NCBI GenBank assembly: GCA_964016885.1
Contig: OZ024740.1
Span: 153,202,001 to 153,266,000, forward strand
From: Eledone cirrhosa
Lineage: Eukaryota
Length of the DNA stretch: 64,000 bases
Direction: 5' to 3'
The position numbers and the translations under genes are program-made. Positions 1-64,000 of this stretch are shown in pieces (the first letter of the stretch is position 1; every line of letters starts with the position of its first letter). A model generated the notes under the pieces. It saw nothing but the letters and a program-made list of their open reading frames with translations, made no database searches and was not told the DNA's origin.

Positions 1-67
1 TCCCACTCTCCCTCTCTCCCTTTCTCGCTCTAACTCTTACTATCTATTTATTTATCTATCTGTCTGT

Positions 68-142
<75 letters not shown>

Positions 143-319
143 AAAAGAGTCAGGACCCCGATGGCCGGTGCTCAGCCGTCGGGGTCCTGACTCTTTTTCT
201 ATTACCCACTCTACTACCCTAAGTATCGAGTATTCTAGTGCGTTATGGTCTACCTGGTTCCTTACCACACTTTCTTTGTTATATATATATATTTTTTTTT
301 CCGTTTATATATATATATA

Positions 320-1036
320 TAAACGGAAAAAATAAAACGAAATTTCATTTCCCACTCTTAGTACGGCTGTTACTTAAATATAAGTATGTACACGTACATA
401 CATATATGTATACAGACGTACAGTAGTGTGTATATATATATATATATATATACATACATGCACATATATATATATATATATGTACGTATGGATTCACCGA
501 ACATTTATTATAATGCTCGGTGTGTTTGTAAACAAACATCCCGTATTAAGCCGTAGTGTCTAGCAACCATCGCTGCTCGTTTGTTCAACACTGACAAAGG
601 AACGCTGTACTAGTTTCAAGCTTATTAGCTATCGTCAGCAACGTATACCTTCCTGCCAGATTGTTGAACGTATATACTTACCTTATGCATATTAACGGCT
701 GAGCAGCCCAATTTGCACATTGAGTGGGTCAATCGGCCGGGTGCACCGAAAACGATAAACGGAAAAAATGAAACGAAATTTCATTTCTCACTCTTAGTAC
801 GGCTGTTACTTAAATATAAGTATGTACACGTACATACATATATGTATACAGACGTACAGTAGTATGTATATATATATACATACATGCTTAATACGGGATG
901 TTTGTTTACAAACACACCGAGCATTATAATAAATATTCGGTGAATCCATACGTACATATATATATGTGTGCATGTATGTATATATATATACATACTACTG
1001 TACGTCTGTATACATATATGTATGTACGTGTACATA

Positions 1037-1040
<4 letters not shown>
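320..1040 (-). mobile_element. Non-coding hammerhead-bearing repeat (Penelope-derived/retrozyme-like): partial tandem unit plus inverted segment
   Basis: Unit start taaacggaaaaaat..aacgaaatttcattt recurs at ~320 and ~756. 888-1040 is an inverted copy of part of the unit. Flanked by (TA)n; another copy at ~54124-54585. Confidence 0.6.
602..644 (-). ncRNA. Minimal type I hammerhead ribozyme motif
   Basis: Minus strand reads ACGTTG-CTGACGA-tAGCtaataaGCTt-GAAA-CTAG-TA-CAGCGT: stem I, CUGANGA core, stem II, GAAA, palindromic stem III, UH site. Confidence 0.7.
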
Positions 1041-1115
<75 letters not shown>

Positions 1116-1226
1116 AATTTATATCTAGTAACATTTATATACACACAGATGCATATCAATGCTAGCAAATATATAGGTTTTGTCTTATTAACATTGTGGT
1201 TCAATGCATGGGGTTGCAGAACAATA

Positions 1227-1379
1227 ATATGAGAGACGTAAAATAAGAAAATTATAAAATTAACTTACTAAAAAAAATCACTTCCAACTAATTAGTCCAT
1301 TCCAGAAACTAATTAGTTGGAAGTGATTTTTTAGTAAGTAAGTTAATTTTATAATTTTCTTATTTTACGTCTCTCATAT
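1227..1379. repeat. Fold-back inverted repeat, ~70-bp arms with a short loop
   Basis: atatgagagacgtaaaataagaaa...ttccaactaattagt pairs with actaattagttggaag...ttttacgtctctcatat. Confidence 0.85.
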
Positions 1380-1487
1380 ATAAATATATATGTATATAAC
1401 AAAGAAAGTGTGGTAAGGAACCAGGTAGACCATAACGCACTATATATATATATATATATAGTCCGTTATGGTCTACCTGGTTCCTTA

Positions 1488-1557
<70 letters not shown>

Positions 1558-1615
1558 CATATATATATATATACAATATATTAACAAATGGAAACTATAT
1601 TTATAAAACCATATT

Positions 1616-1681
1616 TATTTCATTATACATATTTCAAGGGCCACCAAGGCAAACTATGGTGCGCTTTCATCAGATAAAATA
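1616..1681 (-). ncRNA. Minimal hammerhead ribozyme motif
   Basis: Minus strand: TATTTTAT-CTGATGA-aag...ctt-GAAA-tatgta-TA-ATGAAATA. Same family as 43713-43778. Confidence 0.6.
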
Positions 1682-3981
1682 TAACATAGGTTAGTTTTAT
1701 AAATAAATATTGACATACCCTGAAAAAATACAACCATTCTGGTTGGAATCTCCTGGATAGTGGAGTTATTAGATTTATTGTTGGTTTATTATGCAAATTA
1801 GTGTCGGAAAGGTTTAAAATACCAGTATATTTAAATTAAGCCGTTGGAATAGGGAAAAAAGAAAGAAAGAGAAAAAAGAGAAAAAACGAAAGAAAGAAAG
1901 AGAAAAAACCTGAGTATATTTAAGTGAGAGAGAATAGCGTAATTTTGAGAGAAGAAGCGAAGAAATAAATATAACGTGGATGAATACCGTAGCATGGATA
2001 AACAATAATAAAGATAAGTTGAAGAATTTTATCTAATGTTTAATTAATAAATTTGATTAAATGCTTAATTTATCAATTCAATCCGTAGTTTAAATGTTTA
2101 AATGTGTATGTTAGATTATTAAAGTTGAGACCTATATATTATTAAAGAATATATATTATTAAAATATATAATTAGAAAATATGTTATTATTACAAAACCA
2201 TATATAATTTTATTAATTATTAATTAATTATTTAAAAAAATTTGTAAGTTTAAAATATCCGAATATTTCTAAGCTCATGGGAATTCCGAGAGTTTACAGA
2301 AGAATAATCCCTTATTTGTAATAGCAGTAGAGCGTAAAGGAAATTGCTAGCGATTTATTAATAATTTAGATAGTTCTAAGGATTAAATGCTATAAAGTTA
2401 AGATGTTAAAAAATTAAATTTTCCATCTTAATAATGTAATTAGAGTATGAATCTTATGTTATTTTATAGCAAGTTATAATTTTATAACTCAACCTGTTAT
2501 CTGTTAGAACACGAAAAGTGTGAAACAACAGAATGTTCACTTTTCGTGTTCTAACATATATGCCTAACATCTTCATAAATTTTCCCGGGATAGCCGTGGT
2601 GGTGGTGATCGTATGTCATTGGCTAATTTTCAACCAATCAGAGTAAGTGTTGATATATATATATATACTATTCCCCCTCTCTCTATATATATCTTACGCT
2701 TTACACTCCTCCCCTTCAATAACACATTTCCCCCTCTCTATATATCTCTTCCACTGTTACTTACGCCTGTTTCTCTCTATCTGTTCCGTCTATATATATA
2801 TATCTCTTACTCTTTCGCTTTGCACTCCTCCCCTTCAATACCATCTCTCCCCCTCTCTATATATTTGTTACTCTATCGCTGCACGCTCCTCTCCTTCAAT
2901 ATATCAATTACACACGCTTTACACTCCTTTATCCCCAGCGCCCCTATATATACACCCCCCCTCCCGCATCTATATTTTAATGTTCCGTTGCACCGTGAAT
3001 ATATGTGTCTATATATATATACATATATATTGTATATACACATTCATGTATGTGTATACACACTCATGTATGTATATACACTGGTTTTATGTGTGTATTG
3101 TAAATTTGTACTGTTAAAACACGAAACTAACATTCGATTGACACTTTACCTGTACAGGCAATAGTTATTAGAATGCTGTTGAAGTGTGTATATATTTTTG
3201 GGGGACATCCTGTATATACACACATTATATATAATACAATAAACAGATAAATACACACATATATATATGAGCTTATTTAATTATAAATATTGTGAATTTT
3301 TAACTCAGTTCAATTATATATATAAATGGCTTCTACAGGATTAGAACTGTTTCATTCGAAAGAAATCATCATAATATTGAGAGGGGGGACTAGATAAAAT
3401 ATTTCAAATCAAATGTGTATAAGTTATAAGTTAAAATGTATAAATAGAGACGATAGTGGAGGTATATCTGTTTAGTGGAACAGTAGACGATAGAATTAAA
3501 TACAGACGAGAATCTCCCTTTAATGAAACAGCAGACGATAGAATTAAGGCAATTTAAATTTTAAGCATTTGCATTTCATCGTTACGGGGTCGATAAAATA
3601 AAGTACCAGTAATACACTGTCACTATAAGTAGACGACTTTCAAATTGAATTGTTGGTTCCATTTTTTTAGTATTTTCAATTGTAGTTATCTACTTAAAAA
3701 GCGTTACACGGTTAGAGACATTATTGGTAAGTTATATCTTCCCTATTAAACCATTGCATTATTTCGCCTACAATAGAACAAAAATGAAATGTTCTTTAAA
3801 GAAACAGGAATATAACTTTATAAAAAAAAAAGTTGCATCCGCTTCTTTTATCATTGATAATTTTTTCGTTTTAATATTAATTGTTTTTTGTAGTTGTTTA
3901 TATTAAAAATCTTACTGTAATATTTACTTAAACGAAGGCAGACATCTAAACTTATAGATTAATCTTGAGCGAAGGACTAGA

Positions 3982-4049
<68 letters not shown>

Positions 4050-4539
4050 AACGAAGAATGATAACATTTCAAGCAAAGAGTTTAATTAGGTAATGACTTA
4101 CAAATTTGTTTCAGTATATATTTAATATAATATTAATATATTTTGTAATATTATTAACTAATTATTATAATTAGCGCTTCAGGCTTTGTCTATATTCTGA
4201 AACAAATTTGTAAGTCATTACCTAATTAAACTCTTTGCTTGAAATTTTATCACTCTTCGTTTTGAATTTCTCCTAAGTATTCAATACTCTGTTGAGAAAT
4301 ACATTTTACATAAACAGTCTTTGTACCATTTATACGGTATTAATTACTTATATTTATATATATATATATATAGCGTATGATTAGAACTGTGTTTATTATT
4401 AATATTTTAATGGATTTAATGAAAAATTTTAGGTGTTCATATATATATTCTAAAAATGCGCGAAATCGTGAATCCGCGATAGTTGAACCGCCAAGTAGCG
4501 AGGTATCACTGTCTATATGTTTAAATATATAGTGTAGCT

Positions 4540-5004
4540 GTGATGTATCTCGCGAGTGAATCGAGACCTGTTACTGATTTTGGTGTCCCCACTGCCGATG
4601 TGAATGAGCAACGCTGCACTTGTGAATTGGGTCTTGATGTTGCAGGCAGTTCATATACTTACAATGATGCGGTCCCACAAGCTTGTTCACATTCCTGTGC
4701 TAATAATCTAGATGGGCGTATTAAATTGGATGTGAAAGCAGCTTACCGGATGCGGAATCGGGAGAAGTTGAGACAAAAACAGGCCGATTATAGAGCTGTG
4801 AATTTTGCTAAATTAACACAAAAACAGGCCAAGTATAGATGTTCAAAACGGTATGAGTTGGCAAACAAGCAGGCCAAGTATAGATCTGCAAATTCAGCTA
4901 TTATATCTCAAAAGCAAGCCGAGCGTAGAGCTTCTAAACGTACCGAGTTGGCTAAAGAGCAGACCAAGTACAGATCTGCAAATATCTTATTGCACAAACA
5001 ATAA
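4540..5004 (+). other. ORF with ~15-aa basic repeats (KQAKYRS-like), probably a transposon-derived fragment
   Basis: Five imperfect KQAxYR-type repeats at a 45-nt period. No other recognisable domain or splice context. Confidence 0.3.
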
Positions 5005-5214
5005 TTCTGCACAAATGTTGCTCCATTATTAGATCTAATGTTGCAACGATACAGTTAAATGTTGTCTGTGTATTTTAAAAAAGATTTGCTTATAATCTTT
5101 TCAAATTTCATTACGCCAATAATTCAAGCTCAAATTGACATTATCTAAAAAATTGTACAAACAGCGGTGGATTAGCAGTAGTGAACAGATAAATCAGTCA
5201 ATTTATTAAGATTG

Positions 5215-5872
5215 ACTTGGCATCAATCAACAAGACCTTCATTAGCTGCCCTCCAGCCATCTATTTAAAGCTGTATACATATATGGTACGAATACACTTG
5301 GAGTTCGCGTCATCAGTCTGGAACCCCTATCTTGCTCAGAACATTGACCTCCTGGAAACTGTTCAGAGACATGCAACCAAGCGCATACCCTCCATCAGAC
5401 ACCTACCATACCCTGAATATTTTGCTTCCCTCTGGCAATGGACTTGGTAAACACCCACAAAGTTATTAACCATCCGACCAACAACAACAACCCCGAACAC
5501 CTTTTTGATCTCCATGTGTCTAACACGTGGACATGCCTACAAAGTCAGAAAACAACACAGCTCCCATGACTTTAGGAAATATTTCTTCATGCTCAGAGTT
5601 GCTGAAGGATGGAACAAACTTCCTGCATCAGTTGTTAGCTGATGACACACTGCATCCTTTAAAACCATCATACATTCCGAAATACACCAAAACTACACCT
5701 GATGTCCCCCTTCCATACACATGCACATATGTGTATATCATGACTCATGCACTGTTCTTTTTTCATGACGTTTTTATATTACCCTATGTATTATATATGC
5801 ACTTTTGATGAGTTGTAGTGCACTTCAGCATTGTACACAATATTTTCATTATTATTATCATTATTATTATTA
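5215..5872 (+). mobile_element. CR1/L2-type LINE 3' fragment
   Basis: LYTYMVRIHLEFASSVWNPYLAQNIDLLETVQRHATKRIP matches the CR1-like post-RT region. Ends in an (ATT)n tail. Confidence 0.75.
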
Positions 5873-6339
5873 CACATTGATCCATTTTGCACTAACTCTG
5901 CATCAAGCACCCTCACCTAAATATTAACCAATCAAGGATCCAATACAGCTATCTGTTGGATGAGTATTGTTTAGTGCCAAAAACGAAACCAATCAGTTTA
6001 GCAGAAAGTTTCCAGACAAGAAACACGCATATTTTGCTATCCTCAAACACGTTTACACATGGCATGAAATATAACTAATCCGAGATGGCTAGGTTTCATC
6101 TTCTAACTGGATATACGAAATCCATTATGTCTTGACAACAACATGAGGTAACATTATGTTATTCACAGACACACTTTGTACACTGTTCCATATCAGAATG
6201 TATTTCCTTCGTCACATTCACAAACAGTATTGAAAATATGTTCTTCGGCAAATAAAAATGTTTTGTTCATAATATTTCAACTAGCGATTGCTCTACTTCA
6301 CGCACGACCACCATAAATTAATGACCAGCTCAACACAAG

Positions 6340-6512
6340 TATTGGTAGAGCGTCAGACACCATGCTTTGCAGTATTGTTATGGTCCTTTGCATTCTAAGT
6401 TCAAATCCTGCCGAGGTTAACTTCGACTTTCATACTTACTAATTCGATAAAATAAAGTACCAGTAATGGACTGCCGTAATGGATTTGTGCCGAAAAATAG
6501 AAACACTATTAA
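6340..6512 (+). mobile_element. tRNA-derived SINE copy
   Basis: B-box GTTCAAATCC, body gccgaggttaactt...gataaaataaagtaccagtaatg, tail ..ttgtgcc..agaaac. The family recurs through the window. Confidence 0.7.
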
Positions 6513-7092
6513 TGTGCAATAAGAGCAAAATATAACGACATTGCTCAATTATTTTATCTAATGTTGTAATAACACAAGGAAATGTTGTTTGTGTATTTTT
6601 TTTTATATTTGCTCATAGGCTTTTACAATTTCGCTCAGCCAACAACTATTAAAAAGTGAGTTGCTTAAGATAACAATTTAATCACAAATTGTTGCTATCT
6701 TTTAATACACTCCAACAAGTCATCAAATTATGTACAATAAAAACAAATCTTATTAATTTGCTCAGGGAATATAAAGAAAATGTATATACACTGATAATTG
6801 CAATTGTATGTAAATATTTTGTTTTTGTATTGTTTATTTTATGTTTTCTATTATGTATAATATATTGATTTAATATTGATTGTTTTTTGTAGTTGTTTAT
6901 ATTAAAAGTCTGAATATATTTTTATACATCTTACACTAATATTTATAAGATAATTTATAATAACAATTACATAATCTAATTACATTACAACGATAATTTA
7001 TTATTAATATATATCCTGTTTAACTAGAGTTGCCTTAAAAAATATATATCCTTAACAAGCGTTTAACAAGCGTTGCCTTAAAAAAATATTAA

Positions 7093-8049
7093 ACTAGACA
7101 TGAAAAATGCGCAAGCTCAAAAGTGCCACAGAATGTTATAATAAACCTTCAAAAGTGTGGGACTAGAGTTGTTGCTAAAAAATATTGTAATCATTATATA
7201 TCGTACATTCTGTGGCATCCTTTATAAAAATAGCTTAAACCAACGAAGCCTTTATTTTTACGCTATTTCACTTAGTTAATTCTTAGAGTGTAACATATAA
7301 AAATAAATACATCTATGTTTAATGTAATAACAGCTATAAATAATTACGTAATATTATTATCATATACTCATAGTAACAAAATAATTGTGTTGAAAATTAA
7401 TATGATGCTTATATGAACGATCAAATCTATAATGATAATTTCTTAAATATACTAATAGTAAAATAATTTAGTTATCTATTGTTACATTTTCATAGAACTA
7501 TAATATTAACAATCGTATTGCATTATCAAATTTTTATCACTACAAACTTTCATATTGGAATTACCTTAAGCCACTTATTATTACTTCGCTTTCGTACTTT
7601 TACAGCTGTAGATATTGCGCTGTATCTTATATCTAATATCAATATCTCATGGTAATTTGCATGCAGTGTAAAATAGGTTTATTAATAACTTTAATATGAA
7701 ATGTATTATACAGGGCTGCGGAGTCGGCCAAAAATTGACTGGCTCCAACTCAGGATCCGATACTCCATTATTTCCTAAATTTCAGCTCCGCAGCTCTGTT
7801 ATTATATTAATTAATTTATTTTATAGTTGTAAATCATATTTTTATATGTTACACTCTAAGAATTAACTAAGTGAAATAGCGTAAAAATAAAGGCTTCGTT
7901 GGTTTAAGCTATTTTTATAAAGGATGCCACAGAATGTACGATATATAATGATTACAATATTTTTTAGCAACAACTCTAGTCCCACACTTTTGAAGGTTTA
8001 TTATAACATTCTGTGGCACTTTTGAGCTTGCGCATTTTTCATGTCTAGT
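7093..8049. repeat. Long inverted repeat: arms ~7093-7305 and ~7837-8049
   Basis: Arms read as reverse complements (actagacatgaaaaatgcgc / gcgcatttttcatgtctagt) around a ~530-bp spacer. Confidence 0.85.
7711..7798. mobile_element. Tiny hAT-like MITE
   Basis: Imperfect TIRs CAGGGCTGCGGAG / CTCCGCAGCTCTG. Flanks gtattata / ttattata resemble an 8-bp TSD. Confidence 0.55.
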
Positions 8050-8300
8050 ACAGTTATGACTGTTAAAACCTAAATGTGTTTGCTATAACGTGTTAACATT
8101 TAAAAATTCTTTCATAGGAATATATCTAAAGCATAAACCATAAAAAACTCTTTCATATATATATATATATATATATGTACAAAACTTAATCTGTTATTTT
8201 AATGAATGTTAGCTCTATGGTTCTTATATATTTGATATATATTTATCCTTATCGAGCCCTCTTTCGATTTTCGTGTTCACATTTATCATTATTATTATTA

Positions 8301-8396
8301 TTTTACACGCAGAAATGCCCATTTGTACCGTCCTGTATTGTCCTGTACTGTACTTAATGTCTACTTTATGTAAACCCTTGTGGTTAATAAAGAAAA

Positions 8397-8427
<31 letters not shown>
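8301..8427 (+). mobile_element. Severely 5'-truncated Tx1-type element (3' UTR stub plus TTA tail)
   Basis: ttttacacgcagaaatgcccatttgtac...cccttgtggttaataaagaaa matches the 3' ends of copies 1 and 2 (near 14183 and 23547). (ATT)n on both sides. Confidence 0.85.
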
Positions 8428-8635
8428 GGCGACTTACGTAGTAAATCGTATCATCGTGAGCTCCGCAAAGGTTTGTTATTTCCGTTTGTTAAAAATTGCC
8501 ATTTATGGAAAATTTTATTATTAACTATATATAAGCGCACATACATTGTTTTCCGAAAAGGACACCCCAAAAGATTGGGGCCTTGTGCCCAAAATTTAAA
8601 CTTTTATGATTATCAAAAAATTTCTTTGAAAAAAA

Positions 8636-10582
8636 ATGGCTAATTCACCACTGCACCAAGCAGCTGAGAGCCTTCCTCACAAATTAACACCTCACACCGA
8701 CACCACCATTGTAAATGATTATACGTCTGCCAACACAAACAATTTAAGCACTAGCAATATTTTAAATTTGTCTCAGGCAGACATTCATTTCCCGCCATTA
8801 CCAATGACTGCAGGTGTTAAAGCCGCCACCGCCACCACCACCACCACCACCGCGACAACAGAAACAAAAGGAAAAAATAAATCAACTCGTAATGTCGAAA
8901 TATTTTCAACCAAAATGGACTCTCCCAAACCGAACTTCACTGACGTCACCACCACCACAACTGAAACTAAAATTAATAATAACAAAAATAACGATAGCAA
9001 CAACAACAACAACAATGACATTAAAAAAAACCACCCTGAGTTTTGCCAGAGTAGCAAAACAGTGCGAAGCATTTACGGTAACTCAGGAGGAATTAGAAAA
9101 TGCCAAACAAATGGTAAAGAAAGATGGGTACAGGGTCAGCCTCACCCCCACCTAATAAAATGGAGCATCGGCGCCTATGCACCGTGTCGTATCGAACAAT
9201 AAATGTAAAATCGCACCGAGTGGAACGGGCATCCGAGTCCCAAATCCAAAAAGCTTTGGGACATGTGTGGGCAAGAAAAACCCACATCAGACGTGGGCAG
9301 AAGTATGGAACCGTGGACGTGTTCTTTGAAACACCAGAGGAGGCTAGAGAACACTCCATGGCCCCATTAAGAAGTGACGACTTCACACTCGTCCCAAGCT
9401 ATTGTGGCCAGAGACTCGTAAAGATCAGAGTGACCCACGTTCCACCGGCCATCGAAATTCCCTGGCTAATAGCGGCCGTCCTCGCCGGCATCGAAGCCAA
9501 CACAAAGATAATAGCAATAGCAAAAGAAAAGCAGGAGAACTGGTCCGGATCTGGGATGGAGCTCCTGATCCAAGCGGACCAAAAAAGCATTGAGGAGATC
9601 CCAGAGGTAATAGACCTCACTGACGGCAGCCACCTCACCGTAATTGTCGAGGGCAGAAGGCCTAGGTGTGTCGTTTGTGGTGAAGGAACCCACCTAAGGG
9701 CTTTCTGCCCTCAGGCTAAAAGGTTGAGGCCACCTCTCCTATCCACCCCAGTGACACAACCATCAACACCACCAGTAGCAGAGATGGCAGCAAAAACTGT
9801 AGCAGCAACAACAGAAGCAACTATAACAGCAACAACCCCAGCAACAGTAGCGAAACCAACACCACCACCATCCAACGCTTCAGAACTAGCACCAGCGCCT
9901 ACACCATCCACCACGCCACAACCAAAACTAACGCCTGTGGAGGATTTTCCACTCCCCGGCCTATCACAACTGGAGACAGATTGCGACGACGAGGAGTGGG
10001 AAACGGTATCAGGAAAAAAAAAAAGAAACCAAAAAAGAAAAAAATTCTCTTCCTTCCCCCTCCAAAAACAAAATACAGAGGGAAACAAATAAATTAACAA
10101 ACAAAAAAGTTAGGACAGATATGCCACCATCCACACCAGCATCACCAACGCCATCAACCCAAACACCAACACCATCACCATCATTAACCCCAACACCACC
10201 ATCACCTACACCACAAAAGTCACCAAAATACGAAACAGAAACAAACCCACAACAAACGCAAACAAAACAAAACAACCAAAACGATACACACTACACAGCA
10301 TTAAATTTGAACAACAAGAAATTATTACACTACATCCAACACAACACCAGCATCACAGAAAAAGACTACACAACAACCCAAAAATTCACACCACCTCCAC
10401 ACATACAAATCACTCGCATCACACAGAAAACGTACATGACACTAACACAAAAATTCCCCAAAGACATCGGAGACTTCCGACAAGCACTCTCCAGGAGGAT
10501 TTATAAGGACATCCTTCCTGAGGAGGCCACAAGCAGTGAAAAGGATGGAAAAACCGTCCTTCCCCTACGAGAAGTAAGGTAA
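8636..10582 (+). pseudogene. Tx1 ORF1 (CCHC zinc knuckle), frameshifted
   Basis: RCVVCGEGTHLRAFC knuckle and Pro/Thr-rich linkers, split over several frames. Confidence 0.75.
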
Positions 10583-10616
10583 GTGGTCTTTCCCATCTTT
10601 TCCACTCCTTTTCAAC

Positions 10617-13600
10617 ATGACCTCACTCAGAATAGGCAGCATAAATGCGCGTGGCTTGGGGTCGTCATGGAAGCAGGGCCACCTGCTCAACGACCTCAGG
10701 TCACTAAACATAGATGTAGTGGCCATCAGCGAGACCAGAATCTCCGAAGCACGGGCCTTCGCACCGATCTTCGGCGGCTACGATGTGTACGCATCTCCCA
10801 GCCGTCCGGGATCGGGGGGATGAGTTGCTGTGCTTTTTCGGAGAGGTTTGGATCTTGCCATACGGGCCATCTTCCTGGACCCAGAAGGTAAGTTGGTGGT
10901 GCTGGACGTGACCAGCGGAGACGGGCAAGCTTTCAGGTTAGTGGCCGTCTATGCCCCGACAGGAGCAGGGCGGCCTGATTTCTTCCCGCGTCTAGAGACC
11001 TTTCTTGGAACGTCCCGCTTTTTAGTGTTAGTGGGCGACTGGAACGGGATCTTAGATGCACGCTGGGATTATGTGGGATTAGTGGATAGGGAAGGAGGGT
11101 GCAAGAGTCTCACCAACCTGCTCAGGCGTTTTGAACTGTCTGACAGGTACCGAATGGATTTCCCGAATGTACCAGTGTGGACTTGGACAAATCGCTTAGG
11201 GTCATCCAGATCATATCTAGATAGAGTATTTTGTAGGGAAATAGATAGGTCTAGTATAGGCTGTCCACAATTCAAGATAGTCAGCTACACGGACCACAAA
11301 TTCGTGATCTGTGTGCTTGACTTAGATAGGCTTCATAGACGAGGACTCGGCTACTGGAAGCTAAACGCGTCCTTACCAGCGCGCAAGGCCTGCAGAGACC
11401 GGATTAGCGAACTAGTTAAGCGGGCGTTGACGGGGGCCATCGTCAACAACAAGTGGTGGTTTGCTCTGAAAAGAGCAATTAGAATAGAGTCCATTAGGTT
11501 TAGTAAGGCTTTAGCAATAGAGAAAAATAGAGCAGAGGGAGAATTAGTTAGAAAATTAGACGAGGCGCTTAGCAAAGGCATCGCGACCGACGTACTTGCG
11601 GCGAAATTGGCCCTTGACTAATTCTTCAATGCAAAGCACGAAGGCTGCGTTGTCAGAGCTAGGGTGCGTGCTCTCAGACACGAGGGGACGAAAGCCGTTC
11701 AATGGGCCCGAGTGGCAGAGGCGCGTCGTGGCAACAAAGCCACGATCTGGTATTTGGTGGACCACGACGGGCGCATGCTACTCGATCCCGGGCAAATGTG
11801 TGAAGCTTTTCAGCGACACTTCGCTCAACTGTTCGGGGGCAGTGGCGGACCGGATCGAGGGATGGACTTTAGTGTCTACCTCGACGGACTGCCGCGGCTT
11901 TCGGCCACTGAGGCGGAGTGTTGCGAAAAGTCGATAACAACCGCTGAAGTACGGGAGGCAATGACTAGCTGCACAAGGGGTAAATCGCCTGGTTTGGATG
12001 GTCTGCCCTATGAACTTTACGTACAGATACCAGACTTGTTCGGAGGCCTCTTGGCGGACGTCTACTGCAGCTGGCAACAGAACGGGAGAATTCCCAGCTC
12101 TGTGAGCCGAGGAGCGGTGGCGCTGCTGAGAAAGGATCCGAACAAAGGGGATAACATAGATAATTTTAGGCCCATAACTCTGCTAAACACAGAGTTCAAG
12201 ATTTTGGCCAATGTGCTAGCAAAGAGGTTGGCGCTTGTCGTTGGTGGTCTGGTGGGAGAGGCACAGACATGCGCCATTCCCGACAGATCCATCCACGACA
12301 ACCTCCACCTCATGCGATACATCGTAGAGAGGGTAGCTAGGGAACCTGGCACGGGTGGGTCTTTGATCAATTTAGATCAGTCGAAAGCCTTCGATAGGGT
12401 CGACCTTCGTTACCTAGCGGCAATCCTGAGGGCGGCTGGTTTGGGCCCGTCTTCAGAGGCTGGATCGCTGCCATGCACAGCGACATCTGCTCTGTAGTGA
12501 GAGTGAACGGTCACCTTTCGAAACCGTTCAACATCATGCGCTCGGTCCGCCAAGGATGTCCCCTCTCGTCCCTCTTGTACGTATTGACTCTCGAGCCATT
12601 ACTGCACAAACTGGAGACGTTGAGGGGGACCCCGCGCGAACTAGGGTGCGGAAGATCCGTGTCAGCATATGCGGACGATGTCACCGTAGTGGTGTCGAAC
12701 GCCAAACACATCGAGGCGATCGGTACTCCACTAAGAGAATACGAAGCGGTGACAGGAGCAATGATCAACCAGGAAAAGTCAGTGGGCCTGCAGCTCGGCA
12801 CCTGGAGAGGCAGGTCCATGCCGTCCAACAGCGTCGTCGGGCGCTGGACGGACGGACCGGTTAAATTGCTAGGGGTCTGGTTCGGTCCGGACCTCCAGAC
12901 GGACAAAAACTGGGGCGAGGTGACGAGCAGGGTGGCTTCTCTCACCCAAAAATGGGCGGAGTGGAAGCTATCCCTGAAAGGTCGAGCGGAGATGGCTAAC
13001 GCGTACATCGCGTCCGTCATCTACTACCGCCTGACTGTCGTACCTTGTCCTAAGCCCCGCCTGACTGCGCTGGAGCGTTTGCTCTTTCGCTTCTTGTGGA
13101 AGGGACGCGCTCCGATGGTCAGGCGGTCCATCTGCTGTCAACACCCGCTATGTGGAGGGCTGGGCATGCCGTGGCTGATGATGCGCAGACACGCGCTGAG
13201 GCTGCGACATCTCCACCTCTTCCTCGACGGTGATCAGGTGTGGTCGCCGTTTGCTAGACGCGTCTTTCCCCAGCTCGTCTCCTTGACAGAGCTGCAGTCC
13301 TGGGTCAAGCGAAGACCGAGAGGGAGCGCTTGGAGACTGGAATGTCTTCAGGCGCTCACAGCCCTCGACCAATCGGGCAATGTGATCGGTGGAAACTCCA
13401 CCTTGGCGTTCTATAGAGGATTAGTGGAGAGGAAGAGCGACGACGTACTTGGAGAAACTCTAGGCGTCGACGAAAATCAACTAGCCAATCTCTTCGTACG
13501 GTCTTTCGGGCCGGGGCCTATGGACAATTTCCAGAAATCCCTGGCCTGGCAGTGCTACCAGGGAGCTTTGCCAGTTCGGGATAAACTCTACAGGCATGGA

Positions 13601-14035
13601 GGTGCCGTCAGCCGGGCATGTCCGAGATGCGCGCATGGCGACGAAACCGTCCTGCACGCACTCGTCCAGTGTCCGAGTATTGCTGACTTGTGGGTTTATG
13701 TCGAACACCTGCTGTCACGTGTAGGACGGATCCGGCTATCAGTTGAGTCCATCGTGAGGATTGCCCCGCCTTCTTCCTTTAGCCGGAAAGGGCAGGCAGT
13801 TTTTATCTGTCTGGTGGCCATGGCGAAAGAGATAGTATGGTGGACACGTTTGAAAGGGCTGAAGACGAGCACTTACCTCTTCGGTGATGCCCTGATTAAC
13901 TTTTTCAAATTTCATTTGAAAAGGAAAATCAGGGTAGAGAGGGAAGTGCTCTCTTCCCACCATTTTGTTGAAAGATGGGTGAGAGAAGCAAGTATGGCCC
14001 GAGTGAATGGGCCTACTCTGAGTATATGTCTGTAA
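10617..14035 (+). pseudogene. Tx1 ORF2: AP endonuclease, reverse transcriptase, C-terminal zinc finger (disrupted)
   Basis: SINARGL, SETR, GDWN, YLDR, TDH (APE); FRPITLLN, DQSKAFDRV, QGCPLS, YADD (RT); CPRC..ETVLHALVQC. Stops at 10821 and 11619 and a frameshift near 12440. Confidence 0.9.
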
Positions 14036-14277
14036 ATTAAAGGTGGAAAACTGGGAGAGGGCACTTGCCCTGGTGGTCAGGGTCACTGTGGTCTTTTAAT
14101 GGGCTTTCTCCACAAATGTCCCTCGGATGTCTCCCCCCTATTGGGGAATTTTTCATTGTTATTTTATTACATCCTCTGTTTTTTTTACACGCAGAAATGC
14201 CCATTTGTACCGTCCTGTATTGTCCTGCACTGTCCTTAATGTCTACTTTATGTAAACCCTTGTGGTTAATAAAGAAA

Positions 14278-14332
<55 letters not shown>

Positions 14333-14333
<1 letters not shown>

Positions 14334-17300
14334 TGAGTCTTAGTCATTGATGTTATTTAACTGGATAGTTTGTTGAAATAAATATCAAGCCGCTACCTGC
14401 AGCGTCAGATATTCAGGACGTATCGGAGGGTTCTTGCTTTTCCCTAGCAAGCTTGCCTTTTGAAGTGTTCCAAAAAGCGGGGCTGGACTAATTTTCTTTA
14501 ACCATCCTTGGAAACTCTTTGAGAGAGTACCAAGTGCGCCTATGACAATCGGGACGACTCTGACTTCATGGCAGTTCCAAATCCTTTTTACCTCCCACTT
14601 TAAGTTCTGGTATCGGTTAATTTTCTCCCTCTCCTTTTCTTGCATTCTCGTGTCAAATGGGCAGGCTACATCTACAATCAGGCACGATCTTTTTTCCTTG
14701 TCCAAAACCACCAGGTCAGGCCTATTGTGTTCCAGTTTCTTGTCCGTCTGTATCCTAAAATCCCATAGCACCTTCAGCTGATCATTTTCTATCACCGACT
14801 CTGGCTTATGCTCATACCACTTCTCAGTATGTGGTAAATTGTTTACTTTTCATAGGTGCCAGTGGATCACCCTGCCCATCACATCATGTCTCCAGCCTTA
14901 TGGTGAGTCTGGGCTAGGTGTTTACACTCGGATACAATGTGAGCCACAGTCTACTCTCTCTCTCCACAAATCCTACACAGTGGGCTAGCCTCCTCCTTGT
15001 AAATATGGTGTTTCACCCACTTCGTTCTGATGGCCTGCTCTTGCGCAGCCATTAGCATTCCTTCTGTAGCCTTTTTAACCAGTTCCATGTCTGTGGATCT
15101 CTAAATTCAGTTTTCTCAAAGAAGGTACTATGAAGGGATTTTTCATGAAGGTTGCTCTTCCTCCTTGTTATTTCCTCCTTGGACATCCCCTGGTCTATTG
15201 TCCTCTTCTTCAGTACAATTCCGAGCATTGGCCCCCTACTGTCAGTCACGTATTTGTGCAGGTTGTTTTTCTTCATCTGAACACAGTCCGCTATGCTGAT
15301 AAGACGTCTTCCACCTTCAAATCTCTTTAAGTAGAGTCTATCGACATCACTCCTCTTGTGGAACATGTTGTAGATAGTCAATAGCTTTCTAATCTTCCTA
15401 TCCATTTCTTTTTGTTTAGCAACATTCCATTTCAGAATTCCCGCACTGTACCTAATAATAGACACAGCTCGGGAATTTACTGCACTTATGACATTCCTAC
15501 TATTTAGATGTGATTTTCATACGCTACTTACTCTCCTAATGTACTCAGATCTTATCAATTCCTTCATTTTTTTTTGTTCTTGATGTCATCTGCCTCCAGA
15601 ACACCTAAATATTTGTATCCTTCTTCAGTGTCAATTTCCTTTATCATCTCACCTGTTGGTACCTGGATTCCGTTGCTTCTGCTCAATTTACCCCCTCTTC
15701 ATCACTAGGACTCCACACTTATTAATACCAAATTGCATACATATATCATTGCTGAAAATACGGACAGTGTCAACAAGCACATCCAACTCCTTCTCACTCT
15801 TCCAAAAGAGTTTAAGATCGTCCATGAAGAGGAGGTGGATGATGGTAAGCTCTCCCTTTCCCAACTTGTATCCTGCTCTCACTTTTCGCAGTATAATGGT
15901 CAGGGGTATCAGGGCAAGGACAAACAACAGAAGGGAAAACTATCTTCCTGGAAGATACCTCTCTTGATCTTCACGCCCCTCCCCCCCAAGGATTCTCCAC
16001 CCGATGTTAACTCTGTTTCCCAGGACTTCAAACTTTTGCTCACCAACCGTCTGATGTTATCTGCCACCTTGAAGATCTCTAGGCTTTTGGTTATCCAAGA
16101 ATGAGGTACCATGTCGAATGCCTTTTTGTAATCTATCCATCCCATGGCAAGACCAGTGTGTCTCCTCTTGCAATTCCTCATTATCATCTTATCAATAAGT
16201 AACTGGTATTTTGTACCACGTGACTTCTTTCGGCATCCTTTCTGTTCGTCCGGTAACAAATTGTTTATGTGGAGGTGATGGTAGATTTCCTCAGACACAA
16301 TGCTTGTTAACAGTTTCCACATTACGGACAGACATGTGATAGGTCTATAGTTGGTAACATCATTACCCTTGATTCGGTCTTTCATTACCAGAACTGTGGT
16401 ACCTTTTGTCAACCACTCTGGTACCTCACCTGACATCAAGCAGTCATTGAACATGGTTGTCAGTTTCGGGTGGAGGGATGTTATATTTTTAATCCAATAC
16501 CCCTGCACACCACCTGGGCCTGGTGATTTCCAGTTTGTTAGTTTTTTGGCCTGCCATTTAAGAGTTTCAACTGTGATACTCAAATCAGTTTGTTGGTGTG
16601 CCTGTTCACTAATCTCCTTTTGTACTGTCTCAATCCACACTGCCTGATCATTATGTTTAACATCCTGCTCCCATATTCCTCTCCAGAATGTCTTAGTTTG
16701 TTCCGCCTCAGGGATCAAATCGTTGCCTCTTTCTTTCCCTTCAAGCTGTCCAAACAACATTTTCTGTTTGTTGTCAAACATGCGGTTCTGTCTATACTGA
16801 CTGACTCTGCTCTCATACCGCCTAATCTTTGCACTCTTTGCTACAATGCGTTGCTTCAGTTCCTCTATGATGATATTTAGCTTTTTCCTCCTAGTTTTAT
16901 ACTTTATTTCCAGTCTATTTTTAGTGTCTATGTTTTGTAGTGTCCCATTCAGTAGGGATCAAACTTTCCAATGTCATTTCTCATTTCCCTGATTTGACCA
17001 TTCAGTCGTTTCTTCCACCAAGGTTCTGATCTTTCTTGTTTGTTTTTTCTCTCGCTTTTATGCCAAGTAATTTCCTCACCGCATTTGCTGTTGCTTTGAG
17101 GATATTGTTGCATTGGTGAAGGCTCCTCGCCTCAAGGTATGGGATGACTTTGTTTACCTTAGCTGTTGTTTGTTTTAACTTTTTCCTGTCTACAAATCTT
17201 AGGTTCATAGGTTTCCCATTATCATTGTTCATTTCATCTACCACTAAGTTTAGGATATCAACCAAATCTTGTCCTAGCCCGTCAGCATTCATCTCCTCAA

Positions 17301-17845
17301 TGGCAGTATCTCTGTTCCAGGTATTATTTATTTCAGCATTCAGATCATTGTCTGCTTCGGATGGTTCCTCCGTTCTCTCAACCTCTTCACCTTCATTTCC
17401 CACTGGCTCGTTTGCCTGGCATACTCCACTCTCCATTTCCAACTTAATCTCTCTGCTCAGTTCCTCCAGTTCCAGCTCGCTTATCCACCCATTAGTTCTT
17501 ATTACCCGAGCCTGCCCGGCCAATTTTTGTTCATCTAATTTAAATATACCAATCTCGTTCCAGATATTATGCATCCGTTTCCTATAGCCTTTTTCCTTGG
17601 GGTTACTCTTCAGGTAACATTGCATAACAGTTCTCTTCAATTCTTTCGTCCAGTTGGTTCTGGTCCCTTTCCTTCTTCTTCTTCCTCTAACACCAGCAGT
17701 ATTTGGATGACAGCCAGGCAGGTCCCTGCTGCTGGGCCAGGGAGCAGCTGCTGGGTGAGAGTCTGTCACATAACGTTCCAGTCTCCTCTTCACTGTTATT
17801 CGAACTGTTTAGGTTCGACATTTAAACACTCATATAAACACTTAT
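14333..17845 (-). mobile_element. Dong/R4-clade non-LTR retrotransposon (RT plus restriction-like endonuclease), near full length, disrupted
   Basis: NYRPITCL, WIDYKKAFDMVPHSW, GIFQ, HLLFMDDLKL (RT); HNRPDLVV..IVDVACP..KINRY (PD-D/ExK). The 3' end abuts the (TAA)n shared with the Tx1 copy 1 tail. Confidence 0.85.
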
Positions 17846-18123
17846 ATTATTATTACCACTAACGTACTGGGTAATTGCTGGCCTTGTGCCAATAGTAGAA
17901 ACACTTATTATTATTATTATTATTGGTTATCATTACAAAACGGCGGTAACTACTAATTTTTTAATGCGTTATCGAAAGTTCTAATAATATATTTTTACAT
18001 CGGTGTATAGTTAAAGAACCCCTCTGTCAAATGAGGTGGTTTTTTTAACTGTATCTTGCGCCCTTGATAGCTAAATTTGCTTTTATTTACAATCATAACC
18101 CCAAAATAAAAAAATAAAAAAAC

Positions 18124-19937
18124 ATGGCGGACAAAGAAAATTGTCCACAGAGAGGAACAGAGAGTTGTTTAGAGGGTGGAACAGCCATTTCCACCCAATC
18201 ACAAGGCAAAGTAAAAAACAAGAGAAACAGCAGCAACAGCGACAGCGACAGTGATAATGATATCAGCAGCAGCTGTCACTGGAACTGTAGTAGCAGTAGT
18301 GAAAATTATAACGAAAAATTTCCTGCGTTACAGAAATTAAACACCACTACCACCCCAATAACAACAATAACAACACCAACAACCACAAAGAACCCAAAGA
18401 ACAACAACTATAACAGCAGCAACACAGAGGAAAAAGAAACAAACAAAAACACCGGCGACGGCAACAAAGACAAAACTAGTGACGTGTCAACACAAATCAA
18501 AACAAACACATCTTTCGCTAAAGTGACAAACAATTTTGAACAAATACACATCACTAACGAAGAGATAAAACAAACCAAGGTCTTGGTAAAAAAAAACCGG
18601 ACACAGAGTAAGTCTCACCCGCCCAGCTGAGATAATAAGAAACAAGCTTTTGTGTTCGGTCAGTTATCGCACGATCGGATCAAAATCCAGGCGAGTTGAA
18701 CGGGCAACGGAGTCACAGATCCAAAGAGCTATGGGTGCCGTCTGGGTACAGAAAACATATATAGCCCGGGGATCGAGATATGACACTGTGGATATGCTCT
18801 TCGCTACCCCAGAGGAAGCCAGAGCACACTCCATTGCACCACTCCGCAGCGACGAAATCACAATGATGCCCACATATTGCGGCCAGAGAGTCGGGAGGAT
18901 TCGAGTAGACCAGGTTCCACCCTCAGTGGAGATGGCGTGGTTGACGGCAGCCGTCCTCGCTGACGTTGAAGATTTAACAACCATACTCAACATCATACGA
19001 ATAAGACAGGAAAATTGGATAGGGTCGGAGATGGAGCTAATCATCCAAGCAAATCACGAAAGCGTTGAGGCCATCCCCGATATAATAGACCTGAACGACG
19101 GCAGCCATCTACCCGTGACTGTCGAAGGTAGGCGCCCAAGGTGTCATGGATGCGGTGACAAGACGCACCTTAAGGCATTCTGCCCCAAAATTACCAAAAC
19201 AGGCACGCGCCCACCCCTTCTCCCCACGCCGTACCCCGCAACTGGAGCAGACAAACAAACAAAGAACACAGTGGCAGAAGAGAAATCACCATCCCCAACA
19301 ACAAAAACACCATCTCTTCCACCACCCACAAAACCAATGGAAAGCATACCCCTTCCTGATATAGCTGATATAGCCAAATCGGATAAGGAGTGCGATGAGG
19401 CCGAAGAGTGGAGAACTATTCCAACAAAAAAGGAAGACCCCCTCCCCCCAAAGAGGAAGAAAAAACCTTAAAAAAAAAGAAAATGAAAACTACCCCACCT
19501 CCTCCACCATCAACAGCCACACCCCACAACCACCTACACCATCACCACCAGCACCACCCTTACCATCTACCCCATCGTCACCTCCAACAACACGACAGCA
19601 AACACAGAAAACACCAACACCCAAACAGCAGACACAATACACAGCCATAGACACAGACAACACAAAGCTTTTAAATTACATTCAACACCACACCACCATC
19701 ACAGAAACAAACTACGTAGAAACCACCAAAATTGCCCCCCCCCCACACACACACATAAAAATAATAGAAATTACACCAAAAAATTACATAACATTAAAAA
19801 AAATGTTCCCCACATCAATTGGAGACTACCGAGGGAGCAACACCAAAAGAATATTCACGGATATTCTTGTGGAGAAACCCACCAATGGCCGGAGGGATGG
19901 ATCACCCACCCCCTTCCTAAAGAAGAGTCACAGGTAA
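18124..19937 (+). pseudogene. Tx1 ORF1, frameshifted
   Basis: RCHGCGDKTHLKAFC knuckle. Homologous to, but clearly diverged from, copy 1 ORF1. Confidence 0.75.
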
Positions 19938-19986
19938 TTTTTTGTACCTCTCCCCTCTCACTTGTTTTCCTCCTATCCTAGCCAAC

Positions 19987-22900
19987 ATGGCTACTCTCAG
20001 AATAGGTAGCATAAATATACGTGGCCTGGGGTCGTCTTGAAAGCAGGGGCACCTGCTGAACGATCTCAGGTCGCTAAACATAGATGTGGTGACCATCAGC
20101 GAGACCAGAATCTCCGAAGCACGGGCCTTCGCACCGATCTTCGGCGGCTACGATGTATACGCATCTCCCAGCCGTCCTGGATCGGGGGGATGAGTTGCTG
20201 TGCTTTTTCGGAGAGGTTTGGATCTCGCCATACGGGAGATCTTTCTGGACCCAGAAGGTAAGTTGGTGGTGCTGGATGTGACCAGCGGAGACGGGAAAGC
20301 TTTCAGGCTTGTGGCCGTCTATGCCCCGACAGGAGCAGGGCGGCCTGATTTCTTCCGGCGTCTGGAGACCTTTCTTGGAACGTCCCGCTGTTTAGTGTTA
20401 GTGGGCGACTGGAGCGGGATCTTAGATGCACGCTGGGACTGTGTGGGATTAGCGGATAGGGGTGGAGGGTGCAAGAGCCTCACCAACCTGCTCAGGCGTT
20501 TTGAACTGTCTGACAGGTACCGATTGGATTTCCCGAATGTGCCAATGTGGACTTGGACAAATCGCATAGGGTCATCCAGATCATATCTAGATAGAGTATT
20601 TTGTAGAGAAATAGATAGGTCTAGCATAGGCTGTCCACAATTCAAGATAGTCAGCTACACGGACCACAAATTCGTGATCTGTGTACTTGACTTAGATAGG
20701 CTTCATAGACGAGGACCCGGCTACTGGAAACTAAACGCGTCCTTACCAGCGCGCAAGGCCTACAGAGACCGGATTAGCTAACTAGCTAAGCGCGCGTTGA
20801 CGGGAGCCATCGTCAACAACAAGTGGTGGTTTGCTCTGAAAAGAGGAATTAGAATAGAGTCCATTAGGTTTAGTAAGGCTTTAGCAATAGAGAAAAATAG
20901 AGCAGAGGGAGATCTAGTTAGAAAATTAGATGAGGCGCTTAGCAAAGACATCGCAACCGACGTACTTGCGGCGAAATTGGCCCTTGACCAATTCTTCAAT
21001 GCAAAGCACGAAGGCTGCGTTGTCAGAGCTAGGGTGCGTGCTCTCAGACACGAGGGGACGAAAGCCGTTCAATGGGCCCGAGTGGCGGAGGCGCGTCGTG
21101 GCAACAAAGCCACGATCCGGTCTTTAGTGGACCACGACGGGCGCATGCTACTCGATCCCGGGCAAATGTGTAAAGCTTTTCAGCGACACTTCGCTCAGCT
21201 GTTCGGGGGCAGCGGCGGGCCGGATCGAGGGATGGACTTTAGTGTCTACCTCGACGGACTGCCGCGGCTCTCGGCCACTGAGGCGGAGTGTTGCGAAAAG
21301 CCGATAACAGCAGCTGAAGTACGGGAGGCAATGACTAGCTGCACAAGGGGTAAATCGCCTAGTTTGGATGGTCTGCCCTATGAACTTTACGTACAGATGC
21401 CAGACTTGTTCGGAGGCCTCTTGGCGGACGTCTACTGCAACTGGCAACAGAACGGGAGAATTCCCAGTTCTGTGAGCCCAGGAGCGGTGGCGCTGCTGAC
21501 AAAGGATCCGAACAAGGGGTTTACATAGATAATTTCAGGCCCATAACTCTTCTAAACACAGAGTTCAAGATTTTGGCCAAGGTGCTAGCAAAGAGGTTGG
21601 CGCTTGTCGTTGGTAGTCTGGTAGGAGAGGCGCAGACATGCGCCATTCCCGACAGATCCATCCACGACAACCTCCACCTCATGCGATACATCGTGGAGCA
21701 GGTAGCTAGGGAACCTGGCACGGGTGGGTCCTTGATCAATTTAAATCAGTCGAAAGCTTTCGATAGGGTCGACCATCGTTATCTGGCGGCTGGCTTTGGG
21801 CCCGTCTTCAGAGGCTGGATCGCTGCCATTCACAGCGACATCTGCTCTGTGGTGAGAGTGATCGGTCACCTTTCGGAACCGTTGAACATTATGGGCTCGG
21901 TCCGCCAAGGATGTCCCCTCTCGTCCCTCTTGTACGTATTGACTCTCGAGCCATTACTGCACAAACTGGAGACGTTGAGGGGGACCCCGCGCGAACTAGG
22001 GTGCGGAAGATCCGTGTCAGCATATGCGGACGATGTTACCGTAGTGGTGTCGAACGCCAAACACATCGAGGCGATCGGCACTACACTAAGAGAATACGAA
22101 GCGGTGGCAGGAGCAATGATCAACCAGGAAAAGTGAGTGGGCCTGCAGCTCGGCACCTGGAGAGGCAGGTCCATGCCGTCCAACAGCGTCGTCGGGCGCT
22201 GGACGGACGGACCGGTTAAATTGCTAGGGGTCTGGTTCGGTCCGGACCTCCAGACGGACAAAAACTGGGACGAGGTGACGAGCAGGGTGGCTTCTCTCAC
22301 CCAGAAATGGGCGCAGAGGAAGCTATCCCTAAAAGGTCGAGCGGAGGTGGCTAACGCGTACATCGCGTCCGTCATCTACTGCCGCCTGACCGTCGTGCCT
22401 TGTCCTAAGCCTCGCCTGACTGCGCTGGAGCGTTTGCTCTTTCGCTTTTTGTGGAAGGGACGCGCTCCGATGGTCAGGCGGTCCATCTGCTGTCAACACT
22501 CGCTATGTGGAGGGCTGGCCATGCCGTGGCTAATGATGCGCAGACACGCGCTCAGGCTACGACATCTCCACCTCTTCCTCGACGGTGATCAGGTGTGGTT
22601 GCCGTTTGCTAGACGCGTCTTTCCACAGCTCATCCCCTTGACGGAGCTGCAGTCCTGGGTCAAGCGAAGACCGAGAGGGAGCGCTTGGAGACTGGAATGT
22701 CTTCAGACGTTCACAGCCCTCGACCAATCGGGTAATGTGATCGGTGGAAACACCACCTTGGCGTTCTATAGAGGATTAGTGGAGGGGAAGAGCGACGACG
22801 TACTTGGGGAAACTCTAGGCGTCGACGAAAATCAACTAGCCAATCTCTATGGAAGAACTTTCGGGCCGGGGCCTATGGACAATTTCCAGAAATCCCTGGC

Positions 22901-23390
22901 CTGGCAGTGCTACCGAGGAGCTTTTCCAGTTCGGGATAAAGTCTACAGGCATGGAGGTGCCGTCAGCCGGGCATGTCCGAGATGCGTGCAGGGCGACGAA
23001 ACCGTCCTGTATGCACTCGTCCAGTGTCCGAGCATTGCTGACTTGTGGGTTTATGTCGAACAGCTGCTGTCGCGTGTAGAACGGATCCGACTATCAGCTG
23101 AGTCCATCGTGAGGATTGCCCCGCCCTCTTCCTTTAACCGGGAAGGGCAGGCAGTTTTTATCTGTCTGGTGGCCATGGCGAAAGAGATAGTATGGTGGAC
23201 GCGTCTGAAAGGGCTGAAGACGAGCACTTACCTCTTCGGTGATGCCCTGATTAACTTTTTCCAATTTCATTTGAAAAGGAAAATCAGGGTAGAGAGGGAG
23301 GTGCTCTCTTCCCAGCTTTTTGTTGAAAGATGGGTGAGAGAAGCAAGAATGGCCCGAGTGAATAGACCTACTCTGAGTATATGCCTGTAA
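19987..23390 (+). pseudogene. Tx1 ORF2 (APE-RT-zinc finger), disrupted
   Basis: Same motifs as copy 1, with several stops and frameshifts. Confidence 0.9.
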
Positions 23391-23874
23391 ATTGAAGGCG
23401 GAAAACTGGGAGAGGACAATTGCCCTGGTGGTCAGGGTCACCGTGGCATTTTTTTAATGGGCTTTCTCCACGATGCCCCTCGGAAGTTTCCCCCGTATTG
23501 GGGAATTTTTCATTGTTATTTATTTGTTTCATCCTCTGTCTTCGTTTTTTACACGCAGAAATGCCCATTTGTACTGTCCTGTATTGTCCTGTACTGTCCT
23601 TAATGTCTACTTTATGTAAACCCTTGTGGTTAATAAAGAAAGCATTATTATTATTATTATTATTATTATAATTATAATTATTATTATTGGTCTAATCGGA
23701 CGTATTTTGCTCGCTCTCAGTAAGTGGCTTTATTTGCCTGTTAAAATTATTTGTTGTTAAATACTTCTTGTTGTGTAAGGGATATAAGCCCTTAGACTTT
23801 GCCCTGTGAAGGCGAAAGTATAATATTTGGGCCTTTTGGCACAAATATTTGAACTTTTACGGAGAAAAAAAAAC

Positions 23875-25866
23875 ATGGCTGAGCCACGTCCCCCAGCGAT
23901 ATGCCTGCTGTCGTGCCACAACAACGTACAAGTTGAGAGGAGCGCTACAGCGAAATTAACACAAATTGATAACACAAACACCACCACAAACAATGTAAAC
24001 AAAGACACCAATGATAGCAATGAGAACTCTAATTTTGAAAAAAATGACAGTAACAGCGACAACGAAAATACAGATAACAAAAAAAAAAAATAACAAATGC
24101 AGCAACAATATCAACACCACTAACATGAAAACAAATAGCGACAACACCAACAGCAACAATACCAACTGCACCGAGAACAACGACGGTGGCAACAAAGACA
24201 ACAATGATAACAGCGACAGTGATAACAACAGCACCAACAAGAGCAACGACAACGACAACAACACCCCCAACGAAAACAAGAAGAACACTTTCGCAGCGGC
24301 AGCAGCAAAAAAGAGGCCATGCTTCAACATGGACCTCTCAAACAAAAATGAAAAGTTGGCCTAGGCATGGAAGCTCATCAAGCAAGAGCAAACCTGGGCC
24401 AAATTAACTGTCCCGGTAGAAGCTATTGAGGCAGTGGAGCGCAGAACGGTGCATTATAGATGCATCTCAGCACAAACCAAAAGGGCAGCTTTAATCCCAC
24501 AAGAAGATGTCGAAGTCGCGCTGAGGTGCATCAGAGAAGACACCGAATACATAGAGAGAGGCAGACAGTACGGTACCATCTCGGTGTTATTCAAGTCAGA
24601 AGCCCTCGCTATGAAACACGCTATGACTCCTTGCAAAACCAGCAAGGTCATAATGTACCCCTCCCACATGGGAAAAAGAACGACCCGTCTCCGCATTCCC
24701 AGAATCCCACCAGGACTTGACATGTGGTGGCTTCTGGGATGTGTGATTGTGGAGGGGACGGATACCGTCCCTATAGAAGTGACCAGCACGGTCAGAGAGG
24801 ACTGGTCCGGGGATGACCTGGAGATCCTTCTCCAGATCAGGCCCGAGAATGTGAAGACAATCCCGGACCACATCCGCCTTCAGAATGGGACGGTCATTCA
24901 CATTATGACCGAAGGCAAAAAGCCGCAGTGTTTTGTTTGTGAGGAAAAACCCATTTGCGAGCCTTCTGCCCTCAACTGCTGAAAGAGGCAAGGGGTCGAA
25001 AGGCTCCACTGCTGCCGACGCCGGGGTGAGGACCACAACCAACACCAGCACCGGCAAAACCACCAACAACAACACCAATAGAAAGACCACCACCAACATT
25101 GACCACCCAGGGGGGAAACGAAGAAAGCTGTCAAATCCCTCCCCCCCCCCAAAAAAAAATACACACACCAATAAAACCATAAACATACATACAGACACAC
25201 TTACAGACACAGACCCCTCATCTATCAGTAGTGAAGATGAGGGAAAACCCAAATCCCCCAAAATACAAAAAAGGAAACACAAAAAGAAAAAAAAACTCAA
25301 CAAAGCACAAAATCACCCACAATAAAAAAACGCAGACACCACCCACGCAAACATCTCTCCAATAACACCAACATCAACACCACCATCACCATCACCAGAA
25401 TCCCCCAAACGCAAACAACCTAAACAGACGCAAGAACAAATATACACACAAACATCTGAAACCTCAGACACCGCACTCACAACAAACACAGACAACCGAA
25501 ACAACACCACCAAAACCATCACCACCACAGCCACGCAAACAAATAAAATCACACCAACAAAACATACAAAACTTTGTGCTCGTCAGGAGGGCCAACAAGG
25601 AACTGATGGCCCTCGTAGCACGAAGTGAAAATATACAAAAAGAGGGGGAAATTTTTAAATCGAGCACATTTCGCGTGCCGGAAGATTTGGTTCTGGTGCG
25701 AATGTCAATCGATTTATACAAAGAAATACGAGACAGCTTTCCTCAGAACGTGGGAACCCCGAACGTAAATCCAACTTCAAGACTTTTAAAGGGGTTCCCA
25801 AAAGAAACCCCACCAACTATGGTGGTCGAACAACCCGACCTTCACAAGAGCTCGGAAGGCAAGTAA
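23875..25866 (+). pseudogene. Tx1 ORF1, frameshifted
   Basis: Asn/Asp-rich N-terminus, YIERGRQYGTI region homologous to the other ORF1s, QCFVC knuckle broken by a frameshift. Confidence 0.7.
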
Positions 25867-25898
25867 ACCTTTCCTCTCTCTCTTTTTAACCTGCCAAC

Positions 25899-28800
25899 AT
25901 GGCCGTATTAAGAGTAGGATGTTTAAATGTTCGAGGCCTGGGATCGTCCTGGAAGCAGGGTCACCAGCTCAATGACCTCAGGTATCTAGAAATGGATGTA
26001 ATTGCCGTCAGCGAGACCAGGATTTCCGACACGCGCGCACTAGCCCCCATTTTCGACGACTATCAGATCTTTGCATCTGTTAGCCGGCCGGGAATAGGAG
26101 GCGGGGTGGCAGTGCTGTTTAGGAAAGGCCTGGATCTCGAGGTAAGGTCGATATTCCGGGACCCGGAACAATAACGAAGGTGGTGCCTTTAGACTGGTGG
26201 CCGTCTATGCTCCTACTGGGGCAGGACAGCCGGACTTCTTTAGACGCCTGGAAGCCTTTCTGGGCACGTCTCGCCCTTTACTCTTAGCGGGGGACTGGAA
26301 TGGCATCTTAGACGCACGTTGGGACTGTGTGGGAGTATCCGATAGGAGCAGGGGGTGCAAAAGCCCCAAGAACCTGATCAGCCAGCTCCAACTGTCTGAC
26401 AGGTACCGACTAGATTTCCCTAATGCGCCAGTGTGGACCTGGGCTAACCGCATAGGGTCATCTAGATCGTATATAGACAGGATATTCATTAGGAAAATAG
26501 ACAGAAATAGTGTAAGCTGTCCACGTTTTGAAACGGTCGCCTATTCAGATCACAAGTTTGTGATCTGTATGGTCGACCTAAATAAGACGCGTAGGTTAGG
26601 ACCTGGTTACTGGACGCTAAACATGTCATTTCCGGCACGTAAGGTTTACAGGGACCAGGTCAACAATTTAATTAAGAAAAAGTTGACAGGGGGAGTCGTC
26701 AACAATAGATGGTGGGGGGCTCTCAAAAGAGAGATTAGAGTAATGTCGATAGAGTTTAGCAAAGAAGTAGCGTTAGAGAAAAATAGAAAGGAGGGGGAGT
26801 TGGTAGATAAGTTAGACGAGGCTATTGGTAGTGGCATTGCAACTGACGTGCTAGCGGCGAGAATGGTATTAGACCATTTCTTCAATGCGAAACACGAAGA
26901 TTGCATTGTCAGAGCTAAGGCACGTGCTCTGAGAAACGAGGGAACCAAAGCTGTTCGATGGGCCCGCGTGGCAGAGGCGCAGCGTGGTAATAAAACCACG
27001 ATTCGGTCTTTGACGGACCGAGACGGGCACGAGCTGAGCGATTCCAAGAGAATGTGTGAGACCTTTCGCCAACATTTTGCTCGGTTGTTCGGGGTAAGTG
27101 GCGGGTCAGAGATGGTGGCGGATTTCAGTCCCTACCTCGATGGCTTGCCGCAACTCTCGACGGCTGACGCTGGGCGTTGCGAAAGGCCAATTACTTCAGC
27201 CGAGATTCAGGATGCCCTTGTCGGCTGCATGAGGCGCAAGTAAACCCGGTTTGGATGGTCTGCCCTACGAGCTTTACGTAAATATGCCAGACTTGTTCTC
27301 CAATCTCCTCGAAGTCCTCTACTGCAACTGGCAGCAAAACGGGAGTATTCCCAGTTCTGTGAGCCGGGGCGTAGTGACGCTGATAAGGAAAGACGAGAAC
27401 AAGAGGGACACATTAGACAATTTCAGGCCCATAACTCTGCTCAACACAGAGTTTAAGATTTTGGCCAGGGTGTTAGCGAAGAGGTTGGCGCTTGTCGTCG
27501 GGGATTTGGTTGGGGAGGCGCAAACTTGCGCAATCCCAACCAGGTCCATACACGACAACCTCCACCTCATGCGATACATCATAGATAGGGTAGGGTGTAA
27601 ACCTGGCTTCGGTGGGGCTCTGATCAATTTAGATCAATCGAAAGCATTCGATAGGGTCGACCATCGGTACCTGGAGGCTGTCCTCAAGGCGGCTGGCTTC
27701 GGCTCCGTCTTCAGAAGCTGGATCGCTGCAATGCACAGCGGCACCTGCTCGATGATCAAAATTAATGGCCACCTCTCGGAACCGTTTCAGGTCTCCCGAT
27801 CGGTCCGTCAAGAGTGCCCTCTCTCCTCCCTTCTGTACGTATTGACTCTCGAGCCTTTACTGCGGAAGCTGGAGCTGTTGCAGGGAATCCCGCTGTGTTG
27901 GCTTATGCGGACGACATCACCGTGATGGTGTCGGACACCTCAGAAATCGAGGTGGTCGGCAACTTATTGGAGGAATATGAAAGGTTGACGGGAGCAAAAC
28001 TTAACCCGGAAAAGTCGGTGGGCTTGCAACTCGGCACCTGGAGAGGCAAGTCCATGCCGTCCAACAGCGTCGTTAGGCGCTGGACGGACGGACCGGTAAA
28101 GTTGCTAGGGGTTTGGTTCGGGCCAGACCTCCAGGTGGATAAGAATTGGGACGAGGTGACGGGCAGGGTAGCCAGTCTCACCCAGAAATGAGCTGGGATG
28201 AAGCTATCACTGAAAGGTCGGGCGGAGGTGGCGAACGCGTACATCGCGTCCGTCATCTACTACCGTCTGACCGTCGTCCCTTGCCCTCGTTCGCGCCTCG
28301 CCATCTTGGAGCCGCTCCTCTTCAAATTCTTGTGGAGGGGTCAGGTTCCCCTGGTGAGGCGGTCCATCTGCTGCCAGCACCCTCTACGTGGAGGGCTGGG
28401 CATGCCGTGGCTAATGATCCGCAGGCACGCGCTGAGGCTGCGGCATCTCCAGATATTCTGCCTAAACGGTGAACAGGTGTGGTCGCCGTTTGTCAGACGG
28501 GCCTTTCCGCAGCTCGTTTCTTTGACTGAGCTGCAGTCCTGGGTCAAGAAGAGAGACCGAGTCTGGGTGACTGGCATGTGGAATGTTGCCAGGCACTCAC
28601 TGCCCTCTACCAGGCGGGCAATGCGGTCAGTGGAACTTCCACTCTCGAGTTCTATAGAGGATTAGTGGTGGGAAAGTGCGACGACGCACTCGGAGAGGCT
28701 CTGGGCATCAACGAAGTCGAACTAACCAGTCTGTACCGGAGGACTTTCGAGCCGGGGACGATGGATAATTTCCAAAATTCCCTCGCTTGGCAGTGCTACC

Positions 28801-29276
28801 GGGGGGAACTGCCGGTTCAAGATAAACTCGACAGGGACGGAAGTGCTGTCAGACGGACCTGCCCGAGATGCGCGCAGAGCGACGAAACTGTTCTGCACGC
28901 ACTCGTCCAGTGTCCGTGCATTACTGACTTGTGGAGTTATGGTGAAGAGCTGTTGTCGCGTGTAGAACGGATCCGGTTATCGGCCGAGTCCATAGTGAAG
29001 ATCGACCCGCCGCCTTCTTTTGGCCAGGAAGGGCAGGCAATTTTCCTCTGTCTGGTGGCACTAACGAAAGAGGTTATATGGTGGACGAGGTTGAAAGGAC
29101 TGAAGACAGACACTTTTCTCTTCGGCCAATCCCTCATCAACTTTTTCAAGTTTCACTTGGAAAGGAAGGTGAGGGTGGAGAGAGAAGTGCTGCCCCCCAG
29201 TACATTTGCTGAAAAGTGGGTGAATGTAGCGAGAATGGCCCGTGTGAGTGGGCCTACTCTGGTTATGCGGCTGTAG
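25899..29276 (+). pseudogene. Tx1 ORF2 (APE-RT-zinc finger), disrupted
   Basis: CLNVRGL, SETR, GDWN, YIDR, SDH; FRPITLLN, DQSKAFDRV, YADD; CPRC..HALVQC. Confidence 0.9.
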
Positions 29277-29596
29277 GTAGGTAAATTTGAGGAGGAGAGG
29301 GGGTGCCCTTCCAGGGTTCTCTCGAAGCGTCGGGTCGTTCAGGATTGGTGGGGTACCTGAGCGAACCCTGGGTGGTCATCCCCCCATATTGGGGAATTTT
29401 TTCTTGTAATTTTATTGTTACTTTGTTATTGTGATTCATATTGTTTACTCGATTTTTCTGTAAAACCCCACTGTCCCAGTCTTTTGTATTGTCCCCTATA
29501 TGTCGGCCCTTGTGGCCAATAAACGAAATTTTTATTATTATTATTAATATACTGGGTAATTGCTGGCCTTGTGCCTAAAATAGAAACAATTATTAT

Positions 29597-29670
<74 letters not shown>

Positions 29671-29749
29671 GGTGTTGGATTCTTAGAGCGTCCGTATGCA
29701 GTAGGCGGTTTGAGCACTCGATGCTCTCACAGAGCAGAGTATGATAGCA

Positions 29750-30027
29750 CAAAAAGAAAGAGAATCAGTGTTGCAACGAATGGAATTTATTGGACATATT
29801 ACAATCATTTCTCTGGAGACCAGCTCGAGGCATGATCGATGTGATGATAGAACCTGACTCTGAAAATCGCAAGGTCCTCAGATACGTCTTGATTCTACGA
29901 AGCAGATTTTCCAACTTTCCTTTTACATCGATATCCTTCGCCTGTCGCCTGCATCTAAGTCGACAGGCGAAGGTTATCGATGTCCAATAAATTCCATTCG
30001 TCGCAACACTGATTCACTTTCTTTTTT
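29750..30027. repeat. Short fold-back element with a nested GC-rich hairpin
   Basis: aatcagtgttgcaacgaatggaatttattggacat pairs with atgtccaataaattccattcgtcgcaacactgatt. Inner ccttcgcctgtcg / cgacaggcgaagg. Confidence 0.7.
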
Positions 30028-30165
30028 ATATATATACACGCTAAGACTCTCTTCCTGCTATTTCAAACGTTAAACTAATATATTTCTTCTACGTACTCTG
30101 TCGTTGTTTTGTTATTCTTGTTATTTCTGTTTACCTTTTACACCCCCCGCCACACACATAAATAT

Positions 30166-30277
<112 letters not shown>

Positions 30278-30348
30278 GCGGAGCAAGCGGTTATCAAACA
30301 ATTCTCTAAATAAATTAAAAAACGATTTAAATAATCACCTGTTCTATT

Positions 30349-30429
30349 GCTGTTACCGACGGTTTCATCATTCCAAAAGATTGGAAATCCAGAGAATTTC
30401 CAATGGAAAGAAATGAATCTTCAGACAGC
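30349..30429 (-). ncRNA. Hammerhead ribozyme motif (inverted copy)
   Basis: Reverse-complement counterpart of 31214-31294. Confidence 0.65.
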
Positions 30430-31213
30430 TTATTTCTACACTATAAGGTTGCCAGCCCTACAGTAAGTAAATATTTCGCTTCCTGCCCAACGCATGCGGT
30501 CAAGCCGTTAAAATGACACACACGCAAAATCAGGTCGCAGATAATAACTGTTTATTATAAACATGTTGATATTGCCACTAAAATTAGCAGCATTATTCAA
30601 CGTTTTGTTCTCTACATAAGGAGAAAAATTATAAAAGTGGATGAATACTTCAACAGGCACTATGTACTTGTAGAAATATGCAAGGTGTTTATAATATTTG
30701 TGGTTCAATGGTACTAATTCGAGATACCAGAACAATATAAAATAGCAGAGCAAGCGGTTATCAAACAATTCTCTAAATAAATTAAATTATTTAAATCGTT
30801 TATTAATTAAATTATTATAAATTAAATTATTATAAATTAAATTATTTAAATCGTTTTTTAATTTATTTAGAGAATTGTTTGATAACCGCTTGCTCCGTTA
30901 TTTTATATTGTTCTGGTATCTCGAATTAGGACCATTGAACCACAAATATTATAAACACCTTGCATATTTCTACAAGTACATAGTGCCTGTTGAAGTATTC
31001 ATCCACTTTTATAATTTTTCTCCTTATGTAGAGAACAAAACGTTGAATAATGCTGCTAATTTTAGTGGCAATATCAACATGTTTATAATAAACAGCTATT
31101 ATCTGCGACCTGATTTTGCGTGTGTGTCATTTTAACGGCTTGACCTCATGCGTTGGGCAGGAAGCGAAATATTTACTTACTATAGGGCTGGCAACCTTAT
31201 AGTGTGGAAATAA

Positions 31214-31294
31214 GCTGTCTGAAGATTCATTTCTTTCCATTGGAAATTCTCTGGATTTCGAATCTTTTGGAATGATGAAACCGTCGGTAACAGC
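31214..31294 (+). ncRNA. Type I hammerhead ribozyme motif
   Basis: GCTGT-CTGAAGA-tTCATT...AATGAt-GAAA-CCGtCGG-TA-ACAGC. Confidence 0.7.
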
Positions 31295-32567
31295 AATAGA
31301 ACAAGTGATTATTTAAATCGTTTTTTAATTTATTTAGAGAATTGTTTGATAACCGCTTGCTCCGCTATTTTATATTGTTCTGGTATCTCGAATTAGTACC
31401 ATTGAACCACAAATATTATAAACACCTTGCATATTTCTACAAGTACATAGTGCCTGTTGAAGTGTTCATCCACTTTTATATATATATACAAGCAGCTGTA
31501 CTACCATAGCTAATGAGTTCTTTCTCCTATTGACAGGACTTATTTTTTCCTTCCACACGTCCACAAAATCACCCTCCTCACCCAACCAGCTTGATGGGGT
31601 CGCTGATGACCCGACAATGTGATAGGTTATATTGGGTTATATGTTTCCAGTAGCGCTCGAGGGCCCCTTAACACACATACATACATACACACATATATAC
31701 ACACACGCACACACATATACATACACACACACACGAACACACATATTCATACATACATATATACATACACGTGTGAATGTTACTCAAATATGACACCTCA
31801 AGCTGTTGAATCTATTTGATTGATTCTAAATCATTGATTAGATTGCTTATATTTCTCTCTTTTTAGTTTTCAGATATGTAAATATTCTGAATAGTTTTGA
31901 CATATACCATTTAAAAAAATTACCCAATTTCTCATTTAATATACAATATAGTTAAGGTTGCGGATATGTAAACATGTTAAGGTGGCGGGTAAAATAACTT
32001 GCAGTATTTCCTTCGGGTTTCTGCGATCTGAGTTCAAATCTCACCGAGATATACTCTGCATTTCATCCATTCGGAGTCTATAAATTAAAGAACCAGACGA
32101 TGAAGGAATTGGTCGAATAGTTAAAGTGTCGGATGGAATGCTTTGTGGCATGTTCCAGCGCTTTGCATTCAGTGTTCAAATTCTGCCAATAGATTCAAAT
32201 TAACTGTTCTTTAAATTATAAAGAATGTGATTGAGTACTCCATAAACATTCGTATCTCAAATATAATCACCGCTCACAATCAACCTGATAAAGTGTGTGA
32301 CAAAGCTTTCAGGCTGTTTCTGCAGACAGTTTCGCTCACAGAGTATTGGTTAACTCTATGGCAAAAAAGATTTGTGAAATGGGCCACTCAGAAATATTGA
32401 TCCTTAAATCTGATGATTCCGAGAAGAAACTCCCTGAGTATTCGTCAATCTTCTGCCCATTGGAATGGATATACACATCTGCACATACACAAAGGCAAAG
32501 TTATTCTCACACTCTTTCTGTCACTCACCTTGGTATCTCACATACAATAGATAGAATTATATATATA

Positions 32568-33351
32568 CTAGCAGCAGTACCCAGCGTTGCCTGGGTAGGT
32601 AAAATAATATATGCTTTGATGAAAAGGTGTTGATCTTAGCGACTGCTTCTCGATGACTCATCTATGGCCACACACATGCCATGACCTCTATCACTGAGAA
32701 ACGCTGGTGACTGACGAAGGGGCATGCTGGGGGAGGGAGTTTCGAATTTGAACGAAATTGGTTGAAAAATGTGGGAGCTAGAGCCCAAAAGGCGGAAATT
32801 TGAGCGAAAAGGTGGTGTTTTCGAATATTTAAGCGGCTGCCACGCCGTCCCTGAACAAAAAATCCAAAATGTAAAGCCACTTTAAGACGTGAAATAATCA
32901 AATCTAGCGTAGTGTAAAATTTGAACAAAGTAGGTTGATTAATGTGGGAGCTAGAGCCGAAAAAGTGGAAATGTGAGACTAAAAGTGGTATGTTTGAATA
33001 TTTAAGCGGCTGCCACGTCGTCCTTGAACAACAAATGCAAAATATAAAGCCATTACAGGATGCGCAATGATAAATTCTATTTTGCTTTAAAATCTGAACA
33101 AAATCGGTGGCAAAATGTGGGAGCTAGAGCCAAAAATCTTATTTTTCGATACCTAAAAATAGGTGACCCCCTCTATTGATTTTTATCTGCAGAATGACCC
33201 CGGAATAAAAGAAACGATACGCTGGTATATAGAAAACACTCCCCGATGACTAATCTATGAGCCTGTAAAGTTTCATGAAAATCGGTCGTAAGATGTAGGC
33301 CACTATAGGTAATACACAGACACACACACATACTTAATTTTATATATATAC

Positions 33352-33354
<3 letters not shown>
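32568..33354 (-). mobile_element. Non-autonomous Helitron
   Basis: Minus strand A|TC...CTAG|T with subterminal hairpin TACCCAG-N6-CTGGGTA and internal ~170-bp imperfect repeats. Confidence 0.65.
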
Positions 33355-33395
<41 letters not shown>

Positions 33396-33591
33396 CGTTT
33401 CTGAACTTGTTTAGCAAGATTCTTTATCTGAAAACGTGTGTTTAAACCGATATTGTTATACTTTGGGAGGGTCATGTTGCCAATAAGAAACACACGCACC
33501 AGTTGCTTTCACTTCAATTTATTATAATAAATTTATAAATTTAGGAATTTATAAATTTATGGTTAGCTGGTTGGATAGTTGTTTATATATT

Positions 33592-33634
33592 GTCAAAGTT
33601 CTTTCGTCACACATTCTGTGACCTCTTCAGTGAC
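33592..33634 (-). ncRNA. Hammerhead ribozyme motif in the inverted Penelope terminal repeat
   Basis: Reverse complement of 34024-34066. Confidence 0.7.
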
Positions 33635-34023
33635 TGGGGATTCTTTTCTTTGTTTTTGTGCCTCTCCTTTGTTCTGTCCTACGCCATTTTTCATATCATC
33701 TACGTAGCGGGAGTATATATTCAGGGTTATAAAATTGTCGTCTAAGCGTTCCTTAAGTCTTCTGTCCGACAATACTATAAAGAGGTTAGCTATGTCACTT
33801 GCAATGCTAACGCCAATGGCTGCCTCCTCCTCTTGGCAATATATTTTGCTAAGGAACATATGTTCAAGTTACACAAGATGACAGCTGCATCCTTACCTCG
33901 TCAACCACCTAACTGGCAGTGCAGTTTCGTGTATTTATGTGTTACTGAACTCGTGAAGCCAGTATGAAAAATGGCGTAGGACAGAACAAAGGAGAGGCAC
34001 AAAAACAAAGAAAAGAATCCCCA

Positions 34024-34066
34024 GTCACTGAAGAGGTCACAGAATGTGTGACGAAAGAACTTTGAC
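34024..34066 (+). ncRNA. Minimal hammerhead ribozyme motif in the Penelope terminal repeat
   Basis: GTCA-CTGAAGA-gGTCACAgaatgTGTGAC-GAAA-gaac-TT-TGAC. The copy near 36158 has lost the GAAA box. Confidence 0.75.
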
Positions 34067-34216
34067 AATATATAAACAACTATCTGGTTGTGGAACCAAC
34101 CAACCAACCAACCAGAAATTTATAAATTCCTAAATTTATAAATTTATTATAATAAATTGAAGTGAAAGCAACTGGTGCGTGTGTTTCTTATTGGCAACAT
34201 GGCCCTCCCAAAGTAT

Positions 34217-34298
<82 letters not shown>

Positions 34299-34304
34299 CT
34301 GTGT

Positions 34305-34380
<76 letters not shown>

Positions 34381-36420
34381 TGAGAGAGCGGGAGAGAGAG
34401 AGAGAGAGAGCGAGAGAGCGGGAGAGAGAGAGAGCGAGAGAGAGAGAGAGAGCAAGAGAAGAGGGAGAAAGAAAGAAGAGGAAAGGGAGTAAGGAGAGGA
34501 AGATGTTTTGCTTTGTTTACCTTTTCACCAATAGATGAATCATTAGATATGTTGCACAAACTGGCTTCACGAGTTCAGTAACACATAAATACACGAAACT
34601 GCACTGCCAGTTAGGTGGTTGACGAGGTAAGGATGCAGCTGTCATCTTGTGTAACTTGAACATATGTTCCTTAGCAAAATATATTGCCAAGAGGAGGAGG
34701 CAGCCATTGGCGTTAGCATTGCAAGTGACATAGCTAACCTCTTTATAGTATTGTCGGACAGAAGACTTAAGGAACGCTTAGACGACAATTTTATAACCCT
34801 GAATATATACTCCCGCTACGTAGATGATATAAACATCGTAGTAAAAACACCCCCACAGAAGAATAGTCAGTAATTAGAGAAGAACACCATGGAAAGCATC
34901 CAGCAAATAGCTAACTCCATCCACCAGAGAATTAAAGTTACTATAGACTACCCAATTAAACACCCAACCATAGATTACCCGTAGTAGACACAGACCTCTG
35001 GTTAGAAACTATTGATAATAGAACACAAATCCTCCATTCGCATTATGCCAAAACCATGACCTCCAAATACTTGATCCACCGAATCTCAGCTGTTTCGGAT
35101 CACATGAAAATTAATATACTGATTGCGGATTTAGTAAGAGTGATGAGGAACGTGTTCTGCATGTGTAATCCTAAATAATTAGAGAGTCACATACAACACT
35201 TCATCCACCACATGCAGTTCTCTGGCTACAATCAGAGAGACAAGATCAGCGTATATAAAGGAGCCAGAACCAAATGGGTAAATATTATAGAAAATGATGC
35301 AAATGGGATTTGCCCCATGTACAGAAGCAAATTTTCGAATAAAATAGAAAGGATTAAGAAAAAGACAAATAAAATCAACTTATGGTATAATAGCAATAAA
35401 TACCAGAGTGTAATGTTTGTCAATGTAAGCCCCAGAGGCGAACTAGCTTACAGATTTAGAAGGACCCTAGACAAGCTCAAATTAAATATCAAGATAATTG
35501 AAAGACCAGGTATTTCCATAAAGCCCCTAATTAGTAAAACATATCAATTTCAAAGAACTCCCTGCACTGATAGGAAATGCATAGTCTGCAAGCTAAGCCC
35601 GCAAACTAACTGCAAAACTAGAAACGTAGTATATAGCATAAGATGTACTGAGGGGCAGTGTAGGAATAAGAACACAACACACATAGGTGAAACAGCCCGT
35701 AGCATAGGAGAAAGGATAAGTGAACACTGGCGAGAACTCCAAGATGTGAAAAACTCATCAGTACTCCACCAACAAGCCAAAATAGAACACAGGGGCACGC
35801 TGGAGAACATAGAAATAAAAATTATATCTGCACAGAAAAAATGCAATACTCAGACAAATTACAGAGGTGACAAACATAAACGAACTCCAACCAAAATTAA
35901 ACAGATAACATGAGTGGAATAGCAACATCACAGCTAGTAATTAAGGACAAAACATACAGACACAAAAACCAAATTAATAAAACAAATCAGACACACACAG
36001 ATAGAACAAACAACCAACTAGTGACAAGTAAATAAACACATAAATAAATAAATAAAAACACACACACACGCATGCGCAAACCAAGTACACAGCACACAAC
36101 ACACAAAAACAAGATGGTGCAGGACAACAAAAGAGAGAGACACAAAATAAAAAGCCAGTCACTGAGGAGGTCACAGAATGTGTGACGCTTTGACAATATA
36201 TAAAAAAACCATCGAGTTATCGAACCAATCAACCAGCCAACCAACCGGAAATTTATAATAAATTGAAGTGAAAACCAACAGGTGCGTGTGTTTTTATTGG
36301 CAGCATGACCCTCCCAAAGTATAACATACTTCGTTTTTGAATTTGTTTCGCAAGATTTCTTATCAGAAAACGTGTGTTGAAATAAATGTTATACTTTGGG
36401 GCTGCCAATAAGACACACGT

Positions 36421-36516
<96 letters not shown>

Positions 36517-36649
36517 AAAAAAGATGAAATCGAAAATGCAACTAGAGTCTTTTTTTTTTAAATATATATTTATTTGGTTCCTTTACCGGTTTCGCAGTTC
36601 TTTTGCTTTTCAAATGTAGGATTGAGATGGAGGGTTTGTGGTTTTTCTA

Positions 36650-37236
36650 CAGTAATCCCCCGCTATATCGCGGTTCACTTTTCGCGGTCCCGCTACATCG
36701 CGAATTTTTCTTTGGAACATATCTAATTTTCTATCGCGCTAATCCTTGCTACATCGCGGATTTTTCGTTAGAACATATCTATGTTCTTATCGCGGTACGT
36801 ACCTCTGAATAAAAAATGTTTAAAATTTAAACTTATTAAATAAGTTTCGATGTAATTGAAATATATAGCGTAAGTGTAAGGCTTTAACTATAAAAATGTT
36901 TCTATTCTTCATTCCATTACTGTTTTATTGATTATGTTTTTCTAAAATCATAGATTGCCTGGAGACGTGCAGTGTTAACGTCGCTGGTAATAGTTGTCAT
37001 TGGTAACTAATGGTACGATGGTTGGTGATAATTTCTATACGATCGTTACAGGCTGTTTTTGGTGATTAAATACAAAAGTGTGTTTTAGTGATATGTATTT
37101 AAAGCGTGTAGGAGAGGTATTTGAAGGCTTAATCTATGAAAACAACGGTTGTCTTTATGGTTTCTCTATATCGTGGATTTTCATTTATCGCGGTTAGATC
37201 TTGAATGTATCACCCGCGATAAACGGGGGATTACTG
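36650..37236. mobile_element. Tc1/mariner (pogo/Tigger-like) MITE
   Basis: TIRs CAGTAATCCCCCGCTATATCGCGG / CCGCGATAAACGGGGGATTACTG with a TA duplication on both sides. Confidence 0.85.
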
Positions 37237-37861
37237 TATATATATAAACGAAGAGAGAGGGAGAGTGAGGAGAGAGTGAAAGAGAAATAGAGAGCTAGAG
37301 AGAGAGATAGAGACAGAGAGGATAATATATAAAACGATATTGTATGAATTAAACAATACACATTTACAGAATATTTAAAATAAATTACATATTTTTAAAT
37401 TTCAAAAAACCTTTCAATCTCTCAAATCAACAATATATTAGACGTTTATTGATATATTATAATGACTGTTTATTTAAAGTTGTCCAAATATTAAAACATT
37501 TCAAATATATGTTACCTATGCAAGAAACTGACAAGTGTTCTATAAATCTATGTGCCTTCCCGAATGATTAATATCTTATGTGTGATAAATGGTTGATGGA
37601 ACATTATATAAAGTAAAGTTGAACAAGTCAATTCCACAAAGCAGAACTACCACGGAAGACATTTCTCTATTCATCTCGCTTATCTCTTACGAAAATAATT
37701 TTATTACTAGTTTGTATATTTCTATTTATTTATCTTTGTACATATGCACACACACATGCACACACATGCACACACATGCACACACATGCACACACATGCA
37801 CACACACACACACACACACATACACGCGCGCGCGCGCACACACATACACACATACACACGC

Positions 37862-37931
<70 letters not shown>

Positions 37932-38222
37932 GTATGTATGTAAAAGGTAAACAGAAATAACAACACAATCGGTACAGTATATGGAAGGGATATATTAGGT
38001 TAACGCTTGATATAGCAGGAAGAGGGTCTTAACGTTTTGGACGCTAGTCCTTCATCAGAATATATATAGATCTACAAAACCAAATTGTAAAATTATAATA
38101 TAAAATTAAATTAAATTGTTTAGAACTACAAGTGAAGTCATTCTTTTCCTTTTTCTAAATATACCTAACTGTACCAAGGATTTCACACATTTTCACACAC
38201 ACACACACGCACACGCACACAC

Positions 38223-38316
<94 letters not shown>

Positions 38317-38560
38317 GAGATATCTCCTTTTTTAATGTCACACACTATAGTTATCATATATGTTATGGTATATGTTAGTGCATCATACACAACAATTCTT
38401 ATTGAAAATTGCCTCAAATCCCCTGAAGCAGTTTCTAGTGAATAGAAGCTGGGTCATTGTGTAACTAATTAAAAACTAGTCAACTTCATGATTCTCATTC
38501 ACTTATAATCTTTTTTCATTGACTTTATTCCCCCACAGTATAATTCCTGGTAATCACAAG

Positions 38561-38621
38561 ATGTATTTGCTGATACTTTACCAAATTCTCCTGATAACTG
38601 GAATTACCCAGTGCTATCTAG
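38561..38621 (+). CDS. First coding exon (signal peptide) of a putative secreted repeat protein: MYLLILYQILLITGITQCYL
   Basis: Pyrimidine tract plus cacAG acceptor at 38537-38538, ATG at 38561, hydrophobic core, phase-1 donor AG|GTATGT. Lies in non-repetitive sequence. Confidence 0.65.
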
Positions 38622-38964
38622 GTATGTGAAATATATTTTATTTACTAATCTCTAACCGACATTAAATCCTAAACTACTGTTGTTGGTCATTCTGATCTAG
38701 TTTCTGATTCTCGATCGAACATTCGCCATTGGTAGCGCTATCACACAAGATCATTTGACTCTCAACGACCACAATAGCTTTAATCAGGAGTCATATATAT
38801 TACAAGCAGCCAGCGATGGATCTTTATAACAGAGAAGAGTTTAATTACATGTCGTAACGAGTCTAAATATTTATTCACGGACACTATAATTCCTGACCAT
38901 TCACGGACACTATAATTCCTGACCATTGGCCTTGTGCCAAAAAGTAGAAATAATTATGTATTGA

Positions 38965-39143
38965 TGGCAGTATTGGTAGAGGGTCAGACACCATGCTTTG
39001 CAGCACAGTTATGTCCCTTTACGGACTGAGTTCAAATCCAGCCGAGGTTAACTTTGCCTTTCATCCATACGGAGTCGATAAAATAAAGTACCAGTAATGC
39101 ACTGGGATAATTGCTGGCCTTGTGCCAAAAGTAGAAACAATTA
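38965..39143 (+). mobile_element. tRNA-derived SINE
   Basis: tggcagtattggtagag A-box-like head, GTTCAAATCC B-box, family body and tail ttgctggccttgtgccaaaagtagaaac. Confidence 0.8.
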
Positions 39144-40066
39144 TGTATTGAGAGCATTACTTTGCTAGCCTGTCATATACACAAAAGTATAAAGACGTTG
39201 CTTTCAAGTGGTGCCTCTATAAATCAAGTGTATATATGTCTATGTAAATCTGTGCGTATGTGTTGTGATTGAAAGAGTTTGTGTATATATTAACCTAAGA
39301 ATATGCGTGTATTGATATTCGTGTGTTAGTGAGCATGTGTGCGTTTATGTATATTTGTGCGTGTATGAAATTGTGTGTGTGTGTGTGTGTGTGTGTATTT
39401 GTGAGTGTGTGTGTGTATGTATTTGTGAGTTGGCAGCTTCAGAAGAAATGCAGCGAGAAACATCAAAAACTGTCTGATATGCCACCATTTCATATCATAT
39501 GTTAAGGTGACAGTAATTGCAGTTACGTTTCACAATGTTATGTCTTCTGATATACTGTTGTCTGCTTAATTTTATTATTTATTTAGAAAGGAAGCGGCAA
39601 AGTTCATAATCATAGTTTTACCATGAATTGCAACAGTACAGACGTCAATAAAATTTACGTTCTACTTGATCTTCTATAAGCTAACGTCTGTAGGGAAAAT
39701 ACAAACGAGGAAAGAGTTTGAAAATATTTTAATTTAAGAGACGATATAAAGGTTTATATATGTCTATTGCAATGTCTTCCGATAGAGAATACAATAAACA
39801 TGAGAGATATAGGCGTGTGTCTTGTTTTTATAGTTTTTTCTGATTTTAATCTTTTCAGTGGCATATTTTTAATGAAAGACCCTGTTTATGATTTTCAAAT
39901 ATTTGAGAATATTCAAGAATGTGGAGAGATTAAGCCCTTTTAAATATTGATTAGGTATATTTTAAAACTTACTACCCCCTCAGCGGTATTCTAATATTAA
40001 TTGAATATATTTAAGTATGTGTGTGCATGAACGAGTGCCAGTATATGATTGTGTGTGTATAATATG

Positions 40067-40132
<66 letters not shown>

Positions 40133-40138
<6 letters not shown>

Positions 40139-40695
40139 TTGGTGCTCTGTAATAGCTATATATATATGAATGTATATATAGTGTATTTTGCAATACACTG
40201 TATGCTTAATTAAAAGCATTTCGAAGACCATACGCTATTGTTTTAGAGTAGTGACAGTCTCACTTACTTTAATTTTAAGCAAACAGGGGGAGATAAAGCT
40301 GACAGAGCTCCGTTTCGCACATTTTGGTGCTTATCAAAGCTAAGTACTCCACCTGTTTGCTGAAAATCATGAATGTTTGATTTTTATAGAATTCTAGTAA
40401 ATAATCAGGAACTGATTATACAGAGCGGTTGCCGGTCAAGCAGAAATTGAAAATTAGAATTGGTGCTCTGAAATAGCGATATATATATGAATGTATATAT
40501 AGTGTCTTTTGCAATACACTGTATGCTTAATTAAAAGCATTTCGAATTAAACATACAGTGTATTGCAAAATGCACTATATATACATTCATATATATATCG
40601 CTATTTCAGAGCACCAATTCTAATTTTCAATTTCTGCTTGACCGGCAACCGCTCTGTATAATCAGTTCCTGATTATTACTAGAATTCTATAAGAA
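40133..40695. mobile_element. Partial tandem (~320 bp) plus inverted repeat element with a decayed hammerhead
   Basis: ttagaattggtgctctg recurs at ~40133 and ~40455. 40550-40695 is inverted. Minus strand 40297-40341 reads AGCT-TTGATAA-GCAC..GTGC-GAAA-cggagctctg-TC-AGCT (core mutated). Confidence 0.55.
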
Positions 40696-41831
40696 TATTT
40701 TATCTTATTATAATTTTCATCTTTTAATATACTATCCTTCCTAGTTATGACCATTACTTTACCTATCTATATTTATCCCAGTTATCTCTGTATATTTTAT
40801 ATTTACTTATTTATATTCACCTAAAAATTCCATACAACACAACTCAACATTTAATTTTTACATTCCTTTTTAAACTTCACTCCACCATCTACATTCCACT
40901 ATCAATATAACAATCGCTTTCTCCTCATAGGTTCTTTATAGTAATTCTATTTTTAACACCATTCAACCATTCCTTTCAAAGGGTCATGACCTCAGCTAAA
41001 GTGAGTTATATTTTATCTTAACATCAAATGGCAAAAAACCATTTGATTGGTCTGTTCTTCAGCTACCTCCAAATAAGGTCATAGAACTCAATTTACTTTT
41101 GATTTCGAATAAATTTTCATTGCTTTTGACAACGGCTGATGATATATATGTAGGTAAATATATTCCTTATCTGATATTTTGTAACTAACCCTACATAGAT
41201 CGATAACGAAATATGCGTACAATGTATTATTATCACGTAGAAACGATCGTAAAGCAGTGAAATATATTTCTAATGACTTGAATTTTTATTTCATTGTTTT
41301 AATTTATATCATGACTGTTTTTCTTTTGATGTTTTATTGTTTTCCGTGATTTATTTAAACCTACAACATTTTCAACATATGGATTACATTGAGTTCTTCA
41401 TGCAGACTAGACCCCACAACTAACCGTGGATATTTCTGTATATATATATATATATATAAATGTGTATGTATGTGGATCACACACTCATACTTATCGTTGT
41501 CAACACGTCTCCTTTTTGTCTTTATTTTGTTTTTGTCTTTGTATATTTTTTGTTTTTATTTATTTATTACTTCTTGTATATGTATGTGTATGTATTTATG
41601 TCCCTGTCTGTAGACGCTTATACGCTTATGTGAAAAAGTATACGTATTCGTACTTTTTAAGTATATGCGCCTGGTTTAGTGTGTGTATGTTTACGCTCTG
41701 GATATTTATTTTTTATATATATATATTTTTTCCCCTCTTCTTTTTCGCCAGTTTTTTTTATCAGCCTCACTTTCATATTTCTTAAATTTTATTTTCAAAT
41801 CCATATTTAATAAAAACACCTTGTTTTTTTA

Positions 41832-41892
41832 TTCATTCTGACGACTGAAAACAGATACAATATCTGCTTTCAAGAAACCACTGGTAAATGAA
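41832..41892 (+). ncRNA. Type I hammerhead ribozyme motif
   Basis: TTCATT-CTGACGA-cTGAAAaCAGATAcaaTATCTGcTTTCAa-GAAA-CCAcTGG-TA-AATGAA. Confidence 0.75.
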
Positions 41893-41950
41893 ATAATTAT
41901 CTTATGTTATTTATTACATAACTATATATATATATAAATATAATATAATA

Positions 41951-41996
<46 letters not shown>

Positions 41997-42258
41997 AGTT
42001 TTTGGTATATATATATATATATCTCAGTTTTTGGTACATCGACCTCAGAGTTTTAAACTAAACATATGGTCATTATCGAGCAAAATTATTTTCACACATT
42101 ATATATCTATGTCTCATTCATGAATATTGATATTTACATTATATTACCCAGTTCATGTGAATTGATAATTCAAATTGATAGGACATGACGTAAAGATGTA
42201 ACTCTATCACCCCTCTCTCTAGATATAGCTCTTTCTTCTCCTCTCTCTTTATATATGA

Positions 42259-43206
42259 CTAGCAGTAAAGCCCGGCGTTGCTCGGGGTCGCTCAGTAGCT
42301 GTGTTAAAGTTACAATGTTAAGTTTCTTTTTTGGCTTAAAAACTGTAGTGTCTACTGTGCAGACTTGCATGTGGTGTTTTTGATTAATATTCCCTCAACC
42401 AACAATATGCCTTATGAAGTTAAGAAAACATAACGATAACCCGAATGTTATAACAAAAGAGGATGCTGGGGATAAAAACTGCACTGGTTATTTATTAACA
42501 AAGATCGAAAATGTAAACACTGCAACGCAGAGAAAAACATTAGCGTAACCAAATTATCAGTTATGTCTGTCTGCACGCCTATATCACCTCTCTGCACGAC
42601 TGTCTGTCTGCACGCCTATATCACCTCTCTGCACGACTGTCTGTCTGCACGCCTATATCACCTCTCTGCACGACTGTCTGTCTGCACGCGTATATCACCT
42701 CTCTGCACGACTGTCTGTCTGCACGACTGTCTGTCTGCACGCCTAACGACGAAATATTTGCTTGTTTTACGTAGTCTTTAAATAGACTTGTTTTCAAGTA
42801 AAAATATTGTTTTAAAATGCTTTTAAATGGAAATGAAGCAAAACGGAAGCTTAGTGTTCGAACTGATGAATTTTGCAGGTCAATATTTTACTGGCTCGAC
42901 AACTGTTCGTGTATTGTGTTAATGTCATTTTAAACGCTGAGAAAGCCAGCGTAATTTTTTACGTAAGACGCTCAATGTAAACAGAACAAAGGGAAATAAC
43001 TGATAACTTACGCTCAAAAATCGATACATTATATTCGATTTCGTCACATAGGGTGGGTCAATTTGAAATATTTTTTTTCCGATGTCTTCGCTAGGGCTCA
43101 ATGTACAAGTATAGCAATTTCGGTGCAATTCCGTGAGAGATTCTAAGAGGAGATGTGTGCCAAAAATCGATAGACAGACAGACAACCACAGTTTTATATA
43201 TATAGA
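42259..43206 (-). mobile_element. Non-autonomous Helitron containing a 37-bp minisatellite
   Basis: Minus strand A|TC...CTAG|T, hairpin CCCGAGCAACGCCGGG. About 4 copies of tgtctgtctgcacgcctatatcacctctctgcacgac at 42564-42745. Confidence 0.7.
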
Positions 43207-43712
43207 TGAGGTTTATGTATCTGTTGTTTTGACTTTGCCTTTCAGGTTTCTCTCTTATTTCTCTCTTGATTTTCACCTCCCCCTATATAATTATTATTAT
43301 TTTGTCTCCCTCTTTCTTTTTCCCCCCACCTCTATCTCTCTCTCTCTGTTTTCTCTTCATCTCCATTTTTTTTATTTCTCTCCGTCTCCTCTCTAACTGT
43401 TCTTAACACTATAACTAAATAATTACCGTACTCCCTCTTAAATCTCTCAATTTGTATGATGAATTATTATTATTCATCTGTTGCCTTCGGTTGCCTCTCT
43501 TATTTCACCTCCTCCCTATTTCTCTCTCCCCTATCTCTCTTTATTTCTCTCTGTTTTTCTTTACATACATTTCTTCTTTTTCTCCGTCTTTCTTTATAAC
43601 TGTGCTTAACACTAAATATTTATAAACACTTCACTACCAAACCAGCTTCCTACATAATGGTCGCTCATATTTATGGTACGTCAAAATTATTTATAAAACT
43701 GTTTATATATTG

Positions 43713-43778
43713 TATTTTATCTGACGAAGGCAAGCCATATTTTTAATATGGTATCCCCGAAATATGTATAATGAAATA
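43713..43778 (+). ncRNA. Minimal hammerhead ribozyme motif
   Basis: TATTTTAT-CTGACGA-agg..ccatat/atatgg..ccc-GAAA-tatgta-TA-ATGAAATA. Confidence 0.6.
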
Positions 43779-43818
43779 AATATGGTTTTATAAATATAGT
43801 TTCCATTTGTTTAATATC

Positions 43819-43871
<53 letters not shown>

Positions 43872-44048
43872 AAGGATCGGAACTAAGAGTATTCCGCAGT
43901 TCACAGTAATAACTTCTGACTTAGTTTTTTTCTATTTAATTGCTAAACCTGTAGATATTGTTCTCTATACAGTAACGGTAAAACTCACTTGTAATAATTC
44001 TTTACACACATCTCACTGTGTAACACACTTCTATTTGTGTAATATATT

Positions 44049-44126
<78 letters not shown>

Positions 44127-45126
44127 TAACAGATTAAAGTTTAAGCAAAGAATCGCTGCTTTCACCCTTAACGGGATCTTCTGAAACTAAAAAAAAATCA
44201 ATCTGTGAACGCAGAAGTAACTATTTCAAAAATCGTTGCAACCGAAAGAAAACAGGAAGACGATACTTTGGTTCGTGAAGACGTTCCCGAACCAAAGAAC
44301 GGAAAACAGCGAAGATAATACGTCGTTATGTAGATCGATGAGAACAATTACACGCAAAGACAAAACCACGTTTATGGTATAAATGGAGTCATTAGAGTAA
44401 TATTCTATTTAAGAAACCGAATGATACTCGGCTTCGGAGTTAAGAATAATATAAATAAATTAGTTGAACGAAAATAACAGAGGTTATTAAAATCATAAAA
44501 GTAATAATAATTAAATATATACATACACACAACTATATACGTACATACACGTTTATACGCGAAAAAACATGCCATACATACATATACATGCACATACACA
44601 TAAACACGCGCACGCGTACATAAACCCGGCGCGACATATATACCCGCACACATACGAACGTGACACCAAATAGACACATAACCTGTTGCTTTTCTCGTTG
44701 CTTCGGTGTCGTAGCTGGGTCTGCCTGCCACAGCTTTCAATTTGTCATACCGTCTAACGAATGTTATTACTCTGAGACTCCTCATCGAGTGCTTGACAGA
44801 ACATTCCTCGTTGTATCTCGTTGGCTTGGCTACAGCCGAAGCTTCGATTTTACCAAACTTTCATTTATATATGTTGGCTGTATATGTTGGCTCAACTTGT
44901 AATAGAATAGAACCAACATTTACAGCTTCATATGCAGACGATACTTGTCTGATGAGGTCGTTTCTCTTACATAATAGATACCACTGAAATATATATATAA
45001 CAGTAAAGTAGTAATCGATACAATGATGTAAAATCCAAGCGCACTGACTCCTTCATTATTATATATATATGAATAAACGTAATACACCTATATGCTTAAG
45101 CTACTATTTCATTTGATTTTTCACAG

Positions 45127-45183
45127 GGTCCAGCGCCTACATGAACTATGAACAAGACGATGACGGTGGTCTATTTTCAGACG
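45127..45183 (+). CDS. 57-nt phase 1-1 micro-exon A1: (G)SSAYMNYEQDDDGGLFSD
   Basis: tttttcacAG acceptor, G|GTAATT donor, open in phase 1, GC-richer than flanks. Lies inside a ~550-bp block present three times. Confidence 0.7.
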
Positions 45184-45422
45184 GTAATTATTACTAAATT
45201 CTTCTTTGTTTTATCACACTCTATTCTGTTATATATTTAATTTAATTATTTATTGTGGAAGTGGACGGTGAAATGATGGAATATTTTGGACGTTGAACAG
45301 CTTTGCAATTATTGTGGCAGCTTTTCAATTTCATAATTCAAATCCCATCGACGTGAATTTCCTTTTTCTAAACTCTTAAAATAAACTATCAATAATGCAC
45401 CGTGACTCATTTAGTCTCGTCT

Positions 45423-45505
<83 letters not shown>

Positions 45506-45616
45506 CTGGGTTCAATCGGGGTTAACCACAGTAAATAAGGTACTCAATACGTAGCAGAGTATAATTTTTAATATAGAAATGGCTTCTACAGGACTAAAAC
45601 TGTTATATCGGTCGCT

Positions 45617-45900
45617 CTCCGATGGGTTTGCGGTTGTACCCTTGGCAGTGGAGACTTCTGGTGTCCTCGGCCCTAGGGCTACCTCCCTACTCACCACCAT
45701 AGGCGCTGAGCTGGCCAGCCACAGGTGTGAGCCTCGCGAGTTGGAATGGCTTTTCCAGTGCGTCTCCCTTGCCGTCCTCCGGGGAAACGCCTTCTCTATT
45801 CTGTCCGCCTGGGCTGTGGGGAGGCCACAAATATGATTGACTGACTTGTCATTTTATCAGTCAGATGATCCATGCTTTTCCATATATTTATAGCATAAAA
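45617..45900 (+). mobile_element. CRE-like non-LTR retrotransposon 3' fragment
   Basis: VPLAVETSGVLG...LFQCVSLAVLRGNA resembles the C-terminus of the CRE restriction-like endonuclease. Confidence 0.65.
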
Positions 45901-46279
45901 GTTGTTACACTATCAGTGACATCTCCATCAGCTATGATTAAGTCATTCTACTAAAAGACGACTGTCGATGTGATATGGTGATATTTATACATATTCTGGA
46001 GGTAGGGTAAGGTGGTGACTGGGATGGGTGGAGGACATTAGCTGAAGGATTTAAAGAATGGGGATTCATTGAAAAAACTATATTTAGAGAAAAATACATA
46101 GAGATATAGAATGATACAAATGCAGGCACTCCTAATATTCAAAGTTCGTTTATTCTAAGCAAACAAAGGGTTTTCATTAAGTGGCTGTATAACATGCTCT
46201 GTTAAAGGATGGTGAAGTCTGTAAAATGGTCAGGTGTTTAAAATCACACACATGCCCCTCCCCCACACACATATATATA

Positions 46280-48120
46280 TGAGAGTATCGAGCGTGGAAG
46301 GACCGCTCTACAAAATTTCATGGCTCATAGGAAGTGTTGGAGCGCCTACATCAAATGGATCCCGACACCAGAAAGGCTCACAGGTATGCCTTCAGCCTTG
46401 ATGTGGTTGCTCTTTACACCTCGGTCCCGGCGTTGCCGGCCGTTGATATACGGATGGAACGTCTTCAATCTACCAACCTACACTGCTTCGGGCTCACCCC
46501 CACTGACATCCACCAGCTCCTATCCGTCGTCGTTGACAACACATATTTCAGTTTTCTCGACCAAACATACCGGCAAACCTCAGGGCTACCCATGGGCTCA
46601 AGCCTGTCGGGTGTGCTAGTGATTACGCCTGCCACTCCAACGCCGTCACCTTCTTCTCAAAATACGTGGACGACATCCTCATCCTCACATTTTCCCAGGA
46701 GATGGCGAGCGGGATTTACGAGACGTTCAGCAACACGGACGAGAATATTGACTTAAGTGTTGAACACCCCAACGATGACTTCCTGATCAACATCACGGAG
46801 CAGGGAGGGATCCACACCAGCTTCTGCCGAAAGGCAGCCTGCAGGGACTTGTTCGTCCACTACAAATCTACCCTCCCTAACAGTGCTAAAAGAGGGTACA
46901 TCACGAACGAGATAACGCGGATTAAAAACAGATGCAGTGATCCCGTGAGTGGTGTCACCCATACCAAGCGGTTACTCAGGGTGCTGGAGACGAACGAATA
47001 CCCAGCCTCGCTTACAAGCTGAGTAAGAGACACCAGACGCAAGAGACAGAGAAACACCCAAGGCAAGTGCTTCCTTAAAATCCCGCACCCGGGCGAGAAA
47101 ACCACCAATTCTATCGACAGGGCTATACGGAGAGAGGGCCTCGACATCCACCTGGCCCACTCGGGCCCCTCCCTACGGAGATGCCTCTCCAGGAAAACCT
47201 GGAAATTGACTGACGCGTGTTCCCTCAGAAACTGTCTGATGCGCCAAACGAACTGTTGCTTACGCACGTACGTTGTATACAAGGTAGAATGTGACAAGTG
47301 CAACCACTACTATATCGGTAGCACAATCCGGCCACTACATATCCGGATCAAGGAGCACATCAACACCAGGGCTTCGTCTTTCCGGAAACACATAACCAAA
47401 TGCGGAAACAAAGACGGAAGGCCCATTGTCACAGTGCTAGCGGCAGAACGCAACGTCGACACTTTAAGAATCAAGGAAGCACTTTGGGTCAAACGCCTAG
47501 GACCACAAATAAATAAGAGATTTAACCGATCCGAGAGAAGCGAGACGAGATGGCTGGTGTAAACAAACGAAACAACAACACACACACACATACACACAGT
47601 GGCAGTCGAACGATTGTTATTGTGGGTATAGCGCGCCCACCATCCACTGACCAACAAACGGCAACCAAGCAGACTACCAGCACTGCCAGTATCAAAGACT
47701 GAATATAGGTAGTATAATGGATTGACAGCGAAGCACCATCCCACTCCCATAGTAAAGAAGAACTGCCTCGCCTTTGCTTGGCCGCACCTATTCCCCGCAC
47801 ACGCGCTCTCTACAGAATATATCAGTTGTACACAAACGGCGGACATCAGAGGCCACGTACCGTTCCTCTCCGACTAAAAAAACTTCCCCCCCTCGGAAAA
47901 ACCCCCAGTTGATGGATGCGAAATCCGATATATAGGGACAATTAAATCTCTTCCAAGGTAACTCTATCTCGTGTTATTATTTTACGCTCTTTCCTACGTT
48001 CCTCTACACCATATAGGTCTCATTCTACAATTCCTCTTACATCTCTCTCTTCACCACCGGATTCTGTTACCCGGAGATTTACCCATCTACATTGTTGAGG
48101 CTTCCAAAACGACCAACATT
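46280..48120 (+). mobile_element. Penelope-like element, 5'-truncated and degenerate (second family)
   Basis: SLDVVALYTSVP, YRQTSGLPMGSSLSG, YVDDIL (RT); VVYKVECDKCNHYYIGSTIRPLHIRIKEH (GIY-YIG). Confidence 0.85.
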
Positions 48121-48126
48121 TATATA

Positions 48127-48206
<80 letters not shown>

Positions 48207-48214
48207 TATATATT

Positions 48215-48935
48215 TATTAAAATAACAGATTAAAGTTTAAGCAAAGAATCGCTGCTTTCACCCTTAACGGGATCTTCTGAAACTAACAAAGTCAATCTGT
48301 AAACGCAGAACTGGATATTTCAAAAAACGTTGCAACCGGAGGAAGACAGGAAGACGATACTTTGGTTCATGGTGACGTTCGCTGGCAAAGAACGGGAAAA
48401 AACGAATAATACGTCATTAATAGGAGCGGTGAAAAACAATTACGCGCAAAGACAGAACCACGTTTATGGTATAAAAGAGGTCGTAGACTAATGTTCTCTA
48501 AGTAGTGCATAGAATTTTAGTCTACAACTTCTGCTATACCATTTACGTGGTTTTGTCTTTGCGTGCTATTGTTCTCCACGCTCCACATATGACTTATTAT
48601 CTTCGTTTTTTCGTTCATTGCCAGAGAACGTCTCTATGCACCATTTAGAGAATATTAGTCTACGACCTCTTTTATACCATAAACGTGGTTCTGTCTTTGC
48701 GCGTAATTGTTTTTCACCGCTCCTATTAATGACGTATTATTCGTTTTTTCCCGTTCTTTGCCAGCGAACGTTACCACGAACCAAAGTATCGTCTTCCTGT
48801 CTTCCTCCGGTTGCAACGTTTTTTGAAATATCCACTTCTGCGTTTACAGATTGACTTTGTTAGTTTCAGAAGATCCCGTTAAGGGTGAAAGCAGCGATTC
48901 TTTGCTTAAACTTTAATCTGTTATTTTAATAAATA
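48215..48935. repeat. Fold-back element with ~290-bp inverted arms
   Basis: 48215-48500 is the reverse complement of ~48645-48935. Related sequence at 44121-44410 and 8185-8270. Confidence 0.8.
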
Positions 48936-49145
48936 TTTGCTCTTCGGTTCTTATATATCTGATATATATTTTCCTTATCGAGCCCTCTTTGGATTTTAGT
49001 CTTCAATTTTATTATTATCACTATAAATATATATATATATACACACATATACATATATATATATACATAATACACACACATACACATACGTGTATACATA
49101 TATATACACACACACATAATAGTATATATATATACATACATATAT

Positions 49146-49267
<122 letters not shown>

Positions 49268-49780
49268 ATTTCGTGTTTCAGAAGAAATACGGTATGTTTA
49301 AAATAGACATTTAGAGAGACGTAGCTATGCCAAAACACCACCGACTAATGCCGTCTGGCAGTGTCCATCGGAATTAAGGGGGACAATAGTGGATGTGCAT
49401 TTCGAACTGAATTGGTTCTCATCAGCACGAGTCCTCCCACTCTTGCAACTGCTGGACTTTGAAAACAGGCAAGAATATATGTTTTTTTTTGTCTGTGTAA
49501 ATGATGTGATTAATCTCATTTGCATATGAAACTGTATATGTTAGCTCAACTTATAATAGAATAGAACCAACATTTACAGCTTCATATGCAGACGATACTT
49601 GTCTGATGAGGTCGTTTCTCTTACATAATAGATACCACTGAAATATATATATAACAGTAAAGTAGTAATCGATACAATGATGTAAAATCCAAGCGCAGTG
49701 ACTCCTTCATTATTATATATATATGAATAAACGTAATACACCTATATGCTTAAGTTACTATTTCATTTGATTTTTCACAG

Positions 49781-49837
49781 GGTCCAGCGCCTACATGAAC
49801 TATGAACAAGACGATGACGGTGATCTATTTCTAGACG
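49781..49837 (+). CDS. 57-nt phase 1-1 micro-exon A2: (G)SSAYMNYEQDDDGDLFLD
   Basis: Same splice sites as A1; block ~49533-50080. Confidence 0.7.
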
Positions 49838-50610
49838 GTAATTATTACTAAATTCTTCTTTGTTTTATCACACTCTATTCTGTCATATATTTAATTTAAT
49901 TATTTATTGTGGAAGTGGACGGTGAAATGATGGAATATTTTGGACGTTGAACAGCTTTGCAATTATTGTGGCAGCTTTTCAATTTCATAATTCAAATCCC
50001 ATCGACGTGAATTTCCTTTTTCTAAACTCTTAAAATAAACTATCAATAATGCACCGTGACTCATTTAGTCTCGTCTAAGTGTGTGTGTGTGTGTGTGTGT
50101 GTAACTATATATACATGATGGCTGCAAACTCTGCTAAGATTACTGCAATTGCTTGGAGGATTATAGAGTTTGGTGCACTTTTAGGCTACCGCCAGCCACA
50201 CAAACCTGTAACATCCTGAACAAACAATGCCTGTGCTTTTGAATGTTTTGTAAGTGGGGAAAGGCCTTGCACTCGACCAATTCCACTCTCTGAGCATCGA
50301 AAACACTATCCAGAAAAGAGAACTGGTCAACATCATTGGATTCAGAGTTTCGATTTCCTAGAAAGGTGTTGTGACAAAAACTGGGGGCCTTTCACTCCCA
50401 GGTGAAAAAGAAGTACTATTTGGATGGGCGTTGACTCTTCTGGGTTCCTCCGCCCTTTGCCGGGTCTTGTATCTCATCCTGCAGAGTGTCCAAATATCAC
50501 CCTCCTCACCAAGCAAACTTTGTTGGGGTTGCCGGTTTAATCGCCGACGACCTGACCATGAGACAGGTTGTACTGAGTTACATGTTACTAGTAGCACTCA
50601 AGAGCGACCT

Positions 50611-50760
<150 letters not shown>

Positions 50761-51639
50761 CACATACATAATAATAATATTATTTATAGTTATATATACA
50801 CTATATACAACTATAAACAGGAAAGGTCAGTAATTTATTATTACCTTATTACCAGTAAGAAAAATAGCTCAATATAAATACATCAGATGTTTTACAGAGC
50901 AGGAATATAAATTACACAATAATCAAAACTATGTTCAAATCATTTTATTGCTGACAATCATGTCTTCCAAACTTTCGTTTGGAATCCTCGGACCACAAGC
51001 AAAGTTTGGACATATAATTAACAATATACAATCCATAGCTGTATCTTATTATAAACATTCACTAAAATAAAATATAACCAATGTAATGGAAAATATAACA
51101 ATAATAATAATATTCTCAACACATGCACATTTGAACATTACAGAAATAATTATCACACTACATCCACCATAAACTCATAATTTTAATACACAAACACCTT
51201 TGCCTGCTTGATATGCTTGTAAACCTATGTTATTTTATGTGATACCTTTGCCATGCAGTAATTATATATGCCTAGTGCCATTGATTGTTTCCTACCTAAC
51301 TGTCCTGTATATGCCTAACGCATTTGCACTCTCTAGACTGCTTTAATTATTATACAATTCTCTTGTAATCTCTGTCATCCATTCCACTCTGTAAATACAA
51401 AACTGTTGATGACAACATTAATATCCATGTATCTATATGATTATTCAGTTGAATAGGAAGTTGATTATATGTCCAAACGTTGCTAGTGCTCCGAGGAATT
51501 CAAACGAAAATTTGGAAGAAACGATTGTCAGCAATAAAATGATTTGAACATAGTTTTGATTATTGTGTAATTTATATACATACATATATATATTTCATTA
51601 TACTGGGCAATGACCAACGGCTTGCTATGAGTAGGGTCC

Positions 51640-53905
<2,266 letters not shown>

Positions 53906-53913
53906 TAGAGAGA

Positions 53914-54006
<93 letters not shown>

Positions 54007-54056
54007 AGTCAGATTTTCAACTTATTTTGAAACTTTATTGCGTATTACAATTGTTT

Positions 54057-54128
<72 letters not shown>

Positions 54129-54388
54129 GGAAAAAATTAAACGAAATTTCATTTCCCACTCTTAGTACGGCTGTTACTTAAATATAAGTATGTATACGTA
54201 CATACATATATGTATACAGACGTACAGTAGTATGTATATATATACATACATGCACACACATATATATGTACGTATGGATTTACCGAACATTTATTATAAT
54301 GCTCGGTGTGTTTGTAACAAATATCCCGAATTAAGCTGTACAGTGTTTAGCAACCATCATTGCCTTTTTGTTCAACACTGACAAAGGA

Positions 54389-54431
54389 ACGATGTACTAG
54401 TTTCAAGCTTTTTAGCTATCGTCAGCACCGT
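54389..54431 (-). ncRNA. Minimal hammerhead ribozyme motif (second copy of the 602-644 family)
   Basis: ACGGTG-CTGACGA-tAGCtaaaaaGCTt-GAAA-CTAG-TA-CATCGT. Confidence 0.7.
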
Positions 54432-54833
54432 ATACCTTCCTGCCAGATGATTGAACGTCTGAAAGTATATACTTTCCATTTGCATATTAACGGCTGAGCA
54501 GCCTAATTTGCATATCGAGTGAGTTTCATTTTTTCCGTTTATCGTTTTCGGTGCGCCTGGCCGATTAACTTACTCGATATGCAAATGTATATGTTAGCTC
54601 AACTTATAATAGAATAGAACCAACATTTACCACTTCATATGCAGACAATACTTGTCTGATGAGGTCGTTTCTCTTACATAATAGATACCACTGAAATATA
54701 TATATAACAGTAAAGTAGTAATCGATACAATGATGTAAAATCCAAGCGCACTGACTCCTTCATTATTATATATATATGAATAAACGTAATACACCTATAT
54801 GCTTAAGTTACTATTTCATTTGATTTTTCACAG

Positions 54834-54890
54834 GGTCCAGCGCCTACATGAACTATGAACAAGACGATGACGGTGATCTATTTCTAGACG
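54834..54890 (+). CDS. 57-nt phase 1-1 micro-exon A3: (G)SSAYMNYEQDDDGDLFLD
   Basis: Identical to A2 with intact AG/GT; block ~54586-55135. Confidence 0.7.
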
Positions 54891-55940
54891 GTAATTATTA
54901 CTAAATTCTTCTTTGTTTTATCACACTCTATTCTGTCATATATTTAATTTAATTATTTATTGTGGAAGTGGACGGTGAAATGATGGAATATTTTGGACGT
55001 TGAACAGCTTTGCAATTATTGTGGCAGCTTTTCAATTTCATAATTCAAATCCCATCGACGTGAATTTCCTTTTTCTAAACTCTTAAAATAAACTATCAAT
55101 AATGCACCGTGACTCATTTAGTCTCGTCTAAGTGTGTGTGTGTGTGTGTGTGTGTAACTATATATACAGGACTGTGTGCGCGCGTGTGTGATGCTGACGA
55201 ACTCGGTAATGAACACTCAATACCGAGATAGAGTTTAATATCATTCTCCTTTATAATGCTTAACTCCTAGCCATAATACATGCATACATACATGTATATA
55301 TATTTATATATATATCTATCTCCGTTTGGTTGTCAAAATAGATATTAACATTCTTTATTAGTCTTAATTCTATCAACTCTTCTCTTATTTACCTTTTAAT
55401 ATAAACTGCTATAGATAAAATGAGATTTCTGATTTCTTGATTCAATTCCCTAATGCATATACCAGCTGGCTACTATCATTGATGTTATTCAGTAGCAATC
55501 GAAATCTCCCCCTTCCCCAATTGACACTTTATAATTAATACTACTGCACCAAATGACCAGCCCTGTCCACGGTCAAGTAGAGATTAAAATTGGCACTACC
55601 AAAATTCTTATTTAGATTTACTCATGGTATTCTCATTAGAAACCCATTATATACTTGTTTAGCAGTAAATTAATTTACCATCTGTCATATACTATCCCCT
55701 CTTTTTCTTCCTCTATTACTAATATAAATACTTCAATTTTTCTGATTTTATCCAATTTATCCAAAATCTCTGAAGAAGTGACAACTGATTATACATTTGC
55801 TATCGAATACTTGCTAACATTATATGATTACGCAAGCAGCGATACATAGGTATTCCGTCTGTTACAGAAACATATGTCAATACCTAATAAATTCCTTTTT
55901 AAAAAAAGCACTTTCATTTTATATTCATCCTTTCTATATA

Positions 55941-56030
<90 letters not shown>

Positions 56031-56399
56031 ACATAGAAAGAATGCGATAAGTTGAAAAATGTCAATTTTCTTCTTTCGATGTTTATTTATATATATATAT
56101 AGAGATATATATACTAATGTCTGTTTGTATTTATATAGCTGTTAATATATATATGTGTGTTGTGTACATGTATATATTCGTAACGAAAAATTGATCATAT
56201 AGAATAGCTGTGTTTAAAATAACAGAGGCTAGGAAATCGCCATTTTTATATATATATCTATCACTTTCCGGTATGCATGCCTGGCGCTGTACGCTAAACA
56301 CTCGTGCACATAGCACGCTAAACCAAGTTCCGCTCAGCGCAGACACAGAGCGGACGGAGGCTCTGTAAGCCGTAGCGTAGGCAGAGCTACCACTCCGAA

Positions 56400-58130
56400 T
56401 AAATTGGTGCGGAGTAGAGAAGTCCCCTAAGTCCAGTAAGACAACTTCCTTAGTGCTGGTGGCGCTAATAAAAGCACCTAGTCCATGCTGTAAAATGGTG
56501 CTGGTGTTAGGAAGGGCATCCAACCAGTATATATTAATGCCAAAAACTATGAGCACAACAAATGACAATTGTAACAACTGCGTAAACAGCAACAACACTA
56601 ACCATGTTAGGGCTGCGCATGGTAGTGGGGTGGCTGGTGCGGCCATGTGCGAGAAGCCCCAGACCGTCATCAAGCAATCGCACAACAACAACTGCGTAAA
56701 AAGCAATAACACTAACCATGTTAGGGCTGCGAACGGTAGTGGGGGAGGCTGGTGCGGCCATGTGCGAGAATCCCCAACCGTCATCAAGCAATCGCACAAC
56801 AGGAACAAGAACAAGAATATGAAGGCGTCGCGTCTCAGAGTTGCCACACTTAATGTTGGCACTCTAACAGGTAGATCAAGTGAAATAGTGGAGAAGCAGA
56901 TTTACATCTTGCTAGTTCGGCAGCGAGACAGACAGATGGTGTCAAATACCAAGGCATGCCCCGGGGAAGAATGTACCCCACAACATAGGTGAGTCGTTAG
57001 TGACATCTCAGTAAGCAAGAGACAGAATGAGACATACAGGAAGGTGTGGAAAAGAAAGGTCTGGAAGCTAAAAGACCTTTCACTAAAATATAAATCTAGG
57101 AAAGCCCTTCAAGATGTGTATGGCGAAAAAGAAGACGATTTAGAGTCGTATGACATAGATGATAACTGGAATTTCTTACGTGACAACTTACTGCAAGCTA
57201 GTGAAGAAACTTGTGGCAGGAGCAGAGCTCCAACCAGACAGAGAGTGACCTGGTGGTGGAACAGCACGGTAGATAGGGCCATTAGAGACAAAAGACTAGC
57301 ATGGAACGCTTGGAAAAATGGTGGGAGTAGAGAAGGATACACAGCCGCTAAGAGAGAAGCTAGACGTCAGGTGTACTTAGCACGCAGGGAGGCTGAGAGT
57401 GAGACGTGAGGTGTTTCGCATTGCAAGGTTGTTGGAGATATGTGTGTCCGGAATGATGCTGGTGTACTTAGTGTCACGAATGATCAGAAAAAAGGGCCTG
57501 GAAATGTCATTATGATACACTGATGAATGTGGAGAACGAATGGGAGAGAGAGAGAAATTACCTCCAGTAGACCCGACAGGGACCAGCTATTGAGATTGAC
57601 GAATATATGGTCCCAGATGCAATTAAGGAAATGAAAAATGGTAAGGCCGCTGGACAGTGGGGGATAGTTGCTGAGATGCTGAAGGCATCAGGAGAAGTAG
57701 GCACTAAACTGGTTGCACGCATCATCAATCAAACTATATATGGCGGTGTCATACCCAAAGACTGGTGCAGCAGTATTCTCATAAATTGCTACAAAGATAG
57801 AGGCATAAAGCTGATGGATAGAGGTTATGAAAGTGACAAAGAGAATATTAGCACTACTAATTAGACAAAGGGTCAAATTAGATGAGATGCAGATGCAGTT
57901 TGGTTTTGTTGACCTTGAGAAGGCCTCTGATAGGGTACCCCAATCTGTCATCTGGTGGTCCCTAAGGAAACTAGGTGTTGAGGAATGGCTTGTGAGAACA
58001 GTGCAAGCTATGTACAGAGGAGCTGTCAGTAAAGTGAGAGTAAGAATGGAGTTTAGTGAGGTATTCCAGATACAAGTAAGAGTACGTCAGGGTTCGTTCC
58101 TCAGTCGGCTATTGTTCATTATAGTCCTCC
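56400..58130 (+). mobile_element. RTE/BovB-like LINE, internally deleted
   Basis: LRVATLNVGTLTGRS (APE N-terminus), TWWWN, KNGKAAG, FVDLEKASDRVP, VRQGSFLS. ~117-bp direct repeat at ~56570-56800. Confidence 0.75.
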
Positions 58131-58426
58131 AAACTATCGCCTTTGAAGAAAGCTCTCTTGATCTTCACTTCTCCTAATGATTCTCCTTCTGATGTTTGCT
58201 CTGTCTCCCATGACTTCATACTATTACTTAATGCATTGCAGTCATTTTAGTCATCCTCTCCCCTACAAATTGCTGGCCTTGTGCCTAAAGTAGAAATAAT
58301 TATTATAATCAGGGTGTCTCTGTAACATTACTTGATATCCATAAGGGTGGGTGTGTACAATACTAACATTACTAGCCAAGTAATGGGATCCATTGAGTTA
58401 ATATAATTTGTTGTTAACATTTTCAG

Positions 58427-58471
58427 GTTATAAACCAAAAGGAAAATCTATGTGGAACGATCTGAAAAACG
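58427..58471 (+). CDS. 45-nt phase 1-1 micro-exon B1: (G)YKPKGKSMWNDLKN
   Basis: ttaacattttcAG acceptor, G|GTACAT donor, open in phase 1. Confidence 0.65.
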
Positions 58472-58533
58472 GTACATATATTAATGTTTCTTAATACTAT
58501 TTAAATATAACGGAAGAACATTATATTTGTGAT

Positions 58534-58642
58534 GTTCAAATCCTGCCGAGGTTAACTTTGCCTTTCATCCTTACGGGGTCGATAAAATAAAGTATCAGTA
58601 ATGCACTGAGTAATTGCTGGCCTTGTGCCAAACATAGAAACA
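58534..58642 (+). mobile_element. 5'-truncated SINE with target-site duplication
   Basis: attatatttgtgatgttc duplicated at 58520-58537 and 58643-58660. The empty site is visible at ~60596-60613. Confidence 0.85.
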
Positions 58643-58697
58643 ATTATATTTGTGATGTTCTTCTGAACGAATTGCGAGCAATTTGTAATGTCATTAA

Positions 58698-60312
58698 CTT
58701 GTAGCCTCAGATATTCAGGACGTATCGGAGGGTTCTTGTTGTTTCCAGCAAGCATGCTTGTTTGGCGTGTTAAAAAAAGGGTGTTGGACTACTGTTCTTT
58801 AACCAGTCTTGAAATCTCTTCGAAATAGTACCTTGTGCTCCTATGAAAATCGGATGGCCTTGATCTCATGACAGTCCCAAATACTTTTTAATTACTACTT
58901 TAAATCCTGGTATCGGTTAATTTACTCTCCTTTTCTTGCACTCTTGTGTCAAAATGGGGCAAACTACATCTACAATCAGGTTCGATCTTTTTGCCTTGTT
59001 AAAAACCGCCAGGTCAGGCCTATTGTGTTCTAATTTCTTGTCTGTCTGTATTCTGAAATTCCATAGCACCTCCACTCGATCGTTTTCTATCACCGACTCT
59101 GGCTTATGCTCATACCACTACTCAGAATGTGGTAAACTATTCAGTTTTCGTTAATGCCAGTGAATCACCTTTCCCATTATATCGTGCCTCGAACCTTGAT
59201 ACATTGGATACGATGTAAGCCAAAGTTTCCTTTCTCCCTCCACAGTTCCTACAGAGTGGACTAGCCTCCTGCTTGTCAATATGGTGTTTCACTCACTTCG
59301 TTCTGAGGGCTTGCTCTTGTGCTGCCAGTAGCATTTCCTCTGTAGCTTTCTTAAGGTCTCCTCTTTTTAACCAGCTCCATCTGGGTAGATCTCTGAATTC
59401 CGTTTTCTTAAAAAAGGTACTATGAAAGGATTTTTCATGAAGGTGGCTCTTCCTCTTAATTGTTACGTCCTCCTTGGACACCCCCTTGTCTCCGTTTTCT
59501 CCTTCAGGATAATTCGAGCATCGGCTTCCTACTCTCAGACACATATTTGTGCAGACCACTCTTCCCCATCTGAACACAGTCCTCTACGCTGATAAACCTC
59601 TTCCACCTTCAGATCTATTTAAGTAAAGTCTATCAACATCACTCCTCTTGTGGAACATGGTGTAGGTAGTCATTATCTTCTTAGACTTTCTATCCATTTC
59701 TTTTTGTTCAATACCATTCCATTTCATAATTCCCGCACTGTACCTAATAATAGACACAGCTCGGGAATTTACTGCACTTATGAGATTCCTACTATTTAGA
59801 TGTGATTTTAGTATGTTCATTACTCTCCTTATGTATTCAGATCTTATCAATTCCTTCATTTTATTGTTCTTGATTTCATCTGCCTCCAGAACACCCAAAT
59901 ATTTGTATCTCTCTTCAGTGACGATTTCCTTTACCCTCTCACTCATTGGTACTTGGATTCCGTTGCTTCTATTCAATTTACCCTCTTCACCACTAGGACT
60001 CCACACTTATTAGAACCAAATTCCATACATATATCATTGCTTAAAATAGGGACAGTTTTAACAAATACATTCAACTCCTCGCTTTTCCCAAATAGTTTTA
60101 GATCGTCCATGAAGAGAAGGTTGTAGATGGTAAGCTCTCCTCTTCCCAGCTTGTATCCTGCTTTCACTATTCGCAATATGAGGGACACGGGTATGAGGAT
60201 AAGGACAAACAACAATGGAGACAAACTATCGCCTTTGAAGAAAGTTCTCTTGATCTTCATTCCTCCCAAGGATTCTCCTTCTGATGTTTGCTCTGTCTCC
60301 CATGACTTCATA
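58698..60312 (-). mobile_element. Dong/R4 3' fragment (degenerate)
   Basis: GDSLSPLLF, LLFMDDLKL, YKYLG, AAQEQALRTK. Homologous to 14385-16030. Confidence 0.85.
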
Positions 60313-60502
60313 CTATTACTTAATGCACTGGAGTCGTTTTAGTCGAATTCCCCTCCCCTTCAAATTGCTGGCCTTGTGGCTTTAGTAGAAAAAATTATTA
60401 TAACCATGGTGTCTCTGTAACATTACTTGATATGCATAAGGGTTGGGGTGTACAATACTAACATTAGCTAGTTATAATTTAATTTGTTGTTAACATTTTC
60501 AG

Positions 60503-60547
60503 GTTATAAACCAAAAGGAAAATCTATGTGGAACGATCCTAAAACCG
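60503..60547 (+). CDS. 45-nt phase 1-1 micro-exon B2: (G)YKPKGKSMWNDPKT
   Basis: Same splice sites as B1; substitutions only, frame kept. Confidence 0.65.
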
Positions 60548-60685
60548 GTACATATATTAATGTTTCTTAATACTATTTAAATATAACGGAAGAACATTAT
60601 ATTTGTGATGTTCTTCTGAACGAATTGCGAGCAATTTGTAATGTAATTTGCGCCTTTATAATGTTATTTATCATTTTATGTACTA

Positions 60686-61276
60686 CTAGCATTAAAGCCC
60701 GGCGTTGCTCGGGGTCAGTAAGTTACCAAAGTTAGGTGGCACCACCCATTTTATGGCAGCACTTTTTTTGTCTTCCAGGCACTGGGTGAATGAATTGCAG
60801 ACCTGGACTGCCGAAGCAGGAGCTGCGCCAGCAGTTAAAATTGTAGTTTCGCCTATGGATATTATCTCTGTGCAAAGAAGTGTTGAAATTTATTGTTTCA
60901 CAGTACTTGCGCAACACGTGCGTAGACGATGCCAGCCGAACAACAGAGCTGCGATGGAGTTGTTCTGCATGGTTGTCTAATGTGTGTTTTCTAAATTTAA
61001 AACAGTAGGGAGGGGTGATATATGGGGGAGAGTTAGCTGCTGTTTCTAGCAGGTTTAGTGAACCCATAGAGTATATTATTGTGTATAGTAAATAAATTGA
61101 TACTTCTCTCTTCCACGTTCGTTGAGAGATGTTTTAAAAAAGATTTATCGCTGTTTTTTTGTTGTTGAACACATTTATCTGTTGCTTTTGAATAATTGTT
61201 GTTTCGTATGAAATGTAATAATCTTTGTTGTCATTGAAGTAAATAAATGTTTGACCGTTCCACACTCAAAAACAAA

Positions 61277-61313
<37 letters not shown>

Positions 61314-61627
61314 GCGTTCCTAAAGGAAGTTTGTAAGTTTAAGCGTATATAAGAGAAAGTTGCAGCATGTATGTAGTTTTATCGAATTTTAAGGGGAGTA
61401 GAGAGAAGTAAGCAGATTCTATTAGAGGGATAAAGCGTCATGTATTTAGTTTTATCGATTATTTCCGTAATTGTGGGTGAGTTTGAAATAAATAAATAGT
61501 CGTTGACCTAAGTTAGACAATTTACAACATTCTTACAGACATTCAATCGAATCGGTTTGAAATTGTGCAAATGTATAAAATTGAAACATACATACAGACA
61601 CAAAAATCTGCCTTTTATAGATAATGA
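60686..61627 (-). mobile_element. Non-autonomous Helitron
   Basis: ctagcattaaagcccggcgttgctcgggg terminus shared with the 42259 copy (CTAG plus hairpin on the minus strand). The other end is approximate. Confidence 0.6.
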
Positions 61628-61695
61628 TGATACAGGCACTTTGGTGAGTGCACCTGAGCACTGTACATTATAATTTTCATTAATATTATTATTAA

Positions 61696-61884
61696 GGACG
61701 GTGGATTGGCAGTATCGGTAGAGAGTCGGACGCCATGCTTTCCAGCATAGTTACGTCTTTTATGGTCTGAGATCAAATCCCGCTGAGGTTTACTTTGCGG
61801 GGTCGATAAAATAAAGTACTAGTAATGCACTGAGTAATTGCTGGCCTTGTGCCTAAAGTAGAAACAGTTATTATTATTATTATT
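61696..61884 (+). mobile_element. tRNA-derived SINE (near full length) with TTA tail
   Basis: ggacggtggattggcagtatcggtagag head, gatcaaatcc B-box variant, family tail plus (TTA)n. Confidence 0.75.
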
Positions 61885-61924
61885 GGGTTCAAAGTAGAAA
61901 CAATTCTTCTTCTTATTGTTTTCT

Positions 61925-63602
61925 TGGAGTCTCAGTCATTGTTGTTATTTAACTGGAAAGTTTGTTCAAGTGAACATCAAGCCGCTACTTGTAGCCTCAG
62001 TTATTCAGGACGTATCGGAGGGTTCTTGTTGTTTCCAGCAAGCATGCTTGTTTGGCGTGTGAAAAAAAGGGTGTTGGACTACTGTTCTTTAACCAGCCTT
62101 GAAATCTCTTCGAAATAGTACCTTGTGCTCCTATGAAAATCGGATGGCCTTGATCTCATGACAATCCCAAATACTTTTTTATGGCTACTTTAAATCTTGG
62201 TATCGGTTAATTTACTCCTCCTTTTCTTGCACTCTTGTGTCAAAATGGGGCAGGCTTCATCTACAATCAGGTTCGATCTTTTTGCCTTGTTAAAAAGCGC
62301 CAGGTCAGGCCTATTGTGTTCTAATTTCTTGTCTGTCTGTATCCTGGAATTCCATAGAACCTCCACTCGATCGTTTTCTATCACCGACTCTGGTTTATGC
62401 TCATACCACTTCTCAGAATGTGGTAAACTATTCAGTTTTCGTTAATGCCAGTGAATCACCTTTCCCATTATATCGTGCCTCGAACCTTGATACATCGGAT
62501 ACGATATGAGCCAAAGTTTCCTCTCTCCCGCCACAGTTCCTACAGAGTGGACTAGCCTCCTGCTTGTCAATATGGTGTTTCACTCACTTCGTTCTGAGGG
62601 CTTGCTCTTGTGCTGCCAGGAGCATTTCCTCTGTAGCTTTCTTAAGGTCTCCACTTTTTAACCAGCTCCATCTCTGTAGATCTCTGAAGTCCGTTTTCTT
62701 AAAAAATGCACTATGAAAGGATTTTTTATGAAGGTTGCTCTTCCTCTTTATTGTTACGTCCTCTTTGGACATCCCCTTGTCTATGTTTCCTTCATTAGTA
62801 TAATTCGAGCATCGGCTTCCTACTCTCAGACACATATTTGTGCAGTCCGCTCTTCCCCATCTGAACAAAGTCCTCTACAGTGATAAGACCTCTCCCACCT
62901 TCAGATCTATTTAAGTAAAGACTATCAACATCACTCCTCGTGTGGAACATGCTGTATGTAGTCATTATCTTCTTAGACTTTCTATCCATTTCTTTTTGTT
63001 CAATACCATTCCATTTCATAATTCCTGCACTGTACCTAATAATAGACACAGCTCGGGAATTTACTGCACTTACGAGATTCCTACTATTTAGATGTGATTT
63101 TAGTATGTTCCTTACTCTCCCTATGTATTCAGATCTTATCAATTCCTTCATTTTATTGATTTTGATATAATCTGCCCCCAGAACACCCAAATATTTGTAT
63201 CTCTCTTCAGTGCCGATTTCCTTTACCTTCTCACTCATTGGTACTTGGATTCCGTTGCTTCTATTCAATTTACCCCTCTTCACCACTAGGACTCCACACT
63301 TATTAGCACCAAATTACATACATATATCATTGCTTAAAATACGGACAGTGTTAAGAAATACATTCAACTCCTCGCTTTTCCCAAATAGTTTTAGATCGTC
63401 CATGAAGAGAAGGTAGATGGTAAGCTCTCCTCTTCTCAGCTTGTATCCTGCTTTCACTTTTCGCAATATGACGGACAAGGGTATGAGGGTAAGGACAAAT
63501 AACAATGGAGACAAACTATCGCCTTTGAAGAAAGCTCTCTTGATATTCATTCCTCCCAAGGATTCTCCTTCTGATGTTTGCTCTGTCTCCCATGACTTCA
63601 TA
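61925..63602 (-). mobile_element. Dong/R4 3' fragment including the 3' end
   Basis: HNRPDL, LLFMDDLKL. 3' UTR gagtctcagtcattg matches 14335. Confidence 0.85.
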
Positions 63603-63792
63603 CTATTACTTAATGCACTGGAGTCGTTTTAGTCGACTTCCCCTCCCCTTCAAATTGCTGGCCTTGTGGCTTTAGTAGAAACAATTATTATAACCATGGT
63701 GTCTCTGTAACATTACTTGATATCCATAAGGGTTGGGGTGTACAATACTAACATTACCTAGTTATAATTTAATTTGTTGTTAACATTTTCAG

Positions 63793-63837
63793 GTTATAAA
63801 CCAAAAGGAAAATCTATGTGGGACGATCTGAAAAACG
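63793..63837 (+). CDS. 45-nt phase 1-1 micro-exon B3: (G)YKPKGKSMWDDLKN
   Basis: Same splice sites as B1; the gene presumably continues beyond the window. Confidence 0.65.
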
Positions 63838-63899
63838 GTACATATATTAATGTTTCTTAATACTATTTAAATATAACGGAAGAACATTATATTTGTGAT

Positions 63900-64000
63900 G
63901 TTCAAATCCTGCCGAGGTTAACTTTGCCTTTCATCCTTACGGGGTCGATAAAATAAAGTATCAGTAATGCACTGAGTAATTGCTGGCCTTGTGCCAAACA
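63900..64000 (+). mobile_element. 5'-truncated SINE (duplicate of the 58534 insertion)
   Basis: Same sequence and same left junction as 58534-58642. Confidence 0.85.

What the first reader, a model, noticed from the sequence alone, without database searches (positions are those of the whole stretch)
8288..29600. Tx1-type elements apparently targeting (TTA)n and stacking head-to-tail in each other's tails
All three long copies begin at ...ATTATT|GG (8428, 17925, 23689) and end in AATAAA..(TTA)n. Copy 1 follows the tail of a Tx1 stub, copy 2 a SINE TTA tail, and copy 3 the tail of copy 2. None sits in the much more abundant (TA)n or (CA)n tracts. Established: some Tx1 families are sequence specific, including Kibi (TC repeats) and Koshi (TTC repeats). 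Inference: a TTA-specific Tx1 lineage in which each insertion leaves a new target, building 20-kb arrays. I cannot confirm whether this lineage is already described.
Basis: partly seen in the sequence, partly recalled or inferred. Interest (0 to 1): 0.75.

Follow-up and report, generated by a model that had tools for sequence, protein, structure and literature searches.

The report
LINEs homing to ATT repeats
This 21-kb stretch is a pile of broken jumping genes joined by short ATT repeats; across this genome the family's complete copies sit flush against ATT repeats, likely because its enzyme cuts there and each landing duplicates a piece of the repeat, a known habit with an apparently new repeat target.

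Summary
Confirmed and genome-wide. Three APE/RT LINEs (8428, 17925, 23689; all broken) and a 100-bp stub each start after (ATT)n. Among genomic copies traced from the 3' end, 40 of 40 full-length and 25 of 41 truly 5'-truncated ones have (ATT)3 or more at the 5' junction (background 0.3-0.6%; RTE-like control 0 of 26). At imperfect sites four truncated copies show 13-18-bp target duplications that begin ATTAT/TTAT with no added tail, so the 3' repeat is mostly duplicated target. Spacers between stacked elements are all multiples of 3 (47 of 47, minimum 15). Corrections: the array is mixed (3.5 kb is an opposite-strand Dong/R4-like LINE, plus two SINE stubs); only 20 of 83 copies follow another copy's tail; Tx1 rather than L1 membership could not be tested against named references. 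Microsatellite-specific Tx1 (Kibi, Koshi) and TAA-specific Dong are published; nine searches found no ATT-specific Tx1, but Repbase and the key 2004 paper were not available. The scan has already noted this same guild at eight or more other places in this genome. New variant of a known kind; moderate interest.

The parts
8284..8302 (+). TTA run in front of the stub (5' junction of a truncated copy)
8300..8399 (+). 100-bp 5'-truncated stub, 3' end of subfamily A/B
   Evidence: matches c1 position 5753 onward
8398..8427 (+). (ATT)10 spacer
8428..14279 (+). Copy 1 (subfamily A): full-length LINE; ORF1 pieces with one CCHC knuckle (9118-10092), ORF2 APE-RT-zf (10617-14035) with 2 stops and 1 frameshift
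14280..14333 (+). (ATT)18 between copy 1's tail and the facing tail of the Dong-like element
14334..17844 (-). Decayed near-full-length Dong/R4-like LINE (RT plus C-terminal RLE-type motifs), opposite strand, TAA at both ends
   Evidence: 37-38% identity to a second Dong-like protein P0002; name Dong/R4 rests on recalled motifs
17864..17903 (+). 5'-truncated SINE stub (3' end only)
17905..17924 (+). ATT spacer in front of copy 2
17925..23643 (+). Copy 2 (subfamily B head on an A-type ORF2); ORF2 from 19987 with 4 stops and 1 frameshift
23644..23688 (+). (ATT)15 spacer, imperfect
23689..29531 (+). Copy 3 (subfamily C, about 75% to copies 1/2); ORF2 from 25899 in five frame pieces
29532..29601 (+). 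TTA run, second SINE stub (about 29548-29588) and TTA run, abutting (TA)34

Best explanation
The stretch is a mixed stack of dead retroelements in which an L1-group (likely Tx1-clade) LINE lineage lies flush against (ATT)n repeats, here and across the genome, likely because its APE endonuclease nicks the strand opposite Y^ATTATT. Shown: junction sequences, repeat phase, orientation, duplications. Inferred mechanism: the enzyme nicks the bottom strand at 5'-AATAAT/R-3', the freed AAT end primes reverse transcription on the RNA 3' end, and the second cut about 17-18 nt downstream gives a duplication of about six ATT units, which ends in ATT and so gives the fixed ATT|GG start. The element's own last base (C) plus the duplicated ATTATT rebuilds a perfect site at its 3' junction, so later copies land there in the same direction and stack. 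A Dong/R4-like LINE uses the same repeat on the other strand, and a 186-bp SINE with the same cut signature (partner LINE unproven) seeds and fills the same tracts.
For: 5'-anchored: 30 of 30 loci for head A (includes the window's copy; 30 of 40 listed places fetched) and 28 of 30 for head B by eye (misses L209, L215). 96 of 96 distinct full-length heads of five types in the 310 loci then held have (ATT)3+ within 29 nt, 92 ending exactly ATT (overlaps the other counts). 3'-anchored, 110 loci traced: 40 of 40 full-length and 25 of 41 independent truncated copies against 0.6% (71 of 12116) and 0.3% (82 of 25986) of background positions and 0 of 26 resolved RTE-like junctions, 8 of which sit at (TA)4. 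Duplications at imperfect sites: L072 17, L090 18, L149 17, L147 13 bp, starting ATTAT/TTAT with 0-2 nt between element end and duplication. Tail-to-head spacers: 38 of 38 after a LINE tail and 9 of 9 after a SINE tail are multiples of 3, minimum 15 and 18. Polarity: 144 of 163 LINE tails are followed by ATT phase and none by AAT only; 48 of 63 Dong-like tails by AAT phase and none by ATT. SINE sites: Y at -1 in 16 of 17, then (A13/G3)T15 T16 A17 T15 T16. ORF2 = APE + RT + zf-RVT.
Against: 16 of 41 truncated copies fail the strict test; 4 have clear duplications and 5 a degenerate ATT junction, but 7 (L064, L074, L092, L122, L139, L142, L146) show neither. Three full-length copies (L091, L093, L140) have a pure ATT 5' flank but a short or TTC-type 3' flank, which a simple 17-18-bp duplication does not explain. 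Only 8 of 30 genome-wide SINE copies lie in strict TTA runs, and SINE/LINE tail similarity does not exceed shuffles (best 36, shuffle maximum 39). All samples are the best-scoring (young) hits of capped searches, not all copies. No enzyme assay; no empty-site comparison for the LINE.
Confidence: 0.8

Rival explanations
1. Two-tier homing: the enzyme reads only a short ATTAT motif (as the SINE sites show), and the strict placement of full-length LINE copies comes from UUA repeats on the RNA itself, co-transcribed from flanking target at the 3' end and as a 5' leader that anneals to the second-cut strand.
For: Full-length 40 of 40 versus truncated 25 of 41 (Fisher p = 5e-6); L091, L093, L140 have pure 5' ATT without a matching duplication; SINE only 8 of 30 in strict runs. 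Compatible with the best explanation as an added layer.
Against: Most full-length copies have 15+ nt of ATT on the 3' side too, so a plain duplication suffices; truncated samples include older and secondarily deleted copies; no RNA data.
Confidence: 0.3
2. TTA is only an element-borne tail and 5' leader; insertion is essentially random and arrays arise by recombination between copies.
For: 6 of 110 loci are internally recombined or rearranged; five different heads share one ORF2 type, showing exchange; one tandem duplication (L032) and one duplicated locus (L152/L158).
Against: Truncated copies have no 5' leader, yet 25 of 41 have the repeat at the junction; duplications begin ATTAT; flanks beyond the tract are diverse.
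Confidence: 0.05
3. Insertion is broad and copies survive only in ATT-rich, gene-poor arrays (selection, not targeting).
For: Best hits to head A concentrate on the four largest contigs (29 of 40; those hold 54% of bases) against 11 of 40 for the RTE-like control.
Against: Selection does not give single-base phase (92 of 96 ending ATT), fixed strand polarity or multiples-of-three spacers.
Confidence: 0.05
4. The element belongs to the L1 clade or an unnamed L1-group lineage rather than to Tx1 proper.
For: Its closest relatives (46-53% in RT) are unnamed; the quick tree leaves the backbone open and does not join it to the one Tx1-named row.
Against: RT region 39.5% identical to an alligator protein named 'transposon TX1 uncharacterized 149 kDa protein' (227 bits over 351 aa) versus 178 bits over 850 aa for human L1 ORF2p; ORF1 with a CCHC knuckle and no poly(A) tail fit Tx1 (recalled).
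Confidence: 0.2

Closest known systems
Kibi (TC)n, Koshi (TTC)n and crocodilian Tx1 families in (TTCC)n/(TTTC)n (PMC4494074, passages and section 15; PMC3812793, passages)
   Same: APE-type LINE of the L1/Tx1 group with microsatellite-specific insertion; far above the 20% flank threshold that PMC4494074 uses to call a family target specific.
   Different: Target is (ATT)n, AT-only rather than pyrimidine-rich; host is an invertebrate (likely an octopod, inferred from a 73% Argonauta hit); no phylogenetic link to Kibi/Koshi could be tested.
Dong (Bombyx), DongAg, DongBg: TAA-microsatellite-specific elements (PMC3812793, passages)
   Same: Same microsatellite. The opposite-strand element at 14334-17844 looks like a member: 13 of 21 truncated genomic copies start at (AAT)n.
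   Different: Dong is R4-clade with a restriction-like endonuclease (recalled; PMC4640811 lists R4 among RLE clades, while PMC3812793 lists Dong under APE types); the element of this finding has an N-terminal APE and faces the other way.
Tx1-Mar with SINEU (PMC4494074, passages)
   Same: A Tx1 group and SINEs share a target, the SINEs more loosely; tandem insertions sandwich a target duplication.
   Different: Target there is a Mariner DNA transposon; the SINE partnership here rests on cut signature only.
Human L1 ORF2p, TTTT/AA (PMC1950540, passages; PDB hits)
   Same: APE-RT-zinc finger layout; nick at a pyrimidine/purine step after a short AT-rich run; priming by short complementarity.
   Different: No poly(A) tail here; repeat phase and strand are fixed.

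Membership tests
L1 group non-LTR retrotransposon | ORF2 with N-terminal APE, RT and C-terminal CCHC-type zinc finger | tested here: met
   P0001 (L102): PF03372, PF00078, PF13966 above cut-off; best PDB match human L1 ORF2p, E 1e-51
L1 group non-LTR retrotransposon | Two ORFs, 5' truncations, target-site duplications | tested here: met
   ORF1 with CCHC knuckle; 43 truncated copies; duplications of 13-18 bp
Tx1 clade | RT phylogeny inside Tx1, apart from L1 | tested here: inconclusive
   Quick 49-row tree (careful search unfinished) has an open backbone and no named Kibi, Koshi, Keno, Tx1L or L1 row; similarity favours a Tx1-named alligator protein over human L1
Target-specific family (criterion of PMC4494074: over 20% of flanks of one type) | One sequence type in more than 20% of flanks | tested here: met
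   40 of 40 full-length, 25 of 41 truncated
Target-specific family | Endonuclease nicks the target in vitro | not testable with these tools
   no assay
Kibi / Koshi | Insertion into (TC)n or (TTC)n | tested here: not met
   flanks are (ATT)n; TTC-type 3' flank in only 2 of 110 loci (L093, L140)
Dong / R4 clade (for 14334-17844) | RT with C-terminal CCHC and PD..D..K restriction-like motifs, no APE | tested here: inconclusive
   motifs visible by eye (pattern recalled); no named Dong reference for a tree
Dong / R4 clade (for 14334-17844) | TAA repeats at both ends on its sense strand | tested here: met
   13 of 21 resolved 5' junctions; 48 of 63 tails
RTE-mobilised SINE (PMC6007223, abstract) | Duplication starts with T about 10 nt downstream of a T stretch | tested here: not met
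   17 SINE sites start A/G and show no T run at -10

The most novel reading that the evidence does not exclude
An octopod LINE lineage homes to ATT repeats in two tiers, a short enzyme motif plus UUA repeats on its own RNA, and with its SINE and an unrelated RLE element on the opposite strand forms a self-feeding guild that creates most of the genome's ATT microsatellites and its tens-of-kilobase arrays.
Probability: 0.3. Interest if true: 0.65.

Novelty: new variant of a known kind. Interest (0 to 1): 0.42.

Why it matters
It adds (ATT)n to the list of Tx1-group targets and shows an APE and an RLE element converging on one microsatellite from opposite strands. The junctions predict a testable cut site (5'-AATAAT/R-3', duplication about 17-18 bp), useful for work on how APE loops set specificity (PMC1950540, passages) and for annotating a genome in which L1-Tx1 and Dong-R4 families are reported as recently active in Octopus vulgaris without target analysis (PMC13282606, passages; 'target' does not occur in its main text). 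It does not overturn any principle: microsatellite-specific Tx1 and self-stacking at duplicated targets are published.

Tried and rejected
Control with a second ATT-tailed LINE fragment (5670-5847): uninformative, all 30 loci share the same flanks, so it is cargo of one larger young repeat, not independent insertions. All-versus-all junction calling for Dong ran into shared neighbours and was replaced by tracing against the window copy. SINE-LINE tail homology: not above shuffles. Named Tx1 references: whole-protein search gave no Tx1-named row, cluster look-up gave no useful names, Atlas gave only generic RT/APE clusters for the homologue P0004. Local gene conversion between copies 1 and 2 (shared stop): sliding identity shows c2 no closer to c1 than other copies, left open. 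Rows dropped before the truncated count: 21 longer than the locus (19 not extended, plus the window's copies 1 and 3), 7 reclassified full-length, 6 rearranged, the window's stub and one duplicate locus. Duplication candidates L032 (tandem duplication), L121 (30 bp, ambiguous), L129 and L171 (slippage) were not counted as clear. 'Tx1-:body' neighbour labels are low-complexity artefacts; run5 = 0 for heads of type C2 there is an offset artefact. The Fisher line is labelled 26/41 but was run on the hand-entered 25 and 16. Papers not held: PMID 12949131, PMC85248, PMC309301; supplement and Fig. 3 labels of PMC4494074 not visible and could list an ATT/TAA-targeting Tx1 family.

Full report
1. Observation. 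Searches show the three starts ATTATT|GG at 8428, 17925 and 23689 and the three ends AATAAA..GAAA followed by (ATT)n. The order is: TTA run, 100-bp stub (8300-8399), (ATT)10, copy 1, (ATT)18, an opposite-strand element (14334-~17844), TTA, SINE stub, ATT run, copy 2, (ATT)15, copy 3, TTA, SINE stub, TTA, (TA)34. The window has 46 (TA)6+ and 16 (CA)6+ runs but 9 (TTA)4+ runs, 7 of them in this array. Pfam finds APE, RT and zf-RVT pieces in copy 1. All three ORF2s are broken. Copies 1 and 2 are 91% alike over ORF2 but have different heads and ORF1; copy 3 is about 75% alike.

2. Genome-wide test from the 5' end. The window lies in G000 (3.0 Gb). Queries held no TTA. Head A: 30 of 30 fetched loci (of 40 listed; 1752 first-look candidates) have (ATT)n flush upstream, with diverse sequence beyond. 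Head B: 28 of 30 by eye. A pattern scan of all 310 loci then held found 96 distinct full-length heads of five types; 96 of 96 have (ATT)3+ within 29 nt and 92 end exactly in ATT.

3. The decisive test, truncated copies. A 5' repeat on full-length copies could be part of the element, so I searched with three 3' ends, extended 60 places upstream and traced 110 loci. Criterion: 9+ nt of TTA period within 20 nt upstream of the junction. 21 loci ran past the fetched DNA; 33 were full-length (all positive); 56 looked truncated. Mapping showed 7 of these to be full-length (internal duplication, a SINE inside ORF1, or a fourth head; all positive, giving 40 of 40) and 6 to be rearranged and unresolved. 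Of 43 true truncations 27 are positive; without the window's stub and one duplicated locus, 25 of 41. Background is 0.6% in the rest of the window and 0.3% in control loci. An RTE-like family from the same window gives 0 of 26, with 8 at (TA)4. Of the 16 misses, 4 have clear duplications, 5 a degenerate ATT junction, 7 nothing.

4. Cut geometry. At imperfect sites the flanks reveal duplications: L072 17 bp, L090 18, L149 17 (one mismatch), L147 13, each starting ATTAT or TTAT and following the element's last bases with 0-2 nt between. So no (TTA)n tail is added beyond the target. A 186-bp SINE in the same tracts and direction gives more sites: in a separate genome-wide sample 22 of 30 got a duplication call, mostly 13-19 bp, and 17 informative sites give Y^(A/G)TTATT. 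In a pure tract an 18-bp duplication is six ATT units; spacers between an upstream tail and a full-length head are 15, 18 (five times), 21 (six times) and longer multiples of 3 in 38 of 38 cases, and 18-54 in 9 of 9 after a SINE tail. Inference: nick at 5'-AATAAT/R-3' on the bottom strand, second cut about 17-18 nt away, later slippage lengthening the tracts. The element ends in C before ATTATT, so its own 3' junction is again a perfect site.

5. Arrays are mixed. Among 83 resolved 5' ends, the neighbour beyond the tract is a LINE tail on the same strand in 20, a SINE tail in 15, a Dong-like body on the other strand in 11, other in 34, and 3 internal hits (a second Dong-like family was not yet in the library). 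In an independent sample of 29 Dong-like 3' ends, 7 face a LINE tail and 8 a SINE tail. Tails of the LINE are followed by ATT phase in 144 of 163 cases and never by AAT alone; Dong-like tails by AAT phase in 48 of 63 and never by ATT.

6. What remains unexplained. Full-length copies are stricter than truncated ones (40 of 40 versus 25 of 41, p = 5e-6) and than the SINE (8 of 30). L091, L093 and L140 have pure 5' ATT without the duplication their 3' flank predicts. A co-transcribed UUA leader would explain this; so would recombination between copies or secondary deletion in the truncated class. The SINE's partner is unproven.

7. Family. An open 1107-aa ORF2 frame from a genomic copy (P0001) has APE, RT and zf-RVT. 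Its nearest named relative is an Argonauta protein (73% in RT), then unnamed proteins at 46-53%, then vertebrate and echinoderm proteins at 38-40%, one named 'transposon TX1 uncharacterized 149 kDa protein'. Human L1 ORF2p scores lower. The quick tree groups P0001, P0003 and the Argonauta row (SH-aLRT 100) with the unnamed group (99) but leaves the backbone open. Tx1 is likely, not shown. The host is likely an octopod (inference).

8. Literature. Nine searches. Seen: PMC4494074 (passages, section 15): Kibi (TC)n, Koshi (TTC)n, crocodilian (TTCC)n/(TTTC)n, Tx1-Mar/SINEU with tandem insertions around a duplication. PMC3812793 (passages): TAA is listed for Dong only. PMC4640811, PMC8869645, PMC1950540 (passages): background on target-specific clades and APE specificity. 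PMC13282606 and PMC9115989 (passages): Dong-R4 and L1-Tx1 families in octopus, no target analysis in the passages. PMC6007223 (abstract, outline): RTE signature, not met by the SINE. No ATT-specific Tx1 was found, but Repbase, Kojima and Fujiwara 2004 and the Fig. 3 labels and supplement of PMC4494074 could not be seen.

9. Earlier scan notes. One search, made after I had recorded the same reading, lists eight notes on other DNA of this genome with the same guild (478 notes fit the words). They are not independent evidence and I reuse no numbers from them; they do show that this is a recurrent, genome-wide feature and not special to this window.

10. Verdict. Real, well above chance, mechanism largely inferable. 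New variant of a known kind; interest 0.42.

Noticed in passing
window 10821-10823 and about 20188-20190: Copies 1 and 2 share the same premature stop in the APE domain; only 1 of 22 other copies (in L116) has it. Sliding identity shows no clear conversion tract.
   Followed up: partly
L104, L112, L114 and heads A, B, C, C2: At least five different 5'UTR/ORF1 heads; A, B and D sit on a near-identical ORF2, i.e. head swapping as in mammalian L1.
   Followed up: partly
L096, L118: Two LINE copies carry the SINE at the same ORF1 position with an 18-20-bp duplication starting ATTAA; other copies give the empty site.
   Followed up: partly
L152, L158: Short copy with a 5' inversion (twin-priming-like) inside a duplicated multi-stub stack.
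   Followed up: no
window about 4400-5900 (L311-L340): A very young composite repeat (99% identity, identical flanks in 30 of 30 loci) carrying a decayed LINE 3' end with an ATT tail; probably a larger mobile element.
   Followed up: partly
window 51560-53806: RTE-like LINE family; 3' ends run into AGAT/(TA)n and 8 of 26 5' junctions sit at (TA)4.
   Followed up: partly
window about 46300-47560 and 8200-8283: Penelope-like RT/GIY-YIG remnant; a related terminal repeat lies just upstream of the stub, and L052 is inserted at the same spot of that repeat.
   Followed up: no
window 58710-60323 and 62244-63613, minus strand: Two more decayed Dong-like pieces outside the array.
   Followed up: no
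G000 contigs C1-C4: Best hits to head A are enriched on the four largest contigs (29 of 40) relative to the RTE-like control (11 of 40).
   Followed up: partly
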